From the NCBI GenBank assembly GCA_019057385.1, contig JAHQJS010000004.1, positions 416,001 through 480,000 on the forward strand: a stretch of DNA of 64,000 bases. The letters are read 5' to 3'. The notes beneath the pieces are model-generated. The model had not been told where the DNA came from, did no database searches, and saw only the letters and a list, made by a program, of their open reading frames with translations. Numbering within the stretch: the stretch's first letter is position 1; every line of letters starts with the position of its first letter. Source of the DNA: Candidatus Borrarchaeum weybense (GTDB lineage Archaea; Asgardarchaeota; Sifarchaeia; Borrarchaeales; Borrarchaeaceae). The translations under genes were made by a program, and so were the position numbers. Below are positions 1 to 64,000 of the stretch, piece by piece.

Positions 1-527
1 CTTGCCATCCGCCCCATCTTTTGTGAGGATTTGCAAACTGTAATTTTCTTTTGCCCAGTTTATCTCATTCATCCAACTACATGAAGTTACAACTAAATAA
101 ATATGCAAAGTAGATAAAAGGCATAACTATTAATCAGGTCTATGATTATTGTTTATCCTTCATATAGTGCATGAAATCTACTTTACTTGAGAGAGACTGC
201 AATAAAACTGTGAAAGTGGTTTTTTGTAGTTTTTAACTACTATCTTGCTACGATTTTGCTTTTAGTGAGAGCTCGTATAGATTCAATTAATGAAAATAAC
301 GATCTCAAATTTATGACAAACTCGATCGAACATGGTGAAGATTCTAGGAAAACGCTGAAAACATGCTAATGGTGATCTACTGAACGATCACAAGTGAGAT
401 TTGCGCGGATAAACGAGTGGAATCGAAAAGTATACTACAAAGGTTAACCTTAAGGATCCAATTTGAGTATATATATACTTGAATTCACAAATGAAATTAC
501 ATAAATATACTTGAAGAATGTGATAAA

Positions 528-842
528 ATGGCTGTAAATGATGTAATAATGGATAAAATATTATGTATGGTGTACCATTGGCAAGATGCTTATCCCAGTA
601 TATCTGAATTAAATAAGAGATTCGAAATAAAAAATATGGAAACAATTGAAGCAGATAGGGAGATATGGGAAAGAATATTAAAATTACAGGCTAAAAAATA
701 TGTAGAAATCAAAAGACCTCTTATTTCCATAACAAATCATGGCATTAACTATCTAAATAAAAAATATCCAGAACTTGCTGAGCGAAGTATAAAAGAATGC
801 CTTTTTGTAACTTGCAAAGATTGCGATATGTTAAGCTCTTAA
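528..842 (+). CDS. Small winged-helix DNA-binding protein with Cys-rich tail
   Basis: wHTH pattern ILCMVY..SISELNKRF..IWERILKLQAKKYVE..ISITNHGINYL; C-terminal CxxxxCxxC. Confidence 0.55.
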   Translation: MAVNDVIMDKILCMVYHWQDAYPSISELNKRFEIKNMETIEADREIWERILKLQAKKYVEIKRPLISITNHGINYLNKKYPELAERSIKECLFVTCKDCDMLSS

Positions 843-1051
843 TTTTGAATATTCTTTGAGCAATGCCTCTTATTCTAAATAATTTGAAAGACCGCAGAGT
901 GTTTAATATGCGCCTCAAGTCGCTTGACTAGTTAGTGTCCTATGATTATTAAACAATAAACTGGTTTATTTGTTCAGTTTTTTCAATTTGTTCCTGCTGG
1001 TTGATTAAAGGTAATTTTTTGAGTATACGAGGACAAAGGTTTTTGATGATT

Positions 1052-1299
1052 AATTTGTGTCTAAAAATAGAGATTTAAGAAAAACTAGAAGGAAAATTAC
1101 GAAAAAAGGTTATGTGTGTCTTAGATTTGTGGAAATAGAATTGATTAGAATTGAGAAAAATGAATATACTAAAATTAAAATGATCTTTGTCAAAAAATGA
1201 CTAATCAGAAATGAGAATAAGAATTTGTGTCTAAAGAGAAAAAATAGAGCAGGAAATTTAAGATAATTAATTTTTGGACAATTTTTTTAGACACAAATT
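1052..1299. repeat. Three exact copies of 14-mer AATTTGTGTCTAAA (direct 1052-1065, 1222-1235; inverted 1286-1299)
   Basis: Read directly; a weaker copy lies near 1112-1125. Confidence 0.85.
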
Positions 1300-1429
1300 G
1301 AAGGTCTTTTTCATTTGCCCTGTTCAAGTGTTGAAAGATCGTATTGGGCAAAACCATTATCTACTAGGTGTTTGCGTTGTGGATACCAAATCCTTACGCC
1401 TTTTATAAATAAATTTCCAACCATTTTGT

Positions 1430-3133
1430 ATGATCACAATGCCACATATATTGGGATGGTATTCGGTATGGGAACGGTTGGGACGAGCAGGTTATCTAAA
1501 GTTATTTGCTTTTCAGTATAAGGCGGTTTATGCATTCAGGGATGGAAAAGATATATTTGTAAAAGCACCAACGGGTGCAGGAAAGACGCTCATTCCGCTG
1601 ATTTGTGCTACTCTTATTCTTGGAATGAAAAAACGATGTGTGTTCCTTGTACCGACCAGGCGGTTGATCGACCAGACCTATGACCGACTCAAAGACTGGT
1701 TTGAAAGTATACCACATTGCGAAGAAGAGTACAATATCGTAACCTTAACAGGAGATAATCGACCTTCTTACAAAGAAATACGAGAAGTGCACATAATCAT
1801 AACAACCTACGAGTCTTTTAATGGTATGTTGGCAAAACATTACAGACATTCACTTTTGAACAATGTCGGACTTGTGGCGATTGATGAAATGCATTATGTC
1901 GGGGATGTAGAGAGAGGGACGCATCTTGAGGAGGCTATTGTCAAAGCGAAGTTGTGGTTGCGACCTCGTCCTCAGATGATCTACCTTGCGGCTACGTTAG
2001 GGAATATACAAGAAATTGGGGAGTGGTTAAAAGCTACAGTCATCGAAACAAAAAAACGCAAGTCGGAAATCATTGTTGGATCACCCATTAACGTCTATAA
2101 TGAGGATGAACGGTTAAAGGTTATTGCTCAGTTAGTTAAAGAAACGGATCAGATAGAGATAGGGGCAAAGGAAACTGACAAAAGATGTGTGCTGGTTTTT
2201 TGTAGATCGAGATGGCATGCCGAAACTAGAGCACAGAATCTTGCAAAAATGTTGGAGAAGGAAGGATACAAAAAAACTGTTTCATATAGCCACAGAGGAC
2301 TGAAAACTGTGGAACGACAAAAGCGGATGAAAGCGTTTCAAAAGGGTGAAATTGACGTGTTGTTCACCACAACAGAATACAAGGAGGGTGTGAATGCTCC
2401 AGTCCTGCGGGTCATCATAGCTGATACCGAGGTGTTCAATTCTCAGGACATTGAACAGATGATCGGAAGGGCAGCCCGTCCGCGATTTTTTCAGATCGGA
2501 TATGCAAATCTGATTATTCAGGGAAACATAGAAGACATTCTCGAAAATAAAAGAATAAGGATAGAGGAAGGGGTAGCCCATTTTGAGGAATCACCATTGG
2601 AAAGTTGGGCAAAATATCATTTGAACGAGATCATCCTCAACAGGTTAGCTAAGGGTGCCTGTTCGATAGGTCGGCTTATTAGGTATCTCAAAGAGTTTTA
2701 TTTTTACTTCGAGGATACAACTCAGATAAAGAATTGGTATAAAGTTATGGAAAACGCAATAAGTGAACGAGAGATGTTTATGCTTACCGCAGACAACTAT
2801 ATGATACTCTTCTCTTTAATAGATAATGACGATAGATACAATGCGAAGGATAAGAAGAACTTTCACTCTTTCGTAACTGAATTCCTGATGCGTAGTCGCA
2901 AGTGCGCTGAAACACAAAAAAGAAGGCGTAAAAGGGATAAAAAACTCGTACTTGAAAAGAAGATGGCTCTTGTTTTCTTGAAAGAATACTTAACTAATAA
3001 ACTAAAACGTTATGATGCTGAGCTAAAAACTCAAGTTAAAACTCATCTAGGCTACCTCATCCATATTGGGTTTCTTAAAAAACAGGAACTGGAATCTAAG
3101 GCAATAAAGGAAGGATTAGGAAGTGCAGTCTAA
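1430..3133 (+). CDS. SF2 Ski2/Hel308-like helicase, N-terminal part (RecA1/RecA2 plus start of winged helix)
   Basis: Q-motif LFAFQ, Walker A APTGAGKT, VPTRRL, DEMH, LAATL, LVFCRSR, TTEYKEGVNAP, QMIGRAAR. Confidence 0.92.
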   Translation: MITMPHILGWYSVWERLGRAGYLKLFAFQYKAVYAFRDGKDIFVKAPTGAGKTLIPLICATLILGMKKRCVFLVPTRRLIDQTYDRLKDWFESIPHCEEEYNIVTLTGDNRPSYKEIREVHIIITTYESFNGMLAKHYRHSLLNNVGLVAIDEMHYVGDVERGTHLEEAIVKAKLWLRPRPQMIYLAATLGNIQEIGEWLKATVIETKKRKSEIIVGSPINVYNEDERLKVIAQLVKETDQIEIGAKETDKRCVLVFCRSRWHAETRAQNLAKMLEKEGYKKTVSYSHRGLKTVERQKRMKAFQKGEIDVLFTTTEYKEGVNAPVLRVIIADTEVFNSQDIEQMIGRAARPRFFQIGYANLIIQGNIEDILENKRIRIEEGVAHFEESPLESWAKYHLNEIILNRLAKGACSIGRLIRYLKEFYFYFEDTTQIKNWYKVMENAISEREMFMLTADNYMILFSLIDNDDRYNAKDKKNFHSFVTEFLMRSRKCAETQKRRRKRDKKLVLEKKMALVFLKEYLTNKLKRYDAELKTQVKTHLGYLIHIGFLKKQELESKAIKEGLGSAV

Positions 3134-5468
3134 GGTAATAAAGAACGGGAAATATAGCGTAACAGAAACTGGACAATGGGCAAGTCAATTTCTATTAAAG
3201 ACCAGCGATGCAAAGAAGATCCACAAATTTCTCCAGACACAGTATTTTTATTCAGAAGACGACGCTTGTAAAAAACTGGCGACTCTTATAAGTGAGAGTG
3301 TCCGTGAGAACGATAATTCGCGATATAGAGCGCAACAATATGAGTTGTTCATATTATCTTTAGTAGAAGGGTTCGATATTGATGAGGCAGCGGAAAACGC
3401 TCGGATGCGACAAGGGGATGCCGAAGGGTGCAGAAGAACTGCCGCGTGGATTGCAGAGGCAGTTAATGCCTACGTTGGAAAGAACATTCCGAAGATCGCG
3501 GAAATGGCAGAAGGAATTAGTGAAGCGCTTACCGTAGATAAAAGAAGGGAAATAGGACCTGGGGTGCGAAGTTATGCAAAAGAGAAACCCTCGTCATATC
3601 CAGGTATTCAAAAAACAATTTGTTCTGTTATTAATCAATTAGGAATTTGCACATATGATGCGATCCATAACATAATTACTGACAAATATGGTGAGTCAGT
3701 AGATCGAACGACAACAATTTGGAACATCCTTGATTTAAGGGCGAAAGACGAAGTTATAACTTTATCAAGAGGCAAGGGAATAGGGCGTCCCGTAATCCAT
3801 GTGTGTAAAAAGGGAATGAATGTACCTGAACATATGCGCAAGACTTGCGGATCCTGTGTATTTTACATATCCTGTGACGATGATGAAAAAGAACGAGACA
3901 ATCAAAGATTTATCTGTGAACTGCGAAGGGAATGCAACAAGCGCGTGGAAAAAAATATTGTAAGCACGTACGTTACGAGCAATATGGGTGCGTGTAAATA
4001 TCATAATTCGTCTCAAGAGCGAAAAAGACGAAGTTTTCGTAAATTTGAGAGGACAGACACAGGCAAACCTATCTGCCAAATTTGTAAATCGGATGCCGTT
4101 AAGGAACCAACCGCTTATGATCACTACACCATATGTTCCAATTGTAATTCACAGTATTACTACCTTTGCGACGGCAGGTTCAGTGTTCAGCCAGGTGTCA
4201 GAGATTTATTACAGCAAGCATTAGAAGAAATCTATGGAAAGTCCGTTAAACCTGTTAAAAGGTGTGCAAAACTAGAGGGTTCTTTAGATCGGCAATACGT
4301 TGAATTAACCATTAAGAAAGGGGATGCAGCTCATATTGACCAAAATAAACTCATTTATATTCCAAAAGAGGAGAAGACACGTTCTTATTTGTTAGATGCC
4401 ATTGAATGTGTTAGAGTGCTTGACGGTGCATATATCACGCCTTATGTATATGAGAAACTCGATGACAGAATTTTATCTGGCAAGAATGTGAATAGACCGC
4501 CAAACGCTTCCTTTGAAGGGTATATAAACATACCTGACGTGCACAATCAACTGAAAGAACGTATACAAGAAATTCGAGAGCAAGAAGTTGGTTTGGCATT
4601 GGCGAGGATACTTATAATGGGTAAGAAAATGAATAATGCAATTCTTACTCTGCAAGCTGGTGAGGAGGGATTACTGTGCCCAGTAGATGCCAGCAGGTTA
4701 TTTTTCAAACAAATGAATGTTGTCGCCCATACTATCATGTATTGGACGGGAAATAGAGAAAATCTGCTCAGTTTCGAGGCGGTTGGCGAACGATACGCAT
4801 GGAAAGCAATTAAACGCGCCTTGAAGGATACATCTATGCGCTTTGAAAATCGTACACAGGAACGATATATCTTTTCGGTTCCCTATATCGGCAAAGTTAG
4901 GGCACGATCTCCCTTTAGTGCAGGACTTAATGCCATTTATCGCCGTGTCCTCGAAATATGTAGAGAGGTGCTTTGCGAAAAAGGATTCTCTTGGTTTCCT
5001 GGCGAACTCGTACTCCATTATAGAAGAAGAAAAGACCAACAAATCCCCATTGGAACAGCTCTTGATTTCCGAGAGTTGTTTTTGGCACTGTTCAGATTCA
5101 CTTATATGAAAGCGTGCAAGAAGGATCAAATTAGGAATACAGATTTTGTACTGTCAAGTACATCTCGCGAGGAAAAAGTATATACCCTTACATACGAGGC
5201 AGAGGATAAAGTTAGAGACTTAATCGAAAGCGTCATGAATAAAGAGGTATATTATCTTGGAAAACAGATGTCACTTTGGAAAGCAATGAAAGAATGCGCA
5301 CGTTCACTTCGCAACTTTTTATTAGAGGGATCTAAATTTATTCCTTTTGTCTGCGCATTAAATGAGGAGCAATTTAAAAAGATTTTAAAGACTTTCCAAA
5401 ATATAGAGAGGTTTTGTGGACCTTCAGGTAAAGGACCTCCTGTTTCAATGTTTGATATCTTATCATAA
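3123..5468 (+). CDS. cas1: Multidomain Cas1-family integrase: Hel308 C-terminal region + wHTH + Zn fingers + Cas1 domain (~4290-5350)
   Basis: Hel308 tail (SVTETGQWASQFLL; GDAEGCRRTAAWIAEA); CxxC pairs; Cas1 motifs in order: ALARILIMGKKMN, LLSFEAVGERYAW, RFENR, PFSAGLNAIY, VLH, ALDFRELF, terminal ARSLRNFL..FIPF. Confidence 0.85.
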   Translation: MQSKVIKNGKYSVTETGQWASQFLLKTSDAKKIHKFLQTQYFYSEDDACKKLATLISESVRENDNSRYRAQQYELFILSLVEGFDIDEAAENARMRQGDAEGCRRTAAWIAEAVNAYVGKNIPKIAEMAEGISEALTVDKRREIGPGVRSYAKEKPSSYPGIQKTICSVINQLGICTYDAIHNIITDKYGESVDRTTTIWNILDLRAKDEVITLSRGKGIGRPVIHVCKKGMNVPEHMRKTCGSCVFYISCDDDEKERDNQRFICELRRECNKRVEKNIVSTYVTSNMGACKYHNSSQERKRRSFRKFERTDTGKPICQICKSDAVKEPTAYDHYTICSNCNSQYYYLCDGRFSVQPGVRDLLQQALEEIYGKSVKPVKRCAKLEGSLDRQYVELTIKKGDAAHIDQNKLIYIPKEEKTRSYLLDAIECVRVLDGAYITPYVYEKLDDRILSGKNVNRPPNASFEGYINIPDVHNQLKERIQEIREQEVGLALARILIMGKKMNNAILTLQAGEEGLLCPVDASRLFFKQMNVVAHTIMYWTGNRENLLSFEAVGERYAWKAIKRALKDTSMRFENRTQERYIFSVPYIGKVRARSPFSAGLNAIYRRVLEICREVLCEKGFSWFPGELVLHYRRRKDQQIPIGTALDFRELFLALFRFTYMKACKKDQIRNTDFVLSSTSREEKVYTLTYEAEDKVRDLIESVMNKEVYYLGKQMSLWKAMKECARSLRNFLLEGSKFIPFVCALNEEQFKKILKTFQNIERFCGPSGKGPPVSMFDILS

Positions 5469-5703
5469 ATACAATTCACTTTTTGCTCTCTTTTTCGACT
5501 TGGATTAATTTAGACCATCAACCTCTTCCTTTTGGTTCTCTAAGAAATGCTTCTTCTTGGTGAAAAACCTAACTAAGAATAAATTTGATTCAATGTTTAT
5601 TTAAATGAAAAGAAGAACAAGAAAGGTTTTTTCCTCCATCTCCAAAGACATAGATAAAAACGTTACTAGATCGCTTATTTTTACAAAAGGAGTTCATAAA
5701 ATA

Positions 5704-5750
5704 ATCCGTTATACAAAAAGCGTTATTTAAAAACCGCAATGCTTATATAC
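5704..5750 (+). promoter_or_regulatory. Archaeal promoter (BRE + TATA), copy 1, upstream of cas7-like gene
   Basis: TACAAAAAGCGTTATTTAAAAACCGCAATGCTT, identical in copy 2 (6771-6817). Confidence 0.7.
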
Positions 5751-5782
5751 TCGGTTGCAAAGGTATATTTGAGGTTTTCAAA

Positions 5783-6598
5783 ATGAAAAAAACTAAGAAA
5801 CAGATCAATGTTCATGCCTTCACTCCTATTGCGAAACCGATCAATACCTCCATACAGAAAAATTCCACTATGCTTCTTTTGGGAGAAATTCCGTATGTCA
5901 ATGGATCGAAAACATTTACTACCAAGCTGTATTATCTCAAAGGTTTGCGAGGAATGCTGAGGCATGCCTGCATGGACTTAGCACGTGCTTACGATATCGA
6001 GGTCTGTCACAGTTCTGAAAAGACTGAACTCAGGGATGGGACAAAACTCGTCTCGCAAGGGTTTCATCCGCTGGGTGCCTGTGATCCTCCCTGCATTCTG
6101 AGGCGTATCTTCGGTACGTTCAGAGAAGACTCCCGCATTAGTGTTTCCGCCGATCCCATCACTTCTATCAGCCATAAGGAATACATTACCGAAGTTCCCG
6201 TCCAAAAAGTTCATATCGCCAGTGAAAATAGGATTGCTCTTTCCTATGACAGGATCCCCATACAAGACTTTAGACAATCCTATTTTTCAGGTTACTTTAC
6301 CTTTTCCATTGATGCCACCCAATTGACCGATGATGAGATTAAATTTCTCTTGGAATCGCTGTTGCATATAGAGTACTATGGTGGTGGCAGAAGTGCGGGC
6401 TATGGTCATGTCAAAATTCTAAATGTTGAATTGCTGCACATAACAATCGAAAGAAAATTTGAATCTGAGAACGGAACTCTGAAAGTCGTTGAAGAGGAAA
6501 AAGTAACTCCGCTAGAACTTGATACTCTCGATGACTGGACGGAAAGTATATCCCTATCTGCACTGACACAAGAACTAGAATTGATGGATGGGGAGTGA
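5783..6598 (+). CDS. cas7: Cas7-group RAMP protein
   Basis: N-terminal strand + TPI; LKGLRGMLRHA; Cys cluster VCH..GACDPPCILRRIFG; ENRIAL; Gly-rich loop YGGGRSAGYGHVKI. Confidence 0.85.
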   Translation: MKKTKKQINVHAFTPIAKPINTSIQKNSTMLLLGEIPYVNGSKTFTTKLYYLKGLRGMLRHACMDLARAYDIEVCHSSEKTELRDGTKLVSQGFHPLGACDPPCILRRIFGTFREDSRISVSADPITSISHKEYITEVPVQKVHIASENRIALSYDRIPIQDFRQSYFSGYFTFSIDATQLTDDEIKFLLESLLHIEYYGGGRSAGYGHVKILNVELLHITIERKFESENGTLKVVEEEKVTPLELDTLDDWTESISLSALTQELELMDGE

Positions 6599-6648
6599 AA
6601 AAGATGTTGAATAACCTGCAATACTCGTTATTTCCTTTTTTCTCATCT

Positions 6649-6770
6649 AAGACGGAATGCTTCCCTTGTAGCGAGGGGAGCACGTTCTTGTGCATGAGAC
6701 TGAACCATCTTGGAGGTCTGACGCCTCGTCTCATGGGGATGGATGACAGGCAGGGGACGAGAAAAGTCAC
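6649..6770 (+). ncRNA. Putative ~120-nt structured RNA/element, copy 1
   Basis: Invariant blocks shared with 7758-7875, separated by hairpins that differ in sequence but keep pairing; strand inferred from the copy 2 promoter. Confidence 0.65.
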
Positions 6771-6817
6771 ATCCGATTTACAAAAAGCGTTATTTAAAAA
6801 CCGCAATGCTTCTATAC
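6771..6817 (+). promoter_or_regulatory. Archaeal promoter, copy 2, upstream of RAMP-HD gene
   Basis: Near-identical to 5704-5750; followed by a perfect 9-bp hairpin GCCCGTTAT/ATAACGGGC at 6827-6851. Confidence 0.7.
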
Positions 6818-6875
6818 AATTAATATGCCCGTTATAACATTGATAACGGGCTAAAATCTATAAATAGGGATAAAG

Positions 6876-7691
6876 ATGACACAAAATTGGTTTAAATTGA
6901 TAGGAATCACCAAAACGCCTGTGATCACAAGAAGAAGGCGGTTTTTCTATAAATTAGGAGTAATCTCCATTCATGGTCGCCCCAGAGTCTTCGGTAAACT
7001 CACAAAAGGGGAAAGACGCCCACCTAAGACGTATAGGGCGTGGTATGGTGACGTCGAGTTTATCGTGCCAGAAGACAGACTTGACGACGCGCTCGCCATT
7101 GATTGTTTCGGGAGTTTCACTAATGAAGGCATGGGACAAATGCAATGGAAAGAAGCGAAAAAACTCTACAAAAAACCCCTCTATACTCCGAGAAAAGCCA
7201 AGATCAGAAAAATGCTTCCGAAACTTTCAGAGACGCAAGAAAAACTATTAATAGGTTTTTTACTTCATGATTTTGTCCATACCGAAAAACACAACAGCAA
7301 AATCTATACCGAGGTTAATATATATGATGGATTTGTCTATGAATTGGCTAAAAATCATCATAATTACACGATAGACGATAGAGAAATCCCTTTGCTCTGT
7401 ACTCTTCAATATTACGATAGGCTTTCTTCAAGAATCTCAAGAAAATTCCGCTTTTCTGCGTCCTCACGCTATCGCGTCACTGAAATAGAAAAAATAGATT
7501 TCGACGAACTTAAACAGGAGATCGAAACGCGCCAATATTCCCTATACGCGCTTTATAGTTATGTCTATAAGTCTCAGACACTCAATAAAATCAACGAAGC
7601 ACTCAAATTCGGTTTTTCATCGCTAAAAAATCATCTCTTATTAATGGTTAACCTGTATATTGATGACTCACAAGAGGCTATATACTTATGA
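6876..7691 (+). CDS. Minimal RAMP (Cas5-like) fused to Cas10-type permuted HD nuclease
   Basis: FKLIGITKTPV start, G-loop FGSFTNEGMGQMQW, then LLHDFVH, KNHH, YYDRLSS and C-terminal SLKNHLL. Confidence 0.75.
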   Translation: MTQNWFKLIGITKTPVITRRRRFFYKLGVISIHGRPRVFGKLTKGERRPPKTYRAWYGDVEFIVPEDRLDDALAIDCFGSFTNEGMGQMQWKEAKKLYKKPLYTPRKAKIRKMLPKLSETQEKLLIGFLLHDFVHTEKHNSKIYTEVNIYDGFVYELAKNHHNYTIDDREIPLLCTLQYYDRLSSRISRKFRFSASSRYRVTEIEKIDFDELKQEIETRQYSLYALYSYVYKSQTLNKINEALKFGFSSLKNHLLLMVNLYIDDSQEAIYL

Positions 7692-7757
7692 CACGAGAAA
7701 CTCTCGTTTTGAATAGTGGCGTTTATATAGGTCTTTGCAAGCGAATATACAAGTTAC

Positions 7758-7875
7758 AAGGCGGAATGTTCCTCGCATCACGCGGAGAACACGTTCTTGT
7801 GCATGAGACTGAACCTGAGAGGTCTGACGCCTCGTAGAAGGGAATGAATGACAGGTAGGGGACGAGAAAGGTCAA
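7758..7875 (+). ncRNA. Putative ~120-nt structured RNA/element, copy 2
   Basis: Homologous to 6649-6770; TATA box TTTATATA at 7722-7729 just upstream. Confidence 0.7.
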
Positions 7876-7935
7876 AAAACAAGTGGTGTATGCGATAAAG
7901 TGGACGTGTACCAAAAAGTAATATATAAACGATGG

Positions 7936-7957
7936 AGGGCTCATTTGAGCCCTTTTT
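7936..7957 (+). terminator. Hairpin followed by T-tract
   Basis: AGGGCTC-ATTT-GAGCCCT-TTTT. Confidence 0.5.
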
Positions 7958-8023
7958 ATCTATTTAAAAACTGAGTTTTCCCGCCGATTTGGTCAAAAAT
8001 ATAAAACTGATATTTATGATAAA

Positions 8024-8311
8024 GTGGATGTGTATGAAGGTGGAACTTGTCAATATTGCAAGGCAATCGTCAAAACCGCGCTACAATCTCTACACAAGAA
8101 AGGAGACATTTCGCTAGTCAAAGATATGCAAGTTATTGTTGGTAAAAACCCTTCCGAGCCATATTCGAAATCAAGTTTAGATTTTATTGTAGGCGATTGC
8201 GCATGTGAATCGACAGATTACGAGGGTATTGAAATTCCTGGTTGTCCACCCTTTGACGCTTTCGTAAAAATCAGAAAAGCAGTGCACAACAATGTTTCTG
8301 AGAAAACATAA
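8024..8311 (+). pseudogene. Probable C-terminal fragment of a DUF362-type Fe-S protein
   Basis: GTCQYC..VIVGK..IVGDC..IPGCPP pattern, normally the tail of a longer protein; N-terminal part absent. Confidence 0.5.
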
Positions 8312-8428
8312 TTTTCTTAAGTATAGTTCTAAATTGTCACTCGATTCATAAGTCAAATTTTCAAATATTCATCCATCAATTACACAATCGATCTAGTAAA
8401 GTTCGATTAAAAGGAAAAGGGGAGTTAA

Positions 8429-9172
8429 GTGCCTATATTATGGATTATATTGTTCAGTCTTTTAGGTAGTATAGGCGCTATTATTACAGCAGCGAGCTTT
8501 CTTTTATTACAGAAAAAAATACACAAAGACTTTCTCTCTTCATTAATCTCTTATGCAACTGGAACTTTGCTTGCTGCCGCATTATTAGGATTGATTCCAC
8601 ATGCACTAACGTACATAAGTCCCCTTCCAGTCTTATTCGCAGTCTTAGTAGGGATAATTCTTTTTTTCTCTCTTGAGAAATTGGTTATTTGGCGTCACTG
8701 TCATGACATAGAATGTGAAGTGCACGGTGCTGCAGGACCTATGATCCTCATGGGGGACGCATTTCATAATCTTATAGACGGGACTATAATTGCAGCTGGA
8801 TTCTTGGTATCTATACCACTTGGTATTATTGTGGGGCTCTCAGTTATTGCGCATGAAATTCCCCAAGAAGTAGGCGATTTTGGAATACTTCTTCATGGCG
8901 GTTATTCAGAAAGAAAAGCGCTATTCTTAAACCTTCTCTCTAGTTTAAGTACCGTACCCGGAGCAATTATCGCTTATTTCGCTTTAGATATCATCCAAAC
9001 CGCTATTCCTTACGTTATGGCTATTTCGGCAGCAAGTTTTCTGTATATTGCCTTATCTGATTTAACACCTGAACTACATCGCAAAGTTGGTGTCGGATAT
9101 GCTCTACGACAATTTCTTTTAATGATTGCTGGAGTTGGAACAATTCTTCTGATCCTTCAACTTCATCCCTAG
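8429..9172 (+). CDS. ZIP family metal transporter
   Basis: Hydrophobic helices; GDAFHNLIDG and AHEIPQEVGDFG motifs. Confidence 0.93.
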   Translation: MPILWIILFSLLGSIGAIITAASFLLLQKKIHKDFLSSLISYATGTLLAAALLGLIPHALTYISPLPVLFAVLVGIILFFSLEKLVIWRHCHDIECEVHGAAGPMILMGDAFHNLIDGTIIAAGFLVSIPLGIIVGLSVIAHEIPQEVGDFGILLHGGYSERKALFLNLLSSLSTVPGAIIAYFALDIIQTAIPYVMAISAASFLYIALSDLTPELHRKVGVGYALRQFLLMIAGVGTILLILQLHP

Positions 9173-9251
9173 AATGATTATGTTCTTCAATATCACGACA
9201 GAAGTTCCTCAAGTATTTCAGGAAAATTCAGATTTTCTGCGCCATTATTCA

Positions 9252-9330
9252 GAGAACACTTTCTTGTGAATTAAACTGAACTTAAAAGGTCTAACGCCTT
9301 ATAGAGGTTCATAATAAAACGAAAAGTTAA
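9252..9330 (+). repeat. Decayed third copy of the 120-nt element
   Basis: GAGAACACTTTCTTGTGAATTAAACTGAACTTAAAAGGTCTAACGCCTT aligns without gaps to 7785-7833. Confidence 0.75.
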
Positions 9331-9385
9331 ATTCTATACCTTTAAAATAGCTTGTATACAAATAATGAAAAAAGAAGGAAGATGG

Positions 9386-9490
9386 TTATTTAATTTCGAC
9401 TTTCTTCGCTGGTTCTGGTTCCTTCTTTGGAAGGATCAGAGTCAGAATTCCTTTATCTAGCGAAGCCTCAATCTGGTACGATATAACCAT
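9386..9490 (-). pseudogene. Hsp20/alpha-crystallin C-terminal remnant
   Basis: Translates MVISYQIEASLDKGILTLILPKKEPEPAKKVEIK*: A-x-x-x-x-GIL-x-L-x-LPK plus VEI tail; not in the ORF track. Confidence 0.7.
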
Positions 9491-9739
9491 GGTTTAGATT
9501 ACTTCTCGTTGAAATCGCCGAATTACCTGAAAAATTTCCTGATTTCATTTTCTTGGCTGTCCACGATGGCAAAATAATTGATTTTCTTCTAAGTGCAAGA
9601 TCAAGCGAAAAACAAATTTTGATATTCTTTTGCCTTCATTTGTCAAAACCAAAACTGTGAAATAAAGAATCTGCCCATAAAGCACCTCATTCATATAAGA
9701 CTTACATTAGTGATTACTAAGAATAAGGAGGAAAACTAA

Positions 9740-9898
9740 TTGGCAGAAAAGTGGCAGTGTTCAGTATGTGGCTATATTTATGACCCAGAAGTAGGTGATG
9801 AGCCATTTGTGGCACCTGGAACTCCATTTGAGGAAATCCCAGATGATTGGGTATGTCCAGTCTGTGGTGCGGACAAGGACATGTTCAAAAAAATGTAA
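9740..9898 (+). CDS. Rubredoxin (52 aa, TTG start)
   Basis: [30 protein letters not shown]; RBS AAGGAGG upstream; below the ORF-track cutoff. Confidence 0.95.
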
Positions 9899-10009
9899 AT
9901 GGGACTTTATCTAACTACAAAAATCAAAGCCTGACACGGTAAAGTTCCAATCTATTTTTTAAAGTTTACATCCCATAGATTTGTCAAACTACAAAGCGGA
10001 TGACAAGAC

Positions 10010-11107
10010 TTGAAAATACGAATAGATATTAGATTGCCACTATCATTGTTTAGAAAAGTCCCGTTTCTCTTTACTGCTTCCAATTACAAATCATTTTCAA
10101 TGGGCACTCCCTTTGATTTTCTTTCCTACCACGGGTCTAAGATTCCTGCCCTCTTACCCTGTACCCTATTTATCAAAGAAGAAAATACTCTAAACGATTT
10201 ATTATTCTCATTCGCATTCCCTTTTATCAACAATGACGAATGCTTAGTTATATATTTCAATCATCCAGTTTGGCTTGGAAATAATAGAGACCCCTCACTT
10301 ATTCATAATTTGTTTGATGAGATCACCAACTATTTTCAAGAGTTGGGTAAAGTAATACTGGTAATGGAAAGTCAGATTGAGCATATGACAACCACGTATG
10401 CAGTGGAAACAGATTCACCTCATAGTGCTTACCCAACTTCGCTCACACACTTTTCTTATGATGTCAGCAAATTATCCAACTTTACCCCTCCCTTGAAAGA
10501 ATCTCTTGATCAACTACAAGAAGCAGGGTTCAAGGAATACAGCAGATTGCTATGTTACGAATGTGAAATCGAAACGTTGTTAAGTAATTTACATATCTCG
10601 GATCAAAAACTGCCGTATGAAATACTAAAGGACCTAAAAGACAAAAATATAACCATATCACTAGAAGACATCACCCCTTCTGATATGGTTGTAAAAAATT
10701 ATTCATTTGCAAATCAATTCACCTTTATTTCTTCGCAATACACGTTTGAGCTTGGAGATCATGGTGTTATTGGTTTCCATAATAAACAATTTGTAGGGTT
10801 CTTTCAATGGACGCCAAATCTTTTTGAATTACCAAAAAATACGTTACCAATACCTTTCCTTTATCCAGATTTGATAAGGACACACCAGTTCACAACAGGT
10901 AAAATCTTTAGGTTTGGCATGAAGATCAAAGATAGTGATCTCTTTAAGGGCCTGTTTCATAAGACAGCACTTACAATGAGGGAAAAAGGTGTAAATACCT
11001 GCCAGATTGGATATATTGACGAACAAAATGAATTTCTCACCTCTCTTCTTGATCAAATTGGCTTTAGAGTAATCCATTCCCTACAAATTTTGAAGAAGGA
11101 AGTATAG
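10010..11107 (+). CDS. Hypothetical protein, probable GNAT-fold C-terminal domain (true start uncertain)
   Basis: C-terminal REKGVNTCQIGYIDEQN..LLDQIGF pattern. Confidence 0.45.
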   Translation: MKIRIDIRLPLSLFRKVPFLFTASNYKSFSMGTPFDFLSYHGSKIPALLPCTLFIKEENTLNDLLFSFAFPFINNDECLVIYFNHPVWLGNNRDPSLIHNLFDEITNYFQELGKVILVMESQIEHMTTTYAVETDSPHSAYPTSLTHFSYDVSKLSNFTPPLKESLDQLQEAGFKEYSRLLCYECEIETLLSNLHISDQKLPYEILKDLKDKNITISLEDITPSDMVVKNYSFANQFTFISSQYTFELGDHGVIGFHNKQFVGFFQWTPNLFELPKNTLPIPFLYPDLIRTHQFTTGKIFRFGMKIKDSDLFKGLFHKTALTMREKGVNTCQIGYIDEQNEFLTSLLDQIGFRVIHSLQILKKEV

Positions 11108-12540
11108 TGAAGGACCTTGATTGTTTAATCGTACATCCCACGACTCGCGTCAAGACACGTTCCCCTACTAACGTACTGACTAACGTGATACTTCCAATGG
11201 GGAGTATTGCCATTGCCGATTACATTGATCGGAATGGATTTTCAACAGAAATCGTTCATACCGGATTGGAAGAAATGCTCAATCCTTCTTTCACGATAGA
11301 AGCGCTATTCAAAGAATATACACCTACAGTTCTTGGAATCGATCTTCACTGGTATCCTCATAGTTATGATGCATTGCGTATTGCTGAAATAGCAAAAAAT
11401 ACTTACGAAAATATCTTCATTGTGCTGGGTGGCTTCACTGCTTCTTGTTTTGCTGAAGAACTACTACAAAAATTTGAGTGTGTTGATGCAATTGTTAAAG
11501 GTGATGCAGAAATTCCAATGTTAGATCTTTTGAAAACTCTTCCCTCCCAAGATCTATCTAGCGTCCCTAATTTGTTTTATCGCGAAAATGATAGCATAAA
11601 ACAAAGTAAAAAGAATTACTGTCCTTCTCAAGAGCAGTTTGACTCGTTCAATTTTCATAGAATCTCATTGCTCAGAAACTGGTACAACTACCTACAACTT
11701 ACTCACGAAAATGACGACCTTCGCCAAAAACTGAAAAGACAGGGATGGTTATGTGTAGGGAGAGGGTGTGCAGTAAATTGCAGTTATTGCGGAGGTGGCC
11801 ATAACGCACAATGCCTCCTTACAGGACGTTCGACGCCCTTATACCGTTCACAAGAAAAAGTAATTGAAACTTTGAAAGTATTTGCAGAAATGAAAATCTC
11901 GTGTGCATACTGCGATTTTGACCCCTTTGGGCGAAAAACACGTGAATATTATTTTAAACTCTTTGAAATGATCCGAAAAGAGGGTATAGACGTTTCTACC
12001 CAATTTTTGGTGTGGGATGTCACGTCAAAAAAGTTTTTGGAAGAATTTAAAAGAACTTTCAATCCTTTATACACTACCCTTACATTGTCTCCAGAATCTG
12101 GTAGTGAAACGATTCGGAAATTGAATAAAGGATTTTATTATAGCGATTCAGAATTATTTTCGTGGTTAGATCTCACCAAAGAAAACTTTATTCCCATCGA
12201 ATTATATTTCACCACTGGATTGACTGGTGAAACTGTTACAGATTTCAGAGAAACTGTTCAGCTTGGAAAAAGGGTCGTTGAAGAATATCCAAATATTATT
12301 CATATCGCTTGTAATCCAATTTTTCTTGAGCCTGGCTCTCCGCGCTTTTTAGATCCTCAAAAATTTGGCATCACACTAAAATTTTCAAAATTCATTGATT
12401 TCTATTTAACCTACAAGAAATTCGCTTTAGGCGTTCCAGTCAGTTCCCGTCTGGGATATGAGACGGAACATATGTCAGAAACCGATATTATCCGGTTTGC
12501 CAACTATTTCAATGATCAAGTGTATGCTTTAACTCATTAA
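11107..12540 (+). CDS. Cobalamin-binding radical SAM protein
   Basis: B12 domain (IVLGGFTAS, KGDAE), GRGCAVNCSYC, SPESGSE. Confidence 0.9.
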   Translation: MKDLDCLIVHPTTRVKTRSPTNVLTNVILPMGSIAIADYIDRNGFSTEIVHTGLEEMLNPSFTIEALFKEYTPTVLGIDLHWYPHSYDALRIAEIAKNTYENIFIVLGGFTASCFAEELLQKFECVDAIVKGDAEIPMLDLLKTLPSQDLSSVPNLFYRENDSIKQSKKNYCPSQEQFDSFNFHRISLLRNWYNYLQLTHENDDLRQKLKRQGWLCVGRGCAVNCSYCGGGHNAQCLLTGRSTPLYRSQEKVIETLKVFAEMKISCAYCDFDPFGRKTREYYFKLFEMIRKEGIDVSTQFLVWDVTSKKFLEEFKRTFNPLYTTLTLSPESGSETIRKLNKGFYYSDSELFSWLDLTKENFIPIELYFTTGLTGETVTDFRETVQLGKRVVEEYPNIIHIACNPIFLEPGSPRFLDPQKFGITLKFSKFIDFYLTYKKFALGVPVSSRLGYETEHMSETDIIRFANYFNDQVYALTH

Positions 12541-12576
12541 GTTTAAAAATAGCCTGTTCTCTACTTGTAGGGCGTT

Positions 12577-12873
12577 TTATCCTCCACCACCAGGCGGAAA
12601 AATCGTAATAAGATCTCCTTCTTTTAGTTCTGTTTTTGCCCCTTTTAAGCCCTTAATATTCATACCATTTACAAACATCACCAGGCGGTCAGTGATTTGA
12701 TTTGTTTCAGCATCGATAAGTTTCTCTTTCAACTTTTCTCCATGTTCTTTGATAAGGGTATCAACTAGATCTTCTACATCGCAACGTTGAAGTGTGACTT
12801 GTCTGGATTTTTCGTTCACAACTTCTTGTAACTGACCATAGAATTTAACAGTTACGGCAACCATTTTCTTCAC
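12577..12873 (-). CDS. moaD: MoaD/SAMP ubiquitin-like sulfur carrier
   Basis: Beta-grasp pattern, FVNG, LKEGD, C-terminal PPGGGG; next to AOR genes. Confidence 0.85.
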   Translation of the reverse strand: MKKMVAVTVKFYGQLQEVVNEKSRQVTLQRCDVEDLVDTLIKEHGEKLKEKLIDAETNQITDRLVMFVNGMNIKGLKGAKTELKEGDLITIFPPGGGG

Positions 12874-12999
12874 ACTTTTTTATGAGTATTAGAATATCTT
12901 TAAGGTTTGTATTTTGGCAATCGTTTACGTTGCTCTTGCTACTCATATATAGGTATTTTTGTAAGTGTCATTTGAGCACAAAAAAATTAAAGACAGCTA

Positions 13000-13389
13000 C
13001 TAGCCGGACGTGTGCCACACATAATGTTTACTAAGATGATCATTAAATTTCTCGTTTAGGGCTTTTGCAGCTGGCGTATCTGGAAGTTCTTTATTGCCCT
13101 TGACCTCAAATGTTTCAATGGTGAGATCAGTAGTTTCTGATGTAGGCCAGAAGCCACCATGATGATTCATATCTCGCCATCCATGGATTGTCATTCGAAT
13201 TATTAGTTGTCCTGAAGAATCCGCTCTTTTACCTTCTATAATGCCATCAAAGTCGTCTCCTTCATGTTTAAGTATTTCTTTTTTCGTGAGCGTTATTCCT
13301 ATACGTTCGGCACAGATGGCACAGTTGTTAAATATCTGAAGCGGCACATTTACGGTTCTAAATCTTCTTTCGTTTTTCATAAGCGACAC
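13000..13389 (-). CDS. Uncharacterised AOR-associated protein, paralog 1
   Basis: Clear paralog of 15979-16377 (GWRDMxHHxGFWPT..TDLTIETFEV..YVWHTxG). Confidence 0.75.
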   Translation of the reverse strand: MSLMKNERRFRTVNVPLQIFNNCAICAERIGITLTKKEILKHEGDDFDGIIEGKRADSSGQLIIRMTIHGWRDMNHHGGFWPTSETTDLTIETFEVKGNKELPDTPAAKALNEKFNDHLSKHYVWHTSG

Positions 13390-13507
13390 CTTTCATCTTT
13401 TACACTCAAGAATACTCTTTAAATAATTTCACTTCTCTGCATGTGTGACATCATGTGAAAACTAGTTTAAGAAAAAAAAGAAACAAAAAAAGGGAATGAA
13501 ATTTGTT

Positions 13508-15373
13508 TTATAGGCCATATTTCGACTTTATACTGGCGGGTACGCTACCGTCATCGTTCCAGCCGCGGGTCTTGTAGTACATCGGCTTTAGTTTAGCTAA
13601 TGGAACCGTGTTTCCTTTCGATGGTCCCTCTGGAATAGGCTCTTCGAGAATCCTTGTTGGTAAGCTATCATTGTCCGCCGTAAATCCTTCGCGGTAGTTG
13701 AACATCCTTTCGAGGTTCCAGATGCGTGCGCCAATAGAGTCAAATTCTTCAGCTGTTATATCCCAACCGGTTATTGGGGCTAGAATATTTGCGAATTCTT
13801 GGGAACCCATTGAGAATGTAACGAACTGGCAGACAAGTGAGCTGTCCATTGCCGCTACGAAGTCCTGAAACGCGATCAGCATGTCAATTGATTTTTGACC
13901 TGGGTCGAATCGAGGCAATTGTTCAGGTGCGCCCAAGATTTCTGGATTGATCATGTATGCTCTTAAGTGGCAAGCACCTCTGTTGGAGGTAGCATAACCT
14001 AATGCATGTGCTTTGGCACCACGACCGTCATACGCGGGCATGCTTTGTCCTTTGACTGTCATCGCGAATTTATCAGCACCTTTACCCCATTTCTTTGCAG
14101 ACATCTCTTCACCATCGCCCAGAATTGCACCGATTCCTTCGACCTTACCTATCATTTCAGCAACCTGTACTATTGCTTCTGTATTGCCAAATGTGAGGTC
14201 AATTCCACCAGTGTCTTCTTTGGTGATGATTCCTTTTTCATAGCATTCCATAGCGAAGGCACAAGCTGTACCCGCTTGGATTGCGTCTAAACCGTATTTA
14301 TTGCAAATGTGATGCGCTGTTAAGACGTAATCAATGTCGTCTACTCCACAGTCTGCTCCCCAACTCCAGGTTGTTTCGTATTCAGGCCCTTCACATACAG
14401 TTCCGGCGTATGGTCCTTTTTCGATCTTACTCCATCGACCACACATGATTCTGCAGCCCTTACAACCGACATTCTTGATCAATCTGTTTTCCTTGATGTA
14501 TTCACCAGAAGTGACTTCAGCACCTGGAAATACATCCATTTGGAAGTTATGTGTTGGATAAATCCCTGCACCGTTGACGATGTTAACCAGCAGCGCTGTA
14601 CCAAGTGTGTAGAGTCCACCTCCGATCTTTGTGACGTCTCCAGCCTGCATTACCTCGTCTTCGTTCTTCTTAACAGCTGCCTTGAATGCAGCTTCATCAG
14701 CCATTGGAATCCTCTGTTTTCCTCGTGCCACTAAAGCTTTTAGGTTCTTTGAACCCATAACAGCTCCGTGTCCACCTCTTCCAGCGGCACGGTAGAATCT
14801 GTTCATAATAGCCGCAATGCGTTTCATATTTTCTCCGGGTGGTCCGATGCTTGCCACACCAATTGGGTTGCGCACTAATTTTTCGATGTCCTTTCCTACT
14901 GAAGATGGATCTAAATCTGCAAGGATTGCTGTTTCCGTCGCATGAACATCCATACCCCAGTACTTTGAAGCATCTTTCAGTTCAATTTTTCCGTCTTCGC
15001 ACAAAATCATTGTTGGTTTAGCGGCTTTTCCTGTAATTACTAAATAATCGAATCCTGCAGCTTTGAGTGCGTGAGCGTAGTCTCCTCCAGAGTGCGAGTC
15101 AGAAACTGTACCAGTGAGGGGACTCTTAGTAACAGTACAGAATCGCCCAGAACTTGGCGCGCCTGTACCAGTTAGCGGACCTGTTAGAACGATGAGGATG
15201 TTGTCTGGTGAAAGTGGGTCAGTTCCTGGCTTCAATCGGTCATAAAGAATTTTAACACCGAGTCCTCTACCACCAAGCCATTTCCTGGCCATAGCCATGT
15301 CGACATCTTTGATTTCAATGCTTCCAGTAGTCAGATTAATATCTGCCCATTTGCCCATATATCCATTTGCCAT
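13508..15373 (-). CDS. aor: Tungsten aldehyde:ferredoxin oxidoreductase, paralog 1
   Basis: GRGLG, KSPLT, GRGGHGAVMGSKNLKA, CxxCxxxC, EGPEYET, RGACH. Confidence 0.95.
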   Translation of the reverse strand: MANGYMGKWADINLTTGSIEIKDVDMAMARKWLGGRGLGVKILYDRLKPGTDPLSPDNILIVLTGPLTGTGAPSSGRFCTVTKSPLTGTVSDSHSGGDYAHALKAAGFDYLVITGKAAKPTMILCEDGKIELKDASKYWGMDVHATETAILADLDPSSVGKDIEKLVRNPIGVASIGPPGENMKRIAAIMNRFYRAAGRGGHGAVMGSKNLKALVARGKQRIPMADEAAFKAAVKKNEDEVMQAGDVTKIGGGLYTLGTALLVNIVNGAGIYPTHNFQMDVFPGAEVTSGEYIKENRLIKNVGCKGCRIMCGRWSKIEKGPYAGTVCEGPEYETTWSWGADCGVDDIDYVLTAHHICNKYGLDAIQAGTACAFAMECYEKGIITKEDTGGIDLTFGNTEAIVQVAEMIGKVEGIGAILGDGEEMSAKKWGKGADKFAMTVKGQSMPAYDGRGAKAHALGYATSNRGACHLRAYMINPEILGAPEQLPRFDPGQKSIDMLIAFQDFVAAMDSSLVCQFVTFSMGSQEFANILAPITGWDITAEEFDSIGARIWNLERMFNYREGFTADNDSLPTRILEEPIPEGPSKGNTVPLAKLKPMYYKTRGWNDDGSVPASIKSKYGL

Positions 15374-15392
15374 TTTTCATATTTCCTCCTAA

Positions 15393-15425
15393 CTCAAAAC
15401 GTTTTGAGATACAAATTTTGTATCT
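15393..15425. promoter_or_regulatory. Two adjacent palindromes upstream of aor paralog 1
   Basis: CTCAAAACGTTTTGAG (perfect 16 bp) and AGATACAAA-T-TTTGTATCT. Confidence 0.5.
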
Positions 15426-15978
15426 AAAAAGGAGTGTGGACTACTTTATAATGAAAGGTTATATAAAAACCTTAACTTTAAGGAGCGCAGGGATATGAAT
15501 CATTATACATATCGATGAAAATGAACTTAGTAACGAGTAGATTCATTAATCATCAAATTAATTAAATATCAGAGATAGAGCATCATCAAAAATCGTGTTG
15601 GCTTGAAGTACATTAAGCTATGTAAAGTATACAAATATACTATAAATCCTTAAAATTAAATTGCAAATAAGCACTTTTCAGGTGTTTTACGGGGATAAAA
15701 CAGTTTTAAAATCAAATATACGAATATACTCTGATTTCGAAGATTTTAATTGGTAATGGATGTTTTTCCTCTTTTTTAGGTAGAGTATACTAAATTTAAA
15801 TAACTGTTTAAATAAATGCGTGTCTTTTAAACGTATCAAATTCAAAAACTGGTGGTCTTCTTAATGGAAAGGTATCGTCTTCGTTGTAATGGAGTAATGA
15901 ATTCACTTCCAAGTTGCTTTAATACTTTTGTATAAAGATTTTTCTGGGTTGCCATTCGATAATAAAGGTACAAGATGG

Positions 15979-16377
15979 TTAGCCAGCAGTATGCCAAACA
16001 TAAAGATTGATACGATTATTAAATTCATCATGTAAGGCTTTCGCATTTAGAGTGTCAGGGAGTTCTTTATCGTTCTTAGAGACTTCAAATGTTTCGATCG
16101 TGAGATCAGTAGTTATTGCTGTTGGCCAGAACCCCATATGATGATCCATATCACGCCATCCATAGATTTTAAGTCGGATGATTACCTCTCCTGCAGGACT
16201 TGTCCGAATACCTTCTATGATACCCTCAAAGTCGATATCTTCTTCTTTCAGTACTTCTTTTTTTATAAGAGTTATCCCCATGCTTTCAAGGCATACTGCT
16301 GAATTTGAAAATACCACGCCTGGAAAATTTGTCCCTCTAAAGCGTCGTTGGCTCAACATAAGGTAATGCCACCTCAT
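15979..16377 (-). CDS. Uncharacterised AOR-associated protein, paralog 2
   Basis: Paralog of 13000-13389; start codon uncertain. Confidence 0.75.
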   Translation of the reverse strand: MRWHYLMLSQRRFRGTNFPGVVFSNSAVCLESMGITLIKKEVLKEEDIDFEGIIEGIRTSPAGEVIIRLKIYGWRDMDHHMGFWPTAITTDLTIETFEVSKNDKELPDTLNAKALHDEFNNRINLYVWHTAG

Positions 16378-16501
16378 TCATTCTAATAAGTAAGTAGTCG
16401 ATACGAGTCATTTAAACTTCTTCAAACCCTTTTTTGTTTTTTAATCTAAGAATTGTTAAGAAAAACAGGTAAAAAAAAAGAGGAAAGGAACTTTTTCGTA
16501 T

Positions 16502-18370
16502 TTATGCGATGCCGTATCTTTTCTGTGTTTCTTCAGTCGGCTTGCCTTCATTATCATATCCACGAGTCTCGTAGTACATCGGCAACATTTTATCGATTGG
16601 CACGGTATTTCCTTTTGATGGTCCTTCAGGCATAGGATCCTCAAGCATTCTGGTTGCTAAGGTGTCGTCCTTTCTGCCAAATCCTTCTCGTGCATTAAAC
16701 ATTCGTTCAAGATTCCAAATGCGTGCGCCCACCTCATCGACCATATCGGCAGTCCAATCCCAGCCAGTGGCTGGTTTTAGTAAGTTTGCAAACTCCTGAT
16801 TACCCATAGCGAAGGAAACAAACAGACAAATCAGACTGGAGTCTAGAAGTGCGGTGAAGTTCTGGAAGGCAATTAACATATCGATCGTCTTTTGGCCTGG
16901 GTCGAACCGCGGCAATTGCTCAGGTGCACCTAAGATTTCTGGATTGATCATGTATGCACGTATGTGGCATGCGCCTCTATTAGATGTGGCATATGCAAGT
17001 CCGTGTCCTTTTGACCCTCTTGGGTCATAAGCTGGCATGCTTTGTCCTTTTGTCACCATCGCGTACTTTTCAGCACCTTTACCCCATTTCTGTGCAGCAA
17101 CTATTTCACCATCTGCAAGGATTTTACCGATTCCTTCCACTTTACCTATTTGTTCGGCGACTTTTATCATAGCCTCAGCATTTCCGAATTTGAGTTCGAT
17201 ACCACCCGTGTCCTCTGTTGTGATAATGCCTTTCTCAAAGCACTCCATAGCGAATGCCGTCGTCGTACCCGCTTGAATCGCATCGAGCCCGTATAAATTA
17301 CACAAGTGATGTGCTGTCATACAATAGTCAATATCGTCTACGCCACAGTCAGCGCCCCACGCCCACATGTTCTCGTATTCCGGCCCTTCCATTTCAGTTC
17401 CAGCAAAAGGTCCTTTTTCGATTTTAGACCATCGTCCACACATAATTCTACAGCCTTTGCAACCAACAGGCTTGATTAATCGATTTTCCTTAAGATATTC
17501 ACCGGAAGTAACCTCAGCCCCTTCAAATACACCTGTCTGGAAGTTATGTGTTGGATAAATCCCAGCACCATTTATAATATTAACAAGCAGGGCCGTACCA
17601 AGCGTATTAAGTCCTCCTCCTGGCTTCGTTACATCGCTTACTTTCATTGCTTCATCTTCATTCTTTTTGACAGCTGCCCTGTATGCCTCCTCGTCATATA
17701 AGGAGACTTTTTGTTTTCCTCTTGCCACTATAGCCTTTAGGTTCTTTGAACCCATAACAGCCCCATGTCCACCTCTTCCAACGGCACGATAGAATCGGTT
17801 CATTATAGCCGCTAATCTCTTCATATTTTCTCCAGGTGGTCCAATACTTGCCACACCAATTGAATTGCGTACTAATTGTTCCATGTCCTTTCCTGCTGAA
17901 GATGGATCTAATTCTTCAAGAATCATTTTTTCTGTTTCGAAAACATCTTTGCCCCAAAGGGCTGATGCATCTTTAAACTCCACTTTTCCATCATCTAAGA
18001 AGATCCAAGTCGGTTTATCAGCTTTGCCAGTGATGACGAGCCAATCAAACCCCGCAGCTTTAATTGCGTGACCGAAATCTCCACCGCAGTGCGAATCGTG
18101 TACTGTGTTTGTTAGTGGACTTTTTGTGACACTACAGAATCGTCCAGAACTCGGAGCACCTGTACCTGTTATTGGACCCGTTGCAATAACGATGATGTTG
18201 TCTGGTGAGAATGGGTCTGTTCCTGGCTTCAATCGGTCATAAAGAATTTTAACACCGACACCTCGTCCTCCGACCCAGGTTTTGGTAAAACTCATGTCAA
18301 CATCTTTAATTTCAGCACTCTTCTTGTTTAGGTCGATATCGACCCATTTACCCATGTATCCATTTGCCAT
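16502..18370 (-). CDS. aor: Tungsten aldehyde:ferredoxin oxidoreductase, paralog 2
   Basis: Same motifs as 13508-15373; collinear and highly similar. Confidence 0.95.
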   Translation of the reverse strand: MANGYMGKWVDIDLNKKSAEIKDVDMSFTKTWVGGRGVGVKILYDRLKPGTDPFSPDNIIVIATGPITGTGAPSSGRFCSVTKSPLTNTVHDSHCGGDFGHAIKAAGFDWLVITGKADKPTWIFLDDGKVEFKDASALWGKDVFETEKMILEELDPSSAGKDMEQLVRNSIGVASIGPPGENMKRLAAIMNRFYRAVGRGGHGAVMGSKNLKAIVARGKQKVSLYDEEAYRAAVKKNEDEAMKVSDVTKPGGGLNTLGTALLVNIINGAGIYPTHNFQTGVFEGAEVTSGEYLKENRLIKPVGCKGCRIMCGRWSKIEKGPFAGTEMEGPEYENMWAWGADCGVDDIDYCMTAHHLCNLYGLDAIQAGTTTAFAMECFEKGIITTEDTGGIELKFGNAEAMIKVAEQIGKVEGIGKILADGEIVAAQKWGKGAEKYAMVTKGQSMPAYDPRGSKGHGLAYATSNRGACHIRAYMINPEILGAPEQLPRFDPGQKTIDMLIAFQNFTALLDSSLICLFVSFAMGNQEFANLLKPATGWDWTADMVDEVGARIWNLERMFNAREGFGRKDDTLATRMLEDPMPEGPSKGNTVPIDKMLPMYYETRGYDNEGKPTEETQKRYGIA

Positions 18371-18430
18371 TTTTCACATTTCCTCCTATTCGAATATATT
18401 TTTTCACATTTCCTCCTACTTGAATCTATT
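18371..18430. repeat. 30-bp tandem duplication containing the aor ribosome-binding site
   Basis: TTTTCACATTTCCTCCTA(T/C)T(C/T)GAAT(A/C)TATT twice. Confidence 0.85.
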
Positions 18431-18953
18431 TTTTATCTGAGAGGTAGTGTGATTATATGTATCAGCAAACGTTATATATATACATAAGTATATTAAAATA
18501 TGCATCAGCATACATATCGAGAAAAAATCACTCACCGAATATCAAATTTGAACCATCTCCGAGACGGAAGTTAAGATATCTATTGATTCATGGATGGGTG
18601 AGTCTCCCCTGTATACCCTTAAAATTTGCGTAAAAGGCGCGCATTATTTTTGTTTATAATGATCGATCATGACATTTAACTGCCTGAAAACTTGAAATAC
18701 GCATAATAGAAAAGAGATGGGAAAAAATATATATACATATTAATACATAAAAATATGCATAAGCAGGCACATAGAAGAAAACTGCCCACTAAATAGCGAT
18801 TCAGAAAGAAGATCCACTTTTAATGTCAAAAACACAGGTTTGTATATATTAAAAATGGGAAATAACGTACTGACCCTATAATAAGAAAAGGGATAGCCAG
18901 GGGAAACCCCTTCTTATAGAACAAGATAGAGTAATACTAGATAGGTCTTATTA

Positions 18954-19304
18954 ATGGTATCAATAAAATCAGAACATGGATCACCCATAATTTTTTGTGG
19001 TATACATGAACCAGAAGTACCACCATACGTAGAAAAGGAAGTAGGATATCTCGCAAATAGATGTGGATACTACGATCTCAAAACAGATACAATTTACATT
19101 TTTTTGAACAGTCCATGTAACCACAAACCGAGAAACTTGGCAGATACAATAATTCATGAAACAATCGAAAGAGCGGTACACAGAGTTTTCTGGGACGATT
19201 ATATCAAAGCAACCTCTTTTTCACATCTTTTCATAAAGATTTCAAGAGAGTCAGATATAATGCTTACCATTGAGGAAAATAATGACATGAAACAGTCATC
19301 TTGA
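18954..19304 (+). CDS. Hypothetical protein, possible degenerate minimal zincin
   Basis: GYYD..TIYI..TIIHETIE: HExxH with the second His replaced. Confidence 0.4.
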   Translation: MVSIKSEHGSPIIFCGIHEPEVPPYVEKEVGYLANRCGYYDLKTDTIYIFLNSPCNHKPRNLADTIIHETIERAVHRVFWDDYIKATSFSHLFIKISRESDIMLTIEENNDMKQSS

Positions 19305-19332
19305 AACTCTTTAAAACATATGAAAAAGATAA

Positions 19333-19878
19333 CTATTTTAATCTCAAATAACTTCGCGCAAGTTTGTAGTATTCCTCCGCATTCCATCTTATCAATTCCA
19401 ACTGCTCTTCATTCACTGTTTTGACAGGCTTTGCAGGAATACCGAAACAGATGCTGTTTGGCGGAATAATTGAGTTCTGTGTAACTACCGCACCTGCACC
19501 AATAATTGAATTAGAGCCGACTTTTGTATTATTCATAACTGTAGCGTTCATGCTTATGATAACGTTGTCTTCTATAGTGGCACCGTGTACAATTGCGCCA
19601 TGCGCGATTGAGACATACTCGCCAATCACTACCGGGATGCCTGTATCCCTTTCACGAGTCCATCCAGGATGGATTACCGCATTATCTTGGATATTAGAAA
19701 AGCGACCTATCTCTATGCGACCTACATCTCCCCTCACGACTGCACAATTCCACACAGAAGCGTTTTCTGCCAGTTCCACATCTCCAATGACATTAGCTGA
19801 TGGGGAAATAAAAACTGATTCGTGTATGCGCGGCTTTTTTTTCAGGTTACTTGCCACTATTTCTTCCAGATTTGACAT
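19333..19878 (-). CDS. Gamma-carbonic anhydrase family hexapeptide-repeat protein
   Basis: VIGDV, VRGD, SNIQDNAVIH, IAHGAIVHG. Confidence 0.93.
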   Translation of the reverse strand: MSNLEEIVASNLKKKPRIHESVFISPSANVIGDVELAENASVWNCAVVRGDVGRIEIGRFSNIQDNAVIHPGWTRERDTGIPVVIGEYVSIAHGAIVHGATIEDNVIISMNATVMNNTKVGSNSIIGAGAVVTQNSIIPPNSICFGIPAKPVKTVNEEQLELIRWNAEEYYKLARSYLRLK

Positions 19879-20003
19879 CTTATTTGCACCAATTCTATAT
19901 GTTTACTGAATCGTTCAACGCAATTTCTATAACTAGTTTTAAAGTTTCTCTTATTTCCAAGTTATTTAAGATATTTTTTCAAATAAAACTGATAAGAATG
20001 TGT

Positions 20004-20483
20004 TCAAATTGATTTCAGTTCTAATATTTTTTCTGTAAAAGATTCGTGATCTGGGTTGATTACAGGGATTGTACCTAAAATTCCTCTGAAGTCACTGTCG
20101 TATGTAACGAATATATCCGCATTGGAATTAATGGCAATAACAGCGTGTAAAGCCTCTGCTGCATATAGATTTCTATTGAAGATCTGGTTTCTGGATGCCA
20201 TAATTGCTGTTTTTGTCACGGGCACTAGTGTTAATATCTTTTTTTGATTCATTTCACCAATATCGCTTAAGAAGAAATCGAGAGTAATGTTGGCGTCTTT
20301 TTCGCTAATTGTTCCTAAATTGGATTGCTTCTTAAGAGCACGAAACATTTCAAGAATCGTCCATTCACAAGTCACACCATAAAAGTTTTCAGTTAATTGA
20401 TTTAACAGCCAGTCAGCATGTTTTTGATTCTCAACAGGGCAATACGCATTGTAAAACACATTCGAATCTAAATAAATCGGCAT
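20004..20483 (-). CDS. vapC: PIN-domain toxin (VapC-like)
   Basis: IYLDSNVF..TILEM..EALHAVIA..FVTYD. Confidence 0.85.
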   Translation of the reverse strand: MPIYLDSNVFYNAYCPVENQKHADWLLNQLTENFYGVTCEWTILEMFRALKKQSNLGTISEKDANITLDFFLSDIGEMNQKKILTLVPVTKTAIMASRNQIFNRNLYAAEALHAVIAINSNADIFVTYDSDFRGILGTIPVINPDHESFTEKILELKSI

Positions 20484-20719
20484 TATTCTTCCTCCCTAAC
20501 AGAGCGAATTGCTTCAATTCCAGGTTGAAAGGGTGACTTCTGTCGTTTTTTCAGATATTCTATTAGTTCTTCTCGCGTTTTAATCCCTATTTTTTCTTTA
20601 ATATATGAATAAATGCCACCTCTGACTGCTTCACTCCTAGAGGCTAAAATACCTTCTTTAATCATTTGATCTAACCATTCAATTAATTCTTCATCAATTG
20701 AAACAGAGATAGTTGTCAT
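20483..20719 (-). CDS. Ribbon-helix-helix antitoxin
   Basis: TISVSIDEELIEWLD..SRSEAVR; overlaps the vapC start. Confidence 0.85.
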   Translation of the reverse strand: MTTISVSIDEELIEWLDQMIKEGILASRSEAVRGGIYSYIKEKIGIKTREELIEYLKKRQKSPFQPGIEAIRSVREEE

Positions 20720-20841
20720 AAAACCACCTAAGATACTTTCTTACAAGTTAATATCAAAACAATATTAGAAAAAATATATTATTTAAAAGTTATCAAAATT
20801 TACAAGATAATCGTTATGTAAATGTATACTCGGCGGGTCGA

Positions 20842-21132
20842 TCAGCGACATGACTCCCAGTCATGTGTTGATCCAAAAATCTGTAATATGTCCCAAAAGT
20901 CATCAAATGTCTCTGGATTCTGCTCAAGAATTGTATCAACATCTTCTAAACTAGCTACTGCCTCACCACATTGCGAACAGGTAATGTATGACAGGATAAT
21001 CTCATCATCAGATAAATCAGATACGGTTTTTTTAAAGGCATTTAAGTCAAATCCTAATTGATCTGCTATCTCTGGTGCACGTTCTAATTGTCTATCTCTT
21101 AAAATATCCGCTAATTCTTTTCTTGTTCTCAA
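20842..21132 (-). CDS. Hypothetical protein
   Basis: ORF with CSQC motif, co-directional with larC. Confidence 0.5.
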   Translation of the reverse strand: MRTRKELADILRDRQLERAPEIADQLGFDLNAFKKTVSDLSDDEIILSYITCSQCGEAVASLEDVDTILEQNPETFDDFWDILQIFGSTHDWESCR

Positions 21133-21212
21133 TTTTTTGTCCCTCTATTCACTAGCCTTTCCTTAATGTTTTTTTATAAAAGCCCTGCTCTTTCTTTGAA
21201 AATAAATATTTT

Positions 21213-22529
21213 TTACTTCTTGCCGTTTTGGTATGCTTTAGGAAGTTCTGTGCCGAATGTTTCACGAGCTTTCTTTAAAGCAATCTCAGAAATAGTTTTC
21301 ATTGATTCCCCTGTTTCCTTAGCTATATCTTTTGTGTCCTCGAATTCAGGTTTTAGTGTGAGAATATTATCTTCTGAGTCCTTTCCAATCTTGATTCCTA
21401 CATGAAACTCCTTTCCATCAATCGTAATAGATATTTTCTCGATACTGCGACTAAGGATCAACCGTGGATGTTCGAGGACAGTACGGATTCCAAGCGTACC
21501 CGTCTCTTCGAATAGGATCGAAGCTAGCTTCAAACTATCTTGCGGTCTTGCGATTACTGTAATGAGGTAACCAGGACGATTCTTTTTTGTGACAGTGCTC
21601 AAATAACTGACATCTAAAGCCCCATGCTCTAGAAGTTTATCCATAGTGTACCCTAATACCTCTCCTGTGACATCGTCGACATTTGTTTCAAGTTTGATGA
21701 TTTCATCTTCATAAAACTTACGAGCCACAGAAAATTGACGTATGGCGGCATCTCCAATGATAATTCGCGTTACATTGGGGATGCCGTGAAACTCGTACTT
21801 CCCTGCGCCGTAACCCTCCACTTTAATGGTCATAGCAGGATACACACCAACGAACTCTGTAACAAGATTCGCTAGAATAGAGATTCCAGTCGGCGTCACC
21901 AACTCCTTCTCAACAGGCCCACCCTTAAAGGGGATATTATAGTCTTTCAAAATTCTTGTAGTCGCAGGTGGTGGCACGGGATACGTCCCGTGATCGATCT
22001 CAATTATGCCTCCGCCAATGGAGGGAGGAGTTCCATAAATTTTTGAATTAAAAACGCCTAAAGAATCAAGCGCAATTGCAATTCCCGCAACGTCAATAAT
22101 GGTGTCAGCCGATCCTGCTTCGTGAAGGTGGACGTGATCAAAGGGTTCATTATGAACCGTAGCCTCAGCCTGAATCAATGTTTTTAATGCATTAACGGCA
22201 AATTCAGAGGCCTTTTTAGATAGGTCAAATTCAGGGAGGATCCGATTTATTGCTTCCATGAGGATTGCCCCTTCTCTGTGGTGAATATGTTCGTGAATAT
22301 TAATTCCGATCCTGGTTGCTCGAATACCACTTCGATTTACTTCTTCAAAATCTATGTTAATTTCTTTACAATCAGGAAGAAATTCGGGAATGACCTCAGC
22401 TAATCGGCTAATTTTGAATTTCACTTTATTGCCCCCCGCGTCGACTAAAGCGCCAAGCAACATATCCCCAGAAATGCCAGCTATGCTGGAATCAATTAAA
22501 GTGATCTTTTGACTGAATGAGTTAATCAA
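21213..22529 (-). CDS. larC: Nickel-pincer cofactor biosynthesis protein LarC
   Basis: AGISGDMLLGAL, HLHEAG, HGTYPVPPPAT, ELVTPTG, LETNVDD, ETGTLGIR, KPEFED. Confidence 0.95.
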   Translation of the reverse strand: MINSFSQKITLIDSSIAGISGDMLLGALVDAGGNKVKFKISRLAEVIPEFLPDCKEINIDFEEVNRSGIRATRIGINIHEHIHHREGAILMEAINRILPEFDLSKKASEFAVNALKTLIQAEATVHNEPFDHVHLHEAGSADTIIDVAGIAIALDSLGVFNSKIYGTPPSIGGGIIEIDHGTYPVPPPATTRILKDYNIPFKGGPVEKELVTPTGISILANLVTEFVGVYPAMTIKVEGYGAGKYEFHGIPNVTRIIIGDAAIRQFSVARKFYEDEIIKLETNVDDVTGEVLGYTMDKLLEHGALDVSYLSTVTKKNRPGYLITVIARPQDSLKLASILFEETGTLGIRTVLEHPRLILSRSIEKISITIDGKEFHVGIKIGKDSEDNILTLKPEFEDTKDIAKETGESMKTISEIALKKARETFGTELPKAYQNGKK

Positions 22530-22682
22530 ACAAGTACCTCCTGCTTCTACCTCTTTCGATTATCATAAAAACGAAAACTGTTTTTTTTAAATTTAATAGT
22601 CAATTTTTAAGATTTCTATTTAAGATCTATAGATCCTTAGTTTTATAAACACAGTAAGAAACTTAAGATTAGGTGTATTAGC

Positions 22683-23498
22683 GTGCAACTAAAAGAGATT
22701 TTAGAAAAGATAGCGTGTAAGGAACTTAGCATCGAGGAGGCAGAGAAGTTACTGCAACTGAAGGGAGATCTTATTTCAACAGCGATTGAAGAAGTTAATG
22801 ATATTGCAAAACTAGATCTGTATCGCCAGGCTAGAACAGGTATTCCTGAAGTAATCCTAGCGGAAGAAAAACGTCCTGAAGACGCAGCCCTCCTTGCCGT
22901 CAAAATGGCGAGTAAGAGTGGCTATACCATACTCTCACGGATTTCTGACAAGGTTATAGATGAGGTAAAAACAATTCTCCCGGATTCACTTGAACTTGAG
23001 ATTAATGAACGTGCCCGTATGCTAATCGTAAAGAAAAAAGGATACGAATACAAAAAAGTCCCTGGGAAAATAGGGATTTTTGCAGCAGGAACTTCAGACA
23101 TACCTGTTGCTGAGGAATCACGAATTATTGCAGAAGCAATGGGTGTTTCAACATATACAGCATATGATGTAGGAATTGCAGGCTTACATAGATTGTTGCC
23201 TCATCTAAAAACGATGCTAGACGAAGATGTAGATGCATTAGTTGTTGTGGCAGGGATGGAGGGTGCCTTGCCCTCAGTTGTAGCCGGACTTGTGGACATT
23301 CCTGTAGTTGGGGTGCCAAGCCCAGTAGGTTATGGTCTAGGAGGCAAGGGGTTAGCGGCACTTAACTCAATGCTACAATCTTGTGCGCCTGGTGTGATGG
23401 TAGTAAATATAGATAATGGAATCGGGGCAGGCACAGCGGCAGCATTAATTGCATTAAAAGTAGCGAAAGCGCGCGAGAAGTTCAATCAAGGGATCTAA
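22683..23498 (+). CDS. larB: Nickel-pincer cofactor biosynthesis protein LarB
   Basis: RTGIPEV, AGTSDIPVAEE, DVGIAGLHRL, AGMEGALPS, VNIDNG. Confidence 0.95.
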   Translation: MQLKEILEKIACKELSIEEAEKLLQLKGDLISTAIEEVNDIAKLDLYRQARTGIPEVILAEEKRPEDAALLAVKMASKSGYTILSRISDKVIDEVKTILPDSLELEINERARMLIVKKKGYEYKKVPGKIGIFAAGTSDIPVAEESRIIAEAMGVSTYTAYDVGIAGLHRLLPHLKTMLDEDVDALVVVAGMEGALPSVVAGLVDIPVVGVPSPVGYGLGGKGLAALNSMLQSCAPGVMVVNIDNGIGAGTAAALIALKVAKAREKFNQGI

Positions 23499-23540
23499 AA
23501 CTATTTTTAAAGACAAATAATTACTATAGAACTCCTTAGG

Positions 23541-24524
23541 CTATTCAATAAAATCAGTTAGATTTATTTCAACCGCTGAAATAACAGTGGTTACCTTTAC
23601 AGTATTCGTTAGGTTTTCGTCTATAATAAGTCCCCAGATGACTTGAACATTTTCATCAAGTTCATTTACGACATATTGAGCGATTTCTTGCGCTTCCTTA
23701 AGTGTAAGATCGTGACTACCTGTAATATTGACAATAGCACCTTTAGCATGAGAGAGGTCAACATCGATAAAAGGAAATTCCATAGCAGTTTGTACGGCTT
23801 CTGTTACGCGTTTTTCTCGGTTTTCTTCCTCTGATACACCTCTCCAGATTATTGAAATACCTGTCGGTTTTTTACTTAATGAAAATAGTGTTCTTAAATC
23901 AGCTAAGTCTACATTGATTCGTCCTGGCGTTGCAACCAATTCAACGATGGCTAAAACACCATTAATAGCTAAATCATCTGCTAGTCGAAATGCATCCTCT
24001 AAAGATGAGTTTGGAGCGATTTTCAAGAGTTTCTCATTCGGGATTACGATAATTGCGTCAGTAACCGTCATTATCTCCTCTAAAGCAGTTAAAGCGAAAT
24101 CCATACGCCTTTTTCCTTCCACATCGAACGGAAGAGTTGAAATACAGATGGTCAAAATACCCTTATTTTTAGCAATTTGTGAAATTATTGGAGCAGCACC
24201 TGTGCCTGTTCCTCCTCCTAATCCGACAATTAAAAAAACGATATCTGCTTGAATATGATTTCTAATTTCAGAGATACTTTCTTTTGCAGCCGCTTTTCCT
24301 CTTTTTGGATCCTTTCCAGCACCTAATCCTTTGCAAACTTGCTTACCAATTGCAAGCTTTGTATCACAAGTTGTATTGTGGAGATTTTGGACATTGGTAT
24401 CTATTCCCAGTGTTCTCAGTGCTGGAACATTATCAAAGAGACCGTTTTCACTTAACCGCGTTATTATATGATTTCCAGCACCACCCACTCCAACAATTAA
24501 GATACTAGGTATAAGTTCTGTCAT
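23541..24524 (-). CDS. ftsZ: Cell division protein FtsZ
   Basis: GVGGAGN, GLGAG, GLGGGTGTGAAP, PFDVEG, INVDLAD. Confidence 0.93.
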   Translation of the reverse strand: MTELIPSILIVGVGGAGNHIITRLSENGLFDNVPALRTLGIDTNVQNLHNTTCDTKLAIGKQVCKGLGAGKDPKRGKAAAKESISEIRNHIQADIVFLIVGLGGGTGTGAAPIISQIAKNKGILTICISTLPFDVEGKRRMDFALTALEEIMTVTDAIIVIPNEKLLKIAPNSSLEDAFRLADDLAINGVLAIVELVATPGRINVDLADLRTLFSLSKKPTGISIIWRGVSEEENREKRVTEAVQTAMEFPFIDVDLSHAKGAIVNITGSHDLTLKEAQEIAQYVVNELDENVQVIWGLIIDENLTNTVKVTTVISAVEINLTDFIE

Positions 24525-24558
24525 ATCCTTCTATCCTTAGCAGAATCTAGATTTTTTG

Positions 24559-24616
24559 TTAAAAACAGTAATGTGGTATCAATAATATTAAAAACAGTAA
24601 TGTCATATCAACAAAA
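24559..24616. repeat. 29-bp imperfect tandem repeat upstream of ftsZ
   Basis: TTAAAAACAGTAATGT..TATCAA twice. Confidence 0.75.
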
Positions 24617-24736
24617 GTAACATTGCCGTATTAAGATAGAAACTATCTATACGCATCAAGCATGATAACAGTTGCTTTCGCAACCTTTTTAATCAAATGT
24701 AATTACACAAATACAATTATTTTAAGGACTTGTTCA

Positions 24737-25098
24737 GTGACATCCTCCCCATCCCTTCGGATAGGGCTTCCAGCTTTCCACTGTAGTTCTCGCTCCCTCA
24801 CGGGAGGCGACGCTTCGCCACTGTCACTACATCTATGGGCTTACGGAAACTTACCAGGTTGCACACGCTGCTCACCCTTATCCTGCCCCTTCCTTATCTG
24901 CCTGAAGAGTGCTATTAATCTTTTACCTGTCTGTCCGACAGGTTAGCACACTGCACACACTAAGGGGACTCTCTTGCCACGCTGGATAAGACCTCATGCA
25001 CGGGCATCCTCACGTTTAGCCCTGTCACAAACTGACTGGTTGCTTACAGGAGGATATGCCTCCACCCAGTCGGGCATTACGGGTACACTCACGGTACC
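24737..25098 (-). ncRNA. ~360-nt structured ORF-less element ending in an IS200/IS605 right-end / TnpB omega-RNA-like motif
   Basis: Minus-strand end GAAAGCTGGAAGCCCTATCCGAAGGGATGGGGAGGATGTCAC; many stems; GC-rich island; TATA at 25121-25128 (-). Confidence 0.7.
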
Positions 25099-25157
25099 AT
25101 ATATAGAGGTTCCGAGTAACTATAAAAAGCCATCGTATTTCGTCATCGTATAAAGTT

Positions 25158-25196
25158 AAAATAAAATAAATAAAATAAAATAAAATAAAATAAATA
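25158..25196. repeat. (AAAAT)n microsatellite
   Basis: About 8 units read directly. Confidence 0.85.
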
Positions 25197-25255
25197 GTAT
25201 ACAAAGATCCATGCTTATCGATTGGTGAAAGACTTAAACATGAGAGAGGATTTTA

Positions 25256-25444
25256 ATGGTAGAATTCAAGAAAGTGAGATCAGATTTCATAAGAATGGCA
25301 CGCCTCGCAAAAAAGCCTTCAAGAAAAGAATTTTGGCTTAGCATCAGAATTAGCTTACTTGGCATGGTTGCTATAGGTCTTATAGCGTTTATAATTAAAC
25401 TTATCTTCACTTTGGTAGTTGGTTTTACACCTCCGACAGCCTAA
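25256..25444 (+). CDS. secE: Protein translocase SecE/Sec61-gamma
   Basis: RLAKKPSRKEF..GLIAFII; upstream of spt5. Confidence 0.92.
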   Translation: MVEFKKVRSDFIRMARLAKKPSRKEFWLSIRISLLGMVAIGLIAFIIKLIFTLVVGFTPPTA

Positions 25445-25457
25445 GGAGGCATTTTTT

Positions 25458-25967
25458 ATGGAGACTCAAGAAAAACCTGAGGTAGCGAAAAAACGTACGG
25501 GTACGTCAATTTTCACGATTCGCACCACCATCGGTCAAGAAAAATCAGTAGCAGAGCTAATTGCTAATCGAGTTAAAATACACGATCTCGTTATAAAATC
25601 TATCTTGGTGCCTGAAACTCTACGAGGATACATCTTCATAGAAACGGCAAAAAGGGATGCCATTGATGAAGCTATTTCAGGAATTTCACACGTTAGAGGA
25701 TCAGTAGGAAAAACCCATATTACTGAACTCTCGCATTTTCTAATTCCAAAGCCTCCAACCGAAGGGCTTGAAGCCGGTGATATTGTAGAAATAACTGGAG
25801 GGCCATTTAAAGGAACTAGAGCAAAAGTAACGAGAGTAGACACAACAAAGGAAGAAGTTACAGTTGAGTTACTTGACTCACCTGCCCCAATACCCATCCG
25901 AGTTCATGGAGATTATGTACGAAAAGTTGGTGATCGGATAGAAGCAGATGAGTTTTCAATTCGTTGA
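25458..25967 (+). CDS. spt5: Transcription elongation factor Spt5/NusG
   Basis: RTTIGQEK, RGYIFIE, KOW motif GDIVEITGGPFKG; ATG 25458 after AAGGAGG preferred over the 25419 start. Confidence 0.95.
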   Translation: METQEKPEVAKKRTGTSIFTIRTTIGQEKSVAELIANRVKIHDLVIKSILVPETLRGYIFIETAKRDAIDEAISGISHVRGSVGKTHITELSHFLIPKPPTEGLEAGDIVEITGGPFKGTRAKVTRVDTTKEEVTVELLDSPAPIPIRVHGDYVRKVGDRIEADEFSIR

Positions 25968-25988
25968 TAATAAGTCGACACAAAAATA

Positions 25989-26474
25989 TTATTCTTGAAA
26001 AATAAGCCCCAGATCAAATATTGGTTTTATTTCAATAACTTTTTCAGGGCACGTTTCTTCACAATCCCCACAGGTAATGCATCTTTCAATTGCAACACAT
26101 AATCTTCCAAACCCTCTCAGCGGCGCTGGGAGTGATATTGCTTCTAAAGGTTTTTTAACTGCTAATTGTTTGATAAAATTTATTAGAAGGCGTCTATTTT
26201 CTGATTTTATTTCCCCGCTGTCTTCAAAAAGGCTGGGCAAGTCAAATTTATTTTCAATCAGCGGGGCATCAAGTTGACAGACCTCTTCACATTTATGGCA
26301 TCCTATGCAAATGCTCTGTAGCGCGGTTACCTTTCCAAATCCACGGAGACCTTCTGGAACAGCTATCACTTTTTCAGGCTTTTTTATTGCGATTTTTCTT
26401 ATTAAATCGACTAATTTTTCTCTTTTAGATTGAGTTTCCTCGGTCTCTGATTCATTGGTTTTATCAGACATCAA
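25989..26474 (-). CDS. 4Fe-4S ferredoxin-like protein with internal duplication
   Basis: Two repeats of KKP..P..LRGFG..CxxCxxCxxxC. Confidence 0.8.
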   Translation of the reverse strand: MMSDKTNESETEETQSKREKLVDLIRKIAIKKPEKVIAVPEGLRGFGKVTALQSICIGCHKCEEVCQLDAPLIENKFDLPSLFEDSGEIKSENRRLLINFIKQLAVKKPLEAISLPAPLRGFGRLCVAIERCITCGDCEETCPEKVIEIKPIFDLGLIFQE

Positions 26475-26653
26475 ACTTCCCGCTTACTGTTAATTGATCA
26501 AATTTCGAACAGTCATAGTGCTTATGTTCTGATGTGCAAATCACAGAATAAAGTTATATTTGTAAAGATACCGATTTCAACAACTATTATATATATATTT
26601 ATACAGAAACAGGTAAGATGTATTTCAATGTCCGCCGCTTGGAGGACACATAA

Positions 26654-27682
<1,029 letters not shown>

Positions 27683-27894
27683 ATAAAAAAGTGTAAAACA
27701 TGATCTACTATTTTCTTTTTTTTTATATTGACAGTAAATGCCTTTTATTTCTATAGCGAACCAGCGAGACTAAGATAAGAGCTTCAAATTATCAGCAAAG
27801 ATAGTTTTATAAGATATCAATCGCCAATGATACACTCTGTCAAGATTTCAAAAATATCTACAAAGATTAAGCGCAAAATACATTTCAATGATAA

Positions 27895-29271
27895 TTGCTG
27901 TTCAAAATGCAAGAATGGGGAAGTATATTGAACGCATCTATTTCGTCTAGTCTACCAGTACTTGTACTTGGTGGAGGTATTGCCGGGATTCATGTAGCGC
28001 AAGAATTGGCTGATTTTGGAATTCAAGTTTGTCTAATAGAGAAAGAGCCGACGCTTGGAGGTAAAGCGTTACAACTCTTCAGATTCTTTCCAACAGATGA
28101 TTGCGCCCTTTGTGTCTCGTCTTCGGATAGACTTTTTTCTCGTGGTGGATTTAGGAAATGTTTTTACAGATGTGGTATCATAGAGCATCCAAATATAGAA
28201 CTGCTTACTCAAACACAACTTGTGGCTGTAGAGAAACTGAATTCAGAATTTAAGGTTTCACTAGAACGACATCCGAGATTCGTAGACGAGAAAAAATGCA
28301 TTATGTGTGATAAATGCGCCGATATATGTCCAGTAGTGGTCCCTAATCCTCGAAATCTTAATTTAGATACTCAAAAAGCGATTTATCTGCCTGCATCTCA
28401 AGCTATTCCCTACAGTTACGTAATAGATCCAAACACATGCTTATTCGAAGAATGTGCTAAATGTGTGGAAATTTGCCCTACAAACGCAATAGACATCAAA
28501 GAAGAAAGGGAAACCATCGAAAAAAATTTCGGATCGATAGTTATAGCGACGGGATTTGAAGAGTTTGATCCCAGTCCCCTAAAAGAGTACGGATATGGTA
28601 TATTTGATGAAGTAATCACACAAGTACAACTTGCTCGATTAGTAGATCCACAAGGTCCGACTAAGGGGAAACTTCTAAAGAAAGATGGTGCTCCAATAAA
28701 GAATGTAACTATGTTGCAATGTGTCGGGTCAAGAGACAAAAGATTTAATAGTTACTGTTCAAGTATATGTTGTACATATGCTCTTAAACATTCACTCCTA
28801 ATTAGAGAGCAAGAAATTGATGTAAATATTGCTTATATGGACATTAGGACGCCTTTTATTTATGAGGACTATTTTTTACGAGCTAGAGATGATGGAGTGA
28901 AATTTATTAAAGGACGTGTCAGTCACATCGAGAAGGATCCTGTGACACAGAAAGTGCATGTGTATGTTTCAGATATCCAAACTGAGGAGATCATGGATCT
29001 AGAAACTGATCTAGTCGTTCTTAGTGCCGCTCTTGTTTCGTCTAAAGGTATAAAAAAACTAGCTGAGATACTAGATCTTGAATTAGATAATTATGGATTT
29101 TTTCCGACAACTGGAGCTAAAGAAAGCATTTATACAAATATAGAGAATGTTTATGTCTGTGGAGCTGCCCAAGAGCCAAAAGATATCCCTTCAACCATTG
29201 AACAAGCTAATGCTGTTAGCATGGCGATCTTAAGACGAAATGCTCCTCTCCAGAAAGGTGAAGTGAAGTGA
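27895..29271 (+). CDS. hdrA: Heterodisulfide reductase subunit A-like protein (true start probably slightly downstream)
   Basis: GGGIAG, FPTDDC, ferredoxin insert, QCVGSRD..YCSSICC. Confidence 0.88.
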   Translation: MLFKMQEWGSILNASISSSLPVLVLGGGIAGIHVAQELADFGIQVCLIEKEPTLGGKALQLFRFFPTDDCALCVSSSDRLFSRGGFRKCFYRCGIIEHPNIELLTQTQLVAVEKLNSEFKVSLERHPRFVDEKKCIMCDKCADICPVVVPNPRNLNLDTQKAIYLPASQAIPYSYVIDPNTCLFEECAKCVEICPTNAIDIKEERETIEKNFGSIVIATGFEEFDPSPLKEYGYGIFDEVITQVQLARLVDPQGPTKGKLLKKDGAPIKNVTMLQCVGSRDKRFNSYCSSICCTYALKHSLLIREQEIDVNIAYMDIRTPFIYEDYFLRARDDGVKFIKGRVSHIEKDPVTQKVHVYVSDIQTEEIMDLETDLVVLSAALVSSKGIKKLAEILDLELDNYGFFPTTGAKESIYTNIENVYVCGAAQEPKDIPSTIEQANAVSMAILRRNAPLQKGEVK

Positions 29272-31382
29272 CCTCAGAAAATCAACGAATTGGCGTATTT
29301 CTCTGTAGTTGCGCTTCTAAGATAAGTGAAACCGTAGATTATAACGCAATTATAGACTATTTATCTAAGAATGAAGAATTATTAGTAGAACAACATGATA
29401 CAGCTTGTTTAAGTGATGGGCTTGAATTTCTTAAAGAATCTATCAAGAATAATAACCTTGCAAAGGTTGTCATTGCGGCATGTACACCAAAACTCTTTGA
29501 GACAAGATTTAAAACAGAACTTCAGCAAATTGGCATAAGCCCAGATTTCGTAGAAATTGCGAATTTGAGAGAGCAATGTGCACTGCCTCACAAGTCATGG
29601 CCACAAAAGGCAACTACAAAGGCTATTGCTCAAATTAATGCCGCAATACAAAAGGTAAGTCTAGCAAGTTCTGTTGAAAAAAAGATGTTCTCTCCGCTAG
29701 AGTCTGCCTTAATAATTGGAGGTGGGATTGGAGGTCTACAAGCAGCATTAGATTTAGCTAGTAATGGTATAGAGGTCTCTATTATTGAAAGATCTCCTGA
29801 GATTGGAGGAAGGGTGCGAAAAATCACTAGGATTCGAGGAGAAGAAGACTATAAAGCGTTTCAAGAACTCTTAGAAAGCGTTACTGCAAGCCCACAGATC
29901 AAAATTTTCACGTCAAGCGAAGTAAAAAGTGTTGCGGGAGTGCCAGGAAATTATAAAGTTTCTATTGATGGAATGAACAAAGACTTTCTGAATGTTGGTG
30001 CCATTGTAGTAGCAACTGGTATGGACGAGTTTAAACCGTTTAGCCTGAAAGAATTTGGATATGGATTGTATCCTAATGTACTTATTCAGAGTGATCTGGT
30101 TAATTATTTGGATCCTGAAGGCCCAACAAAAGGCAAGATCATTATTGATGGTGAGCAACCCAAAAATGCTCTCTTCATTCAATGTGTGGGTTCTCGTGAT
30201 TCAAGGTTTAATGAGTATTGTTCAAAACTATGCTGCTTCAGTTCTATTAAGAATGCTCTCTTACTTAGAGAGCAAGGGATTGACACTGCCATTTCTTTCA
30301 TAGACATAAGAACACCGTATGCTTACGAGGATTACTATGAACAAGCAAGAAAACTAGGCGTTCAATTTCTTCATGGACGCGTTTCTAATATCGAGCAAGC
30401 GGCAAATCAGCTAAGTGTAGAGCTAGAAAATTCATTTACTGGAGAAATAATTACACTTAATAGAGATTTGGTTGTCCTAAGTAGCGCTTTGATTCCTTCT
30501 GCAGGTACTGAGGACCTAAAAGAAATATTAGGAATAAGCAAAGAACCTTCCCCGAAATCTAATTTTTTCAATCCACTTTACGCAAAAATAAAAACTAGCG
30601 AATCGGAATCGAAGGGAATATTCTTGTGTGGTTCAGCAATAGGCCCAATGTTCATAAAAGAAACATTGACTCATGCAAGTGCAACAGCATTCAAAGCACT
30701 GAAGTATCTGAAATATACCATTTTCCAAGCAGACCTTCTTGTATCAAAAATTGATGAAGAAGCTTGTGATGGGTGCAAAGCATGTGTGGAACTCTGTCCT
30801 TTTGAAGCTATAGATTTTGATGAAGCAAAGGATCTAGCCGTGATTAATGATCTCAAGTGTGAGGGCTGTGGAGTTTGTACGGCAATTTGTCCTACAGGAG
30901 CAGCACAATTAACTAATTATGAGAGAGATATACTATTTAGACAGGTAGAGGCACTTCTTTCAACAAAAAAAGCATTAGAAGGAGATACTGCGGATAAGAC
31001 CATATTGGCATTCGTATGTAGTGAATGTGCCTATGGTTCTGTTGATCTTGCAGGAATAAATAACTGGCAATATCCTCCAAACGTTTTAGTTGCTTCAGTT
31101 CCTTGTATTGGCAGAATTTCCCCCCTTGATATACTAAAGGCGTTTGTTGAGGGCGCAGAAGCAGTTATGCTTGCAAGTTGCCCTGAGGAACGATGTCAAT
31201 ATCTTCGTGGAAACACAATCGCTTCGCTTGTAGTGGAATTCACGAAGAATATCTTAAATGAAATTGGGATAGATGAAAATCGAGTAGAATTATTTTCAAT
31301 GACTTCATCTGAACCTAACAAATTCATTGACGCCGTACAAGAGATGAACAAACGATTAAACTATCTTATTGCAGAAACATAG
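29268..31382 (+). CDS. hdrA: HdrA-like protein fused to MvhD/FlpD domain
   Basis: GVFLCSC, NLREQC, GGGIGG, QCVGSRD, 2x[4Fe-4S], C-terminal FVCSEC..VPCIGRI..SCPEERCQY. Confidence 0.88.
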   Translation: MTSENQRIGVFLCSCASKISETVDYNAIIDYLSKNEELLVEQHDTACLSDGLEFLKESIKNNNLAKVVIAACTPKLFETRFKTELQQIGISPDFVEIANLREQCALPHKSWPQKATTKAIAQINAAIQKVSLASSVEKKMFSPLESALIIGGGIGGLQAALDLASNGIEVSIIERSPEIGGRVRKITRIRGEEDYKAFQELLESVTASPQIKIFTSSEVKSVAGVPGNYKVSIDGMNKDFLNVGAIVVATGMDEFKPFSLKEFGYGLYPNVLIQSDLVNYLDPEGPTKGKIIIDGEQPKNALFIQCVGSRDSRFNEYCSKLCCFSSIKNALLLREQGIDTAISFIDIRTPYAYEDYYEQARKLGVQFLHGRVSNIEQAANQLSVELENSFTGEIITLNRDLVVLSSALIPSAGTEDLKEILGISKEPSPKSNFFNPLYAKIKTSESESKGIFLCGSAIGPMFIKETLTHASATAFKALKYLKYTIFQADLLVSKIDEEACDGCKACVELCPFEAIDFDEAKDLAVINDLKCEGCGVCTAICPTGAAQLTNYERDILFRQVEALLSTKKALEGDTADKTILAFVCSECAYGSVDLAGINNWQYPPNVLVASVPCIGRISPLDILKAFVEGAEAVMLASCPEERCQYLRGNTIASLVVEFTKNILNEIGIDENRVELFSMTSSEPNKFIDAVQEMNKRLNYLIAET

Positions 31383-31563
31383 AATAGTTTGAAATCTACA
31401 TATCTTTTCTATTTCTTGAGATTTAGTAACGTTCTCCTGTCATTTTTTTGAGTAAAAACTCTATTTAGAATAATATCAATTAAACTATAAACAAATCTAG
31501 TCTCATTAAGAAAGTCAAAGTCGTTATTTATTAAATCATTTCAAATTGAATTCTGGAGCTTAG

Positions 31564-32757
31564 TTGAAAAAATTGACGACAAGAAATAAACGAACTGGTA
31601 AAATATTAACTGGAAATTTACTTTTACTAAGTATCGTCAGTTTTCTAACTGATATGAGTTCTGAAATGATCCTTCCAATACTCCCATTGTTTCTTGTATC
31701 AATTGGCGGAACTGGAATCATCTTAGGTTTAATTGGTGGAGTAGGAGATAGTATAGCTAGCATCTTGAAGGTATTTTCAGGTTATTTCTCTGATAAGTTT
31801 GGAAAAAGAAAGACTCTCATATATGCGGGATACCAGACATCTGCAGTATCAAAACTGTTTTTTGCTTTTGCTACTATTTGGCAACATTTGTTGATCCTTC
31901 GTCCGATTGAACGCCTAGGTAAAGGAATAAGAACAGCCCCACGAGATGCGCTTATTGCTGAATCTGTACAAGAAAGAGGTAAAGGTTTCGGGATTCATAG
32001 GGCGTTTGATACGGCAGGAGCGATTATCGGATCTTTCCTAGCACTGGTGTTTATCATATTCTACAGTTTAGGCTTTAGAACTATCTTTCTTATTGCCGGA
32101 GGAGTTGCTTTTCTTGCTCTTGTACCACTCGTTTTTTTAAGAGAGAAAAAATCAAGACCACTAGCAAAGTCAATAAGTCTACATATCAGTTTTAAAGAAA
32201 TACCTAGCTCTCTAAAATTCTTCATCATTGTTGCAACTCTTTTTGCTTTAGGCAATTTTAGTTACTTTTTCTTTATTCTTAGAGCGCAACAGTTTTTCCC
32301 GGCAGAATTAGCGATCATAGGTCCATTGTTCCTTTACGTATTACTCAATGTAGTATATGCGGCGCTTTGTGTTCCCTTAGGAATCCTATCAGATAAGATT
32401 GGCAGAAAAAAGGTTTTAATTGCAGGTTACGCTTTATTTGGTTTCGTCTGCCTTGGTTTTACTCAGTTATATTCTTCTCTTGTATATCTTATCATCCTTT
32501 TCATACTTTATGGTTTAGTATATGCATTGGTAGAGGCTAATCAACGTGCATTTGTATCAGATTTGGCTTCTGAGGATTTAAAAGGAACATCTTTAGGTAC
32601 TTTTCACACAGCCATTGGCATTGCTTTGTTACCTGGAAGTATAATCGCTGGGTTTCTCTGGGATTTCATTGATCCTTATGCAACATTTCTTTATGGTGCA
32701 TTATTCGCTTTTCTTGCTGTTGCTTTATTTATAATTGGAGAAAAAAGCACTAAATAA
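31564..32757 (+). CDS. MFS transporter
   Basis: DMSSEM, SDKFGKRK, RLGKGIRTAPRDALI, SDKIGRK. Confidence 0.92.
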   Translation: MKKLTTRNKRTGKILTGNLLLLSIVSFLTDMSSEMILPILPLFLVSIGGTGIILGLIGGVGDSIASILKVFSGYFSDKFGKRKTLIYAGYQTSAVSKLFFAFATIWQHLLILRPIERLGKGIRTAPRDALIAESVQERGKGFGIHRAFDTAGAIIGSFLALVFIIFYSLGFRTIFLIAGGVAFLALVPLVFLREKKSRPLAKSISLHISFKEIPSSLKFFIIVATLFALGNFSYFFFILRAQQFFPAELAIIGPLFLYVLLNVVYAALCVPLGILSDKIGRKKVLIAGYALFGFVCLGFTQLYSSLVYLIILFILYGLVYALVEANQRAFVSDLASEDLKGTSLGTFHTAIGIALLPGSIIAGFLWDFIDPYATFLYGALFAFLAVALFIIGEKSTK

Positions 32758-32776
32758 AGCACATGGACTTTGAAAA

Positions 32777-33634
32777 ATGCCAGCAAATTTTTTTGCTTCA
32801 TTAAGTTATCAGCAATGTTGTTTTCTTAGCGATTCGATCGCGGGAAAGAATACCCTCGAAACAATGGAAGAGCATTTATCACTTGTTGAGTCAAATTTTG
32901 AATCAGATCAGGATCTTCACAAACTTGTTACCGATGTCCCCGTACCAACCGTTCTTATTAGGCCAAGTGCCATTAAATATGCTAAAAACTTATGTAAAGC
33001 TCAAGCTAAAGAAATTATGCTCGATAACGGCATTATTCAAAGAAAAACTCCTTTTTCAATTAAAAAATTACCAGATTTCATAGCAAAAATGGAAAAATGG
33101 TTGCAGTTAGTTGACTATTTTATTGTCCCAGACGTGCCACTCTGGAAGTTCGGTGAAAAATACAAAGAAAAAAACATAGAAATAGCAAGACAGACACTAG
33201 AACAAATTGGTAAACAAGATAAACTTGTTCTTCCTTTACATTTTAATAATGACGCTGATTTTCATTTGTACTATGATTCAGGGTTAATTGATGAATATAT
33301 TTGGTTTGCTGTGTCTTGCAGACCGTTCTCAATCTTCACAAAGCGGAAGAACACATTAGAAGAACACAATATCTGGAATAAAACACATTTACTCGCTTTT
33401 AATTCGACAAATCGAACAAATCTATCTTTGATTACAGATGCGTATTCATTTGATTCATCAGTATACAATATTCTTGCAGGAAAATTCCGTACAATGATTA
33501 CAAAAAACGGTGAGAAGCAAATTGTTCGCCGGATGAATAAAACTGAGATGATTCTTCTTTCTCTGAATAATGCGAAGTTTTATCCAACTTTCCTGAATAA
33601 AATAGCTCAAAAAAACATCATTAAAACAATTTGA
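32777..33634 (+). CDS. Hypothetical protein, possible TGT/DpdA-like TIM barrel
   Basis: DYFIVPDVP..VLPLH..HLLAF..YSFDSS motif order. Confidence 0.45.
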   Translation: MPANFFASLSYQQCCFLSDSIAGKNTLETMEEHLSLVESNFESDQDLHKLVTDVPVPTVLIRPSAIKYAKNLCKAQAKEIMLDNGIIQRKTPFSIKKLPDFIAKMEKWLQLVDYFIVPDVPLWKFGEKYKEKNIEIARQTLEQIGKQDKLVLPLHFNNDADFHLYYDSGLIDEYIWFAVSCRPFSIFTKRKNTLEEHNIWNKTHLLAFNSTNRTNLSLITDAYSFDSSVYNILAGKFRTMITKNGEKQIVRRMNKTEMILLSLNNAKFYPTFLNKIAQKNIIKTI

Positions 33635-33688
33635 TGAGATCATCTGTTTTGTATTCTTAAAACTGGAGGTTACATTATCAAGTCAAAT

Positions 33689-34453
33689 CTATAAATCCAA
33701 TTCTTCAAATATTCTCTTCTCTAACATATCAAGTTTTGAGAATTTCAGATCCCATTTGAGGAAAAATTTCCATTGAAATACTAGATAAATTAACAAGCCA
33801 ATCTGAGCAAGAATGTTTAAGATTATTAAGATTAAAGGAAATTGTGCTGGTGGACCTCTAAACACTAGTCTACCAATTGCAAGTCTAAATACAATTCTCG
33901 ATACAAACCAAAAGAAGTAGAAGACGGCAACTGCATTCATTAGGAAGAAGATTATACGGATTTTCTTAACATGTTGTATTATATCATAAGTGATCTGGCT
34001 TAGAGAAATAAACTCGGTGCCAGACTCAATTTCATCTGGAGAACTTTTTATTAATTTATCAAAAGTTTCTTCTTGGTCGTTATATTGCTGGACTTTTTTC
34101 TGCCAGTGTAAAAGAAAGAAAAAGTTTGCAAGTACAAAAAGAGCAATAATAATCATTATAATTCCAGGACTTAACACTTCAATTATCCTAGGTGCTTCAC
34201 GATGTAAAGGAGGACGACCAGGGGGTGGCGGATTCATACTCACAAAGACTATATTTGCAATTTGGATTAAAATTATAAAAATGGGAAGAAGTGCGCTCCA
34301 AACTAGAAACCTCTTTTGAGAATCAATAAAAAATAGCCCTTCTTTTTCAATTTTTTTAAAAGATGAAGAACGAGAATCATTCTTCCCCCGCAATATTTTT
34401 TCCTCCTCTGGTCCTTCTGGAGAATTATTCGTCATTTTCATCAGAGGTCTCAT
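33689..34453 (-). CDS. Membrane protein with two repeated 2-TM units
   Basis: Four hydrophobic helices with Pro-rich loops. Confidence 0.65.
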   Translation of the reverse strand: MRPLMKMTNNSPEGPEEEKILRGKNDSRSSSFKKIEKEGLFFIDSQKRFLVWSALLPIFIILIQIANIVFVSMNPPPPGRPPLHREAPRIIEVLSPGIIMIIIALFVLANFFFLLHWQKKVQQYNDQEETFDKLIKSSPDEIESGTEFISLSQITYDIIQHVKKIRIIFFLMNAVAVFYFFWFVSRIVFRLAIGRLVFRGPPAQFPLILIILNILAQIGLLIYLVFQWKFFLKWDLKFSKLDMLEKRIFEELDL

Positions 34454-34794
34454 TCGATTTCAGAATTTATTTTCACAAACCACTCGTATCGCTCTTTTCC
34501 AAGTGGCGTTATCTTATAGATAATTATTGTGCGATCGCCCCAAGGTTCTTCGTGAGATTCGATATATCCCGCGTTTTCCAATTTTATTAAATATTTCTCT
34601 GCTGTAATTGATTTTAACCCGCAATAGTTGATTAGATGTGATTTTACAATACCTTTAATCAAAGAATTTTCACGTTCTGCTCGAAGGATCCCTTCTAAGA
34701 TCGTTTGTATAATTAAATTAGCAGGGCGATACTGAGACGATTTCATGATATATACACAATTTGAGTTTTGAATTCTTCTGTACCAATGGTACAA
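34450..34794 (-). CDS. Archaeal winged-helix transcriptional regulator (likely start 34746)
   Basis: KSHLINYCGL..EKYLIKLENAGYI..YKITPLG. Confidence 0.8.
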   Translation of the reverse strand: MYHWYRRIQNSNCVYIMKSSQYRPANLIIQTILEGILRAERENSLIKGIVKSHLINYCGLKSITAEKYLIKLENAGYIESHEEPWGDRTIIIYKITPLGKERYEWFVKINSEIE

Positions 34795-34913
34795 AACCTT
34801 CTACCAAAGGTTTGACAGCATTTAAGAGTTTATTGGAGACTTTGTTTTTAGATTTTTTCATTCTGTGATATGGATGAAAATTTCAAACGAATAAATTATT
34901 TCAAAGAATTCAA

Positions 34914-35708
34914 ATGGTGTTTAAAATGGACAATCCTTCGAGTACTATGCTAGACATCACCAATATTGAAAGAGGTACTGTCTCGATTGAAGAAATGAAA
35001 GAAAATTCGGTAATTCTTAAGACTGTAAATCTCCATAAAACGTATATCTCTGGCCCACTGGCAGTACAGGCGGTGCGTGGCATTGATCTGGAAGTAAAAA
35101 ATGGTGAGTTTCTAGCTATCATGGGACCTTCAGGTAGCGGCAAGTCAACATTTTTGAATTGTTTATCGGCTATTGATACTCCCACAATGGGTGATATCTT
35201 CATTGACGGACAAAATATCGCTGCCCTTACTGACAACCAACTTGCCGACATTCGCCTACGCAAAATCGGTCTTGTCTTTCAAACATTTCAACTTTTTGAG
35301 TTACTTACTGCTTTAGAAAACGTAGAAATGCCTATGACTTTTCTAAAGATTCCAAAAAAGGAAAGAAAGGAGCGAGCTTTAGAACTATTACGGATGGTAG
35401 GTCTTGAAGCACGAGCTCAGCACATTCCGTCAGAGTTAAGTGGCGGAGAACAACAAAGAATCGCTGTCGCTAGAGCCCTTGCAAATGATCCTCCGGTCCT
35501 CTTTTTAGATGAGCCAACTGGTGATCTTGACTCCAAGAATAGCCAAAAGATCATGGAACTGTTGAAATCGATCCATGAAAAAGGAGTAACATTGGTTATG
35601 GTCACCCACGACCCCGAGATGGCTGCTTATGCAGATCGTGTCATAAACATGCTCGACGGGAAGATTCTAAATGAAGAAATCAATAACAAGACTGACGTAA
35701 ACAAGTAG
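34914..35708 (+). CDS. ABC transporter ATPase (LolD/MacB type)
   Basis: GPSGSGKST, LSGGEQQR, LDEPTG, VTHD. Confidence 0.95.
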   Translation: MVFKMDNPSSTMLDITNIERGTVSIEEMKENSVILKTVNLHKTYISGPLAVQAVRGIDLEVKNGEFLAIMGPSGSGKSTFLNCLSAIDTPTMGDIFIDGQNIAALTDNQLADIRLRKIGLVFQTFQLFELLTALENVEMPMTFLKIPKKERKERALELLRMVGLEARAQHIPSELSGGEQQRIAVARALANDPPVLFLDEPTGDLDSKNSQKIMELLKSIHEKGVTLVMVTHDPEMAAYADRVINMLDGKILNEEINNKTDVNK

Positions 35709-35721
35709 ATAGAGGAGATGA

Positions 35722-37152
35722 GTGATGAGTTACTTGAGTTATCTTTTCAAAGGAATGCGTCGTAAAAAAATGCGCAGTTTGCTGGGTGTACTAGGCATCA
35801 TTGTTTCAATCGCCTTGCTTACTGGTGTGAATGCAACGGTCGATTCTTATAGTTATACTTACATCGACCAGGCCGAACAAAGTGAGGGCATTATCGACCT
35901 TATGATCACTCGGGACGTGGACGATGAAACAAATCCAACATATAACGACTATTTATTCAAAGACGCTGAGGTACGTTCATATGTAGACTATATAGAAGGC
36001 ATCAAGGGCGTTTCACCACGCCTTAGGGCACTTGTAGAGGTTAAAGTAGACAAGCCCGGTGAAGAGAATGATCTGGAAGTAGACCTTGAATTGATGGGCA
36101 TGGATGTTGCCAGAGAGGATGAACTCGGAATTGGAAATTTCCGTCTCATTGAAGGCACGTATGATCTGGAAGGAAAAAAGGTTTTCATTCAGCAAAGCAC
36201 AGCTAACCTTCTTGGCATTGGAGTAGGTGATGAGATTAAAATCGAGGCATTAGAATGGAACACCGACAACGGCGGATCAAAAACTCAAGAGTTTGAAGTG
36301 ACAGGAATCATTGAGAATGAAAATCGCTTATCATCCAACGACGAAAATGTTCTTATCGCTGGCTTATGGAGGGTGCGTGACCTTACCCGCAGCTCAAAAT
36401 ACGTAACCGAACTAGTAGGAACTTTTGAAGGAAGAGAATTTATCTATAATGTACAAGATACTGATGAAACAATCGTGAGAACAGTAACAATTGGATCAGA
36501 AATACAAGAGGCAATAGGCTATGATTATGACGTCACTTTACCGATTACTGACGCAATGCAGCAGCTTGAACAATTTGGCATGTTCACAAGGGTCATGCTC
36601 TGGTTGGTTGCGATAATATCTTTGATCATAGTTTGTGTGCTGATGTACAGTTTATTAACTATCTCAGTTGAAGAAAAGACTCACGATTTTGGCTTATTCA
36701 TGGCGATTGGAGCGAAAAAGACACAGATATTACGCCTCGTCCTGTTGGAAGCAGTGATTATTTCCACCATAGGAGCAGTTTTTGGAGTTATCATCGGATA
36801 TTTTTTGAGTGTAGGACTCCTCTCTTTCCTAACAGGTGGTGGTGTCGGGATTCCTATGGCAGGTGGTGGCGGTGGGATGGGTGGCCGCTCTAGAGGACTT
36901 AGTATTCCTTTAATGCTCGATATTGTTGTTGTGGTACAGACAATAGTAACAAGTGCACCAGCAGGAATTCTGGTTGGTCTTTTACCAATCTTCAGTGGTG
37001 TTCTTTCTTTAACTTGTAGATCTCCTAAAACTACACAAACTATGATTACTTACGATTTAGTTGATGTCCATGCTGATCGTGTAACCCAAATGGTCGACGG
37101 GAAGATTGCAAATGAGGAAATTAATGACCGAGAGATCGATACAATCTTTTAG
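35722..37152 (+). CDS. FtsX/MacB-type ABC permease, N-terminal half with chimeric tail
   Basis: RSLLGVLGI, periplasmic domain, SVEEKTHDFGLFMAIGA; tail resembles the ATPase C-terminus. Confidence 0.8.
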   Translation: MMSYLSYLFKGMRRKKMRSLLGVLGIIVSIALLTGVNATVDSYSYTYIDQAEQSEGIIDLMITRDVDDETNPTYNDYLFKDAEVRSYVDYIEGIKGVSPRLRALVEVKVDKPGEENDLEVDLELMGMDVAREDELGIGNFRLIEGTYDLEGKKVFIQQSTANLLGIGVGDEIKIEALEWNTDNGGSKTQEFEVTGIIENENRLSSNDENVLIAGLWRVRDLTRSSKYVTELVGTFEGREFIYNVQDTDETIVRTVTIGSEIQEAIGYDYDVTLPITDAMQQLEQFGMFTRVMLWLVAIISLIIVCVLMYSLLTISVEEKTHDFGLFMAIGAKKTQILRLVLLEAVIISTIGAVFGVIIGYFLSVGLLSFLTGGGVGIPMAGGGGGMGGRSRGLSIPLMLDIVVVVQTIVTSAPAGILVGLLPIFSGVLSLTCRSPKTTQTMITYDLVDVHADRVTQMVDGKIANEEINDREIDTIF

Positions 37153-37165
37153 TGAGGTGTCATAA

Positions 37166-39037
37166 ATGAAAAAGAAACATGGATTATATCTTATATTAGT
37201 CCTTCTTGGAGTGCTGGTTGCTGTAAGCACCTTCTTTCTATTCGAAAGTTACATAATTCCACTAATAGGTAGTGGAACTAGTGGTGAATATAGTAGTGGA
37301 TCTGCAACATTCAATATTGTTGTTTCGGTACAGACCATAGCAATAAGCTTGGCAGCAGGAATTCTGGTTGGTCTAGTCAGTGTCCTTTATCCAGCCCTTA
37401 AAGCTACACAAGTTGATATCGTTGATTCCCTTACGCCTACACGCGTAAGTCACACAAAAGCTCATATGGTAAGAGAGAGAGGCGTTAGTCACCGTTTAAT
37501 CATGTATGGAATTGTAATTTCGGGCATATCAGCGTTTATGTTCTTCGTAATGCCCAACGCCTTCACTACTGGTAATACAACGACGATGTCGATGTTGTAT
37601 CTTGGTATGATGGTTAGTTTACTTATTGGGTTTACCTTCATAGGTTTAGGAGCGTTAGTTCCTGGCATAGAAAGGTTACTTACACGCGTAATACGTCCAA
37701 TCACCCGCCGGATTAATGATATAGTTGCAATGTATCTAAGAAAACATCGGAGAAGAAATACTTTAACAGCAATTATGTACTCGATATCGATTGCATTCAT
37801 CCTTTTCCTTTCGACGATGCTTACCGTTCAGACAGAGTATAGTGCAACCACTTTACGAGCTGAAATTGGCACAGATCTATCTCTTGTATCAACTACAAGT
37901 TCAATTGCAGAGCCTTTCAGGCCTGTAACCAGCGAAACTCCCATCTGGATAAATGATACTGAACTCATACCTAAGATTAAGGAAATAGATGGAGTAGTAG
38001 ATATCACACGTGTAAGCCATGCAAATCATCCAAATGGATCTTCAACAGTGAGAATGGGTGACCTGATGGAATTTGAAACAGTGAGTGCCAGTGTATATGC
38101 CGTAGATGCGAATTTTCCCAATGTAACGTACTTTGATATTGCCAGTTTCACAGCAGGGGACGAATCAGCCTTTGAAACGATTAATAAGGTAGAAAATACT
38201 ACGATTATATCCGAAGGTGCAGCAAAACGTCTTAATGTTGACGTTGGAGATCATGTGACCATTAATGTACAGAGAAATATTGCATCTGGAACAGAAGTAT
38301 CAAATATAGTGCTTAGTGTTGTTGCGATAGCTGACGATATGCCAGCCTTCTCCGGTTTCGTTAATTCCGAATCTGGCAGTTCAGATGTATTAGTTTCACA
38401 ACATACTTATGCGTTAATCTTCGATCTCTATGAGGACCAGGATATCGATAAGACAGATACAAGTGAACTAGAAGATTACGTTGAACCAGTCGAAAGACTG
38501 TTAATAAAAACAACCAGCCCTGAGGCTGCCGAGAGTGTTGGTAGGATCTTAACGGCATCTTACGGCGTGAAAGAAGATGTGAATGTTCGTGTAACAGAAG
38601 AAGAAATTGAAGAGGCAGAAGAAAGTCTAGAAAGCCTCCAACTATTCTTTACTATAGCTTTAGGATTTGGAATTATCATTGCATTCTTTGGACTCACTGC
38701 TAGCTCTTACTCCACTATCCAAGAATCTATCTCTGAGATTGGGATAATGAAAAGCATAGGGCTAAGCAGCAAACATATTGAAAACGTCTTTATGTTTGAG
38801 TCAATTGTACTTACTTTAGCGGCAGGTTTAGCTGGCCTAGTTGTAGGATACTTCACGGGGATTTCATTGATATTACAGCAAGCTATAAACGCCGAGCAAG
38901 CCTTACCGTTGTATATACCATGGACTGAACTGGCATTAGTCATCATAGCCTCAATTATCATTGGTGCTATAGGCGCAAGGATACCTTCGCGTACAATCAC
39001 TAAAAAAACAACAGCCGAAATTTTGAGAATGCGGTAA
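37166..39037 (+). CDS. FtsX/MacB-type ABC permease, C-terminal half
   Basis: YPALKA, RRRNTLT, EIGIMKSIG, multiple TM helices. Confidence 0.82.
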   Translation: MKKKHGLYLILVLLGVLVAVSTFFLFESYIIPLIGSGTSGEYSSGSATFNIVVSVQTIAISLAAGILVGLVSVLYPALKATQVDIVDSLTPTRVSHTKAHMVRERGVSHRLIMYGIVISGISAFMFFVMPNAFTTGNTTTMSMLYLGMMVSLLIGFTFIGLGALVPGIERLLTRVIRPITRRINDIVAMYLRKHRRRNTLTAIMYSISIAFILFLSTMLTVQTEYSATTLRAEIGTDLSLVSTTSSIAEPFRPVTSETPIWINDTELIPKIKEIDGVVDITRVSHANHPNGSSTVRMGDLMEFETVSASVYAVDANFPNVTYFDIASFTAGDESAFETINKVENTTIISEGAAKRLNVDVGDHVTINVQRNIASGTEVSNIVLSVVAIADDMPAFSGFVNSESGSSDVLVSQHTYALIFDLYEDQDIDKTDTSELEDYVEPVERLLIKTTSPEAAESVGRILTASYGVKEDVNVRVTEEEIEEAEESLESLQLFFTIALGFGIIIAFFGLTASSYSTIQESISEIGIMKSIGLSSKHIENVFMFESIVLTLAAGLAGLVVGYFTGISLILQQAINAEQALPLYIPWTELALVIIASIIIGAIGARIPSRTITKKTTAEILRMR

Positions 39038-39191
39038 CTTTTTTATCCCCTATTTTTTTTACATTCACTTTTAAGGGCATTTTCAAGTTTCATTCAAGCT
39101 AAAAAGAGAGATTTTGTTGCGTGAAATCCACGTTTAATGACGTTCATGATAATGATAAACCCTACTGTACATTCTCCGTTTTGTTGCAATA

Positions 39192-39554
39192 CTATGTGGA
39201 TTTTCTTTCGACATACTCTAAAATAATGCGCTTTTTAAAACCTCCACGTTCTACATTCTTTTTCTTTCTCAATTCTTCTATTCGTGTGAATTCTAGGTTT
39301 TCAGCATCAATTAAACAATAAATTGCTTCTAGTACATCAATGAGTTCATTAACATCTTGTGATTCCTTGAGCTCAATTGCCTCTTCTAGAATTTTTTCTC
39401 TTAATGCTTGGCAATATTCCGCTTTATTTTTCGCAATATGACATTCTGGATGATTCCCTTCCTGTCTTATTATATCTGGTATTTTGTCACGAACGAGTTT
39501 ATTGAAGTATGTACGCACCATTCGACATTCTCCTATAATGCAATCTATTAGCAT
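39192..39554 (-). CDS. MazG-like nucleoside triphosphate pyrophosphohydrolase
   Basis: NKLVRDKIP..KILEEAIE..ELIDVLE..RGGF. Confidence 0.85.
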   Translation of the reverse strand: MLIDCIIGECRMVRTYFNKLVRDKIPDIIRQEGNHPECHIAKNKAEYCQALREKILEEAIELKESQDVNELIDVLEAIYCLIDAENLEFTRIEELRKKKNVERGGFKKRIILEYVERKST

Positions 39555-39600
39555 TTTAATCGTAAACTATATAACTAAAAAGATATGACAGTGTCATAAT

Positions 39601-40524
39601 ATGGATGAATGTTCTATGATCGTAGCAAATAATATTACAGAATTAATTGGAAAAACCCCAATGTTAAAGATAAACAATCTTACAGGCTCCGATAGGGCTA
39701 CAGTTTATGCAAAACTAGAGTGGTATAATATCGGCGGTTCGGTAAAGGACAGGATGGCCTTGTATCTCCTAGAATATGCAAATGTAGCAGGTAAATTAAG
39801 CAATAGTAAAACAATTTTAGAGGCAACATCTGGTAATACTGGAATAGCGTTAGCAATGATCGCAGCAGCAAAGGGTTACAAAATTGCTATTATAATGCCT
39901 GAATCTGTTAGTGTGGAAAGAAGAAGGGTTATAAAGGCTTATGGAGCTGAATTAATACTTTCGCCAGGAGTAAAAGGAACTGGTGGCGCGGTAGAACTTA
40001 AGCAAGAGCTACTCAGAAAGAATCCTGGTAAATATATAGATATAGATCAATTCAAAGACCCCGCGAATATATTGGCGCATTATGAAACAACTGGTAAGGA
40101 AATTCTCGAACAGACTAAAGGAAAAGTGAATATGATTGTGGTTGGCATTGGGACTGCTGGGACCGGAGTTGGGACTTCTCTGCGTATTAAAGAGCATGAT
40201 CCAAAGATAAAAATAGTTGGCGTTATGCCGAAGCTTGGCATAAGTGTTCAAGGATTAAGAAATCCAGGAGAGCCCTATCCTACTCAACTATTTAGAAGAG
40301 AGTGCTTCGACGATATTGTTGAGATATCGAAAGAAGAGTTACCTAAAACTTTCGAGATCGCACGGAAAGTCGCGAAGGAAGAAGGTCTCTTGATTGGTTT
40401 AAGTGCAGCATCAATCATGTATATCGCACTCCAGAAAGCAAAGGAGTTAGGGGGAGGTAAGACAGTTGTTGCGATATTACCCGACGATGGTATGAAATAC
40501 CTTAGTACATCTTTATTTGAGTGA
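39601..40524 (+). CDS. cysK: Cysteine synthase (PLP-dependent)
   Basis: IGKTP, KLEWYNIGGSVKDR, EATSGNTG, GIGTAGT, DDGMKYLS. Confidence 0.88.
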   Translation: MDECSMIVANNITELIGKTPMLKINNLTGSDRATVYAKLEWYNIGGSVKDRMALYLLEYANVAGKLSNSKTILEATSGNTGIALAMIAAAKGYKIAIIMPESVSVERRRVIKAYGAELILSPGVKGTGGAVELKQELLRKNPGKYIDIDQFKDPANILAHYETTGKEILEQTKGKVNMIVVGIGTAGTGVGTSLRIKEHDPKIKIVGVMPKLGISVQGLRNPGEPYPTQLFRRECFDDIVEISKEELPKTFEIARKVAKEEGLLIGLSAASIMYIALQKAKELGGGKTVVAILPDDGMKYLSTSLFE

Positions 40525-40635
40525 GATATCTAAAGTTAAAGATGGGAGGTATTTGACAACAAATTTATTTGCTTTAATGAAAAATTATAGTTGTCATAAT
40601 TTAACTGAAAGGATGATCCAGATTTTAACTAAACT

Positions 40636-41826
40636 ATGTTGGAGGGGATCTTTGTGAAAGTAGTGTATATGGACAACGCCTCTACAACTCCAGTTGATCC
40701 AAGAGTCGCGGAGGTAATGCATGATTACTTTGTCACGCATTTTGGTAACGCCTCAAGCATTCATGAATTTGGTCGTGAAGCTCGTGAGGCAATTGACAAC
40801 GCTAGGCAAGTTGTAGCTAAAGCCATTGGCGCTGAGGAAGAGGAGATCATTTTCACTTCTGGAGGTACTGAGGCTGATAACCTTGCTTTGAAAGGCATTG
40901 CATTTTCCGATGAATATGAAGGAAAACACATCATCACGAGTGTCATTGAACATCCTGCTATTTTGAAAACTGCGAAATTCCTAGAAAAACAAGGTTTTGA
41001 AGTAACGTATCTGCCAGTTGACAGCGAAGGATTAGTAAGCGTAGAAGATGTCCAAAATGCCATTAGACCCGATACCATTTTAATTTCTGTAATGTACGCA
41101 AATAACGAGATTGGCACAGTTCAGCCACTTGAAGAAATTAGCAAACTTGCAAGGGAAAATAATATTGTTCTTCATACAGATGCAGTTCAAGCTATTGGAA
41201 AACTTGACGTCGATATCAATAAATTAGGGGTCGATTTGCTGTCGATGTCATCTCACAAAATTCATGGTCCTAAAGGAGTAGGTTTCCTCTATATTCGCAA
41301 AGGCACAGTTATCGAGCCACTTTTACATGGTGGAGGCCATGAGTATAACCTTCGGTCAGGTACTGAGAATGTTCCAGGGATTGTGGGCTTTGCAAAAGCA
41401 ATGGAATTGGCAACTATCGAGTTAGATAAAAAGGCAAACTATATGATGCAATTAAGAGATAAACTAATAGATGGCGTCTTACAACGTATAAAAGGGTCAT
41501 ATCTTAATGGACATCGTACAAAAAGGCTACCAAATAATGCCAATTTTCGGTTCGATCAAATCAATGGTGAAGCCTTGATTTTAGATCTTGATATGAACGG
41601 CATTTCAGCATCAACAGGCTCTGCTTGTTCATCACATGAAACTGATCCGTCACATGTTCTTCTTGCGCTTGGTTTGTCCCATAATGAGGCAGAAGGCTCT
41701 CTAAGGTTGACATTAAGTACTGAAACAACCGAAGCTGATATTAATTACGTGCTTGAAGTATTGCCAAACAGCATTTCCAAATTGCATGCGTTGCATCCAC
41801 GCGTATCTAAAACTGAATTTGAATAA
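40636..41826 (+). CDS. iscS: Cysteine desulfurase (IscS/NifS)
   Basis: DNASTT, FTSGGTEADN, SSHKIHGPKG, STGSACSS. Confidence 0.95.
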   Translation: MLEGIFVKVVYMDNASTTPVDPRVAEVMHDYFVTHFGNASSIHEFGREAREAIDNARQVVAKAIGAEEEEIIFTSGGTEADNLALKGIAFSDEYEGKHIITSVIEHPAILKTAKFLEKQGFEVTYLPVDSEGLVSVEDVQNAIRPDTILISVMYANNEIGTVQPLEEISKLARENNIVLHTDAVQAIGKLDVDINKLGVDLLSMSSHKIHGPKGVGFLYIRKGTVIEPLLHGGGHEYNLRSGTENVPGIVGFAKAMELATIELDKKANYMMQLRDKLIDGVLQRIKGSYLNGHRTKRLPNNANFRFDQINGEALILDLDMNGISASTGSACSSHETDPSHVLLALGLSHNEAEGSLRLTLSTETTEADINYVLEVLPNSISKLHALHPRVSKTEFE

Positions 41827-42194
41827 CTCATTCCATTTTGTAGTTTAACTGGCAAGGAGATCACTCACCATTGCTAAACCCGTTTAGATGCAATCTAAGT
41901 TACTAAAAAACCTATCGTAAGCGTATAATTCCATTACAGAGAACTTCAGCTTCTGTTGAAATTTGATAATATGACAACTTTTATAACCTTCTAGCATTTT
42001 ACTTAGACGAAAATGTACCTTTAAAGCATTTTGAGTGCTAGATCTCCTTACGATGAGCACAAATTCGAAACAAAAATATTGTTATAGAAAACGTAAGCAT
42101 CCGAGTACGATGCTCTTGGTTATATCGATAGCATTGTATTGATGGATAAGTATTTAGCATGTTCGTTAATGTTTCAGAATGAAAACAGGATGGA

Positions 42195-43340
42195 GTGTAT
42201 AATTTGTCTGAAGTTTACTTTGCATCTGCAACCTCATATTTTCCATGGCAAAATATGAAAATATCCTTAGAACATCTATTCGACCTATTAAAGATTCCAC
42301 AATGGATTCCTGAAAGAATACGAGTTGGTGTCAAATTTGAAACTGGTCATGAAGATTGTACTCGTTATTTATCTCCGCTATTTGTAAGGACAATGCTTGA
42401 TGAGTTTACTAGACTCCATAAACCACCTATTGGCCTTGATTCAATAAACCTCTGGAGAGGAGGAAGGCGATACGATCCAGCGGGCTGGGTTGACAAATGC
42501 CGGCATCATGGTTTTTCTATGGAGACATTAGGGACTGAAATATTTTTAACTGAGGGCTATACTGGTCAGGATAGCAAGACTTTGATGAACAAATTGGGCA
42601 AAAAAATTCGCGTTTTGGAAATTGGTGCAACGGTTACATATTGCCAATTATTAGTGATGCTAACCCATGTTACGGGGCATCCTTTACTCGGCTTCTACGG
42701 GGCAATCGCCGATCTGGCTTTAGGATGTACTGCTAGAAAAGGCAAAATGCGCATTCATGAGGACCTTCTACCAACTGTAAACATGGAAAAATGCAACTTG
42801 TGTGGCTTATGTGAACGAATGTGTGAATGGGACGCAATCAAAGTAGCTGAAACTGTAGTTATTGATCCAAAAAAATGCGTTGGGTGTGGAAAATGTATAG
42901 TCAAATGCCCACGGGTGGCAATAGAAGTTACTTCAAATCAAATAAGGGATTTTCAAATAAAGGTAGCGGATGCGGCGTCATTTATCGTCCAAGCAATGGA
43001 CAGTAATATCGCCTACTTCAACTTTCTAATTGATTGCACGCCTCATCCTGATTTTGATGCAAACTCTGGCATTCCATTTATTCCAGACATTGGTATCTTA
43101 GTGTCGAAAGATCCTGTAGCTATAGATAAAGCAACCCTTGATCTTGTCAACAGAGTACCAGGTGTGAGAGGTTCCGTAGCTGAACAGTTTAACGTATTGG
43201 ATAATAACACAGAAAAATTCAAGGCCATTAGCTTTGCTGGAGCAGCGGATCCAATGGTCCAGATTACCTCTGCTGAAGAACTTGGTCTCGGAAGCACAAA
43301 GTATGAATTAATTGATGTATGGGAACTAGAAAATGAGTAG
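42195..43340 (+). CDS. DUF362 domain protein with 2x[4Fe-4S] insert
   Basis: THVTGH..FYGAI..LGC..GK; CxxCxxCxxxC twice; PDIGILVSKDPVAIDKA. Confidence 0.85.
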   Translation: MYNLSEVYFASATSYFPWQNMKISLEHLFDLLKIPQWIPERIRVGVKFETGHEDCTRYLSPLFVRTMLDEFTRLHKPPIGLDSINLWRGGRRYDPAGWVDKCRHHGFSMETLGTEIFLTEGYTGQDSKTLMNKLGKKIRVLEIGATVTYCQLLVMLTHVTGHPLLGFYGAIADLALGCTARKGKMRIHEDLLPTVNMEKCNLCGLCERMCEWDAIKVAETVVIDPKKCVGCGKCIVKCPRVAIEVTSNQIRDFQIKVADAASFIVQAMDSNIAYFNFLIDCTPHPDFDANSGIPFIPDIGILVSKDPVAIDKATLDLVNRVPGVRGSVAEQFNVLDNNTEKFKAISFAGAADPMVQITSAEELGLGSTKYELIDVWELENE

Positions 43341-43420
43341 ACAAAAAGTTGTTTTGATTGAAAAATACTTGCAAAAATATCTTTTATAATGTATGATAAT
43401 GATATAGATCAAAAAAGAGG

Positions 43421-43810
43421 GTGGTAAAAATAGACACCGTTCCTAAAAAAGATATTACTGTGGAAGTTCCCCTATTCAAAGAGAAGTGGGTTAGAAAACT
43501 TATGGTATGCACTCTACACGATCTTGGTGTAACATGTCCAGGTATTTGTTCACATCAAATTCCTCCAGGAATAGGAGGACGACACTGTGGCACATTGAGT
43601 CGTGTACTTCATAAAGGCACAAAATCCATTTTGAGAACACTTAGCAAATTGGCAAAATTAGGATATGTGGATATTTTGGAGATTTCAGCTGGTGAAGGTA
43701 GTAAAGGACAGTTAAGAAGGGCGATTCAAAAAGTTTATAGATTAAGTGAGAAGGGCAAAGAAAAGGCAAAAGAATTTGATGATGAATTTGAATATAAAGA
43801 CTTAATATAG
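43421..43810 (+). CDS. Winged-helix protein with Cys/His insert
   Basis: ILRTLSKLAKLGYV..VYRLSEKG; CxxxCxH. Confidence 0.65.
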   Translation: MVKIDTVPKKDITVEVPLFKEKWVRKLMVCTLHDLGVTCPGICSHQIPPGIGGRHCGTLSRVLHKGTKSILRTLSKLAKLGYVDILEISAGEGSKGQLRRAIQKVYRLSEKGKEKAKEFDDEFEYKDLI

Positions 43811-43839
43811 ATACGGAAGATAGTAGATATGGGTTTCCT

Positions 43840-44172
43840 ATGAATATAAAAGAAAAAATACTTCAGGAATTGAAACGACGCCATTTGGCATTAGTAAATC
43901 CTCGAGAATGGGTTAGTATAAATGAGATTTCCTATCTCTTCTCATTTTATGTTATTACTCGTATGATAGAACCTGAAGATGTCATAGAGGCACTCAAGGA
44001 ACTCATTGAAGATAAAATAATTGTTGAAAAGGATAATATGCAATATTTCCAATTAGCAAATTATGAGGCTTTTATTAAAGAAGTAGAAAACCTCTGGAAG
44101 CAAAAATCAAAAATAAGACGTTCCGTAGTACAAAAGGAATATGATGATGAAAAGAGATCATGCAATCTCTAA
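43840..44172 (+). CDS. Hypothetical protein, probable winged helix
   Basis: KILQEL..SINEI..VIEALKELIEDKII. Confidence 0.5.
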   Translation: MNIKEKILQELKRRHLALVNPREWVSINEISYLFSFYVITRMIEPEDVIEALKELIEDKIIVEKDNMQYFQLANYEAFIKEVENLWKQKSKIRRSVVQKEYDDEKRSCNL

Positions 44173-44269
44173 TGATAGATTTTTTGTCAAGCTATTAATT
44201 TCTTCATAATAAGAGAACTATTCACGAACGATATGTAATAACTTGAAGACTTGATAGAGGTGTAATTTA

Positions 44270-45235
44270 ATGAGTACGAAAGAAGAAAAGGAAAAGAAAG
44301 CAGAAGAAGTAATTGAGAAGATTTTGGGATATAGAGAAAAAGGCGATAAGAGAGCCGAACTTAAATATGTTGCAAAGTTACGTTCCCCCATTTTAGCTAG
44401 GTTCAGAAACATCAAACATAAAATTGCAGTCATGTCCGGTAAAGGAGGCGTTGGTAAGACCACGGTAGCGACAAATTTGGTTGCAGCGTTTAAAGCGGAA
44501 GGCTATAACTGTGGCATCTTAGATGCCGATGTTCACGGCCCTAATGTCCATAAAATGCTGGGAGTAACGGAAAAATCTCCATCATTTAAAGGACGGACAT
44601 TTTATCCCCTTGAAAACGAAGATGGCATTAAAGTATGGTCGGTAGCATTGTATTGGCCAAGTGAATCAACACCTGTTCTTTGGCGCGGTCCATACAAAAC
44701 GAGAGTAATCAAACAATTCTTGGCCGCTGTAGATTGGGGACCCTTGGATTTTCTAGTAGTTGATCTTCCCCCTGGAACAGGTGATGAACCCCTCACAATA
44801 GTAGAAAAAATACCAGACATTGATGGAGTGGTCATAGTTTCTACCCCTCAAGAGGTTGCTCTTTTAGATGTCAGAAAGGCTGGGGTGATGTTAAAAGAGA
44901 AGAATGTGAGGCCTTTGGGCATTATTGAAAACATGTCAGCTCGTGCGATCTGTCCTCATTGTGGTGAAATACTTAAATGCGCAAATTGTGGAAATGAAAC
45001 GATTTTATTTGGAGAAGGTGGCTCAGAAATCGTTGCTGAAGAACTAGAAGTGCCATTTCTTGGAAGCATACCCGTTGATCCTCGTATAAGAACTTCTGGA
45101 GATGAGGGTAAACCTTTTGTCATCAAATATCCTGATAGTGAGGCCGCAAAGAAGTTTAGAGACATTGTTCGAAGAATCGAAGAAGAATTAAGTATTTCGA
45201 ACGACACAACTGAATCTCAAGAAACTGAAGCCTGA
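44270..45235 (+). CDS. mrp: Mrp/ApbC/NBP35 Fe-S cluster carrier ATPase
   Basis: SGKGGVGKT, DADVHGP, VDLPPGTGD, ENMS..CPHC. Confidence 0.95.
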   Translation: MSTKEEKEKKAEEVIEKILGYREKGDKRAELKYVAKLRSPILARFRNIKHKIAVMSGKGGVGKTTVATNLVAAFKAEGYNCGILDADVHGPNVHKMLGVTEKSPSFKGRTFYPLENEDGIKVWSVALYWPSESTPVLWRGPYKTRVIKQFLAAVDWGPLDFLVVDLPPGTGDEPLTIVEKIPDIDGVVIVSTPQEVALLDVRKAGVMLKEKNVRPLGIIENMSARAICPHCGEILKCANCGNETILFGEGGSEIVAEELEVPFLGSIPVDPRIRTSGDEGKPFVIKYPDSEAAKKFRDIVRRIEEELSISNDTTESQETEA

Positions 45236-45247
45236 GGTGAATATTTA

Positions 45248-45571
45248 ATGCCTGATGAAATCTCTTTAGACGATATTGTTCTTAAGGTAGCTGAAAGGTC
45301 GACAAAAGCACTGGAGAAATTAATCTTTTCTCTTGCTACCCCAGAAGAGGTCTCCGAAGAAATAACAGATATCGATGTGTCGGGATTGCTAGAGAACAAT
45401 TGGGCAAAATTTACTTCGGATCCGAAGTATCACTACCATCTTGAGATTCTACAAACAGTATTAACTCTTAAAGATCAGTTATTGGATCAAGTACAAGAGA
45501 TGGGTATTGATAGCATAAAATCAGATTTAGAAGTTCTAGATTTTGCACGAGAAAAAATTGCCAACAAGTGA
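45248..45571 (+). CDS. Hypothetical acidic protein
   Basis: GAGGTGA ribosome-binding site; directly downstream of mrp. Confidence 0.6.
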   Translation: MPDEISLDDIVLKVAERSTKALEKLIFSLATPEEVSEEITDIDVSGLLENNWAKFTSDPKYHYHLEILQTVLTLKDQLLDQVQEMGIDSIKSDLEVLDFAREKIANK

Positions 45572-45644
45572 TTATGAACTGAAAAGCCTTTAAGAGGTCA
45601 TCCTTCTCTTTAAGACAAGTTTCTTGAATTACCGTTTTTGGCCT

Positions 45645-46433
45645 TTAATTTGTTCTAGCAATTTGTCTTGTTAGAACCTCTCTTAGAATCATCTCTATAG
45701 GCATTATCACCCTTTTGACGGTTTCTGGTCGAGATTCTTTTTTAAGACGACCGTTATCAGCTTTTACTCTAGACGTGCTATCAGATTTCAGTAGTGTAAC
45801 CAAATCGTTTTTTGCATCCATACAACTCATTTCAATAATGCGTGAATGCGCGTCTCTCATTCGTTCGCTCCATCCCGTCTCAACAAGTAACTCCGATATC
45901 TGACTAACTGGGGTACGTACCTCCGTTGGAAGATCCATTTTATTCAAGCAGATCACGAAAGGCACGTCTTTAAGACCGTAGCTGTCGATAAATTCTGTGA
46001 GTTCCGTTAAGGCGCTTCTATTAGCCTCAAACTGTGCGCTTGTAGAGTCTAATATGATAATAAGTCCTTGGACGCCGCTTGTGACCACCTCTCTTTGTGT
46101 TATGTGGCGAAGTTGACCAGGGACGGTATAAATATGTGCTTTCAAGCGATCTTTGCCAGTCAACGGGTTATAACCAAAACCGAACACTCCGCGATCAAAA
46201 AACAATGTTCTCTTAGTTGGATCCTCAAGTGTGAGAAAGCTGTAAACGCGCTCTGGATCTTCTAAGGTTTTTAAAACTTTGAAGATAGTGAGTGCCATTG
46301 TCTTGCCTGCCATAGAAGCACCCCAGAACACTAGTTTAACTACTGGGACTTCATCAAAATCCTTTTTAAGATGTTCCAATGGTTTTCTGCCTCCAGTTCC
46401 TAAATATGGTTCTCTTGGAGAATTATGAGCCAA
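45645..46433 (-). CDS. MglA-family small GTPase
   Basis: G1 GASMAGKT, RTLFFD, G3 YTVPGQ, G4 NKMD. Confidence 0.88.
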   Translation of the reverse strand: MAHNSPREPYLGTGGRKPLEHLKKDFDEVPVVKLVFWGASMAGKTMALTIFKVLKTLEDPERVYSFLTLEDPTKRTLFFDRGVFGFGYNPLTGKDRLKAHIYTVPGQLRHITQREVVTSGVQGLIIILDSTSAQFEANRSALTELTEFIDSYGLKDVPFVICLNKMDLPTEVRTPVSQISELLVETGWSERMRDAHSRIIEMSCMDAKNDLVTLLKSDSTSRVKADNGRLKKESRPETVKRVIMPIEMILREVLTRQIARTN

Positions 46434-46809
46434 TTATATGGTGTCTTGTCTGTTTTCAAATTTGGAGGATATTGCTGGGCTATTAACTTTTAAACTGCTA
46501 TAAAAACTTTAAGATAAAAAACTCAGCATTATTAGTTTTGTTTAGAAAAGAATTTCCTGACAACTTTTCCTCTTCACCTCTCCCCATGTTAGTACATCCG
46601 TCTTTTCCATGATTCCAACTTTGATAAGATATGTTGAATTGGGAATATTAACTCAGTGTTTTTATTCATTGCAGAATTGTAAGATCACTCAATTTGGATT
46701 CGGTTGCATGACACATTGTCGCTTTAAGTAGAGAAAAAGCACATTTTTCCAGTTATAGCATAATATATTTCCCTATCGGTAGTATCCGTGGATAAAATCG
46801 CTTAAAAAC

Positions 46810-46850
46810 GGGAATGAATGACAGATAGAGGGAAGAGAAAGGTCATAAAC
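46810..46850 (+). repeat. Decayed 3' fragment of the 120-nt element
   Basis: GGGAATGAATGACAGATAGAGGGAAGAGAAAGGTCA versus GGGAATGAATGACAGGTAGGGGACGAGAAAGGTCA at 7840-7874. Confidence 0.7.
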
Positions 46851-47031
46851 ACATATGGATGCATGGGAACATTTATAATTTCTCACAGGTACTCGGTATT
46901 TTAATTAAAGTTAGTTTATTTTGATGTTTTCGCATTACATTCGTAGAGATTTTGATTAACTCATGTAGATAAGTATTTTACTCGTTAATTCCTATGGATA
47001 TAAATCTTTTAGAACCTTCCCCAGTTAGCAG

Positions 47032-47466
47032 GTGATACAGATGTACGGTCCATCATGGAGAATGGATGAGATAATTAAGAACAAAGAGAATTTACTTAAA
47101 GAGAGTATTTTCTATGTAAGAAATAGAAAAGATGCACTTTCTGAAGAAATTCAGAAACTTAGCGAACGTGATAAGATGATCCTTCCACATATCCGCGATT
47201 TAGACATTGATCAAGTTATTAATGAGTTTATTGATGTCTATCTGAGCGGATTAATTGATATAGCTTGTGAGTCAAAAGATGTTGAAGAATTCACTAACAA
47301 AAGTAGCGAACTTATTTCCAATATTGAACTACAGTTTAACAAAAAAAAGATTGGAAAGCCTGTCTCAAATCTAGCGATAGATATCAGTATGGCGTTGGTT
47401 AACTTTGGAATGGGTATAGAATATCGTTTTTCGCCAAAAGAATCTGGAGCGCGACATTTGATTTGA
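47032..47466 (+). CDS. Hypothetical helical protein
   Basis: ORF only. Confidence 0.5.
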   Translation: MIQMYGPSWRMDEIIKNKENLLKESIFYVRNRKDALSEEIQKLSERDKMILPHIRDLDIDQVINEFIDVYLSGLIDIACESKDVEEFTNKSSELISNIELQFNKKKIGKPVSNLAIDISMALVNFGMGIEYRFSPKESGARHLI

Positions 47467-47506
47467 GGGCTATAATCTTATTTAACTTAATTAATAGGAA
47501 TTCATT

Positions 47507-49540
47507 TTGGAGGAATGTATTTTGAATTTCCGCGGAATAATTGACATGGACAAATACGAACAAATAGTTAAACAATTCACAGATGAGCTTGAGAAAGTTG
47601 GTATTACTCCTTTAAATCAGGACGTCCTAGTAACCGTGCCAGTTCAGTCGTTCAAAGCATTTTTTTCAGCCCTTCCTCTTATTGATGCATTAAATAAGTC
47701 TGGGCTAAAAGCGAACTTAAAGACAGTTCGAAAACCTGAAGAAACGAAAGAAGAAAAAAAGAGAATAGAAAAAATGAGCGAACATGGTAGTATAACCGAG
47801 GATTCTTTCTATGAAAAGTATGCGGATCGCATCGGAACTGATCTCATTACGCAAATGCGCGATTTAGGAGGAGCGGGCGCACCCATGGCTTCCTCAATGT
47901 TTGGGGGTGGAAAGAAAGTACGTGTTGAAGAAGATGAATCTGATAAAATATATACTCTTTTAACATATGTTTGGGAACTTATCGATAAATATATCGAAGT
48001 ATGTGCAGGAGGCTCATATGATTACGAACATGAGCAAAAATTTGGGACGATTATGAATCGATTAAATCCATACTTTGCAGAAAAAAATGAGAACCCTCTT
48101 GAAAGTTGGGCTCGCGCTCCCCACATTATTTTAGATTTCGATGGTGATGCCTTTAAAAGTGTTCGAGGTTCTCCAGAAATTATACTAAAAATAGATAGTG
48201 CTGATTCGTGGGTTACATTATCAAATGTAGAAGATGATTTAGAAAAAGTATGTTTTGAGATCATAAGAAGTGGGTTTAATCTTCCTCGGGGAGGAGATAC
48301 ACTTATCATTCTTCCGAATATACCTTCCGAGAAACGTCGCAAAAAACCAAAAGAAGATTATCTTCAAGCGTATCTCCAAGCCTATAAACTGGAAGATGTT
48401 TCTTTTAAGCGGGGACGAATCGCGAGCATTTTAACACTTAACACAAAAGAGCACCCAAACGATCCTGCTGATAAAGTATGGTCTACAATTCAAGCATTTT
48501 GGGGGCTAGAATTCTCAAAATATGTTCCTCAAGAACCATTTAAACGTTATAAGATTTTCTCTGCTGTATCCGGTATGAGATACAAAGCGCGGTTACCTCA
48601 TGCAATTTGTATCTTCAAGGGAGAAGGATATTTTGGAAAGGATATTTTCGGTGAGATTATTGGATATCCTACACCAAACTTAAAGACGAAATGGACAAGT
48701 ACTCTTCAATTAATATCAAAACTTAAGTGGTATCCACAGTCAAGTGAAGATGATCGTGAACCTTTGATAAGATTGGGCTTGCAGGAAATTTTACCGATTT
48801 CAACGTTCTTACGAGTGTGTGGCATTGATTACAAGAACATGCGGAAGAGAAACGAGTCCATCAAAGAAGTTCTTGAAAAAGCAGAAAAACTTGAGGTGAC
48901 CGGACAACCAATCGATGGATTTGCCACAAACCTAACAGTTTCTCTTGGTAGGCGAGAACTCAGGAAAAGCGACTCTGAAGCTATATGGCCAGGAATGTTT
49001 GCCAACTTTCCTGGTGGAGAGGTTTATTTCACGCCAGAATCGCTTTCAGGCGTCTTCGTGTCGGATGAAGTGATATCTATCGATAGTAGTTACGTTCTTG
49101 AGTCACCTCTCGTAATAAAGATTGAAAATGGGCATTATACGGAGATAACAGGCAATCAACAGATCCTAAATATCCTCTTAACTGAGAAAGAAAAGGTCAA
49201 GAAAAGAATCACACATTTAGAAGAAAAACTGGCACTGCCAAATGAGGTTCTACAATTGTACAAAGACAATCTCGATCGAATCGGTGAGTTCGGTATTGGC
49301 ACGAATCTCAATGCACAATTGCCCAGTAGTTACCTGATAGAAGCCGAGAAGGCTGGTCGCACTATACATCTTGCACTAGGGTCTGGCTATGAGCCCGATA
49401 GGGCAACTTTGTATCATTGGGATGCTGTTGCAGGTCATCATCAAAAATTAACCCTCACGGCGTTAACAAGCGACGGTAACGAAATCCCTATCTTAATTGA
49501 AGGAGAATGGAGCAAAGAATTAGAAGAAGAGGAAACTTAA
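47507..49540 (+). CDS. M29-like thermophilic metallo-aminopeptidase with N-terminal extension
   Basis: NFPGGEVY, IGEFGIGTN, EKAGRTIHLALG, HWD. Confidence 0.82.
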   Translation: MEECILNFRGIIDMDKYEQIVKQFTDELEKVGITPLNQDVLVTVPVQSFKAFFSALPLIDALNKSGLKANLKTVRKPEETKEEKKRIEKMSEHGSITEDSFYEKYADRIGTDLITQMRDLGGAGAPMASSMFGGGKKVRVEEDESDKIYTLLTYVWELIDKYIEVCAGGSYDYEHEQKFGTIMNRLNPYFAEKNENPLESWARAPHIILDFDGDAFKSVRGSPEIILKIDSADSWVTLSNVEDDLEKVCFEIIRSGFNLPRGGDTLIILPNIPSEKRRKKPKEDYLQAYLQAYKLEDVSFKRGRIASILTLNTKEHPNDPADKVWSTIQAFWGLEFSKYVPQEPFKRYKIFSAVSGMRYKARLPHAICIFKGEGYFGKDIFGEIIGYPTPNLKTKWTSTLQLISKLKWYPQSSEDDREPLIRLGLQEILPISTFLRVCGIDYKNMRKRNESIKEVLEKAEKLEVTGQPIDGFATNLTVSLGRRELRKSDSEAIWPGMFANFPGGEVYFTPESLSGVFVSDEVISIDSSYVLESPLVIKIENGHYTEITGNQQILNILLTEKEKVKKRITHLEEKLALPNEVLQLYKDNLDRIGEFGIGTNLNAQLPSSYLIEAEKAGRTIHLALGSGYEPDRATLYHWDAVAGHHQKLTLTALTSDGNEIPILIEGEWSKELEEEET

Positions 49541-49570
49541 TTACGCTTTTTTGTATTTTTTCCGATGACT

Positions 49571-50731
49571 TCATCCCAAAGGCTTTTTCCAAAGCCCTAC
49601 TTTCTCGAAAAATTTATCATACGCGATTAAAATTACTAACCAAAGTCCTTGAAATATGAACGGGATTTTATTGTAAAAATGATCACTTTCATTGAGGATA
49701 TTGCCACCTAAATAAATGTAATATACGTAATAACTCAAAAGCGCTAATATAAAAACCAAAAGAGTTCTCATAAAGATATTAAATCGTTTATCATATTCGT
49801 GAGGCCAATTACCGCAGTAGAAAGCCCAGAAATATATCCATGATATTATGAATATTGAAAAGTTTGCAGCATTTCTTAGATACCAATCATTACTAGGACT
49901 CTCCCATAGAAACCAAGACTGGGTAGATGCTAATGCAAGAATTGCATAGAAAATATAGCCACCAATTAGGCAAATTGAACTTGCTAATATTCCTTGATAT
50001 GGTTGATTTTTTATTCTCTCAATTGGCCAATTTTCCCATAGTATACCTAAAAACAGCGTAACTGCTAGGGCGCTGTAAAGATACCCAATAAAGGCGTTAA
50101 GACTTATAACTTGTTTAAATTCACCATTTGCGATTTGTGCCGGGAGAACAAACCAAGCATAGGTTAAAACTAGAAGAAAAGTGCACCATAAAAACTCAAG
50201 AACTCTTATTTTGTATTTATTAAGCTCGTTTAAAGGCCAATGTCCCCAAAAAAACGACCACAATAAGTAGATGAAAATGCCTGTCGATGATATGAAAAAT
50301 AAAGAAGTATCTTTCACTTTATTAAAAAGCGAGCTAATTTCACCCCATACTAATGTAATATATGCAATAATTACAAACATAACCACAATATTTGCGGTGA
50401 AAAGAGCTAACCCTGTCTCTTTTTCTCTTATTTTTAATTTAGTCTTTAGAAACTCTTTGAATTCCATCTCTGGATCAATGAATTGGAGATAGAGGATTAT
50501 TGATAAAATAAATAAAAAGATGTAGTTGAGGACAAGATCAGCGGAAGCCTCTTCATACAAACGGAAAGTTTTCCAAATAAAAAACTCGCCTTCGGGATCG
50601 ATAAAAAGCCACCAAATAAAAAGCGATAAAGCGAATGTAAATACGAAAGCTAAAATTGATGTAATAATGGGATTATATCGTGGGATGATCTCAGTTTCTT
50701 TTTCTGTTGATTGAAATGCCATTCTTGTCAT
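49571..50731 (-). CDS. Polytopic membrane protein, possible transporter
   Basis: About 10 TM helices with repeated (G/E)xWP motifs. Confidence 0.65.
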   Translation of the reverse strand: MTRMAFQSTEKETEIIPRYNPIITSILAFVFTFALSLFIWWLFIDPEGEFFIWKTFRLYEEASADLVLNYIFLFILSIILYLQFIDPEMEFKEFLKTKLKIREKETGLALFTANIVVMFVIIAYITLVWGEISSLFNKVKDTSLFFISSTGIFIYLLWSFFWGHWPLNELNKYKIRVLEFLWCTFLLVLTYAWFVLPAQIANGEFKQVISLNAFIGYLYSALAVTLFLGILWENWPIERIKNQPYQGILASSICLIGGYIFYAILALASTQSWFLWESPSNDWYLRNAANFSIFIISWIYFWAFYCGNWPHEYDKRFNIFMRTLLVFILALLSYYVYYIYLGGNILNESDHFYNKIPFIFQGLWLVILIAYDKFFEKVGLWKKPLG

Positions 50732-50909
50732 CCTCGAATTTCTTAGTCATTGAAAAGGTTATAGAAGTTTAATTTTCAAATATTTCGTATTTCCCAGTAT
50801 TTCCAATATCTACTTATATTTCATATTCTTCGGGCTGTAATGAATAAGCACTACTAAGTTAAAAAGATGAGTGAAGTTCAAAAAAAATGGAAGAAAGACT
50901 GTTGTGTTC

Positions 50910-53900
50910 CTAAATCGCCTTACTTTTCGCGGTGTATCCCGATAATAACTCACTATTTATCAGTTCTATCAAATGGTCATTTGTCGACAGGATTCCTGTT
51001 AGATCTCTTCCTTTTACTGCTGGAGCTATGAGAACTTCTTCGCTATCTCGCGAAATTACATAGATCTTCGGATCAGGATAGTTTCTAACTCGGACATTTC
51101 CACGCTCTTGAAGTTGCCCTGCATCTTTCATATTAGCTTCAGCTAATTCTGTAACACATGTGACACGTATCGTTTTCTTAATATTTGATAAAGAATCTAC
51201 TGGTATATCTTCAAATTTTGGCGTTACTAAAATGAGATTTGCTTTTGTTCTGTCTATAATAGCCTTTATGTTGAAAAGGATATTTGCATCCCCAACCACA
51301 CGGTATGTCTGTTCAACTGGCAAAGGTTCTGCTTTTCTTGAAAGTTTTTGAATTGTGCCTAGCACACGGGCTGCCTTATTGCTTGCGGCTACCGCAGCTT
51401 CTAGTTCAGACGGGATTACATTGACCACTTCAGTTAATTCTTTTTCGATTCCTTCGACTCGATTAGTGACTATTTGGAGCAGTTCATCTTTGTGGGTAAC
51501 TACAGTGCCTTCATAGTTCTGAATTTGTGAAGAAGTTGTCTCAGATAATTTTTCATTAAGTTGTTTTGTTGCTGTTTCGACTTCTATGCCTAAATTCTCC
51601 AGAAATTCATTAATGTTGTCAATACTACTATATATGTTCTCGCGGTATTTTGTAGTTTGTACAGAGAGTAAATTAGAGAAGGATCCCTTAAAATCAACAG
51701 TTCCTTCAAGGATCGTTGTTGAAGGCCTTGATAAGAGTTGATCCAATCTTGTGATTATCTGCTCCAGTCGAGTATCAAATTTTGCAAGATAATCTTTCCC
51801 GCTGGCTATAAGTGCGTCTTTTAATTCGTCTACCTTTTGTTTTACGGATGTATTCGCTTGATCCAATATCTTATCGAATTTAGTTAGTATCGTCTCAATA
51901 TCTCCAGTAATTATCCCCTCTTTCTCCCCTAAAACGTCAAAAATGGTCTTTTTGATCTCAGAGATCTCGGAATCTGCTTCTTTGACTTTTTCATTTACGC
52001 TAACGGAAAGTGTATCAAGTTCTGTTGTAACCTCTTTAAGTTCCGTGGCTCCTTCTGTAGTTTTTTCTAACTTTTCAAGAAGGGCTTTTGCTTGAGGTTC
52101 AAACTTTTGTATGATATTCGAGTCAAGTTCAGCTAAAGTTGAAGCCGATTCATCTAATGTCCCTGATAGTTTGTTTAGCATATCTTCTGTCTCTGAAAGT
52201 TTGGTGTTAAGTGTTGAATTAAATCCCGATACTTTTTGAATAGTTTCTTCAAGTACATTCAATACAATCTCTGATAGATTCTGTTTCAACTCCATCAGAT
52301 GTGATGTCGAAGCACCTATCTTCTCCTCAGTTATTTTTTCAATTAAAGTTTCAACAGATTGTTCAGTTTCCGTTTTTCTTGTATTAATTTCGTCTTCAGC
52401 TTTTTCTTGTAACGCTGAGTTATTGCGTTCTATCTCTGCTCCCTTTTCGTTTAGGATAGTATTCGTATTCTCTTGTAGAGAATTTAAATTGCTTTCATTT
52501 ATTTCTTTAAGAGAGTTTGCTAGAGACTCAACATTCGTTTTTATCGTGTTGAGCAGTGAATCCTGCGCTGTTATCTCTTCAATGGTTCTTGTAGTTGTAT
52601 TCATTTTATGTTGTATCAAAGTAGATACAATCTTTTCTTCGTATTGAGAAAATGACTCGTTGAACTGTTCTACCCAACTATTGCTGGATTCGTGATTCGC
52701 GTCTCGAAGATTTTCAAGGATTTTAGTGAGGGCATCGCGTAAATTGGTCGTAAGTTCCTTCCTTTCATTCATGTTTGACTTTAATTGTGAATCTATTTGT
52801 TTTCCAGCCGTTTCTAAACTCTTAGTGTTTATAGTAGCTGTTTTTTGAATTTCTTCAAAAGCAGTTTTAGCCTCATTAAGTTTCTCGGTGAGTACTTTTC
52901 CAGCAGTATAGGTCATTTCATTGATCGCTTCTTTATTTTCTTCCAATCTGAGCACAACAGATTCTTTAGCCTCTGAATTATTGGTTTTTAAACCATTAGT
53001 GAAGCGTTCTAACGCATTCTCTATCTCTTTTTGAAAAGCACCTTGGAAGGTGGATGCAAAGTTTGAAACGATTGTTTCATAGGTTGTGTTCATTTTTTCA
53101 AAATTGGATTCGGCGTCTTTTTCTATGGTCTCCACTCTGTATGTCATATTTCGGCTAATATTATCCAATAGGGATGATACTCCCACCTCATACGCATCAG
53201 TATTCGTGTTTATTACATCTCTGACCTGTGCCCTCAATGACTGCAATTCCCCCTCCATTGATGCCAATTGATCCATAAATTCCTCTAATCCTGCCTTGCG
53301 CAAGCCGAATAAACTGCTGGCTTTTTCTTCGGTCTTCGTTTTTAAAACTTCAACGATAGACAAGAGTCGTCCAGAAGTGTCCGCGAAGCGTATGTCAAGT
53401 TGACTTATTCGATCCTTATGCTCCTCTAACTCTTTCTCGATGACATTTGGTACTTCATCTCTTATTCCCATGCTTTCTGTGAGCACATTGTCGATGAACG
53501 TTTTCATAAGTTCCATATTTTGCTTTTTTGACTCCTCCAGTTGTTTAAGCACATTTTGAGAGGTTTCCTCAATATGGACCGCAGTTTTTCCTTTTACATC
53601 TGTGAACTGCTTGTCCATATTTTTATTGCTAACCGAGAACATCTCTAAAAGATCTGTCTGGGTCTTTTCATTTGATTCTTTTAGTTTTCCGTGTTCTATA
53701 TTGAATTGTTCTTTAATTTGTTCTTGTGTTGTATCTATAGTTGTATTCGCTTTTGTGATCATTTCTGAGAGTGCTTCATCAATTTCTTTAACTATAGTTT
53801 GATTAGCATCTTTGACTTGTGAAATTGCTTCTTTTAATTGATCAGTTGTTTTTGTTAACAGGTCAGCATCCTTTTTTTCACTTTCTTCTAAAGTTTGAGA

Positions 53901-55508
53901 GATTAATTCCATATTTGCTTTAATTTCTGTGGTTATTTTTTCCTGGTTCTCTTCTGTTAACCTCGTAGCGTCATTAACAGAATTTTCAATAAGTACGTTC
54001 GTAGAAACAATACTATTATTCACAACATCTGATAATTCATATGCAAGAGTACTAAATCTCTCCTGTAAACGAGTGCTACCTTCAAAGAATTCTTCTAACA
54101 GTTGCTCCATCGATTGTCCAACAAGTTCGTTTACCTTACTTTTCGCATCTTTAATTGTTTGTGAAACCACATCTAAAAGCTCTTTTTGCGTTGTTTTCGC
54201 GTTTGAGGCATGTGACTTCAAGAGACCATCAAAATCACTTTTTAGTGAACTTATCTCAGTTAACATTTTGTTAAGGTTCTCACTAATTTCTTCCTTTAAC
54301 TGGTTCATCTTTGCAACAATATCGTCTCTCTCTGTATCTACAAATGTCTCTACTTGTGTATTAAACGCTTCAATCTGCGTTTTTATTACTTGATCAAGTG
54401 AAGTTACGGTATTACCAGCAACTTCAATTTTTGTTTTGATTATTTCAGCAAAAGATGATATTCCTTTTTTCGTTTTGTTTATAATTTTCGTATTTTTTTT
54501 CTTTAGGTCCTTAATAACAGCCTTAACTTCAGCGAGTGAACTTTTTAACATACCACTGCTTTCATCTTTGAAGGTCGTGAGTTTAGTATCTATATTTTGG
54601 AGCTGTTCATTAAATGAATTGGAAATATTAGAAAGAAGTGTATTGAGTTTTTCCTTAAACGCGTCAATAGATGAAATCGTAATGTTTTCTGTTTTTTCTT
54701 TAGCATCCGTAAATCCAGTTGTATAAACCTGAGTTAGGTTGGTCAGCGTTTCACTAGCATCTTTCTTAAATTTTTCAACATCCTCTACATCTGTCTCCTC
54801 AGTACTTTCAAGAAGCTGTTCGCTCTTTTCTTGGAAGCGTGTAACGTTTGCTTTCCAATCATTTATTTGTTCTCTAATGGCTTCTGCCAATTGTTCGTTT
54901 AGTGTCTGCATTTCGACTTCAAATTCGTTTGAAGTATTATCTAATGCATCAAATAATGTATCTTTAAGTCCGGTCAACGTCTCTTCAAACGCGGTATAAT
55001 TATCTTTTAAGGTGGTTGTTATTGTTTCTCTATTTTGATCCGCATCAGATTTGACGTGCTCGCCGAAATCCATTGAAATTGAATCAATCTGTTCTTTGGT
55101 TACATCAACGTTTTTCTTGAATTCTTCAAGATGTTCATTAATTACTGCAGATGTAGATTCCTGGAATCCTTGAAGTTGCGATGACAACGCGTTCTTGACT
55201 TCATTCCATTTAACTGTTATCTCGTCGCGTACATTTGACAGTCTTTGCGTGAGATCTTCTTCGACTTTTTCGCTTAAAACGATTCGTGGTTCCATAGCTA
55301 CCAGAATGTCCACTTTACCTGGAATCCGACGTATTAGCCCCTTCTGTTCAAGTGCGATCAAATTACTTTGTATTTCTGGAAGAGGGTCTCCTGTATAAAG
55401 AACTAATTCCTCTAATGTTTTCGCTCCTAAACCAACGATTGTTTCGTAAATTTTTCTTTCAATTTCATTGAGCCCGATTAATTCGTACACTTCTTCTGCA
55501 TTAAGCAT
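50910..55508 (-). CDS. Giant TrmB-HTH / coiled-coil / TrmB-type C-terminal domain protein
   Basis: GLNEIERKIY..LIALEQKGLI N-terminus; ~1300 aa of heptad-rich helix; C-terminal IIDRTK..RDSEEVLIAP. Confidence 0.8.
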   Translation of the reverse strand: MLNAEEVYELIGLNEIERKIYETIVGLGAKTLEELVLYTGDPLPEIQSNLIALEQKGLIRRIPGKVDILVAMEPRIVLSEKVEEDLTQRLSNVRDEITVKWNEVKNALSSQLQGFQESTSAVINEHLEEFKKNVDVTKEQIDSISMDFGEHVKSDADQNRETITTTLKDNYTAFEETLTGLKDTLFDALDNTSNEFEVEMQTLNEQLAEAIREQINDWKANVTRFQEKSEQLLESTEETDVEDVEKFKKDASETLTNLTQVYTTGFTDAKEKTENITISSIDAFKEKLNTLLSNISNSFNEQLQNIDTKLTTFKDESSGMLKSSLAEVKAVIKDLKKKNTKIINKTKKGISSFAEIIKTKIEVAGNTVTSLDQVIKTQIEAFNTQVETFVDTERDDIVAKMNQLKEEISENLNKMLTEISSLKSDFDGLLKSHASNAKTTQKELLDVVSQTIKDAKSKVNELVGQSMEQLLEEFFEGSTRLQERFSTLAYELSDVVNNSIVSTNVLIENSVNDATRLTEENQEKITTEIKANMELISQTLEESEKKDADLLTKTTDQLKEAISQVKDANQTIVKEIDEALSEMITKANTTIDTTQEQIKEQFNIEHGKLKESNEKTQTDLLEMFSVSNKNMDKQFTDVKGKTAVHIEETSQNVLKQLEESKKQNMELMKTFIDNVLTESMGIRDEVPNVIEKELEEHKDRISQLDIRFADTSGRLLSIVEVLKTKTEEKASSLFGLRKAGLEEFMDQLASMEGELQSLRAQVRDVINTNTDAYEVGVSSLLDNISRNMTYRVETIEKDAESNFEKMNTTYETIVSNFASTFQGAFQKEIENALERFTNGLKTNNSEAKESVVLRLEENKEAINEMTYTAGKVLTEKLNEAKTAFEEIQKTATINTKSLETAGKQIDSQLKSNMNERKELTTNLRDALTKILENLRDANHESSNSWVEQFNESFSQYEEKIVSTLIQHKMNTTTRTIEEITAQDSLLNTIKTNVESLANSLKEINESNLNSLQENTNTILNEKGAEIERNNSALQEKAEDEINTRKTETEQSVETLIEKITEEKIGASTSHLMELKQNLSEIVLNVLEETIQKVSGFNSTLNTKLSETEDMLNKLSGTLDESASTLAELDSNIIQKFEPQAKALLEKLEKTTEGATELKEVTTELDTLSVSVNEKVKEADSEISEIKKTIFDVLGEKEGIITGDIETILTKFDKILDQANTSVKQKVDELKDALIASGKDYLAKFDTRLEQIITRLDQLLSRPSTTILEGTVDFKGSFSNLLSVQTTKYRENIYSSIDNINEFLENLGIEVETATKQLNEKLSETTSSQIQNYEGTVVTHKDELLQIVTNRVEGIEKELTEVVNVIPSELEAAVAASNKAARVLGTIQKLSRKAEPLPVEQTYRVVGDANILFNIKAIIDRTKANLILVTPKFEDIPVDSLSNIKKTIRVTCVTELAEANMKDAGQLQERGNVRVRNYPDPKIYVISRDSEEVLIAPAVKGRDLTGILSTNDHLIELINSELLSGYTAKSKAI

Positions 55509-55522
55509 TATCCAATCTCCTC

Positions 55523-57829
55523 TTATTTGCTCATTTCTCGTGAAATTTCATCAATTGATTTCTTAGCATCATTAAAATCTGTTTGAACTGGTTTCTTCAG
55601 GCGATCTAGTTCCTTACCGATCCGTTCCACACTATTAGAAAGTTCCCGTAAGGATCGTGTCAATGAATTTAATTCTTCTTTCAATTTGTCTTTATCTTCA
55701 TTTATTGCTGATGAATAAGTGTTTGTTAGATCTGTAAGTTCTTTCTTCGTCCCCTCTTTTTGCCCCTCAAGTGTCTTGGACACATTTTGACTCATTTCGG
55801 TGTTAAATCTATCCAGTTTTTCGGTCTCAGCTAGAAGAACATCCAAGAGTCCCTTCTTAGAATCTTCAGCTAAAGATGTCAATTTAGAGATGGTGTCTTC
55901 TAATTGAGAATTCAATTTTTCCTTTGTTGTGTCCTGCATGTTTGCATTTGCCGTGGTTATACTATTAATCCACTGAGAAACCTGTTCTTTCATCATATCG
56001 CTATGTTCTCTGGTGGCGTCGCTATGTTCCTTTGTAGCTTCATTATTCTCTTTTAGTGCATTACTATGGCTTTCGGAGATAGTCTTTAGCTGAATTCTAG
56101 TGCTGTCATTAATATCTTTGTTTATTGTATTTACTGTAGTATTCATAGCATCATCACTATTTTTAAAGCGGTCATTAATTTTCTCTTTGATCACTGTTAG
56201 CGCTTTAGATACATCTGTAACTGTTCCATTCAAAGCATTTGTAAGATTGTCATTATGAGTTGTCGTTTCCGATTTGTAATTCTCCGAAATACTTGTTAAT
56301 TCCTGAGCAACAGTTTTTTCTAACTCTTCGGTAGCGTTTATGAAATTATTTTTATGAGAATCCAAGGATTCTGTCATATTTGTCTGTAGATCGGTTGTTG
56401 TCGCTTCATGGGTTTGTTTTTGTTCGTTTAATGAGTTAAGCGTATTTTCTTTGAGCCCATTCATTTTAAGTTTAAAATCTTCCATGGCTTTCATTAGGAA
56501 TTCTTCAGTTTCTGCCTTAATCTTCTCTACGTTATTTTTGTGGGCTGAAAGAGTGTTATCTACTATTGTTATGAAGTCCCCTTCATAAGATTCGCAGACT
56601 TCTGCTACTGTAGCAATATTTTCTAAAAAGGCTGTTCGCATTTGCGAGTTTAGGTCGTGAATTAGTTCCTCGATCCGTGTTAAGATATCTTTAATGCCTG
56701 TTTGCATCTGATCTTGGGTAACTTCAATTGTACCTTCAATATTTTCAAGACTTTTAACCAACTTTTCACTGAAAGCTAATTCAAGTTCTTCTTTCTTTTC
56801 GGCAAATTGCTGTTCTTGAAAACTCATTAACTCAAAGGCTTTTTTCATCATGCCGGTTTCTAATTGGGTTTTCACTTCACCTATTTTTGTTTCGAGAATA
56901 TCTGAGAGAAGGCTCTCCACTCCAGCAATAACTTCATTATATGTTTCCTTATGTGTTTCAAAAGTTTGTGATGAGTCTGCTTTTGTCTTTTCAATACTTG
57001 TAGAAAACTGAGATCGCTCGTTTTCAAGAAGACTTTGCAGAAGTTCTTTGATAGAATCTGCTTGCTGCATAAGTATGTTTATAGATTCCATAATCAGAGT
57101 ACTCGATGCATTTTTTTTGCCTTCAAGCATCTCTGAAAACTGAACAGATTTCGCCTCTAACTCGTTTATCAAGTTTTCTCGCGTATCATTAAAATTAGTC
57201 GAAAGTTCTGTGTATTTTTGCGTCAATTGTGTGCTTATTCCTTCGTCATGATTCTTGAGGAGTTCTGTAGAAGTCTCATTAACATTCTGAAGTATATCTA
57301 CTATTTTTTGATGGAGTTGGTCATTAATTTGATTCTGTGTAGTTAGAAATTCACCAAATTTCTCTGTTGCTTCTTGTACCATCCCTTGTGAATCATTTTT
57401 CATCTTTGTAACATTTTCATCGAAAAACGTAAGTCCTGCCTGTTCTTCTTTTAGTGCAGCGGTAAATTGACTGGTAACATCATCTATCTGGGGCATGAAT
57501 TTGAGTTCTTTAAGGATTCCTTTTAGTTCTTCAACCTCTTTAGATATTTCTGAAATTATGGCTGTTTTTGCGTCATCTAGTTTTAGCGCGATCTCCTCTT
57601 GCATAGTAGAATTTTGCTTCTTTAAATTCTCTTGGATCTCCTTTGCGTCTTCTTCTATCTTATTTTCGCCTTCCTGAAAAACCTTTTCTCCAGTTGATTT
57701 GATTTCTTCATATCCCGACGAGAGTGTCGAATTAAATTCACCAAATTGCTCCTCAAAGGACTTCGAAATTTTATCAAGATCTTTTCTAATCGATTCCAAC
57801 CTTGTTAGGGCATTTTCTACCTTTGACAT
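55523..57829 (-). CDS. Long coiled-coil protein
   Basis: E/K/Q/T-rich heptads, almost no Pro. Confidence 0.75.
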   Translation of the reverse strand: MSKVENALTRLESIRKDLDKISKSFEEQFGEFNSTLSSGYEEIKSTGEKVFQEGENKIEEDAKEIQENLKKQNSTMQEEIALKLDDAKTAIISEISKEVEELKGILKELKFMPQIDDVTSQFTAALKEEQAGLTFFDENVTKMKNDSQGMVQEATEKFGEFLTTQNQINDQLHQKIVDILQNVNETSTELLKNHDEGISTQLTQKYTELSTNFNDTRENLINELEAKSVQFSEMLEGKKNASSTLIMESINILMQQADSIKELLQSLLENERSQFSTSIEKTKADSSQTFETHKETYNEVIAGVESLLSDILETKIGEVKTQLETGMMKKAFELMSFQEQQFAEKKEELELAFSEKLVKSLENIEGTIEVTQDQMQTGIKDILTRIEELIHDLNSQMRTAFLENIATVAEVCESYEGDFITIVDNTLSAHKNNVEKIKAETEEFLMKAMEDFKLKMNGLKENTLNSLNEQKQTHEATTTDLQTNMTESLDSHKNNFINATEELEKTVAQELTSISENYKSETTTHNDNLTNALNGTVTDVSKALTVIKEKINDRFKNSDDAMNTTVNTINKDINDSTRIQLKTISESHSNALKENNEATKEHSDATREHSDMMKEQVSQWINSITTANANMQDTTKEKLNSQLEDTISKLTSLAEDSKKGLLDVLLAETEKLDRFNTEMSQNVSKTLEGQKEGTKKELTDLTNTYSSAINEDKDKLKEELNSLTRSLRELSNSVERIGKELDRLKKPVQTDFNDAKKSIDEISREMSK

Positions 57830-57832
57830 TTT

Positions 57833-59560
57833 CTAATTCTCCTTCTTAGGTTCTATAACTATTTTTTTTGCAAGTTTATCAAACTCTTTTCGATATAATT
57901 CATTGTTTATGGATTCTCGAGCCTTTTGACAAACTTTTTTTGCTCTTGCCCCCTCATTCGCTGTCTTGTAAAGTGAATAAGCACGCCTATAAAATAAGCG
58001 AGTAAAAGCGTCAAATGACTCTGCAGCGTATACATCTCCAGCTTCCTCATATAACATTGCAGCGTTCCTCGACAACGCGTTCCTTTTCCACTCGCTTCCT
58101 ATTTTATCATAAAGCCTTGAACCATTTGCAAGAAACTTGCGTGCATAATAGGGTTTTTTAGCCTTTGAAAATCTCTTGGCCATCTCATCACATAAAAGAG
58201 CTGCACGTTCAAAATCCTCTATTTTTTCAAAAATTTCTGTGGCATTTGAGAAAAGCACAAAGGCTTCATAAAACATTTCATGTTCCATTAAAGCTTCACC
58301 CATGGTGCTATAAGATTCTGCAATTTCTGTAAGAATCGGCGTTTCACGTTGGGCGAAAGCAATATTAGTCAATTCATCTAATTTCTCCTTAATCGGAGTA
58401 TCTGGTCTTTTTCCTGCACCTATTGATTCTTTAAACAAATCCAAAAGTATATTTGCTCTTCCAAAGATATTCAATCGTTCAGATGTTCTCTTTAATGTTT
58501 GAAAAAGAAATTTAGATGAAAAATAGACGAAGGTATTTTCTACCACTAGAAGTTGTTTTTCTTGCAGATCATTCAAGATAGTACTTATATCGTTTTTTAA
58601 ATCAGAAGTAGCTTCTAGTTCTGACAAAGTATCTAAATTTTCTTTTCGTGAGGCAATATTTTCAAGTATTTTAAGTTCCTCATCATGTAAATCAAATATA
58701 TCAACTATATTTTCATTTAGAATTGCATCTTTGCATTTATTCCAGACATTTTCTTCTATTGATGCGTTTTCTCTGTTTTCATAGAGATAACTAGTCGCTA
58801 AAGTTAGAACAAAGGGGACTCCTCTTCCTGCTCGAATAAGTTTTTCTTTCACATCTTTCGAAATAGTTATCTCATTTTTTGTTTCAACTCGTTTTAAAAA
58901 TATCTCCGCTTCTTTTGAACTCATCTTTCCAAGGGAGAACATTTCAAGATTTGATTCCAAGTTCTGTGAAGGGATATATTTCATAAACTCATCAGTAATG
59001 GAAAATATAATTATAATATTGTATTTTTTTTCTTTCAATTCTTTTAAAATTTCAATCAAAATATGATAAGCGTTTTCAAAATCTCTAATTGCAAAAAATT
59101 CCGTATCATCGACTAGAAACATAGCCCAGGTTTTTTGCGACTCCAGTTTTTCCTGAACATCGTCTAATCCTCGAAAAAATTCATCAATATACTCTGAGAG
59201 TACTTCAGATGTTGTAGTCGTTCCTTTAGGTAGCGGAAGCATATCAAAATCTGCTTTCTTCGAAAAACGTTTTTTCTTTTCGGGCACGAGAGCTACTATT
59301 TGACTTTTTAAGTCAGCAAAAAAACTCTCGACGGTTCCTGGGGTGATTGTTTTATAAATAGTCTGGAAACGCTCTATCTGCGCTAACTCCTGAAATTTCA
59401 TCAACGTAAGACTCTTACCCATACCCCTCTCACTACTAAGAATACCTCCTCGTTTTTCTTCGCTTCCTGTCTTAATTTTTGTTAAAAAGTCTCTAAATCG
59501 ATTTATTTCGTCTGTTCTTCCTGTGAATAACTCAATATTGGATATTATGGCGTTTTCCAT
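57833..59560 (-). CDS. STAND-like AAA ATPase with wHTH and TPR/SNAP-like repeats
   Basis: FTGRTDEI, SERGMGKS, FLVDD, GRGVP, C-terminal Ala-rich helical repeats. Confidence 0.75.
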   Translation of the reverse strand: MENAIISNIELFTGRTDEINRFRDFLTKIKTGSEEKRGGILSSERGMGKSLTLMKFQELAQIERFQTIYKTITPGTVESFFADLKSQIVALVPEKKKRFSKKADFDMLPLPKGTTTTSEVLSEYIDEFFRGLDDVQEKLESQKTWAMFLVDDTEFFAIRDFENAYHILIEILKELKEKKYNIIIIFSITDEFMKYIPSQNLESNLEMFSLGKMSSKEAEIFLKRVETKNEITISKDVKEKLIRAGRGVPFVLTLATSYLYENRENASIEENVWNKCKDAILNENIVDIFDLHDEELKILENIASRKENLDTLSELEATSDLKNDISTILNDLQEKQLLVVENTFVYFSSKFLFQTLKRTSERLNIFGRANILLDLFKESIGAGKRPDTPIKEKLDELTNIAFAQRETPILTEIAESYSTMGEALMEHEMFYEAFVLFSNATEIFEKIEDFERAALLCDEMAKRFSKAKKPYYARKFLANGSRLYDKIGSEWKRNALSRNAAMLYEEAGDVYAAESFDAFTRLFYRRAYSLYKTANEGARAKKVCQKARESINNELYRKEFDKLAKKIVIEPKKEN

Positions 59561-59793
59561 ATTATCTCTCCACCATTTCCTATACTTACATACCTAGGAC
59601 TTTCATTCATTCATCACATAATAATTTCATGATTGATTATTATTAGCATGCTGTCGCGCGCGATAAACTCACCAAAATGGTATATATGCTCATCGCTATA
59701 ATGTATTCAATTGTTTTTCCGTAGGCTTCAATGAAACCTAAATATGCTTTTACAATTAGTTTGCCACTTCAAATCACTTAGGAGGCATATTTC

Positions 59794-60699
59794 ATGGTTC
59801 AAATTAAAGGCATAAACGTACCCGTCGTTACTCCTTTCAAAAACAATGAAATAAATGAGGACGGTTTCAGAACCATAATCAACTATTTGATAGAAAATAA
59901 AGTTCACGGTATTATCCCATGTGGGTCAACTGGCGAAACAATCAACCTTAGAATGGATGAACGAAAAAAAGTTGCTGAAATAGCAATTGATGAGGCAAGT
60001 GGACGCATATCCGTTATTGTCGGTACTGGTGATAGTTCTACCGATCGTGCAATTGAATTAACAGAGCATGCCGCTGATATTGGTGCTGATGCTGTCCTAT
60101 TGGTTACCCCTTTTTACTTCAAGCCCAGTCAAGAAGCGATCTATGAATACTTTTCTGCAATTGTATCAACTATTGACATCCCTATTCTCCTCTATATGGT
60201 TCCTAAGTTTACTGGTGGCGTAGAAATTGATCCTCAAACTGTGGTGCGTCTACAAGAATACTCAAACATCATAGGAATAAAAATGAGCATAACGGATATC
60301 AGAAAAATCTCCACAATGATAAATATCGCATCAAATGAAAGTTTTAACGTGTTTGCTGGAAGTGGAAGTGCTATTTTTGCAACATTGATGCTTGGAGGAA
60401 TAGGTGCCGTACCAGCTACAGGAAATATTGCAACGAGGATGATAGCAGATATTTATGGTTCCTTTGTTCAAAACGACTTCGAAAAAGCAAGAGAGTTACA
60501 ATTGAAAATATTACCTCTTGACAACTTTCTTACTGGTCCAAATGGTCATGGAATCCCTGCAATCAAAGTAGGTATGGACATGTTAGATTTAGATCTTCAA
60601 GCAGGCATCCCTCGAAGTCCGTTACTTCCAATAACTGATAAAGTTAAAAATGAGTTAGGAAACATTCTCCATTCTATAGGTCTGATAGAAAACCAATAA
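59794..60699 (+). CDS. dapA: Dihydrodipicolinate synthase family protein
   Basis: VVTPF, GSTGE, TPFYF, IIGIK. Confidence 0.85.
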   Translation: MVQIKGINVPVVTPFKNNEINEDGFRTIINYLIENKVHGIIPCGSTGETINLRMDERKKVAEIAIDEASGRISVIVGTGDSSTDRAIELTEHAADIGADAVLLVTPFYFKPSQEAIYEYFSAIVSTIDIPILLYMVPKFTGGVEIDPQTVVRLQEYSNIIGIKMSITDIRKISTMINIASNESFNVFAGSGSAIFATLMLGGIGAVPATGNIATRMIADIYGSFVQNDFEKARELQLKILPLDNFLTGPNGHGIPAIKVGMDMLDLDLQAGIPRSPLLPITDKVKNELGNILHSIGLIENQ

Positions 60700-60832
60700 T
60701 CTTTCGAACCGTTATTTCCGCAACTTTAAAATGAAGCCTCATCATTGTATAATATTAAGGTAATACACCCATTATGACGTTTGTAGTTTCCAATTTGCTA
60801 CATCTTGTGAGCGCAACTTAGGTGAACTAATC

Positions 60833-62308
60833 GTGTCTCAGAGTCAAGTACCAACTCGGATCCTTATGTTTACGTCCCCAGATTGTGCTTATTGTCCTTC
60901 AGTTGAGAAACTTTTACAGCGCACAATAGGTTTTGGAAGTGTAGCATTTGCTCACGTCTCTACAATAGATATTAATGAGAATCCTGAGCTAAAGACAAGG
61001 TATAAAATTAAATCACTGCCCACTTTGATAATAAATGATGAAAAGGTTCTTAGCGGTCAGATCACCGAGGGCGAAGTTCAGAATGTGCTCTGGAACAAAT
61101 TGGTTACCACGATTTTAGAACGCGAAAAATCGTATGATATGCGAAAAGAAACTATGCTAGCAATCACAACCAATACACTTTCTTCAGCGCTCGAACTTCA
61201 ACTTGTTCGACCAAGCATTGGAGACTATACTCATATTGGAGCACTGCAGAAAACAACTTTTTCAATATTAGGGTTAGATGTTTTAGCAACACGCTTATTT
61301 TATGAAGCAGGTAAAGATTTAGGCTTATATGGTGCAGATTCTCACCTCCTCTTAAGTTTAAATCCTAAAATCGGAGCTGAAATCAGATCTATCGAAAAAC
61401 GCTTTAAGCACGTGATCGACGGGATACGTATTTTCTTTAATAGACAAACCAGTAATCTCCCCACGTATTTCAGCGATAGAGTTGATATAGTTAGCCTAGA
61501 GGATGATGAAGCCGTGATCCGTGTCTATGAAACTGCATCTTCTACACAAGCTATGGACATTGGTGAACCTCTTTGTCATTTCACTGCTGGCGAAATGGCT
61601 GGCATGATCGAAGCGTTACTTGCAGAAAGTGTTACAGTTCGAGAAACGGCATGTTGGGGTACTGGAAACCCATATTGCGAGTTTTACATAAAACTTGCTG
61701 GAGAAAAAGAGAAGCCTTATCCTTTACCAAAAAAACGAAAAGATAGACCTGAAAGATTTAAGCAACTGATTGATCGCTCAATGCGTCTTGCTTATGATTC
61801 TATCTTCATGAAAAGAAAAATGCGTCCAAATACAGGAGATTACCTGCACCTTGGGGTGCTCCAACAACAACTTACATCACTTAAACTCTCTGATCCGTTT
61901 ACAGGAAGTTTACTTTACGCAGCAGGACACCAACAAGGTTTAAATAGCCCTGAAATTGAATTTATTAACCGAATTAAAAATAAATCTGCTGAAATTGGAG
62001 ATATGGAGTTCTTAGAGGCTTTGAAAGTCTTACGAAACTTCTACAATCACCCAAGCTCATTTCTATCACGTGAACATGGCAAGGTTCGTTCACGAAATTT
62101 ACGAAAAGAAAGTGCTTCGCTTATAATCTATGAACTCGCTTCTGCTACTGCAACTCCAAATGCTGGGGTTAATTTTTGTGATTTCGAAACCGGTAAAATT
62201 GCTGGTCTTTTTGAACGATTAACTGGACAAAATATTGTTGCCAACGAATCAAAATGCTGGGGTTTAGGTAATAATTTTTGTGAATTTGACGTCAGCAAAG
62301 TGGACTGA
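60833..62308 (+). CDS. Thioredoxin domain + tandem V4R domain protein
   Basis: SPDCAYCP..SLPT; two copies of C-x-F-x-x-G..E-x-x-CWG-x-GN-x-x-CEF. Confidence 0.85.
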   Translation: MSQSQVPTRILMFTSPDCAYCPSVEKLLQRTIGFGSVAFAHVSTIDINENPELKTRYKIKSLPTLIINDEKVLSGQITEGEVQNVLWNKLVTTILEREKSYDMRKETMLAITTNTLSSALELQLVRPSIGDYTHIGALQKTTFSILGLDVLATRLFYEAGKDLGLYGADSHLLLSLNPKIGAEIRSIEKRFKHVIDGIRIFFNRQTSNLPTYFSDRVDIVSLEDDEAVIRVYETASSTQAMDIGEPLCHFTAGEMAGMIEALLAESVTVRETACWGTGNPYCEFYIKLAGEKEKPYPLPKKRKDRPERFKQLIDRSMRLAYDSIFMKRKMRPNTGDYLHLGVLQQQLTSLKLSDPFTGSLLYAAGHQQGLNSPEIEFINRIKNKSAEIGDMEFLEALKVLRNFYNHPSSFLSREHGKVRSRNLRKESASLIIYELASATATPNAGVNFCDFETGKIAGLFERLTGQNIVANESKCWGLGNNFCEFDVSKVD

Positions 62309-62456
62309 AATTCTTATCCTTTAGACAATTTTAATCCTATAGACCGTGATTTCTGATAAATACGCAACTATTTTTGATGATTAAATTCTTAAGTGCACGC
62401 CTTAATCATTTCACTATATTTCATCACAATTATCTTGTAGCTTGAGGTGAATGTCA

Positions 62457-64000
62457 TTGACAGAAGGTGAAACTAAAGATGTCTACATAAGCCCATTCAT
62501 TCAGCAAATCACTGGTGAGGTTAATTTACCACAAAAAGTCTACATTTTTGACACAACTCTCCGTGATGGAGAGCAAACTCCTGGTGTTGCACTTACAATT
62601 GAAGAAAAAATACAGATTGCATTAGCTTTGGATGAACTTGGTGTAGATGTTATCGAAGCAGGAATGCCTGTTGTAAGTTCTGGTGAAAGAGAATCCGTTA
62701 GAAGAATAAAGCAATTAGGTCTAAATGCCGAGATTGCTGGATTGGCACGTACAAGATCTTCGGATTTGGACGCGCTTCAAGAATGCGAATTAGATGTTGC
62801 ACACGTTTTCATAGCTACATCTGACTTGCATCTTCAGTATAAACTACACATGACCCAACAACAAGTTATTGAAGAGATTGTTAACTCAATAACTTATGCG
62901 CAGGAATTAGGATTTAAAGGAATTGAATATAGCGCTGAAGACGCTACTCGTACTGATCTTGACTTTCTGGTGAAAGCTTATACGACTGCCGTGTCTGCCG
63001 GTGCTGACCGAATTAATATCCCCGACACTGTCGGAACAATTATACCACGTGCTTACGGAGCCCTTACAAAAACCCTTACTGAGGCTATTAGAGCAATAAA
63101 TAAAGATGTCAGAATCAGTTTGCATTGCCATAATGATTTCGGTCTCGCTGTAGCGAATTCCCTTGCAGGAATTGAAGTCGGTGCGAATCAGGTTCACGTC
63201 ACAGTAAATGGTATCGGTGAACGGGCCGGTAACGCCTCACTTGAAGAAATTGTCATGTCCCTTTATGCGTTGTATGGAGTTCCTACGAATATTAAATTAA
63301 AACAGCTCTATAAAACGTCGAAACTGGTTGAAAAACTAACTCAAGTACCGATTTCTCCTTGCCAACCCTTCATGGGCGATAATACCTTCCGTCATGAGAG
63401 CGGCATACATGCACATGCTGCACTAGCACATCCACGAACATACGAACCTATTACCCCTGAACTCATTGGAAAACGAAAGGATAGTGAAATTGCAGTTAAA
63501 GGCGTTGTAATTGGAAAGCATTCTGGAGCGCATTCTATTCAGGAGAAACTAAAAACATTCGGCATAGAAACAACTCGCGAGCAAACAACTGAAATTCTCG
63601 AACGAATAAAAGAAATTGGGGATAAAGGAAAGCGAGTTACAGATTTCCATTTAAGAACTATAGCAGAATCTGTCACTGGAAAAATTGCTGAGCCAGTTCT
63701 TGACTTAAAGGAGTTAACTGTTGTCACAGGCTTGCATATCACACCATCAGCTACAGTAAAATTACGGATTAAGCAAAATAGTTCATTTATCGAAAAAGTA
63801 GCCTCTGATATCGGAGTTGGCCCGGTTGATGCTGCGTGTAATGCACTTCAAGCAGCGTTTAAGGATATTGTTAAAGATTTTGGCGATATTCAACTAGAAA
63901 AATTTAGTATGGATGCAATAGAAGCAGATACTGATGCTTTCGCCACAGTTCACGTTAGAGTTTCTGATGAACAGGGCTTTGTGACGGATGCAAGCGCATC
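62457..64000 (+). CDS. 2-isopropylmalate/citramalate/homocitrate synthase family (runs off the window end)
   Basis: TTG start after GAGGTGA; DTTLRDGEQTPG, HCHNDFG, GIGERAGN, HESGIH, GPVDA; absent from the ORF track. Confidence 0.92.
   Translation, partial: MTEGETKDVYISPFIQQITGEVNLPQKVYIFDTTLRDGEQTPGVALTIEEKIQIALALDELGVDVIEAGMPVVSSGERESVRRIKQLGLNAEIAGLARTRSSDLDALQECELDVAHVFIATSDLHLQYKLHMTQQQVIEEIVNSITYAQELGFKGIEYSAEDATRTDLDFLVKAYTTAVSAGADRINIPDTVGTIIPRAYGALTKTLTEAIRAINKDVRISLHCHNDFGLAVANSLAGIEVGANQVHVTVNGIGERAGNASLEEIVMSLYALYGVPTNIKLKQLYKTSKLVEKLTQVPISPCQPFMGDNTFRHESGIHAHAALAHPRTYEPITPELIGKRKDSEIAVKGVVIGKHSGAHSIQEKLKTFGIETTREQTTEILERIKEIGDKGKRVTDFHLRTIAESVTGKIAEPVLDLKELTVVTGLHITPSATVKLRIKQNSSFIEKVASDIGVGPVDAACNALQAAFKDIVKDFGDIQLEKFSMDAIEADTDAFATVHVRVSDEQGFVTDASA

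Follow-up and report, generated by a model that had tools for sequence, protein, structure and literature searches.

The window, a 64,000-nt stretch of the Candidatus Borrarchaeum weybense genome, contains a locus of five ORFs in a single orientation (Table 1), and its positions 1430-7876 are a copy of ARAMP, an array-less CRISPR-derived gene module of Asgard archaea. Six full copies of the module were found in this genome, the window locus among them. Each combines genes for three proteins (helicase-Cas1, a Csm3-like RAMP, and a small RAMP fused to a Cas10-type HD domain) with two or more genes for a structured RNA of 123 nt. The window locus resembles ARAMP in its RAMPs, which are Cas7-like and Cas5-like, in the nuclease domain linked to them, in its divergent Cas1 and in having no array; like ARAMP it is confined to Asgard archaea, with all named homologs of the protein family coming from Borr-, Prometh-, Hod-, Heimdall-, Thor- and Hermodarchaeota. 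A preliminary description had proposed the link to ARAMP and had listed co-oriented genes for a wHTH protein, a Hel308-type helicase, a Cas1 fusion, a Cas7-like RAMP and a RAMP-HD protein; the link, the common orientation, the helicase and both RAMP genes were confirmed by our searches, the Cas1 fold was recovered in what is here a separate ORF, fused to the helicase in five paralogs, and the wHTH identity was not confirmed.

Table 1. Features of the ARAMP locus and its right flank (positions in the window)
Feature	Positions	Strand	Evidence or remark
104-aa ORF	528..842	+	no Pfam/NCBIfam family
SF2 helicase, Hel308/Ski2 type, 567 aa	1430..3133	+	PF00270 E=2.7e-30, PF00271 E=7e-16
Imperfect 34-nt tandem duplication	3096..3148	+	3096-3114 vs 3130-3148, read from sequence
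781-aa protein: N-terminal region, eight invariant Cys, C-terminal Cas1 (~440-781)	3123..5468	+	TIGR00287, fold
Promoter-like repeat P1, A/T-rich TATA-like box, upstream of RAMP gene	5704..5750	+	94% identical to 6771-6817
Cas7-like (Csm3/Cmr4-type) RAMP, 271 aa	5783..6598	+	PF03787 27.8 bits vs cut-off 22.1
Structured RNA element, copy A	6646..6771	+	nhmmer E=1e-30; covariance model 133.6 bits
Promoter-like repeat P2, 3' tail of element A and RAMP-HD gene promoter	6771..6817	+	repeat match to P1
Perfect hairpin between P2 and RAMP-HD start codon	6829..6851	+	read from sequence
Small RAMP (Cas5/Cas6-like RRM, 1-105) + Cas10-type HD (118-271), 271 aa	6876..7691	+	AF2 model, VIA-align
TATA-like box TTTATATA	7722..7729	+	~29 nt upstream of element B, read from sequence
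Structured RNA element, copy B (scaffold)	7755..7876	+	nhmmer E=3.8e-32; covariance model 133.1 bits
Guide-like 3' tail (T') of element B, copies DUF362 insertion site	7881..7914	+	26/34 identical to G004 empty site
GC-rich hairpin then T-run, terminator-like end of element B RNA	7934..7958	+	read from sequence
Second target-like copy (T), right end of island	8005..8034	+	match to T', 1/991 random pieces as high
Displaced original DUF362 3' end (includes 95-aa ORF 8024-8311), right island junction	8037..8335	+	98% identical to G004
Decayed RAMP-HD fragment joined to part of element, third element copy	9184..9302	+	81% identical to 7403-7460, then element core

The best NCBIfam matches of the helicase were Hel308-type helicases, with scores under the equivalog cut-offs, and the protein is 63% identical to the N-terminal half of a fused paralog. 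Helicase and Cas1 form a single ORF of 1323-1363 aa in five paralogs; in the window copy they are split into two ORFs, which overlap by 11 nt, because the 34-nt duplication shifts the frame, and the window copy may therefore be immobile. The eight invariant Cys of the 781-aa protein form two Zn clusters. Recognition of Cas1 by sequence was weak (TIGR00287, E=7.3e-7, residues 477-738, 28.6 bits against a cut-off of 71.7), two paralogs that are 36% identical to the window Cas1 reached 40.3 and 35.9 bits against the Pfam Cas_Cas1 (PF01867) cut-off of 22.3, and a profile of the full 781-aa family gave no match among PDB sequences, fold comparison alone being successful. An AF2 model of residues 440-781 returned 45 Foldseek matches at E<=1e-3 (best 7mi4_B at 2.9e-8 and 6opm_B at 4e-8), the best 50 rows were all Cas1 or casposase (TM 0.55-0.61), and as modelled the C-terminal domain clearly has a Cas1 fold. 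Residues E552, H632, D648 and E651 are invariant in an alignment of 8 paralogs, and by resemblance of the motif they may be the counterpart of the Cas1 catalytic triad. Homologs of the Cas1 region numbered 4 in a word-based search and 63 representatives (E<=1e-3) in an exhaustive profile search, most of the latter being long fusions, which indicates that this Cas1 subfamily is rare.

The Cas7-like RAMP has ten paralogs at 64-71% identity and one at 40%, with an invariant G-rich loop and Cys/His cluster. The AF2 model of the RAMP-HD protein (pLDDT 86) matched RAMP/RRM domains over residues 1-105 (Z 6-7) and the Csm1/Cas10 HD domain over residues 118-271 (6ifk_A, Z 8.5, rmsd 3.6, 140 aligned). 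Across 51 Asgard homologs H131-D132, H139 and H161-H162 never vary and D181 hardly does; here too fold comparison alone worked, the family profile having no match among PDB sequences. A model of the complex of the two proteins reached an ipSAE of 0.66, against 0.00 for the best control (the mark is reached by 58/80 solved complexes and 2/110 mismatched pairs), with the runs agreeing in at least 84% of contacts, a partner pLDDT of at least 72, and the RAMP domain of the RAMP-HD partner forming the interface with the RAMP; this pass may stem from likeness to solved Csm/Cmr complexes. The 104-aa ORF, in which a wHTH domain was undetectable by Pfam, NCBIfam and Atlas searches (the last gave unnamed clusters only), has no paralog in the genome and is unique to the window copy, and its membership in the system is doubtful.

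No CRISPR array, cas2, cas6 or PolB was found in or beside the window locus by family searches and an array search, as the preliminary description had stated for the window, and there was no Cas2 match to Pfam or NCBIfam among the locus ORFs. The repeat-spacer array and Cas6 processing of type III CRISPR-Cas were not found at the locus, where the Cas10 polymerase/cyclase domains are likewise absent and just the HD domain is present, joined to the small RAMP. RuvC-type RNA-guided nucleases (TnpB/IscB) were absent from the locus ORFs, TnsB, TnsC and TniQ families from the ORFs scanned in the window locus, the surrounding island and a 10.35-kb insert, family B DNA polymerase from the ORFs of the window locus and of 6.9-kb and 10.35-kb inserts, and other recombinase families from the inserts. 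The sole CRISPR array of the genome (C4:148434-152119), which is conventional and accompanied by a canonical cas1, lies 264 kb away from the window.

The 123-nt element is, on the evidence of its sequence, a conserved, structured and multicopy RNA on the gene strand. The genome holds 30 matches, 24-25 of them full-length, always on the gene strand and 3' of RAMP and RAMP-HD genes. In the alignment 95.8% of cells pair, against 40-55% with the partners slid, 8/9 pairs of stem 1 are changed on both sides in a compensatory manner, and the G-U pairs fit the sense strand only. Rfam gave no match at gathering score across the whole window, and the RNA appears to be undescribed; its scaffold 3' end may resemble a type III 5' handle. 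The two copies each of a promoter and a ~120-nt element that had been noticed earlier are indeed present, with a third, decayed copy of the element that is the relic of a further cassette. Missed at that stage were the multicopy nature of the element, the fact that the variable 3' tail and not the scaffold is informative, and the position of the window copy at the end of a 28-kb island.

Element A follows a T-run and, as it lacks a separate promoter, probably shares the transcript of the RAMP gene. The TATA-like box upstream of element B suggests an independent small-RNA promoter, and an equal box at equal distance is found in at least 7 other element copies of the B type, while the order of scaffold, tail and hairpin was found in three paralogous loci. 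The P1/P2 duplication recurs in six loci that carry the cassette in this arrangement, and the hairpin ahead of the RAMP-HD start codon is conserved among paralogs in position and not in sequence. By covariance model the element occurs in every genome of the genus (4/4) and in a single sister family, and was not found in 35 other Asgard genomes. As to its co-occurrence with homologous loci, envisaged in the preliminary description, the model found no element beside the distant RAMP-HD homologs (~35% identity) in Hod-, Thor- and Heimdallarchaeota or beside a divergent module at C5:80.6-82.3 kb. These homologs and the C5 module may rely on a different RNA or do without one.

Three paralogous sites, all unoccupied in congeners, carry the cassette as a precise insertion of 6.9-10.6 kb. 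The smallest insert (L086, 6.9 kb, site empty in G004 and G002) holds nothing beyond the three proteins and two RNAs, L087 is an insert of 10.56 kb at a site empty in G004, and L083 is an insert of 10.35 kb in ftsY at a site empty in G004, G002 and G001. The window cassette closes, on the right, a 28.4-kb defence island that lies within a DUF362 gene and is absent from that site in G004 and G002; the island genes (TIR, RNase III, Argonaute/Piwi, HD, SMC-like and Hsp70-like) may be cargo of the window copy. Insertion is usually at a host gene end, which the insert repairs: the ftsY insert carries a 125-nt diverged replacement of the displaced gene end, the DUF362 insert one of ~300 nt (the present 3' end of that gene, C4:395320-395618, shares only ~70-80% identity with G004), and the L086 insert supplies a new ATG and four codons. 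No terminal inverted repeats were seen in a non-systematic look at the insert ends read, and one possible target duplication, of 7 nt, was found in L086. A close relative of the element (82% nt identity) lies at another site in G004, where its different tail matches its own flank. Between the mobile element and the defence role that had been suggested for the locus, these empty sites and the tails copying the insertion point give direct comparative support to the mobile part.

All four inserts contain one RNA with a 3' tail that copies host sequence starting 0-7 nt beyond the RNA-proximal insert end. The tail starts 3-11 nt after the scaffold, is 30-45 nt long (76 nt in one congener locus) and is followed by a terminator-like hairpin, or by a T-rich run in the 76-nt congener locus. 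In all four cases the match is on the same strand and downstream, and 48-570 nt of insert DNA separate the tail from its host match. The L086 tail is identical to the G004 empty site at 31/32 positions and abuts the junction, the L083 tail matches ftsY codons 44-55, which begin at the crossover, at 29/36 positions, and the tail-flank match of L087 scored 44 (0/40 null). The window tail gives the weakest match of the four: its first 11 nt are exact copies of the G004 empty site and 0/991 random 3-kb pieces scored as high, and under a second scoring within G000 the match was not significant (8/40 null). No tail-flank pair was detected in two of the six full loci (L084 and L085). The placed tails match conserved host genes (ftsY, DUF362 and a PRC-barrel-like gene) at the junction of the element itself, and when the tails were compared, as possible self-targeting spacers, with the rest of the genome, only chance-level matches of 17 nt appeared. 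The differences between tail and host site are mostly synonymous and at third codon positions, which identifies the tails as copies of the same gene from another lineage.

Two further regularities were considered and rejected. A degenerate scaffold 3' end before the host match was significant in L086 only (0/500 shuffles) and not in the window, L083 or L087, and only in G004:C46 does the insert DNA that separates tail and host match copy the left end of the element.

We consider the chances evenly balanced that the module is a Cas1-helicase mobile element which would choose its site via a scaffold-plus-guide RNA held by the RAMP effector, as the arrangement of the sequences suggests. The Cas7-like subunits together with the Cas5-like/HD subunit would bind scaffold and tail, the tail would pair with an unoccupied target, and the HD domain and the helicase-Cas1 integrase would then act on the site, opening it and placing the element directly 5' of the match, in the likeness of CAST homing spacers, with Cas1 replacing the Tn7 transposase and a single scaffold RNA replacing the array. 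A tentative and rather doubtful proposal is that the helicase-Cas1 protein takes up a copy of the attachment site as the spacer, and that a type III-derived mini-effector of Cas7-like and Cas5-HD subunits reads the single RNA of scaffold and spacer, which directs insertion right beside the match; if so, the giant structured repeat, spacer and Cas1 would represent a living intermediate between casposons and CRISPR adaptation.

Unlikely, and the least so of the alternatives, is passive carry-over by a site-specific integrative element, in which excision would take a short right and a longer left flank, the circle would re-enter the homologous site in a new host by homology-dependent (Campbell-type) or Cas1-mediated recombination, and the scaffold RNA would be no guide but serve in element-end recognition, in regulation or as a portable promoter/leader for the interrupted host gene. 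The synonymous tail differences fit this account, as do the diverged gene-end replacements described above, the tail length of up to 76 nt, at least 8 congener sites at which host DNA abuts the scaffold end 5-9 nt after the scaffold and at which G000 is empty, and some scaffolds that end in GGTGAT immediately before a host start codon. It leaves unexplained why the copied piece always begins exactly at the insertion point and stands between a full scaffold, which it follows directly, and a terminator-like hairpin, and why the RAMP effector and HD nuclease are conserved in every copy; moreover, 125 nt at 70% identity are a poor substrate for homologous recombination. Several observations speak against the reading as a guided mobile element: imprecise excision carrying flanking DNA would also yield such tails, tail length is variable (~30 to 76 nt), and the diverged 125-300-nt gene-end copies in the ftsY and DUF362 inserts are as in classical integrative elements. 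To these come the insert DNA lying between tail and host match, the missing tail-flank pairs of L084 and L085, the weakness of the window match, the missing inverted repeats and the split helicase-Cas1 gene of the window copy.

It is improbable that the locus is instead, in line with reviews of ARAMP, a defence system whose RAMP/HD effector and scaffold RNA sense or cut invaders, with the tails as single spacers set beside the scaffold by Cas1-helicase and the insertion polymorphism reflecting ordinary defence-island mobility. The company of defence genes around the window copy is in its favour, as is the treatment of ARAMP in reviews as array-less, type III-derived and nuclease-associated (PMC8730458, PMC12669027), and G004:C9 has three scaffolds in a row, where the tails of two, 46 nt and 41 nt long, correspond to the two inner ends of an 18.4-kb segment of G000 that was not found in G004. 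That segment is, however, without clear virus or plasmid genes, the placed tails match host genes at their own junction and not foreign DNA, and the minimal 6.9-kb insert lies in a housekeeping-type gene without other defence genes. Hardly probable is a homing nuclease in the manner of TnpB/IscB, in which the RNA-guided RAMP/HD effector would cut the empty allele, homologous repair would copy the element in from an occupied copy of the chromosome and Cas1-helicase would capture the tail instead of moving the element: mosaic identity to congeners around the junctions resembles co-conversion tracts, an HD nuclease domain is present and the L086 tail fits the naive site (31/32) better than the occupied site (26/32), but repair-driven copying alone makes no displaced duplicate gene ends.

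Since 2020 ARAMP has been a puzzling gene set of RAMPs and Cas1 with no array and no known RNA, and its primary description is reportedly that of Makarova, Wolf, Shmakov, Liu, Li & Koonin (2020, CRISPR J 3:156). The locus now supplies a candidate RNA partner with a defined scaffold and a predicted promoter and terminator, evidence of movement in the form of precise inserts down to 6.9 kb with empty sites in sister species, and a sequence rule that ties the RNA 3' tail to the insertion point. With a new structured RNA, mobile-element behaviour and a tail copying the host site, the ARAMP mechanism therefore becomes testable. If the tail rule reflects guidance, it would mean RNA-guided DNA integration by a Cas1 integrase, of which we know no earlier description, and would bear on the origin of CRISPR adaptation from casposon-like elements and could give a programmable insertion tool; if it reflects flank carry-over, the loci would still make up a new family of Asgard integrative elements that repair gene ends. 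Summaries of ARAMP term its mechanism enigmatic and name no RNA partner and no mobility evidence (PMC8730458, PMC12669027), and the conserved scaffold RNA, precise insertion polymorphisms and target-matching tails go beyond them. These three features were not found in the ARAMP literature searched, and the primary 2020 paper may contain some of them.

Among known systems, type III and IV effectors share the Csm3-like backbone subunit, the Cas5-like subunit and the Cas10-type HD domain, but the window locus lacks the Cas10 polymerase/cyclase, Cas11, Cas6 and the repeat-spacer array, and has a 123-nt scaffold in place of an 8-nt repeat handle. With CAST (types I-F, I-B and V-K) it has in common a nuclease-poor CRISPR-derived effector inside a mobile element with cargo genes and, as a functional analogy only, a guide with a match to the attachment site at the element end (four loci here). 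TnsA/B/C, TniQ and the array of CAST are absent, leaving the helicase-fused Cas1 as the only candidate integrase, the effector is type III-derived and unlike that of CAST retains an HD domain, and match and junction are 0-7 nt apart, against 50-66 bp in CAST. VIPR likewise combines a RAMP-family protein with a non-CRISPR RNA, but it is encoded by phages and acts as a repressor of transcription by means of RNAs with tandem GGY/NN repeats and a gapped code, and its abstract mentions no Cas1 (10.64898/2026.04.26.720920). GGY/NN repeats are absent at the window locus. Casposons are mobile elements with a Cas1 homolog as integrase, the role for which Cas1 is a candidate here, and the window Cas1 domain matched casposase 6opm nearly as well as CRISPR Cas1 in Foldseek; PolB, inverted repeats and a 14-15-bp target duplication were not found here, whereas RAMPs and an RNA are present. 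Finally, the OMEGA systems (IscB/TnpB) also have a structured scaffold RNA at the element end whose 3' part matches element-flanking DNA, and a role in keeping or spreading the element, as proposed here, but they use a RuvC nuclease and not a multi-subunit RAMP effector with HD, and the OMEGA guide is the flank itself, whereas the guide here is usually an internal copy of the flank.

Five co-oriented ORFs make up the coding part of the window locus (see the table). The first, of 104 aa, had been taken for a wHTH protein in the preliminary description, a call that found no backing in Pfam, NCBIfam or an Atlas search, where it matched no named family. The second encodes a superfamily-2 helicase (DEAD E=2.7e-30; Helicase_C E=7e-16), the top NCBIfam matches of which are Hel308-type, all well under the equivalog cut-offs. 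The 781-aa product of the third ORF resembles Cas1 only weakly at the sequence level (TIGR00287, E=7.3e-7, residues 477-738), and with an AlphaFold model of residues 440-781, made with ten relatives as input (pLDDT 72, pTM 0.76), Foldseek returned 45 matches at E<=1e-3, with all 50 of the 50 rows listed being Cas1 or casposase (7mi4_B 2.9e-8, 6opm_B 4e-8, 4n06_B 1.6e-7). Two paralogs exceeded the Pfam Cas_Cas1 cut-off of 22.3 bits in a six-frame genome scan (40.3 and 35.9 bits), and across eight paralogs E552, H632, D648 and E651 inside the Cas1 domain are kept, as are eight invariant cysteines N-terminal to it. The helicase-Cas1 fusion proposed earlier is a single ORF of 1323-1363 aa in five other full copies in this genome (G000), but is split into separate ORFs in the window copy, because an imperfect 34-nt tandem duplication shifts the frame. 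A perfect 16-nt inverted repeat with a spacing of 216 nt lies in the 590-nt gap 5′ of the helicase gene.

Features of the window locus and its surroundings (window coordinates)
Feature	Position	Call
ORF 1	528-842	
ORF 2	1430-3133	helicase
ORF 3	3123-5468	Cas1
ORF 4	5783-6598	RAMP
ORF 5	6876-7691	RAMP-HD
Inverted repeat	1052-1067 / 1284-1299	
Tandem duplication	3096-3114 / 3130-3148	
Element copy A	6646-6771	
TATA-like box	7722-7729	5′ of copy B
Element copy B	7755-7876	
Tail of copy B	7881-7914	
Second match to tail	8005-8034	
Displaced DUF362 3′ end	8037-8335	
Relic	9184-9302	RAMP-HD gene piece + partial element
Lone element match	46810-46845	3′ part of element

The fourth ORF is above the Pfam RAMP cut-off (27.8 vs 22.1 bits) and the fifth matched no sequence family. 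In a structure model of the latter (pLDDT 86), the N-terminal domain is RAMP/RRM (Z 6-7 to Cas6, Csm4, Cmr3 and Csf subunits) and the C-terminal domain resembles the Csm1/Cas10 HD domain (6ifk_A, Z 8.5, rmsd 3.6, 140 residues), with HD-type His/Asp residues invariant in 51 homologs; the earlier Cas1, Cas7-like RAMP and RAMP-HD calls thus held. A complex model of both RAMP proteins reached an ipSAE of 0.66 (best control 0.00; 58/80 solved complexes and 2/110 mismatched pairs attain the same mark), with contact agreement between runs of at least 84%, partner pLDDT of at least 72, and the partner's RAMP domain involved in the modelled interface, although likeness to solved Csm/Cmr complexes may account for this pass. 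The gene set corresponds to the array-less Asgard RAMP module (ARAMP) as summarised in PMC8730458 and PMC12669027, and the gene module is already in print. Family scans and a repeat search confirmed the absence of cas2, cas6, PolB and an array in or beside the locus, and where a conventional cas operon was looked for, to the left of the window, a defence island was found instead. The sole conventional array of G000 (C4:148434-152119, 37-nt repeats, ~49 units) is 264 kb from the window, adjoins a canonical cas1 (C4:153602-154474) and has no sequence relation to the structured element described below.

Using tblastn, we identified six full cassettes in G000 in the order helicase-Cas1, RAMP, element, RAMP-HD, element, as well as several partial cassettes and one divergent RAMP/RAMP-HD pair. 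The helicase-Cas1 proteins share 36-62% identity with the window copy, and both RAMP proteins 63-71%. The RAMP-HD family is Asgard-only, with the closest named relatives in Candidatus Borrarchaeum. The divergent pair (C5:80663-82259) is ~37-40% identical, is without helicase-Cas1 or a match to the RNA model, and is similar to the form in Hod-, Thor- and Heimdallarchaeota. One cassette (L085, C4:903.4-904.1 kb) carries an additional, third element, and its second element has a tail that runs into a putative GIY-YIG-like nuclease gene, as read from the sequence; the syntenic contig C118 of congener G004 has kept the terminal element, with helicase-Cas1, RAMP and RAMP-HD absent.

The 123-nt structured element (scaffold) has 30 matches, among them both window copies, in the 4.18-Mb G000 genome, and 24 of the matches are full length. 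It is always on the gene strand, with one copy 3′ of the RAMP gene and one 3′ of the RAMP-HD gene, and a few copies are solitary. From the 24 full-length copies aligned with MAFFT, RNAalifold predicted five helices, with pairing in 95.8% of cells versus 40-55% when the 3′ partners were slid; stem 1 shows changes on both sides in 8/9 pairs, and the other helices are near-invariant, with G-U pairs that are possible on the sense strand only. No Rfam family matched the element. With a covariance model it was detected in each of the four genomes belonging to the genus, at 3-22 copies per genome, and in one sister-family genome (33 copies), but in none of 35 other Asgard genomes searched. Beside distant RAMP-HD homologs the model found no element. 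A TATA-like box is frequent ~29 nt upstream of copies located behind the RAMP-HD gene. Copies behind the RAMP gene have a T-run 5′ and the promoter of the next gene, a duplicate of the RAMP-gene promoter, directly 3′. A lone 36-nt match (92%) to the element's 3′ part lies distant from every cassette.

Empty sites emerged when 20-kb regions containing the loci were compared with four congeneric genomes (G001-G004). At L086 (contig C3), 7586-14504 (6.9 kb) is missing in G004:C28 and G002:C29, where the flanks are contiguous; the insert holds helicase-Cas1, RAMP, RAMP-HD and two elements, nothing else, and provides a new start codon plus four codons. Since helicase-Cas1 is the sole integrase-like gene of this unit, it is the candidate integrase. 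At L087 (C5), 7987-18549 (10.56 kb) is missing in G004:C77, and at L083 (C4, 339-346 kb) 10.35 kb is missing in G004, G002 and G001. The L083 insert carries a TPR protein besides the cassette, with no recombinase family in an ORF family scan, and lies in the 5′ end of ftsY, the native promoter and first 43 codons of which have moved to the far end, with a diverged copy repairing the gene. The window insert is likewise absent from G004:C57 and G002:C146, in which the C4:395618 homolog directly adjoins the window-8037 homolog, and G000 therefore has a 28.4-kb insert ending ~130 nt 3′ of element B. It codes for TIR, RNase III, Piwi/Argonaute, HD, AAA, SMC-like and Hsp70-like proteins; the ARAMP operon comes after these genes. 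The strain-specific defence part, to the left of the window, spans ~21 kb (C4:395618-416500), with an RNase III with dsRBD immediately before a 776-aa Piwi/Argonaute, along with genes for TIR, HD plus HD_assoc_2, an AAA ATPase and proteins resembling SMC (1063 aa) and Hsp70 (950 aa). The insertion site is the 3′ end of a DUF362 gene; the displaced native end is 98% identical to G004, and the end now on the gene just 70-80%. Judged from these alignments, the events are insertions in the G000 lineage and not deletions elsewhere, because the genes are intact in the congeners and native fragments are displaced in G000. At eight or more other congener sites where G000 lacks the element, G000 host homology starts 5-9 nt past the scaffold, and the scaffold 3′ end can therefore be the end of inserted DNA. 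MITE-like short repeats (~120-350 nt; L086 15118-15436 and 6932-7285, L078 6270-6471) occur in dozens of copies in G000 and congeners, one of them 300 nt from the L086 insertion site.

At L083, L086, L087 and the window, the sequence 3′ of one element consists of a 3-11-nt linker, a 30-45-nt tail and a GC-rich hairpin with a T-run, and the tail copies same-strand host DNA starting 0-7 nt beyond the insert's element-proximal end. The L086 tail (7875-7906) has 31/32 identity to the G004 empty site right at the junction, the L083 tail matches ftsY codons 44-55 (29/36) beginning at the crossover, and the tail of an internal element at L087 matches the junction flank (score 44). The window tail, with a match of ~30 nt, has 26/34 identity to the empty DUF362 site of G004, the first 11 exact (equal score in 0/991 random 3-kb pieces), and a second match nearby, for which 1/991 pieces scored as high. 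In a blind test of every tail against 35 kb either side, the only significant matches were the junction matches, one beside a RAMP-only cassette, and promoter duplications, all same-strand; the junction and RAMP-only matches were downstream (null 0/40 each), the window's own match was weaker (null 8/40), and two full loci gave no tail-flank pair. A G004 element, 82% identical in DNA to the copy that G000 carries at C4:904-910 kb, occupies a different site and has a different, 76-nt tail matching its own flank.

We give an even chance to a reading in which the RAMP effector would hold the scaffold RNA, the attachment site would be recognised through its tail, and helicase-Cas1 would act as integrase. 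The main alternative, which we consider unlikely, is that tails and replacement gene ends are flanking DNA of a former host, acquired via imprecise excision, with re-entry by homology. The synonymous-site differences, the variation in tail length and the gap of 48-570 nt between tail and host match favour such carry-over. Guidance is favoured by the fixed tail position immediately after a complete scaffold, by a tail start that coincides with the insertion point, by the hairpin 3′ of the tail and by the RAMP/HD effector kept in every copy. A defence role is more doubtful still: the window copy has an island context, and G004:C9 has one array-like cluster (1292-3023) of three consecutive elements flanked by RAMP and RAMP-HD. 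Two of its tails (46 and 41 nt) match C5:332704-332749 and C5:351104-351144, where a variable 18.4-kb segment present in G000 but not found in G004 has its inner ends. However, the placeable tails correspond to conserved host genes, at the junction of the element itself. The least probable reading is a homing-nuclease variant. In the searchable literature, with the primary ARAMP description outside that search, we found no RNA partner, mobility or guide rule for ARAMP; relative to it, the candidate RNA partner, mobility and the tail-junction rule are additions.

Other remnants and arrangements were also observed. The window relic is located just 3′ of a ZIP transporter gene, and a full element on G003:C234 directly adjoins the window-9641 homolog, with neither the DUF362 fragment nor the ZIP gene present. 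Tandem element pairs, 26-33 nt apart, are present in two G001 contigs (C73 1179-1487 and C176 4694-4986), the second element with its own TATA-like box; the GGTGAT end of the last scaffold sits a few bases 5′ of a host start codon, and this scaffold may provide the host gene with a promoter and leader.

Follow-up and report, generated by a model that had tools for sequence, protein, structure and literature searches.

The open reading frame (ORF) at 3123-5468 is the C-terminal 58% of a split helicase-Cas1 gene, not a whole gene. It was found in a window of 64,000 nucleotides of Candidatus Borrarchaeum weybense DNA, in which all features given below lie on the + strand. The gene is part of a module that also comprises a Cas7-like RAMP gene, a RAMP-HD gene and two structured RNAs and that forms the right-hand end of an island, 28.7 kb long, which interrupts a DUF362 gene. 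This module is an array-less, type III-derived ARAMP system of Asgard archaea, a family already published. Taken as a whole, that is with the identity of the split gene and an active Cas1 included, the reading of Cas1 as the DNA-joining arm of this RNA- and RAMP-linked ARAMP module receives slightly better than even confidence from us.

The ORF begins with a GTG, encodes 781 aa, and comprises a ratchet-like remnant, a winged helix-turn-helix (wHTH), two zinc clusters and Cas1. The front half of the gene, at 1430-3133 (567 aa), encodes an SF2 motor of Hel308/Ski2 type (RecA1 and RecA2) and the start of the winged helix. The genome has five paralogs, each a single helicase-Cas1 ORF (1,323-1,363 aa) in which the helicase part runs on into the Cas1 part; the six copies have diverged to 36-54% identity. 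The unsplit protein has about 1,335 aa, the Hel308-like helicase being followed by the winged helix, the two zinc clusters and finally Cas1. In the window, a 34-nt imperfect tandem duplication (3095-3162, units beginning at 3095 and 3129) in the wing of the winged helix has shifted the frame by +1, which leaves the gene in two overlapping ORFs: that of the helicase ends with the stop codon at 3131-3133, and that of Cas1 begins anew with the GTG at 3123. Each duplication unit carries one wing motif (SKAIKEG, SKVIKNG), which is single in the paralogs, and the units share 17 of their first 22 bases. A preliminary description had proposed Cas1 fused to a helicase tail. The physical tie to a helicase holds, with the correction that the motor domains are encoded by the preceding ORF, which leaves only the tail in this one.

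A frameshifted copy may be dead, and this counts against an integrase role for the split gene. The duplication might have inactivated the fusion and left the island fixed, with a Cas1 that looks intact as the damage is recent. The frameshift falls inside the wing, and the five paralogs, as well as both homologs in Ca. Borrarchaeum yapensis (Promethearchaeati; genome G004), are long single frames. Moreover, a decayed older cassette, in which a RAMP-HD 3' end is joined to a degenerate scaffold RNA (9184-9330, repeat families D1 and D6, shared with G004), is found at a distance of 1.2 kb, which shows that the locus is subject to decay. Against this, the two halves are still open reading frames, of 567 and 781 codons, no further stop was found across the 4 kb of the split gene, and the window copy retains every residue invariant in the family (73 columns in A1, 55 in A2). 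We estimate that the 5/22 differences between duplication units, if due to neutral drift, predict several stops in a 4-kb frame not under selection. A purine-rich stretch and the GTG stand directly 5' of the helicase-frame stop, an arrangement compatible with a coupled restart, and the overlapping ORFs could be translationally coupled. Separate Cas1 and helicase genes are also known in one relative: some relatives of about 800 aa have no motor domains, one of them adjoining a separate SF2 helicase gene, so that two-polypeptide forms do exist. We regard a dead or dying copy as possible but rather doubtful.

The motor half matched PF00270 (E=3e-30) and PF00271 (E=7e-16), and its two RecA domains, absent from ORF 3123-5468, carry the conserved motifs GAGKT (49), DEMH (152) and GRAAR (346). 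Its top NCBIfam matches were Hel308-type helicases, at 117-139 bits against equivalog cut-offs of 887-1216; the helicase appears to be a relative of Hel308 rather than an ortholog. Downstream of the duplication, residues 15-137 (3165-3533, model me2a265047875) are predicted to form a helical domain resembling the Hel308/Hjm/Pol-theta ratchet. Structural matches to this domain were weak (9b15_B, 2p6u, 2va8 and 2zj2; prob ~1.0, E 0.03-0.17, about 150-165 aligned columns), in a model whose N-terminal half has a pLDDT of 65. Residues 162-229 (3606-3809) were modelled as three helices and a two-strand wing, in agreement with the wHTH announced earlier, and superposed on PadR, Z-alpha, TFE-alpha and Stf76 structures (rmsd 1.6-3 A over about 70 residues). 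The two Cys clusters also reported are real: two Cys4 sets at 3846-4145 (C242, C245, C265 and C291; then a ribbon with C318, C321, C338 and C341) have all eight cysteines invariant across 9 sequences, the first cluster being of low confidence in the structure model.

The remaining part of the ORF (4299-5384) has the two-domain fold of Cas1, an N-terminal beta domain followed by a C-terminal helical catalytic domain. The beta domain, already recognised in the preliminary description, is predicted at residues ~393-432 (strands 24-63 of the model). The catalytic residues of Cas1 are Glu, His, Asp and Asp/Glu, i.e. E141, H208, D218 and D221 in E. coli (PMC4046053). The residues that the preliminary description had placed at these positions, E552 in FEAVG (4776-4778), H632 in VLHY (5016-5018), and D648 (5064-5066) and E651 (5073-5075) in LDFRE, do not vary among 8 close homologs. 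In a 25-sequence MAFFT alignment they fall opposite E/H/D/E of the canonical Cas1 of the same genome, and wider relatives have E/H/D/D in these columns. At the sequence level, similarity to Cas1 is very low. TIGR00287 matched residues 477-738 with E=7e-7 and 28.6 bits, against a curated cut-off of 71.7, and neither a Pfam search with the window copy nor a profile search of PDB sequences found Cas1; the PF01867 cut-off (22.3) was exceeded by paralogs p4 (40.3) and p5 (35.9) and by several wider relatives. Since the fold and all four catalytic residues are kept, the Cas1 domain is most likely an active DNA-joining or DNA-cutting enzyme.

The fusion shares with Cas1-Cas2 (A. fulgidus Cas1, 4n06; E. 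coli, 5ds5) the two-domain fold and the E-H-D-D/E set, but has no Cas2, leader or repeat array, and about 950 added N-terminal residues (helicase, wHTH, zinc clusters). Type I-F Cas1-Cas2/3 entries (8flj, 9p1d) were among the structural matches to the Cas1 domain. There, too, a Cas1 integrase is physically coupled to an SF2 helicase, but the helicase in question is Cas3, which is joined to Cas2 in one chain and to Cas1 by non-covalent contacts, whereas here a Hel308/Ski2-type motor is fused upstream of Cas1, or split from it in the window copy, without Cas2 and with no HD domain on the chain.

The preliminary description had further stated that the usual partners of Cas1 are missing, and this is borne out. 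In the whole genome PF09827 (Cas2) matched only once, at C4:154630, some 265 kb off and adjoining the canonical cas1; TRF found no CRISPR array in the 64-kb window, only two scaffold repeats of ~125 nt, 1.1 kb apart; and PF00136 (PolB) matched only at C5:293-295 kb and C4:220 kb, near none of the six helicase-Cas1 copies. The proposal of a self-contained integrase has to be abandoned: all six copies are followed by the same Cas7-like RAMP gene, RAMP-HD gene and two structured RNAs of about 125 nt each with variable tails, and in the window the gene is itself split.

The Cas7-like RAMP protein (5783-6598, 271 aa) matched PF03787 above the cut-off (E=4e-6), gave weak matches to type III RAMPs, and has as nearest Atlas cluster a RAMP cluster commonest in Heimdallarchaeota. 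Its gene has eleven copies in the genome. Ahead of it, a promoter-like stretch (5704-5750) is 94% identical to 6771-6817 (repeat family D3), a segment that is both RNA 1 tail and RAMP-HD promoter. The scaffold of RNA 1 occupies 6648-6773, its variable tail running on to ~6817; promoter-like stretch and tail agree at 33/33 nt, and the match is 37/40 within the locus versus ~20/40 against other clades. The RAMP-HD gene follows (6876-7691, 271 aa), with a small RAMP-like N-terminus and a putative HD-type domain, assigned from the motifs LLHDF, NHHNY and YYDRLS, which are kept in six paralogs; this protein matched nothing in Pfam, NCBIfam or the Atlas, RAMP part included. The scaffold of RNA 2 lies at 7757-7874, with a TATA-like TTTATATA ~30 nt upstream. 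Nhmmer found 26 genomic copies of the scaffold, and RNAalifold on 22 copies gave 8 pairs with compensatory changes; no Rfam family matched it. Six of about eleven RAMP/RNA cassettes in the genome include helicase-Cas1. The other five or so do without it, from which it follows that the RAMP part does not need helicase-Cas1, and their existence weighs against an integrase role.

These features correspond to those described for ARAMP. In the summary of Makarova et al. 2020 (CRISPR J 3:156) given in PMC8730458, ARAMP has a distinct Cas1. As the published summaries have it, ARAMP loci share with the locus studied here an Asgard host, the absence of an array, and a diverged Cas7-like gene with a second, here putative, RAMP gene; a distinct Cas1 occurs in most of their loci, as in six of the about eleven cassettes of this genome. 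They also have an associated nuclease, most commonly HNH or PD-(D/E)xK (PMC12669027), to which the putative HD-type domain may correspond. PMC8730458 calls the mechanism enigmatic and associates certain Cas1 homologs of Asgard archaea with mobile elements of unknown kind. The ARAMP passages of PMC8730458 and PMC12669027 mention neither a split gene, nor scaffold RNAs with variable tails, nor a match between a tail and an insertion site.

The last of these was seen at the right end of the island. In three genomes of the same genus (G002, G003 and G004) the site is empty and the DUF362 gene uninterrupted; G004 is collinear with the present genome as far as C4:~395300, and then from window position 8037 onwards. 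The gene's 5' part occupies C4:394310-395300, 28.7 kb left of its displaced 3' fragment (7998-8311, residues 328-426, 95% identical to the G004 ortholog), and left of ~7998-8012 no similarity to relatives was found. The island's right end (7917-7997) contains a G+C hairpin followed by a run of T, resembling a terminator. Just before it, the variable tail of RNA 2 (7875-7916) reproduces, in diverged form, the sequence that spans the insertion point in an intact DUF362 gene (attB): it matches the empty site at 28/38 (G002) and 27/38 (G004) positions, across the crossover point, and matches 7998-8034 at 26/36, a value equalled by none of 500 shuffles. For only 3 of the 24 RNA tails did the next 400 nt contain a significant near-copy, an observation unfavourable to an integrase role.

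No tyrosine recombinase (PF00589) was matched in C4:395-424 kb, and a Pfam search of the island ORFs found no recombinase. Helicase-Cas1 is the sole recognisable integrase on the island, and since no other was found, the fusion is read as the integrase arm of the module. Two observations run counter to this reading. Several island ORFs (196-475 aa) match no family, and the island carries its own diverged copy of the 3' end of the host gene, a classic signature of tyrosine-recombinase islands.

In the reading we favour, helicase-Cas1 would not act alone but at the head of a fixed gene module. The RNA/RAMP part would mark a DNA site, the helicase, in the service of Cas1, would open or clear this site or ready the DNA ends, and Cas1 would join DNA there. 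We infer the following: the RNAs are expressed and associate with the RAMP proteins, the RNAs bring in the fusion, insertion is the work of Cas1, and the frameshift has left this copy functional. RNA-guided integration by such a module is plausible. A bolder version makes helicase-Cas1 the integrase of an RNA-addressed mobile island that carries 28.7 kb of defence genes. The scaffold RNA at the island end would then bear a tail of ~36 nt complementary to a site in the chromosome; guided by this tail, the Cas7-like and RAMP-HD proteins would locate the site, and helicase-Cas1 would join the island there. The second RNA, whose tail equals the promoters of its own cassette, would serve to autoregulate the module. 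By analogy, the homing guides of CRISPR-associated transposons (CAST) and the omega-RNAs of TnpB/IscB are also RNAs near an element's end whose variable part matches the chromosome beside the insertion; the candidate joining enzyme here is a Cas1 and not a DDE transposase, and the tail match begins at the junction and not ~50 bp away. We advance this version tentatively, with low confidence; if true, the island would be a Cas1-based counterpart of CRISPR-associated transposons.

The same tails may be seen as guides written by Cas1, whose established role is spacer integration. The RAMP, HD and RNA components would then be the array-less interference part of a defence system, and helicase-Cas1, as its adaptation enzyme, would insert new tails beside the scaffold RNA gene, much as spacers are placed beside a repeat by Cas1-Cas2, the island itself not moving. 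Scaffold RNA tails do differ from site to site, and at G004:C9 four scaffold copies in succession, with unrelated tails, resemble a small array. In addition, a 37-nt repeat pair (7874-7910 and 7998-8034) around an 87-nt insert recalls the repeat duplication made by Cas1, and the genes carried by the island look like defence genes (TIR, RNase III, Piwi, HD and SMC-like proteins). However, the tails in the window correspond to a promoter within the cassette and to the interrupted host gene where the island entered, rather than to foreign DNA, RNA 1 tails are conserved within clades as regulatory DNA would be, there is no cas2, and about five cassettes have no Cas1. Such guide writing appears unlikely to us.

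A role in DNA repair or fork processing is quite improbable. Hel308 helicases act at stalled forks, and a Hel308-like helicase could be paired with Cas1 as a branched-DNA nuclease, the link with RAMPs being mere co-location; one relative indeed stands beside an MrfA-type Zn domain and a metallophosphatase in place of RAMPs, and E. coli Cas1 cleaves branched DNA according to work cited in PMC4046053. But each of the six diverged paralogs has retained the same RAMP/RNA neighbours, and the family is rare and patchy (57 clusters among 1.84 billion representatives; 4 of 41 related genomes, this one counted), unlike a housekeeping repair gene.

A casposon-type transposase, moving a self-replicating element, is hardly credible: Cas1 does stand without Cas2 or an array in an inserted island, but compared with casposases (6opm) PolB, terminal inverted repeats and a 14-15-bp target duplication were not found, and the conserved neighbourhood consists of RAMP genes and RNAs instead of replication genes. 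As to these ends, window positions 1-10000 held no convincing terminal inverted repeat, the island's left end, outside the window, being compared by alignment; positions 1-8000 held no left copy of the target, and no target-site duplication was found. The lack of both features also tells against Cas1 as integrase of the island.

Cas1-solo group 1 likewise consists of archaeal Cas1 homologs outside CRISPR loci. As presented by Makarova 2013 and Krupovic 2014 (PMC4046053), this group is confined to Methanomicrobiales and has an incomplete catalytic set. Assignment to it was rejected, the present Cas1 having kept all four catalytic residues in an Asgard host.

The open reading frame at 3123-5468 (plus strand) is a real frame of 781 codons with a GTG start, and we identify it as the Cas1-bearing half of a split helicase-Cas1 gene of ARAMPs, the array-less CRISPR relatives of Asgard archaea. 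The frame upstream (1430-3133), which overlaps it by 11 nt, encodes a Hel308/Ski2-type SF2 helicase motor. Five further helicase-Cas1 copies are present in the same genome (36-54% identity), each as a single open frame of 1,323-1,363 codons. Upon alignment to these paralogs, the end of the helicase frame and the start of the Cas1 frame both span the same winged-helix wing motif of the helicase. A 34-nt unit starting with TCTAAGG is found at 3095 and again at 3129, the two units sharing 17 of their first 22 bases: this duplication added 34 nt, shifted the frame by +1, and thereby split the gene into two ORFs.

A window copy that is dead, its frame broken by this duplication, is the heaviest of the four rival explanations weighed here. 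Both halves are otherwise intact, and all family-invariant residues are kept. Just before the stop of the helicase ORF lie a purine-rich stretch and a GTG, and relatives of about 800 aa without motor domains exist, one of them with a separate SF2 helicase gene next to it. Together, these features make a functioning two-polypeptide form plausible. Programmed +1 frameshifting over 3120-3131 is unlikely, a slippery site being absent from the sequence. The 34-nt duplication itself may also be an assembly error.

The Cas1 domain was examined by sequence and by fold. Pfam gave no match anywhere in the 781-aa product, and Cas1 was not found by phmmer or profile searches of PDB sequences. The NCBIfam cas1 model matched residues 477-738 (E=7e-7, under the curated cut-off). 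A structure was then modelled from an alignment of residues 370-781 with seven close homologs (pLDDT 71); among its Foldseek matches in the PDB, the best 50 were all Cas1 proteins or a casposase (Cas1 4n06, E=1e-11). The catalytic residues that the preliminary description had read in FEAVG, VLHY and LDFRE also held: E552, H632, D648 and E651 are invariant in the same alignment. In a 25-sequence MAFFT alignment, which brings in wider relatives and this genome's canonical Cas1 besides the family, they occupy the columns of the E, H, D and E of the canonical protein. Direct comparison of the family profile with the genome's own Cas1 by hhalign gave a probability of 2%, with E and H placed right and the D/E motif off by four residues, a shift that the MAFFT alignment resolved. 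Judged from sequence, the Cas1 domain thus looks catalytically competent and is probably active.

The front half of the ORF had been described as a helicase tail, a winged helix and zinc fingers. The last two parts stand, and the helicase tail is retained more weakly. In an alignment of nine sequences, eight cysteines are invariant and form two clusters (C242/C245/C265/C291 and C318/C321/C338/C341). The structure model (pLDDT 65) shows a seven-helix domain (residues 15-137), a winged helix (162-229) and, around the second cluster, a small ribbon; model confidence is low for the first cluster. In Foldseek comparisons, whose E-values are weak (0.01-0.2), the helical domain matches the equivalent region of Hel308, Hjm, Pol theta and Brr2, and the winged helix matches PadR, Z-alpha and TFE-alpha (rmsd 1.6-3 Å).

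We next examined the surroundings of the Cas1 half, which firmly belongs to a fixed protein-and-RNA module located at the end of an inserted island. At all six helicase-Cas1 loci of the genome, two genes of roughly 270 codons come after the big gene. The first (5783-6598 in the window) encodes a RAMP protein, with a PF03787 match (E=4e-6) and weak type III Cas7-like matches; among Atlas clusters, the closest is a RAMP cluster found most often in Heimdallarchaeota. The second (6876-7691) is hereafter named RAMP-HD, HD-type motifs being conserved after a short N-terminal part; its product had neither a profile match nor an Atlas match. Each of the two is followed by a repeat of about 125 nt, a scaffold RNA then continued by a variable tail (RNA 1, 6648-6773, and RNA 2, 7757-7874). 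The scaffold has 26 copies in the genome by nhmmer, and no matching Rfam family. In a 22-copy alignment, compensatory changes are seen at eight pairs of its first hairpin, and there is also a conserved long-range helix. About eleven RAMP cassettes are present in the genome, six of them with helicase-Cas1.

The preliminary description had noted that the usual partners of Cas1 are missing, and this is indeed the case: the single cas2 of the genome adjoins its canonical cas1, 265 kb from the locus, the 64-kb window contains no CRISPR array, and no PolB lies close to any of the six helicase-Cas1 copies. It had also proposed a self-contained integrase. This part has to be abandoned, given the RAMP genes that follow in 6/6 loci and the RNAs of the module.

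The best family fit for the locus is ARAMP, and the Asgard host agrees with it. This kind of system is already in print, and the local novelty is the split gene. Koonin and Makarova (PMC8730458) present ARAMPs as CRISPR derivatives that occur in many Asgard archaea and are distant relatives of the haloarchaeal HRAMP; diverse Asgard Cas1 homologs are there 'possibly associated with novel MGE', and published summaries call the role of Cas1 in array-less ARAMP systems enigmatic. The 2025 CRISPR classification, in its entry for ARAMP, has it as array-less and type III-derived (PMC12669027). Assignment to Cas1-solo group 1 was rejected, this group being reported from Methanomicrobiales only and without the full catalytic set (PMC4046053). 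The family is rare: a Cas1-domain profile retrieved 57 clusters, including many long helicase-Cas1 fusions, out of 1.84 billion representatives, and 4 of the 41 genomes searched, the present one counted, had a match. Only three homologs were returned by a word-index search, and only two loci, both in G004 (a genome of the same genus), by a scan of genome contigs. At L046:6001-11413 and L049:6001-9866 lie Cas1 relatives that are more distant and lack a motor domain. The genes after one of them (843 aa, with a winged helix) encode a separate SF2 helicase, an MrfA-type zinc-domain protein and a metallophosphatase; the gene after another (863 aa) is TnpB/Cas12f-like.

The boundaries of the island were defined by comparison with three genomes of the same genus, G002, G003 and G004. 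From 8037 on, the window is 95-96% identical to G004, and in all three the matching stretch is the end of a DUF362 gene that runs uninterrupted over 426 codons. In the genome studied here, only codons 328-426 of this gene are found at 8012-8308, its front lying at 394310-395300 of the same contig, where collinearity with G004 ends. The 28.7 kb between the two parts are absent from G004. At its left end, the island carries its own, more diverged copy of the DUF362 gene end, and at its right end the ARAMP module. The left flank of the window is absent from four same-genus genomes because it consists of island cargo, which includes TIR, RNase III, Piwi, HD, AAA, SMC-like and HSP70-like genes. No tyrosine recombinase was found in the island, and Pfam detected no recombinase among its ORFs, several of which have no family; Cas1 is the only recognisable integrase on it. 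No convincing inverted repeats were found in 1-10000, and no target duplication in 1-8000.

The tail of RNA 2 (7879-7916) resembles the empty site, with 28/38 identical positions in G002 and 27/38 in G004, and the match crosses the crossover point. Against 7998-8034 in the window, 26/36 positions match, a score reached by none of 500 shuffles, and 1-8000 contains no copy of the target site besides the tail. Half of the eight tail-to-site mismatches over the first 36 positions fall in one 6-nt register (hypergeometric ~0.08), which is not significant after correction for six registers. A significant near-copy within 400 nt downstream was found for only 3 of 24 tails, which counts against a general rule. 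The RNA 1 tail coincides with the promoter region of the RAMP-HD gene and is 37/40 identical to that of the Cas7-like gene (promoter-like stretches at 6771-6817 and 5704-5750). In other cassettes, equivalent pairs are near-identical inside a locus and drift together, and across clades identity is at background (about 20/40). This pairing could reflect RNA-guided autoregulation, a shared locus-specific operator, or gene conversion.

We slightly favour, as the most likely reading, the helicase-Cas1 fusion being the DNA-joining arm of the ARAMP module. A further step, in which the RNA 2 tail would guide helicase-Cas1 to the insertion site and Cas1 would insert the island there, is doubtful. Cas1 writes CRISPR memory and also moves casposons. 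After a dead copy, the rival second in weight is an adaptation-like role in guide writing; a repair enzyme is third. A casposon-type transposase comes last and is disfavoured, with no PolB near the copies and, in the stretches of the window searched, no inverted repeats or target duplication. The locus joins an apparently active, helicase-tied Cas1, an island with an empty site in three relatives, and an RNA tail spelling that site, and its chief interest, moderate overall, is this testable link among Cas1, RNAs and insertion site. If true, the link would be a new RNA addressing of DNA insertion, and possibly a tool; if not real, the copy is still a clean natural case of a fusion gene turned into two overlapping genes.

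Several minor observations were made around the module and the island. Left of the window, at L041:2149-6422 (396148-400421 of the contig), the island encodes a TIR-domain protein (243 aa), an RNase III with dsRBD (282 aa) and a Piwi Argonaute (776 aa), on one strand and with the last two genes overlapping; an HD/HD_assoc_2 protein is found further on. This set looks like a pAgo defence set, with RNase III an unusual partner. Beyond the insertion site, a ZIP transporter gene (8372-9172) is present in this genome, G003 and G004; in G002 it is missing from this site, the DUF362 end running directly into a homolog of 9483 onward, and a ZIP copy lies on another contig. Just after the ZIP gene, 9184-9330 is the decayed remnant of a further ARAMP cassette, in which 58 nt from the end of a RAMP-HD gene are joined to a degenerate scaffold RNA. 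This remnant also exists in G004, with a better preserved scaffold, and therefore predates the split of the two genomes. On G004 contig C9 (L042:1298-3016, minus strand), four scaffold copies, each with a different tail, lie downstream of a helicase-Cas1 cassette; three of them are 227-267 nt apart, and the whole resembles a small array made of long repeats.

ORF 528-842 (104 codons), situated between island cargo and helicase gene, has no family and, by tblastn, no second genomic copy. A 70-nt block at 246-315 is 90% identical to positions 345907-345976 of the contig, 130-200 nt upstream of the helicase-Cas1 paralog p5, whose protein is only 36% identical to that of the window; it has no further genomic copy and may be a regulatory or end sequence. 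Finally, three copies of the motif AATTTGTGTCTAAA precede the helicase start (1052-1067, 1222-1237 and 1284-1299), two of them being perfect inverted copies over 16 nt and lying 216 nt apart; an operator or a small inserted element may account for these repeats.

Follow-up and report, generated by a model that had tools for sequence, protein, structure and literature searches.

The DNA described here holds the effector genes and RNA genes of an ARAMP (Asgard RAMP) locus, which sits where an island of 28.7 kb, inserted in the genome, has its right end. The genome is that of Candidatus Borrarchaeum weybense, a member of the Asgard archaea, the archaeal lineage nearest to the eukaryotes. The window, by which we mean the whole 64,000-nt stretch of DNA that was analyzed, carries a split helicase-Cas1, a Csm3-like Cas7 and a RAMP protein fused to a Cas10-type HD domain, and this is the gene set of the published array-less ARAMP. 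Two copies of a structured element accompany the effector genes, each followed by a tail. The features are as follows, with positions counted in the window.

1430–3133 (+): Hel308/Ski2-like helicase half of the helicase-Cas1 (Pfam DEAD 2.7e-30, Helicase_C 7e-16)
3123–5468 (+): linker and Cas1-fold integrase half (PADLOC Cas1 2.4e-10; TIGR00287 7e-7, which is under its cut-off)
5704–5750 (+): segment upstream of cas7, a target-like copy of tail A (repeat comparison)
5783–6598 (+): Cas7-like (Csm3-like) RAMP gene (Pfam RAMPs 27.8 bits, cut-off 22.1; PADLOC Csm3 1.3e-10)
6633–6648 (+): T-rich leader, consensus CTTTTTTTCTCATC, conserved ahead of most A-type scaffolds (alignment of upstream flanks)
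6649–6769 (or 6770) (+): RNA scaffold A, pseudoknotted (covariance model match, 130.7 bits)
6770–6817 (+): tail A, consisting of a linker (6770–6776) and then a 41-nt copy of the cas7 upstream region
6827–6851 (+): hairpin after tail A, with a stem that varies among sequence classes yet is retained
6876–7691 (+): RAMP-HD gene (residues 1–105 RAMP fold; residues 118–271 Cas10/Csm1-type HD domain)
7722–7729 (+): TATA box of RNA B, TTTATATA, about 27 nt before the 5′ end of the scaffold
about 7756–7874/7875 (+): RNA scaffold B (covariance model match, 133.8 bits)
7875–7914 (+): tail B, consisting of a linker (7875–7880) and then a 34-nt guide-like segment (7881–7914)
7925–8012 (+): decayed terminal scaffold copy (weak covariance model match, 8.1 bits), with the right end of the island at 8012/8013
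7937–7957 (+): hairpin GGGCUC/GAGCCC and T5 after tail B (z −3.15)
8013–8311 (+): displaced 3′ fragment of the host DUF362 gene (homology to the intact gene of relatives from 8013)

The helicase-Cas1 is one ORF of ~1330 aa in six paralogous loci of the genome. In the window it is split, and the split point is a tandem duplication near 3095–3150. A sequence-only reading of this DNA had placed a Cas1 next to the effector genes, and structural matches bear this out. We found 68 Foldseek matches in the PDB at E≤1e-3 for an AF2 model of the C-terminal 430 aa of the Cas1 half; the best 50 of the 68 were all Cas1 or casposase, and the top one was the casposase 6opm_B (5.4e-11). An invariant E..H..D/E pattern points to a candidate Cas1 catalytic triad. 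Searching the PDB by sequence gave nothing for the Cas1 half, the profile of its paralogs or the RAMP-HD profile. For Cas7, of which there are ten paralogs 64–70% identical to the window copy, the sequence search returned RAMP proteins alone and weakly (E of ~0.07–0.8), including Csm3.

Both genes enclosed by the elements had been called RAMP genes. This was correct for the first and half correct for the second, which joins an N-terminal RAMP fold to a Cas10-type HD domain. The AF2 model of RAMP-HD has a pLDDT of 90.5, and its Foldseek output is mostly RAMP proteins. With VIA-align, the N-terminal domain has Cas6/Cas5/Csm4-like matches at Z 6–7, and the C-terminal domain matches 6ifk_A (residues 2–219) at Z 8.7 and 6mua_A at Z 7.5. 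Residues H131-D132, H139, H161-H162 and D181 are invariant across 35 homologs. The two genes had been described as showing no visible DNA similarity, and we could detect no relationship between them either (hhalign probability 0.4%).

ARAMP systems are array-less CRISPR derivatives (Makarova et al. 2020, CRISPR J 3:156; summarized in PMC8730458, section 6, and PMC12669027). ARAMP and HRAMP, a related system of haloarchaea, have both been listed since 2019–2020 as CRISPR derivatives that lack an array, and their mode of action has been termed enigmatic in reviews (PMC8730458). The locus in the window shares with ARAMP an Asgard host, diverged Cas7-like and Cas5-like RAMPs with type III affinity, a nuclease domain, a distinct Cas1 and the lack of an array. 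The modeled fold of the second RAMP cannot tell Cas5 from Cas6. The loci most similar to it come from Ca. Borrarchaeum yapensis and from MAGs of Promethearchaeota and Heimdallarchaeota, and the named RAMP-HD homologs (a minority of 139) are all from Asgard MAGs except for one record labelled Zixibacteria. We found no array-like tandem repeat within the 64-kb window; the sole repeats at the module are the 120-nt scaffolds, which are irregularly spaced. In type III CRISPR-Cas an array is processed into crRNAs with an 8-nt tag, whereas here we see a 120-nt 5′ scaffold and no array. The HD domain also stands alone here, fused to a RAMP, and no ORF of the module in the window matched Cas10, the large subunit with Palm/cyclase domains. 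The summaries of ARAMP in PMC8730458 and PMC12669027 mention no RNA. In contrast, a structured RNA of 120 nt is present here in every module, in 1–4 copies, with tails that vary and match targets, and the modules occupy the ends of inserted islands.

In our reading, the two structured elements serve as 5′ scaffolds, pseudoknotted and ~120 nt long, for a pair of small-RNA genes. Each unit is laid out as a scaffold, a 6–9 nt linker, a variable tail of 30–40 nt and a hairpin. We consider the scaffold to be a real RNA of the + strand because of its pairing, its double changes and its strand-specific G-U pairs. Across 64 copies, 93.3% of the cells are paired (36–47% with the partner slid), the covariation score is 0.401 versus at most 0.138, and we see double changes at 17 pairs together with many strand-specific G-U pairs. 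Compared as repeats (6649–6770 and 7758–7875), copies A and B are about 80% identical, and their first hairpins differ by compensatory changes. The last bases of scaffold A, GUCA at 6766–6769, pair with an internal loop in a pseudoknot that covaries (GC 31, CG 18, AU 9) and that sets the 3′ end of the scaffold precisely at the start of the tail.

There are about 25 scaffold copies in the genome, and the scaffold is present in six out of six genomes of the class. We found it in none of 145 other Asgard genomes sampled, and a Heimdallarchaeota ARAMP locus (L029) had no convincing match (best 12.6 bits), so distant ARAMP loci may have another RNA or none. No Rfam family passed its gathering score anywhere in the window, and at E up to 10 the matches in 5400–8100 did not exceed chance level. 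By eye, the 3′ half of the scaffold can be read as hammerhead-like; we rejected this, as the core does not fit and Rfam is empty.

The sequence-only reading had described one unit of promoter, gene and element repeated twice. Both repeats are real, with promoter-like segments at 5704–5750 and 6771–6817 in addition to the two element copies, but the units are unequal. RNA B has its own TATA box, which is conserved ahead of most B-type copies within the genus. Scaffold A has no TATA box and sits behind the T-rich leader in the 3′ region of cas7. The hairpin with T5 after tail B looks like a terminator.

The promoter-like repeat is 47 nt long with 3 mismatches and contains the 33-nt identical core that had been noticed before (5712–5744 and 6779–6811). 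Allowing up to 3 mismatches, a 32-mer of the core occurs at just these two places in the genome of 4.18 Mb (reversed control, 0). The similarity begins 1–2 nt past the GUCA at 6766–6769, so the exact abutment of element and repeat stands as first described, and it has a structural reason because these last scaffold bases pair in the covarying pseudoknot. At the 3′ end of the cas7 upstream segment is the cas7 TATA box TTATATAC (5743–5750), 33 nt before the ATG. Tail A ends in a weakened TATA-like TTCTATAC (6810–6817), 59 nt before the start codon of RAMP-HD.

The match of tail A to the DNA upstream of cas7, which takes in the TATA box, is seen in 11 of 14 modules and in five sequence classes. 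For four classes, scored in nine out of nine modules of the window's genome and G004, tail A has scores of 29–41 with the cas7 upstream region of its own class, compared to a background of 8–19, and other classes are unmatched. The fifth class comes from metagenomes and has a score of 32 versus a null maximum of 15. Within a class, the paired segments show co-substitutions. Two metagenomic modules (L121 and L126) have the conserved tail features and no match upstream of cas7, and a third (L124) matches weakly. There are also differences between the two sites that recur over classes: CCAAT versus CCATT in most modules, and a TATA box that is weaker in the tail than in the cas7 upstream copy in two classes. 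The two sites thus seem to be constrained separately. When a locus has several scaffolds between the two genes (two of two cases), the matching tail is that of the scaffold proximal to RAMP-HD. With filters off, the covariance model reached at most 3.3 bits on the + strand of 5300–5800, so that no lost scaffold was found ahead of cas7.

Tail B copies, at 7881–7914, a site in the DUF362 gene that spans the island junction. The island is inserted in this gene and ends at 8012, and relatives have an empty site. Past the junction, the displaced fragment is 89–95% identical to the 3′ end of the intact gene in the relatives G003 and G004. The full own copy of DUF362 is 28.7 kb upstream of the displaced fragment, with the left junction at about C4:395,29x, and the island supplies a replacement 3′ end for the gene that it interrupts. 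The 95-aa ORF at 8024–8311 was rejected as a separate gene, being this same 3′ fragment.

In all four loci that have an internal guide unit, the window included, a tail at this offset matches the insertion site. At locus C3:92k the tail matches the empty site of G004 at 29/30 positions and its own flank at 24/30; it is not a local duplication, because it is closer to the G004 site than to its own flank. At C4:340k, where the host gene begins MFEKLK, the site is the point at which identity with G004 switches from visibly lower to nearly complete (judged by eye from a printed alignment), and at C5:119k the host homology (95%) starts at the first base of the match. One internal host-like tail sits 1.7 kb from the junction. 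At C4:524k and C4:753k, for which there are relatives with empty sites, the last scaffold and its linker directly adjoin host DNA. The decayed scaffold in the window lies between tail B and the junction, and another at C3:92k ends 4 nt short of the junction.

We found neither a target-site duplication nor inverted ends at the mapped junctions of C4:524k, the one fully mapped pair. The island cargo consists of defence-type genes. Among island ORFs of at least 90 aa, Pfam matched no integrase besides Cas1 and no TnsA/B/C or TniQ, with six ORFs having no match of any kind, which could include divergent forms, and no family B polymerase was found. The left flank (C4:413001–416000) has no match in relatives, which fits island DNA and is no proof alone. 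Orphan tails had chance-level matches of 17 nt as their only targets in the window's genome.

Our best explanation is that the two units are guide-like small-RNA genes, with tail A aimed at the cas7 promoter and tail B at the insertion site. Judging from the sequences, our belief in it and our doubt are about evenly balanced. RNA A would be bound by Cas7 and RAMP-HD and would pair with the template strand at the cas7 promoter, as well as with its own template ahead of the RAMP-HD gene, and the complex would turn down both effector genes. The repeat adjoining scaffold A would then be a guide/target pair. On this view tail A is a self-directed regulatory guide, and its DNA probably carries the RAMP-HD promoter too. 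RNA B, made from its own TATA promoter, could be a homing or attachment-site guide by way of the tail that copies DUF362. The data show the repeats, the structure of the RNA, the matches between tails and targets, the insertion polymorphism and the folds of the proteins; we infer that the tails are present in the mature RNAs, that a ribonucleoprotein forms, binds DNA and represses, and that the helicase-Cas1 may have a part in moving the island.

Among the readings first offered for this DNA, the alternative that the sequence after the first element copy is a guide to the cas7 promoter fits best, because other copies of the same RNA have insertion-site matches at exactly that position and because the match between tail and cas7 upstream region recurs in five sequence classes. 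It is further supported by the scaffold, which has the marks of a real RNA and a 3′ end fixed where the tail starts, by the layout of tail A, which is that of the site-matching units (linker, about 40 nt, hairpin), by the TATA boxes of RNA B and of most B-type copies in the genus, and by the two loci in which the last scaffold and linker adjoin host DNA. There is a precedent in the repeat-like RNAs that match cas promoters (bioRxiv 10.1101/2023.03.03.530964). It is weakened because, like an ordinary promoter, the match contains a TATA box and is placed 59 nt ahead of the RAMP-HD start codon, because the matching tail adjoins RAMP-HD in loci with several scaffolds, because the three metagenomic modules match nothing or weakly upstream of cas7, and because the differences between tail and cas7 upstream copy recur across classes. 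There is also a self-targeting problem, since the tail is 100% identical to its own template; any answer to this would be by analogy alone.

The serious rival is a plain promoter duplication, which we regard as possible and on balance unlikely. A 47-nt promoter or operator would be used twice, a protein factor would co-regulate cas7 and RAMP-HD, RNA A would end at its scaffold, and the abutment would reflect a compact intergenic region. Co-regulation of the two genes, which had also been proposed, is possible. The TATA box at the 3′ end of both repeat copies, at a sensible distance from the start codon, speaks for this, as do the position of the matching tail, always on the scaffold that adjoins RAMP-HD, and the tail features that L121 and L126 retain with no copy on the cas7 side. 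A weaker TATA ahead of the gene for a single-copy subunit would suit the stoichiometry of the complex. In modules that lack scaffold A the two genes are 17 to about 150 nt apart or overlap, and so a second promoter could have become necessary when an RNA gene was inserted between them. However, the similarity begins at most 1–5 nt from the structurally fixed scaffold end in every module, and it peaks in the 30–40 nt upstream of the TATA box (the 33-nt core) and not in the TATA itself. Five classes with unalignable middles would each require a regulator of altered specificity, and a hairpin comes after the tail just as in the RNA units that match sites.

We think it improbable that the tails have no guide function whatever. 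In that case the scaffold DNA would mark where a mobile element ends, and its host-like tails would be attachment-site remnants of recombination or tandem insertions; the RNA would have a structural or regulatory role, and the copy next to cas7 would be a relic of an old duplication of scaffold plus tail. The scaffolds that meet host DNA directly at C4:524k and C4:753k would agree with this, as would the decayed scaffolds at or near the junctions of the window and C3:92k and the replacement 3′ end of the target gene, which is also seen in integrase-driven elements. But the internal host-like tails each follow, at a constant distance, a complete scaffold with a promoter of its own and a hairpin after it, in one locus 1.7 kb from the junction, and tails are nearer to the alleles of other genomes than to the adjacent flank. 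Nor did we detect a scaffold remnant upstream of cas7 or, by Pfam, an integrase other than Cas1 among the island ORFs of at least 90 aa.

The proposal of integron-like cassettes, in which promoter, gene and element move as one and the element/promoter boundary is a recombination site for the adjacent Cas1, has the sharp boundary, the Cas1-fold protein encoded next door and the varying number of scaffold units per locus in its favor, but we give it almost no credence: what lies between scaffolds is always the RAMP-HD gene or nothing in all modules examined, the units differ in kind (only B comes with a promoter of its own), the paralogous modules are 64–70% identical to the window copy at the protein level as whole units, and no integrase family match was found that would represent an IntI-type tyrosine recombinase. 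Integron cassettes, which are bounded by attC sites, should vary in gene content between elements in homologous loci, and we found content and order to be constant. In 7 modules of the genome and about 15 other genome or metagenome loci the cas7-like gene always comes first and RAMP-HD second, and the sole feature that varies between modules is the number of RNA units.

Returning to the guide-like RNAs, the closest parallel to tail A is in CRISPR systems that are autoregulated by repeat-like RNAs with spacers matching cas promoters: tracr-L in type II-A, CreA/CreTA in type I-B and mini-arrays in types I and V-A (bioRxiv 10.1101/2023.03.03.530964). Like these, tail A belongs to a repeat-derived RNA within the cas locus with a spacer-like part that, by sequence, matches the promoter of an effector gene. 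They differ in having a 28–37 nt CRISPR repeat and a partial match of 10–14 nt, whereas here there is a 120-nt pseudoknotted scaffold and a match of about 45 nt (80–94% identity, TATA included), and the template of the RNA itself is a second target copy ahead of another effector gene. Their hallmark is effector-dependent repression, which we propose RNA A would exert on the cas7 promoter.

Tail B resembles the homing guides of CAST, in which a guide near one end of a cargo-bearing island matches the chromosomal attachment site; the likeness here is a sequence match at four loci with empty sites in relatives. Unlike in CAST, Tn7-like TnsB/TnsC/TniQ were not found by Pfam among island ORFs of at least 90 aa and the sole integrase-like protein is the helicase-fused Cas1, the junction is in or beside the matched site and not 50–70 bp away, and the island provides a replacement end for the interrupted gene. 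Casposons, which are self-synthesising transposons driven by Cas1, have in common with this locus a Cas1-fold integrase outside of CRISPR (a casposase is the top structural match) and insertion into the ends of host genes. In contrast to them, we see no family B polymerase, terminal inverted repeats or target-site duplication (one mapped junction pair), and RAMP proteins and an RNA are present. The bridge RNAs of IS110/IS1111 and the omega RNAs of IscB/TnpB are likewise structured RNAs encoded by an element, with a variable part that matches the target, but their proteins, RNA fold and layout are unrelated and no Rfam family matched.

We can tentatively extend this to ARAMP as a whole, although we are doubtful of it: ARAMP would be an RNA-guided mobile system in which RNA-loaded Cas7/RAMP-HD finds a site by means of the 30–40 nt tail and the helicase-Cas1 inserts the island. 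After insertion, the terminal scaffold would read into flanking host DNA and so renew the guide for that site, and the second RNA of the family would be a built-in throttle on the system's own cas7 promoter. If this is true, no earlier DNA insertion system would be both Cas1-based and RNA-addressed.

A conserved structured RNA with target-matching tails would be the missing specificity component of ARAMP, and an RNA partner would make its mechanism accessible to ordinary experiments. If the tails do guide the complex, three features would be seen together for the first time: a very long scaffold ahead of the guide, a Cas1-helicase in place of the Tn7 machinery on a site-specific island, and one guide aimed at the promoter of its own effector. 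Even if the promoter repeat is merely a promoter, these loci are not RNA-less, and they ride on mobile islands with defence-type cargo.

The window (G000:C4:416001-480000) holds two pairs of repeats, both described in the sequence-only reading and both present. One is a direct repeat of 47 nt (5704-5750 and 6771-6817) with 3 mismatches and an identical core of 33 nt, and the other is an element of ~120 nt (6649-6770 and 7758-7875, ~80% identical) with compensatory changes between the copies in its first hairpin. When up to 3 mismatches were allowed, the 32-mer core of the promoter-like repeat had 2 sites only in the 4.18-Mb genome. The enclosed genes are dissimilar, as had been said: no relationship was detectable between those at 5783-6598 and 6876-7691.

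1430-3133, Hel308-like helicase ORF
3123-5468, ORF with a Cas1 fold in its C-terminal 430 residues (PADLOC 2.4e-10; AF2 model and Foldseek)
5783-6598, Csm3-like Cas7 gene (gene 1)
6827-6851, hairpin after tail A, the sequence 3' of the first element
6876-7691, RAMP-HD gene (gene 2), from its predicted structure

The AF2 model of the Cas1 fold had 68 Foldseek PDB matches at E<=1e-3, with casposase 6opm at the top, and the best 50 of the 68 are all Cas1 or casposase. At six paralogous loci this genome encodes helicase and Cas1 as a single gene of ~1330 aa. In the window they are two ORFs (567 aa and 781 aa), because a short tandem duplication (SKAIKEG / SKVIKNG) near 3095-3150 shifted the frame; locus L028 of the relative G004 has its split at the same linker. 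No Pfam family covers the RAMP-HD gene. In its model (pLDDT 90.5), a RAMP fold at the N terminus is joined to a C-terminal domain that matches the Cas10/Csm1 HD domain (Z 8.7 and 7.5), and all 35 homologs compared keep the HD motif unchanged. The 64-kb window is without a CRISPR array, and the loci nearest to this one come from Ca. Borrarchaeum and further Asgard MAGs. Array-less gene sets of this kind are described as ARAMP (section 6 of PMC8730458; PMC12669027), and this set of helicase-Cas1, Cas7 and RAMP-HD is an ARAMP system.

Two smaller observations concern these genes. In the paralogous module at C4:524k (contig and position), the RAMP-HD gene is broken into ORFs of 125 aa and 179 aa (L014:6084-6892). 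The 14-mer AATTTGTGTCTAAA has three exact copies (1052-1065 and 1222-1235 on the + strand, 1286-1299 on the - strand) 130-380 nt upstream of the helicase ORF, with 0.06 expected by chance. The rest of the genome has no exact copy, and a single near-copy precedes the paralogous gene at C4:345901; the copies are possible operator sites.

The ~120-nt elements very probably do not mark the borders of cassettes but are RNA scaffolds followed by target-related tails. On 64 aligned copies the structure has five helices and a pseudoknot, with 93.3% of cells paired versus 36-47% for slid partners and a covariation score of 0.401 versus at most 0.138. The top covarying pair of the alignment connects a base in a loop with the third from last of the scaffold (GC 31, CG 18, AU 9), which fixes the 3' ends at 6769 and 7874, so the element boundary drawn earlier is a structural one. 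Because G-U pairs are frequent, we place the scaffold on the + strand. It has no Rfam match. BLAST and a covariance model found ~25 copies in this genome, which has at least 7 full modules (helicase-Cas1, cas7, element, RAMP-HD, element) as well as partial modules and orphan scaffolds. The model matches 6/6 genomes of the class and none of the 145 other Asgard genomes sampled. One of the six, 2 Mb in size and from a different family, has 33 copies, most of those sampled being without any of the three genes in the 1-3 kb of flank covered.

Decayed copies lie at 9220-9343 (23.2 bits), directly after a ZIP transporter gene and conserved there in G004 as well, and at 46704-46852 (21 bits). Most orphan scaffolds of G005, of another family in the class (L064, L066, L069-L071, L073, L074, L077, L079), share ~70 nt of conserved upstream sequence, so they may be part of a dispersed repeat of greater length, perhaps a non-autonomous element.

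We compared the 60 nt 3' of each scaffold with its own surroundings and then with relatives. In G003, G004 and G001, an intact DUF362 gene is followed by the ZIP gene. Here only the last 300 nt of the DUF362 gene (8013-8311, 89-95% identical) precede the ZIP gene and a full copy lies 28.7 kb upstream, so a 28.7-kb island was inserted with its right end at 8012. Binned by 100 columns, the upstream copy shares 93-99% identity with G004 in the 500 nt leading up to the junction and 73-85% beyond it, which implies that the island supplies a substitute for the gene's 3' end. The 34 nt of tail B (7881-7914) copy the stretch of DUF362 that spans this junction, and a hairpin with T5 follows. A 95-aa ORF (8024-8311) has weak metal-chaperone-like matches; we rejected it as a gene of its own, as it is the displaced DUF362 3' end.

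The cargo includes TIR, RNase III, Piwi, HD, AAA, SMC-like and Hsp70-like genes, and this is a defence-type island. It starts outside the window with consecutive genes for TIR-domain, RNase III (with dsRBD) and Piwi-domain (Argonaute-like) proteins (L089:3148-7421, G000:C4:396148-400421), and the others lie farther along (L089, L061). Pfam found no integrase besides Cas1 among island ORFs of at least 90 aa. Six island ORFs are without a family, so some unrecognised factor may move the islands.

Other loci of this genome agree. The tail at C3:92k matches the empty site of G004 at 29/30 positions versus 24/30 for its own flank, with the junction ~7 nt before the matched site. At C4:340k (host gene starting MFEKLK), the matched site is where identity to G004 switches from visibly lower to near-identity, as judged by eye on the printed alignment, and at C5:119k 95% homology to G004 starts at the first matched base. 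At C4:524k (an 11.45-kb island) and C4:753k, the last scaffold and a 6-8 nt linker directly adjoin host DNA, and relatives have empty sites. The position after the linker thus carries, or reads into, target-site sequence. Compared with the host site next to them, internal tail copies diverge by up to 20-25%, which we read as probable import from another host allele. Separately, ~380 nt at L012:4903-5282 are missing at the orthologous place in G004, and ~130 nt of them turn up again on many G001-G003 contigs, pointing to a small dispersed repeat.

Units A and B are not equivalent. Most B-type copies in the genus have a TATA box ~27 nt 5' of the scaffold (7722-7729 in the window), and most A-type copies follow a conserved T-rich leader behind cas7. 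Tail A (6770-6817) matches the DNA directly upstream of cas7, from tail position 2-5 to ~48-54, and the match terminates in the cas7 TATA box (5743-5750, TTATATAC; TTCTATAC in the tail). The match occurs in 7/7 modules of this genome and 2 modules of G004, and it is class-specific, scoring 29-41 within four sequence classes versus 8-19 between them, with within-class co-variation of the two copies at a few positions. Metagenome loci contribute a further module in one of these four classes, and also a fifth class, pieced together from two sister-sample contigs. In metagenome locus L124 the match is weak; L121 and L126 have none upstream of cas7 and no helicase-Cas1 gene in the upstream DNA covered. 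A partial second copy (77%) of the tail's first 22 nt lies at 5680-5701, directly upstream of the cas7-side copy, making a tandem half-repeat of the TTTACAAAAG motif.

From these comparisons we favour tail A as a self-directed guide, since it shares the scaffold-linker-tail-hairpin layout with units that match insertion sites, the match begins at the fixed scaffold end, and matching is class-specific. Tail A has the same sense as the cas7 coding strand and precedes the point where transcription is expected to start, so an RNA copy could pair only with template-strand DNA and not with cas7 mRNA. Known cr-like RNAs repress cas promoters in like manner (bioRxiv 10.1101/2023.03.03.530964), and by analogy RNA A might do so. 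The sequence-only reading had offered such a guide to the cas7 promoter; we favour that part, but four points weigh against a role as guide alone. The match takes in the TATA box and lies where a promoter for the RAMP-HD gene is required, the matching tail adjoins the RAMP-HD gene in multi-scaffold loci, tail features are kept in L121 and L126 without a cas7-side partner, and some differences between the copies recur across classes. The first three of these points also speak for a plain promoter duplication, a serious rival that we consider less likely given the shared layout and the class-specific matching. Integron-like cassettes with Cas1 recombining at their boundary we reject, because scaffold number changes (cas7-el-el-el-RAMP-HD-el, cas7-el-el-RAMP-HD-el, cas7-el-RAMP-HD-el-el, cas7-RAMP-HD-el; also scaffolds ~37 nt apart) while the gene content between scaffolds is constant in all modules examined, a comparison that the sequence-only reading had itself proposed as a check.

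Because of the same four points, we settle, at about even odds, on a dual role rather than a guide alone. All functional steps are inferred: where the RNAs end, assembly of a complex, its binding to DNA, repression, and insertion by Cas1-helicase. In this dual role the DNA of tail A would act as promoter for RAMP-HD, and RNA A would carry the transcribed segment as its tail and target with it both the cas7 promoter and its own template, which would place both effector genes under feedback.

Follow-up and report, generated by a model that had tools for sequence, protein, structure and literature searches.

Two repeats in a 64,000-nucleotide stretch of Candidatus Borrarchaeum weybense DNA (the window) are confirmed, on sequence comparison, as members of an uncatalogued structured-RNA family with a fold of about 120 bases. 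It is probable, though short of established, that this element provides the scaffold for a non-CRISPR guide RNA of ARAMP cassettes, resembling an enlarged (~120 nt) 5′ handle of a class 1 crRNA. ARAMP (Asgard RAMP) has been described as an array-less CRISPR derivative of enigmatic mechanism that is associated with HD, HNH or PD-(D/E)xK nucleases, without mention of an RNA partner (PMC8730458, PMC12669027). From the comparisons presented here, the variable tail that follows the scaffold appears to behave like a CRISPR-type guide, so that a system thought to be RNA-less probably has an RNA.

The invariant blocks reported in an earlier note on this DNA are present as claimed and lie far above chance; the 26-nt block among them occurs exactly twice in the window (6681 and 7790), whereas shuffled sequences gave an expectation of 0. 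The suggestion that the element belongs to no known RNA family also held. Rfam release 15 gave 0 matches across the whole window at gathering thresholds, and when E values up to 10 were admitted for 6500-8100 only chance-level matches (E 0.39 or worse) were returned, none of them, snoRNAs included, over either copy. Using nhmmer and a covariance model we identified 25-27 scaffold copies in the same genome (G000). The covariance-model search of Asgard genomes that the note had called for recovered the family, with ~100 copies in related genomes, and placed it in every one of the six genomes sampled from its class (Asgard; Ca. Borrarchaeum and its kin) and in 0 of 55 genomes from elsewhere in the phylum. 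The copies share conserved CUGA and AUGA motifs. A degenerate relic of a third copy is also found in the window (Table 1), and the orthologous site in the sister genome G004 carries a full scaffold copy (L112, 70 bits). The two window copies, on the + strand at 6653-6770 and 7758-7875, are 1109 nt apart with one gene in between, and no short repeat-spacer (CRISPR-type) array was found among the window repeats; their repeat unit of ~120 nt differs from the canonical CRISPR array with its repeats of 24-48 nt and spacers of similar size. Tandem scaffold arrays are present elsewhere, with irregular spacing.

Table 1. Features of the ARAMP cassette, the scaffold copies and their surroundings in the window
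Position	Strand	Feature	Basis
1430..3133	+	Hel308/DEAD-type SF2 helicase	Pfam DEAD, ResIII, Helicase_C; NCBIfam Hel308-like
3123..5468	+	781-aa protein, C-terminal Cas1 domain (residues ~405-750)	PADLOC Cas1 2.4e-10
5704..5750	+	P1, promoter-like region 5′ of RAMP gene, proposed DNA target of guide A	44/47 identical to 6771-6817
5783..6598	+	Csm3/Cas7-like RAMP protein, 271 aa	Pfam RAMPs 4e-06; PADLOC Csm3 1.3e-10
about 6649-6770	+	Scaffold copy A (internal)	128.9 bits vs model R1; fold and covariation
6771..6817	+	Guide A, tail directly 3′ of scaffold A	Match to P1
6827..6851	+	Palindromic hairpin closing guide A (CCCGTTAT...ATAACGGG)	Other loci keep it 3′ of guide A
6876..7691	+	Gene 2 (RAMP-HD), 271 aa, predicted N-terminal ferredoxin-like (RAMP/Cas5-like) domain and putative diverged HD	Conserved HD-type motifs
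7693..7711	+	Hairpin and T-run 3′ of gene 2, likely terminator	Read from sequence
7722..7729	+	TATA box TTTATATA (GGCG before), inferred independent promoter of RNA B	26 nt 5′ of conserved start ACAAGGCGG
about 7753-7875	+	Scaffold copy B (terminal, outward-facing, right end of island)	131.4 bits vs model R1
7876..7914	+	Guide B	7881-7893 = host gene left of insertion point; 7894-7914 = host gene right
7934..7960	+	Terminator-like hairpin and T-run, end of RNA B unit	Equivalents after other fixed-guide tails
8013..8038	+	Right junction of 28.7-kb island and right half of target site	Homology to uninterrupted gene resumes (G004, G002, G003)
8024..8311	+	Displaced original 3′ end of DUF362 host gene	Homology comparison
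9250..9302	+	Relic of third scaffold copy, degenerate, 3′ of ZIP transporter gene	nhmmer E 1.6e-4

We assessed the fold across 76 distinct copies, in which 93% of cells are paired as opposed to 37-52% when slid. Cells changed on both sides number 256 compared with 98 in shuffles, and none of 500 shuffles reached as high a count. The hairpins said to differ in sequence between the two window copies are both there. The first variable hairpin keeps its pairing despite sequence change and shows strong covariation, with both-side changes at 9 of its 10 pairs. For the second variable stem (CCA/TGG versus ACCT/AGGT; helix 4) the claim holds in outline only, the stem being variable in length and poorly aligned. 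The proposed closing helix TTCTTGT/ACGAGAA was dropped, as 19 of 25 copies cannot form its central pair and covariation is absent; an alternative register, CGUUCU/GGGACG, gives a better fit, with 98% of pairs formed and changes from G-U to A-U or G-C. Many G-U pairs of the fold can be formed on the + strand only. Altogether, the comparative data indicate a fold that is conserved, covarying and located on the + strand.

The scaffold is associated with ARAMP: by manual count, 21 of the 25 strong copies lie next to a RAMP gene or gene 2, or to a fragment of one, in array-less ARAMP cassettes, which comprise two small genes (a Csm3-like RAMP and RAMP-HD) and a helicase-Cas1. That a copy follows each RAMP gene is likewise borne out in the window, where copy A comes after the Cas7-like RAMP gene and copy B lies at the right end of the cassette, facing outward. 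The cassette meets the description of ARAMP in its diverged Cas7-like RAMP, its distinct Cas1 homolog, its lack of a CRISPR array and its Asgard host, and relatives are named Ca. Borrarchaeum and Promethearchaeota. The helicase-Cas1 of the window is split into two frames, the helicase being the N-terminal half, whereas in five paralogous loci the two are fused into proteins of 1323-1363 aa; the Cas1-containing half also matches NCBIfam TIGR00287 cas1 at 7e-07, below the curated cut-off. The match of the RAMP protein to Pfam RAMPs is above the Pfam cut-off, and 10 paralogs with 64-71% identity are encoded in the same genome. An unrelated second scaffold family (R2) occupies the same position in another Asgard family, which suggests that the scaffold principle is general across ARAMP. 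Unfiltered searches with model R1 around 25 distant gene-2 homologs of other Asgard families gave no match, and for R2 copies none of the tail targets sought within 1.5 kb was significant.

Gene 2 has conserved HD-type motifs (LLHDFVHTE.H, NHHNY and YYD), and its match to Pfam HD is weak, being obtained for 4 of 11 paralogs with a best E of 0.012. The AlphaFold model has a mean pLDDT of 55, with an unreliable C-terminal half and an N-terminal ferredoxin-like fold of moderate confidence. Foldseek returned Cas5/Cas6/Csm4 chains at non-significant E values only, with no match against the PDB at E 0.001 or better, and a PDB sequence profile search gave no match. Modeled as a complex, the RAMP protein and gene 2 scored 0.73 compared with 0.00 for the best control, with the predicted interface at gene 2 residues 6-95. 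A score of 0.73 is attained by 58 of 80 solved complexes and by 2 of 110 mismatched pairs; contact agreement between runs was at least 81% and the partner pLDDT at least 53. The modeled score may echo likeness to solved Csm3-Csm4 complexes.

The putative RNAs of the window, like those of several other loci, are laid out as a scaffold, then a variable tail of 40-50 nt and then a hairpin. Terminal copies carry their own TATA box and terminator hairpin, and the TATA box lies at an equal distance in other terminal and solo copies, other genomes included. Transcription, RNA ends and processing are inferred in the absence of RNA data. With that proviso, comparative evidence supports the inference, made in the earlier note, of a scaffold RNA that serves the Cas7-like RAMP and RAMP-HD and uses its unique flank as a guide, and it does so for both copies. 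The first is flanked by a match to the RAMP promoter region whose mismatches recur, in three lineages, at each sixth position, and the flank of the second matches the empty insertion site of sister genomes.

A match between tail A and P1 was seen in 7 of 8 loci, with scores of 27-41 within a lineage compared with 9-18 between lineages. P1 contains the TATA-like TTATTTAAAAA ~48 nt before the ATG, and the palindromic hairpin that closes guide A is absent after it. In the window the mismatches between guide A and P1 fall at guide positions 6, 8 and 42; in paralogous lineages they fall at 6, 12, 18, 24 and 36, and at 6, 12, 24, 30, 36, 42 and 48. Counted from the scaffold end, mismatches at multiples of six amount to 14/23 versus 4/128 elsewhere (Fisher p=1e-10), and no other phase is enriched in tail A. 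In Cascade and Csm/Cmr, the Cas7 thumb flips out every sixth guide base, which is left unpaired. The sixth-base pattern is a signature of Cas7-bound guides, an assignment that rests on comparative evidence only and is not biochemical. A tails are non-coding, so the register is free of codon third positions there. A TATA-like box inside guide A probably drives gene 2, and since guide A overlaps this likely promoter, part of the P1/P2 likeness could be shared promoter function.

Guide B matches 8018-8034 at 16 of 17 positions and, by eye, the uninterrupted gene of the sister genome G002 at 27 of 34. An empty site for the 28.7-kb island of the window was found in three sister genomes (G004, G002 and G003), with a mosaic patch at the target site in G004. 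The left end of the island, outside the window at C4:395305-395618, carries a replacement 3′ end of the host gene. For four terminal tails there is a match in DNA lying 140-530 nt downstream, with scores of 22, 16, 15 and 14, compared with 12 for the highest non-trivial cross-locus score. Phase-0 mismatches in B tails (9/23 vs 11/117, p=0.001) are confounded with codon wobble, because B targets are coding. The geometry of B targets is non-uniform. Two loci (the window and C3:65k) have a target interrupted at guide position 18/19, and the target at the ftsY locus is intact and lies ~115-150 nt inside the gene, ~150 nt beyond a junction that is 5′ of the start codon. A local target was not detectable for about half of the terminal copies. 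Approximately eight terminal G000 copies showed nothing beyond chance over 1.2 kb of downstream and 70 kb of upstream DNA, and the guides of the L079 and L109 copies had no match at empty sites in G000. The C3:65k island has an identical left junction in G004, G003 and G001, so that no empty site could be demonstrated for it.

The position of the scaffold in inserted DNA was compared across loci. At 12 other insertions, host DNA or empty-site homology begins ~6 nt after the scaffold, which places the scaffold at the right end of the inserted element, as with TnpB omega-RNA. The right end is fixed and the left extent varies, with inserts of 82 nt, ~205 nt, ~565 nt and 28.7 kb; many copies are miniature promoter-scaffold units with unique flanks, and one 5′-truncated copy is joined at a microhomology. 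No target-site duplication was present at the junctions examined, which is unlike known Cas1 integration. A search of the island for another integrase found none; the island has no family B polymerase, terminal inverted repeats were not seen, and a TnpB/IscB-family RuvC nuclease gene is absent from cassette and island.

The DNA attachment site offered earlier as an alternative thus partly survives in a different sense, since inserted DNA has the scaffold as its right terminus, and it is not excluded. In its strict form, which we consider unlikely, helicase-Cas1 would recognize a structured right terminus of single-stranded hairpins during movement and the transcript would be incidental. Structured DNA termini are known from IS200/IS605 ends and the Helitron 3′ hairpin. 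An exact boundary at the scaffold plus ~6 nt in 12 sites, the fixed right and variable left extents and the tandem arrays of copies all favor such a terminus, and the lack of target-site duplication together with the microhomology-joined truncated copy would be in keeping with helicase-linked transposition by a single-strand or rolling-circle-like route. However, a role in DNA alone leaves unexplained the internal copy A, the conserved outward TATA box and post-tail terminator, the sixth-position mismatches between tail A and P1, and the linkage to RNA-binding RAMP proteins, and in DNA several of the near-invariant G-U pairs would become weak G-T pairs. By analogy with IS605, DNA-terminus and RNA roles may coexist.

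A scaffold ending in GGTGAT is followed, exactly 6 nt later, by the ATG of a long host ORF in 5-6 copies; we take this ending to be Shine-Dalgarno-like and at ideal spacing. These copies, the location of both window copies directly 3′ of genes and an outward promoter that would drive the host gene could point to a cis-acting mRNA element, namely a 3′-UTR stabilizer or processing site for RAMP and gene-2 messages that doubles as an outward 5′ leader rescuing host-gene expression. We find little room for it: the leader role is limited to copies abutting start codons, while many terminal copies point toward the 3′ end of a convergent gene or meet a terminator within 60 nt; the tail-target matches and their 6-nt mismatch phase remain unaccounted for, and a conserved 120-nt fold with protein-sized invariant loops exceeds the needs of a stabilizer. 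No better placed is a stationary regulatory or defense guide RNA, whose tails would regulate the cassette promoter and neighboring host genes while islands move by homologous recombination of their flanks: it could draw on the targeting of the cassette's own promoter by tail A, on the B target inside the adjacent ftsY instead of at the junction, on the homologous replacement of the host gene 3′ end, which could support recombination, and on the mosaic patch in G004, but a boundary placed so precisely at independent insertions, the many miniature units with unique flanks and the tandem arrays, in which the scaffold end is the mobile boundary, speak against it.

Under the preferred explanation of a guide-RNA scaffold, RNA B would be made from its own TATA box and RNA A with or after the RAMP mRNA. 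Scaffold and tail would be bound by the N-terminal Cas5-like domain of RAMP-HD and a filament of ~6-8 RAMP subunits, with the tail pairing with DNA in 5+1 nt steps. RNA A would bring this complex to the cassette's own promoter for autoregulation, and RNA B would mark the chromosomal site of the element. The latter may address insertion by helicase-Cas1, whose role is putative, or the HD nuclease may cut the empty site such that the element is copied back, as with TnpB/omega-RNA. Miniature copies of promoter and scaffold would be non-autonomous derivatives. It is tempting to speculate further that ARAMP elements are an unrecognized RNA-guided mobile class that joins a minimal class 1 effector, a single long-scaffold guide at the right end and helicase-Cas1, a proposal that we put forward only tentatively. 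The Cas7-like filament and Cas5-HD would then scan the chromosomal site in 6-nt steps and helicase-Cas1 would insert at a segment boundary (junctions are seen after guide positions 6 and 18); in the other branch, the empty site would be cut and the element copied back. A second guide would autoregulate the cassette.

ARAMP and its haloarchaeal cousin HRAMP are array-less and of unknown mechanism in the current CRISPR classification. The cassette shares with ARAMP its diverged Cas7-like RAMP, and gene 2 is a putative counterpart of the Cas5-like RAMP with a nuclease; new here are the scaffold RNA family, the tails, the right-end position and the evidence for mobility, although the original description, reportedly that of Makarova et al. 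in CRISPR J in 2020, may note conserved non-coding elements. With class 1 crRNAs (Cascade; Csm/Cmr) the putative RNAs have in common the order of handle, guide and hairpin, inferred Cas7-/Cas5-like partners and tolerance of sixth-position mismatches. In contrast to the 8-nt handle of those crRNAs, the one described here is ~120 nt and structured; there is no repeat-spacer array and no Cas6, and single guides of 40-50 nt with their own promoter are aimed at the system's own promoter and insertion site, not at invaders. The omega-RNA of IS200/IS605-family TnpB and of IscB is similarly a scaffold of ~100-150 nt at the right end that faces outward and takes flanking DNA as its guide, and it too is multicopy, with miniature non-autonomous derivatives and no target-site duplication. 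The inferred partners here differ in being multi-subunit RAMPs and HD instead of a single RuvC effector, a helicase-Cas1 fusion stands in place of TnpA, some copies have a fixed internal guide and terminator, and the scaffold has no sequence or Rfam relationship to omega-RNA. An element-borne guide that imperfectly matches the adjacent attachment site recalls the homing crRNAs of CRISPR-associated Tn7-like elements (I-F3, I-B and V-K), and a second guide that partially matches the system's own promoter recalls self-regulatory crRNA-like RNAs (CreR/CreA, Cas9 tracr-L); unlike these, the present system has no TnsB/TnsC/TniQ and no CRISPR repeats, and its target-junction distance and geometry are variable. 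Casposons also pair a Cas1 homolog with an archaeal mobile element, whereas here there is neither a family B polymerase nor a 14-15-bp target-site duplication, terminal inverted repeats were not seen, and Cas1 is fused to an SF2 helicase.

If the proposal is correct, scaffold and guide RNA would be the missing specificity determinant of ARAMP, and class 1 RAMP effectors would be programmable by a single non-CRISPR RNA, as TnpB/IscB are by omega-RNA. A Cas1 homolog would be linked to an RNA-addressed mobile element, which would bear on the origin of CRISPR from a Cas1 transposon, a RAMP effector and repeats, and tandem scaffold-tail arrays, arising by insertion beside resident copies, would offer a living model for the assembly of Cas1, RAMP and repeat-spacer units. 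Such a system may also provide compact, array-free, multi-subunit DNA binding with long (~48-nt) guides.

The sequencing runs for this material comprise 13 metagenome runs of DNA only. In the reads of four of these, from which only contig pieces were obtained, neither an empty-site joint nor a circle joint was seen; in the same reads, depth was elevated over both scaffolds, and loose ends occurred at 7874-7878, the point where other copies diverge.

The cassette in the window is an ARAMP (Asgard RAMP) gene set, an array-less, CRISPR-derived assembly of Asgard archaea, whose mechanism is called enigmatic in reviews that name no RNA partner (PMC8730458, PMC12669027); related contigs carry the name Candidatus Borrarchaeum. 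It contains two elements of ~120 nt in the same orientation, hereafter scaffold copies A (internal) and B (terminal), each followed by a variable tail. The gene 2 protein has a ferredoxin-like N-terminal domain (~100 residues), followed by conserved HD-type motifs. In a complex model this domain (residues 6-95) docks on the RAMP protein with a score of 0.73 versus 0.00 for the best control, with a contact agreement between runs of at least 81% and a partner pLDDT of at least 53; the mark used for such models is reached in 58 of 80 solved complexes versus 2 of 110 mismatched pairs. The model supports binding of the two predicted partners without demonstrating it, and memory of Csm3-Csm4-type complexes may underlie the score. 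In the window, helicase and Cas1 are encoded by two ORFs that overlap in different frames; five paralogous loci encode both in a single protein of 1323-1363 aa. The split version may have lost its function or give rise to two chains.

Features of the cassette and other parts of the window
Feature	Position	Strand
Hel308-type SF2 helicase	1430-3133	+
781-aa protein with C-terminal Cas1 domain	3123-5468	+
Proposed target of tail A	5704-5750	
Csm3/Cas7-like RAMP protein	5783-6598	+
Scaffold copy A, between RAMP protein gene and gene 2	6653-6770	+
Tail A	6771-6817	
Hairpin after tail A	6827-6851	
Gene 2, 271-aa protein without Pfam match	6876-7691	+
TATA box of copy B	7722-7729	
Scaffold copy B, 3' of gene 2	7758-7875	+
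Tail B, left-flank half	7881-7893	
Tail B, right-flank half	7894-7914	
Hairpin and T-run after tail B	7934-7960	
Displaced 3' end of DUF362 gene	8024-8311	
Weak partial scaffold match	9250-9302	
Aldehyde:ferredoxin oxidoreductase, first paralog	13508-15373	
Aldehyde:ferredoxin oxidoreductase, second paralog	about 16500-18400	
Weak partial scaffold match	46808-46848	

The 26-nt invariant block of the scaffold occurs exactly twice in the window, with none expected from shuffles, and neither copy matched any of 4227 Rfam families, even at E values up to 10, in line with the earlier note, which had recognised no known family. Searches with nhmmer and with R1, a covariance model of the scaffold, revealed a family of copies and not merely a pair. 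The 4.18-Mb source genome holds 25 strong copies by nhmmer and 27 by R1, and each of the other five genomes sampled from the class holds 3-33; in the rest of the phylum, R1 found none in the 55 genomes searched. The source genome also encodes about ten paralogous RAMP/gene-2 pairs (protein identity 63-71%), at least five of them with a fused helicase-Cas1 of ~1330 aa. By our count 21 of the 25 strong copies adjoin RAMP/gene-2 genes or fragments. Two weak partial matches were also seen in the window. That at 9250-9302 (nhmmer E 1.6e-4) is orthologous to a full copy in the related genome G004 (locus L112) and has decayed; that at 46808-46848 has an E value of 0.086.

Alignment of 76 distinct copies to the model bore out a covarying fold, with 93% of cells paired versus 37-52% when partners were slid, and two-sided changes in 256 cells versus 98 in shuffles (0 of 500 shuffles reached 256). 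Covariation was found at 9 of 10 pairs of the scaffold's hairpin P1. The invariant GAGGU...GCCUC hairpin gained one G-C/A-U switch, and in a long-range helix of CGUUCU with GGGACG pairing is preserved where G-U is replaced by A-U or G-C. The closing helix proposed in the earlier note has to be abandoned, its central pair being broken in 19 of 25 copies. Numerous G-U pairs are possible on the + strand only, and the genes read in this same sense.

The suggestion that flanking sequence serves as a guide gained support at both copies. Tail A (47 nt) is identical at 44 of 47 positions to a stretch upstream of the RAMP gene, and such a match occurs in 7 of 8 loci having an A copy. These tails fall into three mutually unalignable lineages, with local scores of 27-41 within and 9-18 between lineages. 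Taking the first base 3' of the scaffold as guide position 1, mismatches lie at positions 6, 8 and 42 in the window, at 6, 12, 18, 24, (28) and 36 in the second lineage, and at 6, 12, (15), 24, 30, 36, 42, 48 and (49) in the third. With the lineages pooled, sixth positions are mismatched in 14 of 23 cases versus 4 of 128 elsewhere (Fisher p=1e-10), without enrichment in any other phase. Codon wobble cannot account for this, because the DNA there is non-coding. In solved Cascade and Csm/Cmr complexes every sixth guide base is flipped out by a Cas7 subunit and need not pair. Set beside this base flipping, the tail A pattern shows, as far as sequence can, long-term selection for pairing in 5+1-nt steps. 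In our view no other observation speaks as strongly for the tail being a Cas7-bound guide and for the scaffold end being the handle-guide boundary; the two main rivals, a cis-acting mRNA leader and a DNA-only terminal structure, both leave the pattern unexplained. The target of such a guide should be DNA, since guide A has top-strand sense and most of its target precedes the likely start of transcription.

For copy B, the tail copies an uninterrupted DUF362 gene across an insertion point. A 28.7-kb island, spanning C4:395305 to about 424017 on contig C4 of the source genome, has the cassette at its right end, and the host gene is uninterrupted in three sister genomes (G004, G002 and G003). The left end of the island supplies a replacement 3' end for the gene (80% identical), the original being displaced. 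Tail B matches the empty site of G002 at 27 of 34 positions (by eye), and its left- and right-flank halves meet after guide position 18. The break also follows position 18 at a locus on contig C3 (C3:65k, at the pyrD start). There the tail matches its left flank, which lies at a distance of 32 kb, at 16/16 positions and its right flank at 24/25, with position 24 as the sole internal mismatch; an empty counterpart of this locus could not be demonstrated. Two more terminal tails have intact matches 330 and 530 nt downstream; one intact target lies inside ftsY, ~115-150 nt beyond the start codon, with the junction upstream of ftsY. The four self-matches score 22, 16, 15 and 14, versus 12 for the best of ~550 non-trivial cross-locus comparisons. 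Sixth positions are again enriched in mismatches (9/23 versus 11/117, p=0.001), an enrichment partly confounded with wobble because the targets are coding. The uninterrupted G004 gene (in L112) shares 98.6% identity with the displaced downstream fragment; at the target site (~21 nt, orthologous to window 8000-8040) it carries island-type sequence instead, a local mosaic patch suggestive of an earlier recombination event or of escape at this site. The island cargo to the left of the window (C4:396149-412107, L121 2149-18107) looks like a defence set, comprising a TIR-domain protein, an RNase III with dsRBD, a 776-aa Piwi/Argonaute, an HD/HD_assoc_2 protein, an AAA ATPase and a 1063-aa SMC-like ATPase. 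No tyrosine recombinase, serine recombinase or DDE transposase was recognised in the island.

A TTTATA-type TATA box stands ~26 nt 5' of the conserved start ACAAGGCGG in terminal and solo copies, in the window as at other loci and in other genomes. In the window a hairpin with a T-run follows tail B, the order scaffold, 40-50 nt, hairpin is found again at other loci, and copy A is likewise followed by tail and hairpin. That scaffold and tail form a transcription unit is inferred from these features alone, without RNA data. At 5-6 copies (L083, L087, L081, L090, L101 and C4:1263003 of the source genome) a long host ORF begins with an ATG at flank position 7, 6 nt past a scaffold ending in GGTGAT, a Shine-Dalgarno-like sequence; at C4:1263003 the ATG is at flank position 4 and the scaffold ends in GGTGAA. 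Genes starting in this way include an acyl-CoA dehydrogenase, an eS19-like gene, a GlmM-like gene and others. This arrangement suggests that transcripts read through the scaffold into the flank, and the element seems to equip the gene 3' of its landing site with a promoter, a leader and a ribosome-binding site. In these copies the tail is nothing but flanking host DNA, which also holds for the omega-RNAs of TnpB and IscB.

At 12 independent sites where another genome carries a copy and the source genome is empty, comparison showed that host homology starts ~6 nt 3' of the scaffold. The right end is thus fixed, but insert size varies, from 82 nt in a 5'-truncated scaffold that is joined at a GCATG microhomology, over units of ~205 and ~565 nt, to whole islands; no target-site duplication was seen at those examined. 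The related genome G005 has many ~285-nt units, consisting of 150 nt with a TATA box plus the scaffold, with unique flanks. Tandem scaffold arrays exist at L127 (G004:C9:1289-3021), L081 and L090, with a spacing of 25-125 nt and in some a TATA box in each interval; they resemble a crude repeat-spacer array.

The best reading, for which there are no RNA data, is that scaffold and tail constitute a long-scaffold guide RNA of a minimal class 1-like effector. On this reading the cassette would be autoregulated through RNA A, and RNA B would serve to recognise the chromosomal site of the element, either addressing insertion by helicase-Cas1 or ensuring retention by cutting the empty site, a choice that remains undecided. 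A simple guide model is weakened by the absence of target-site duplications, by the non-uniform target geometry and by the same want of RNA data.

Homologs of gene 2 are present in 36 of 400 genomes of the phylum, and R1 gave no match near the distant ones. In another Asgard family a different, unrelated structured element of ~125 nt lies ~20 nt 3' of the gene-2 homolog. It is represented by L154, L158, L163, L164 and L167 (alignment A6, model R2). Among five copies 11 of 27 pairs are compensatory, and 14 of 22 genomes hold 1-7 copies each; no local targets of its tails were found. Elsewhere in the window, the two tandem aldehyde:ferredoxin oxidoreductase paralogs are 2997 nt apart, with a DNA identity of 73-80% and repeated upstream motifs (TTTTTCACATTTCCTCCTA).
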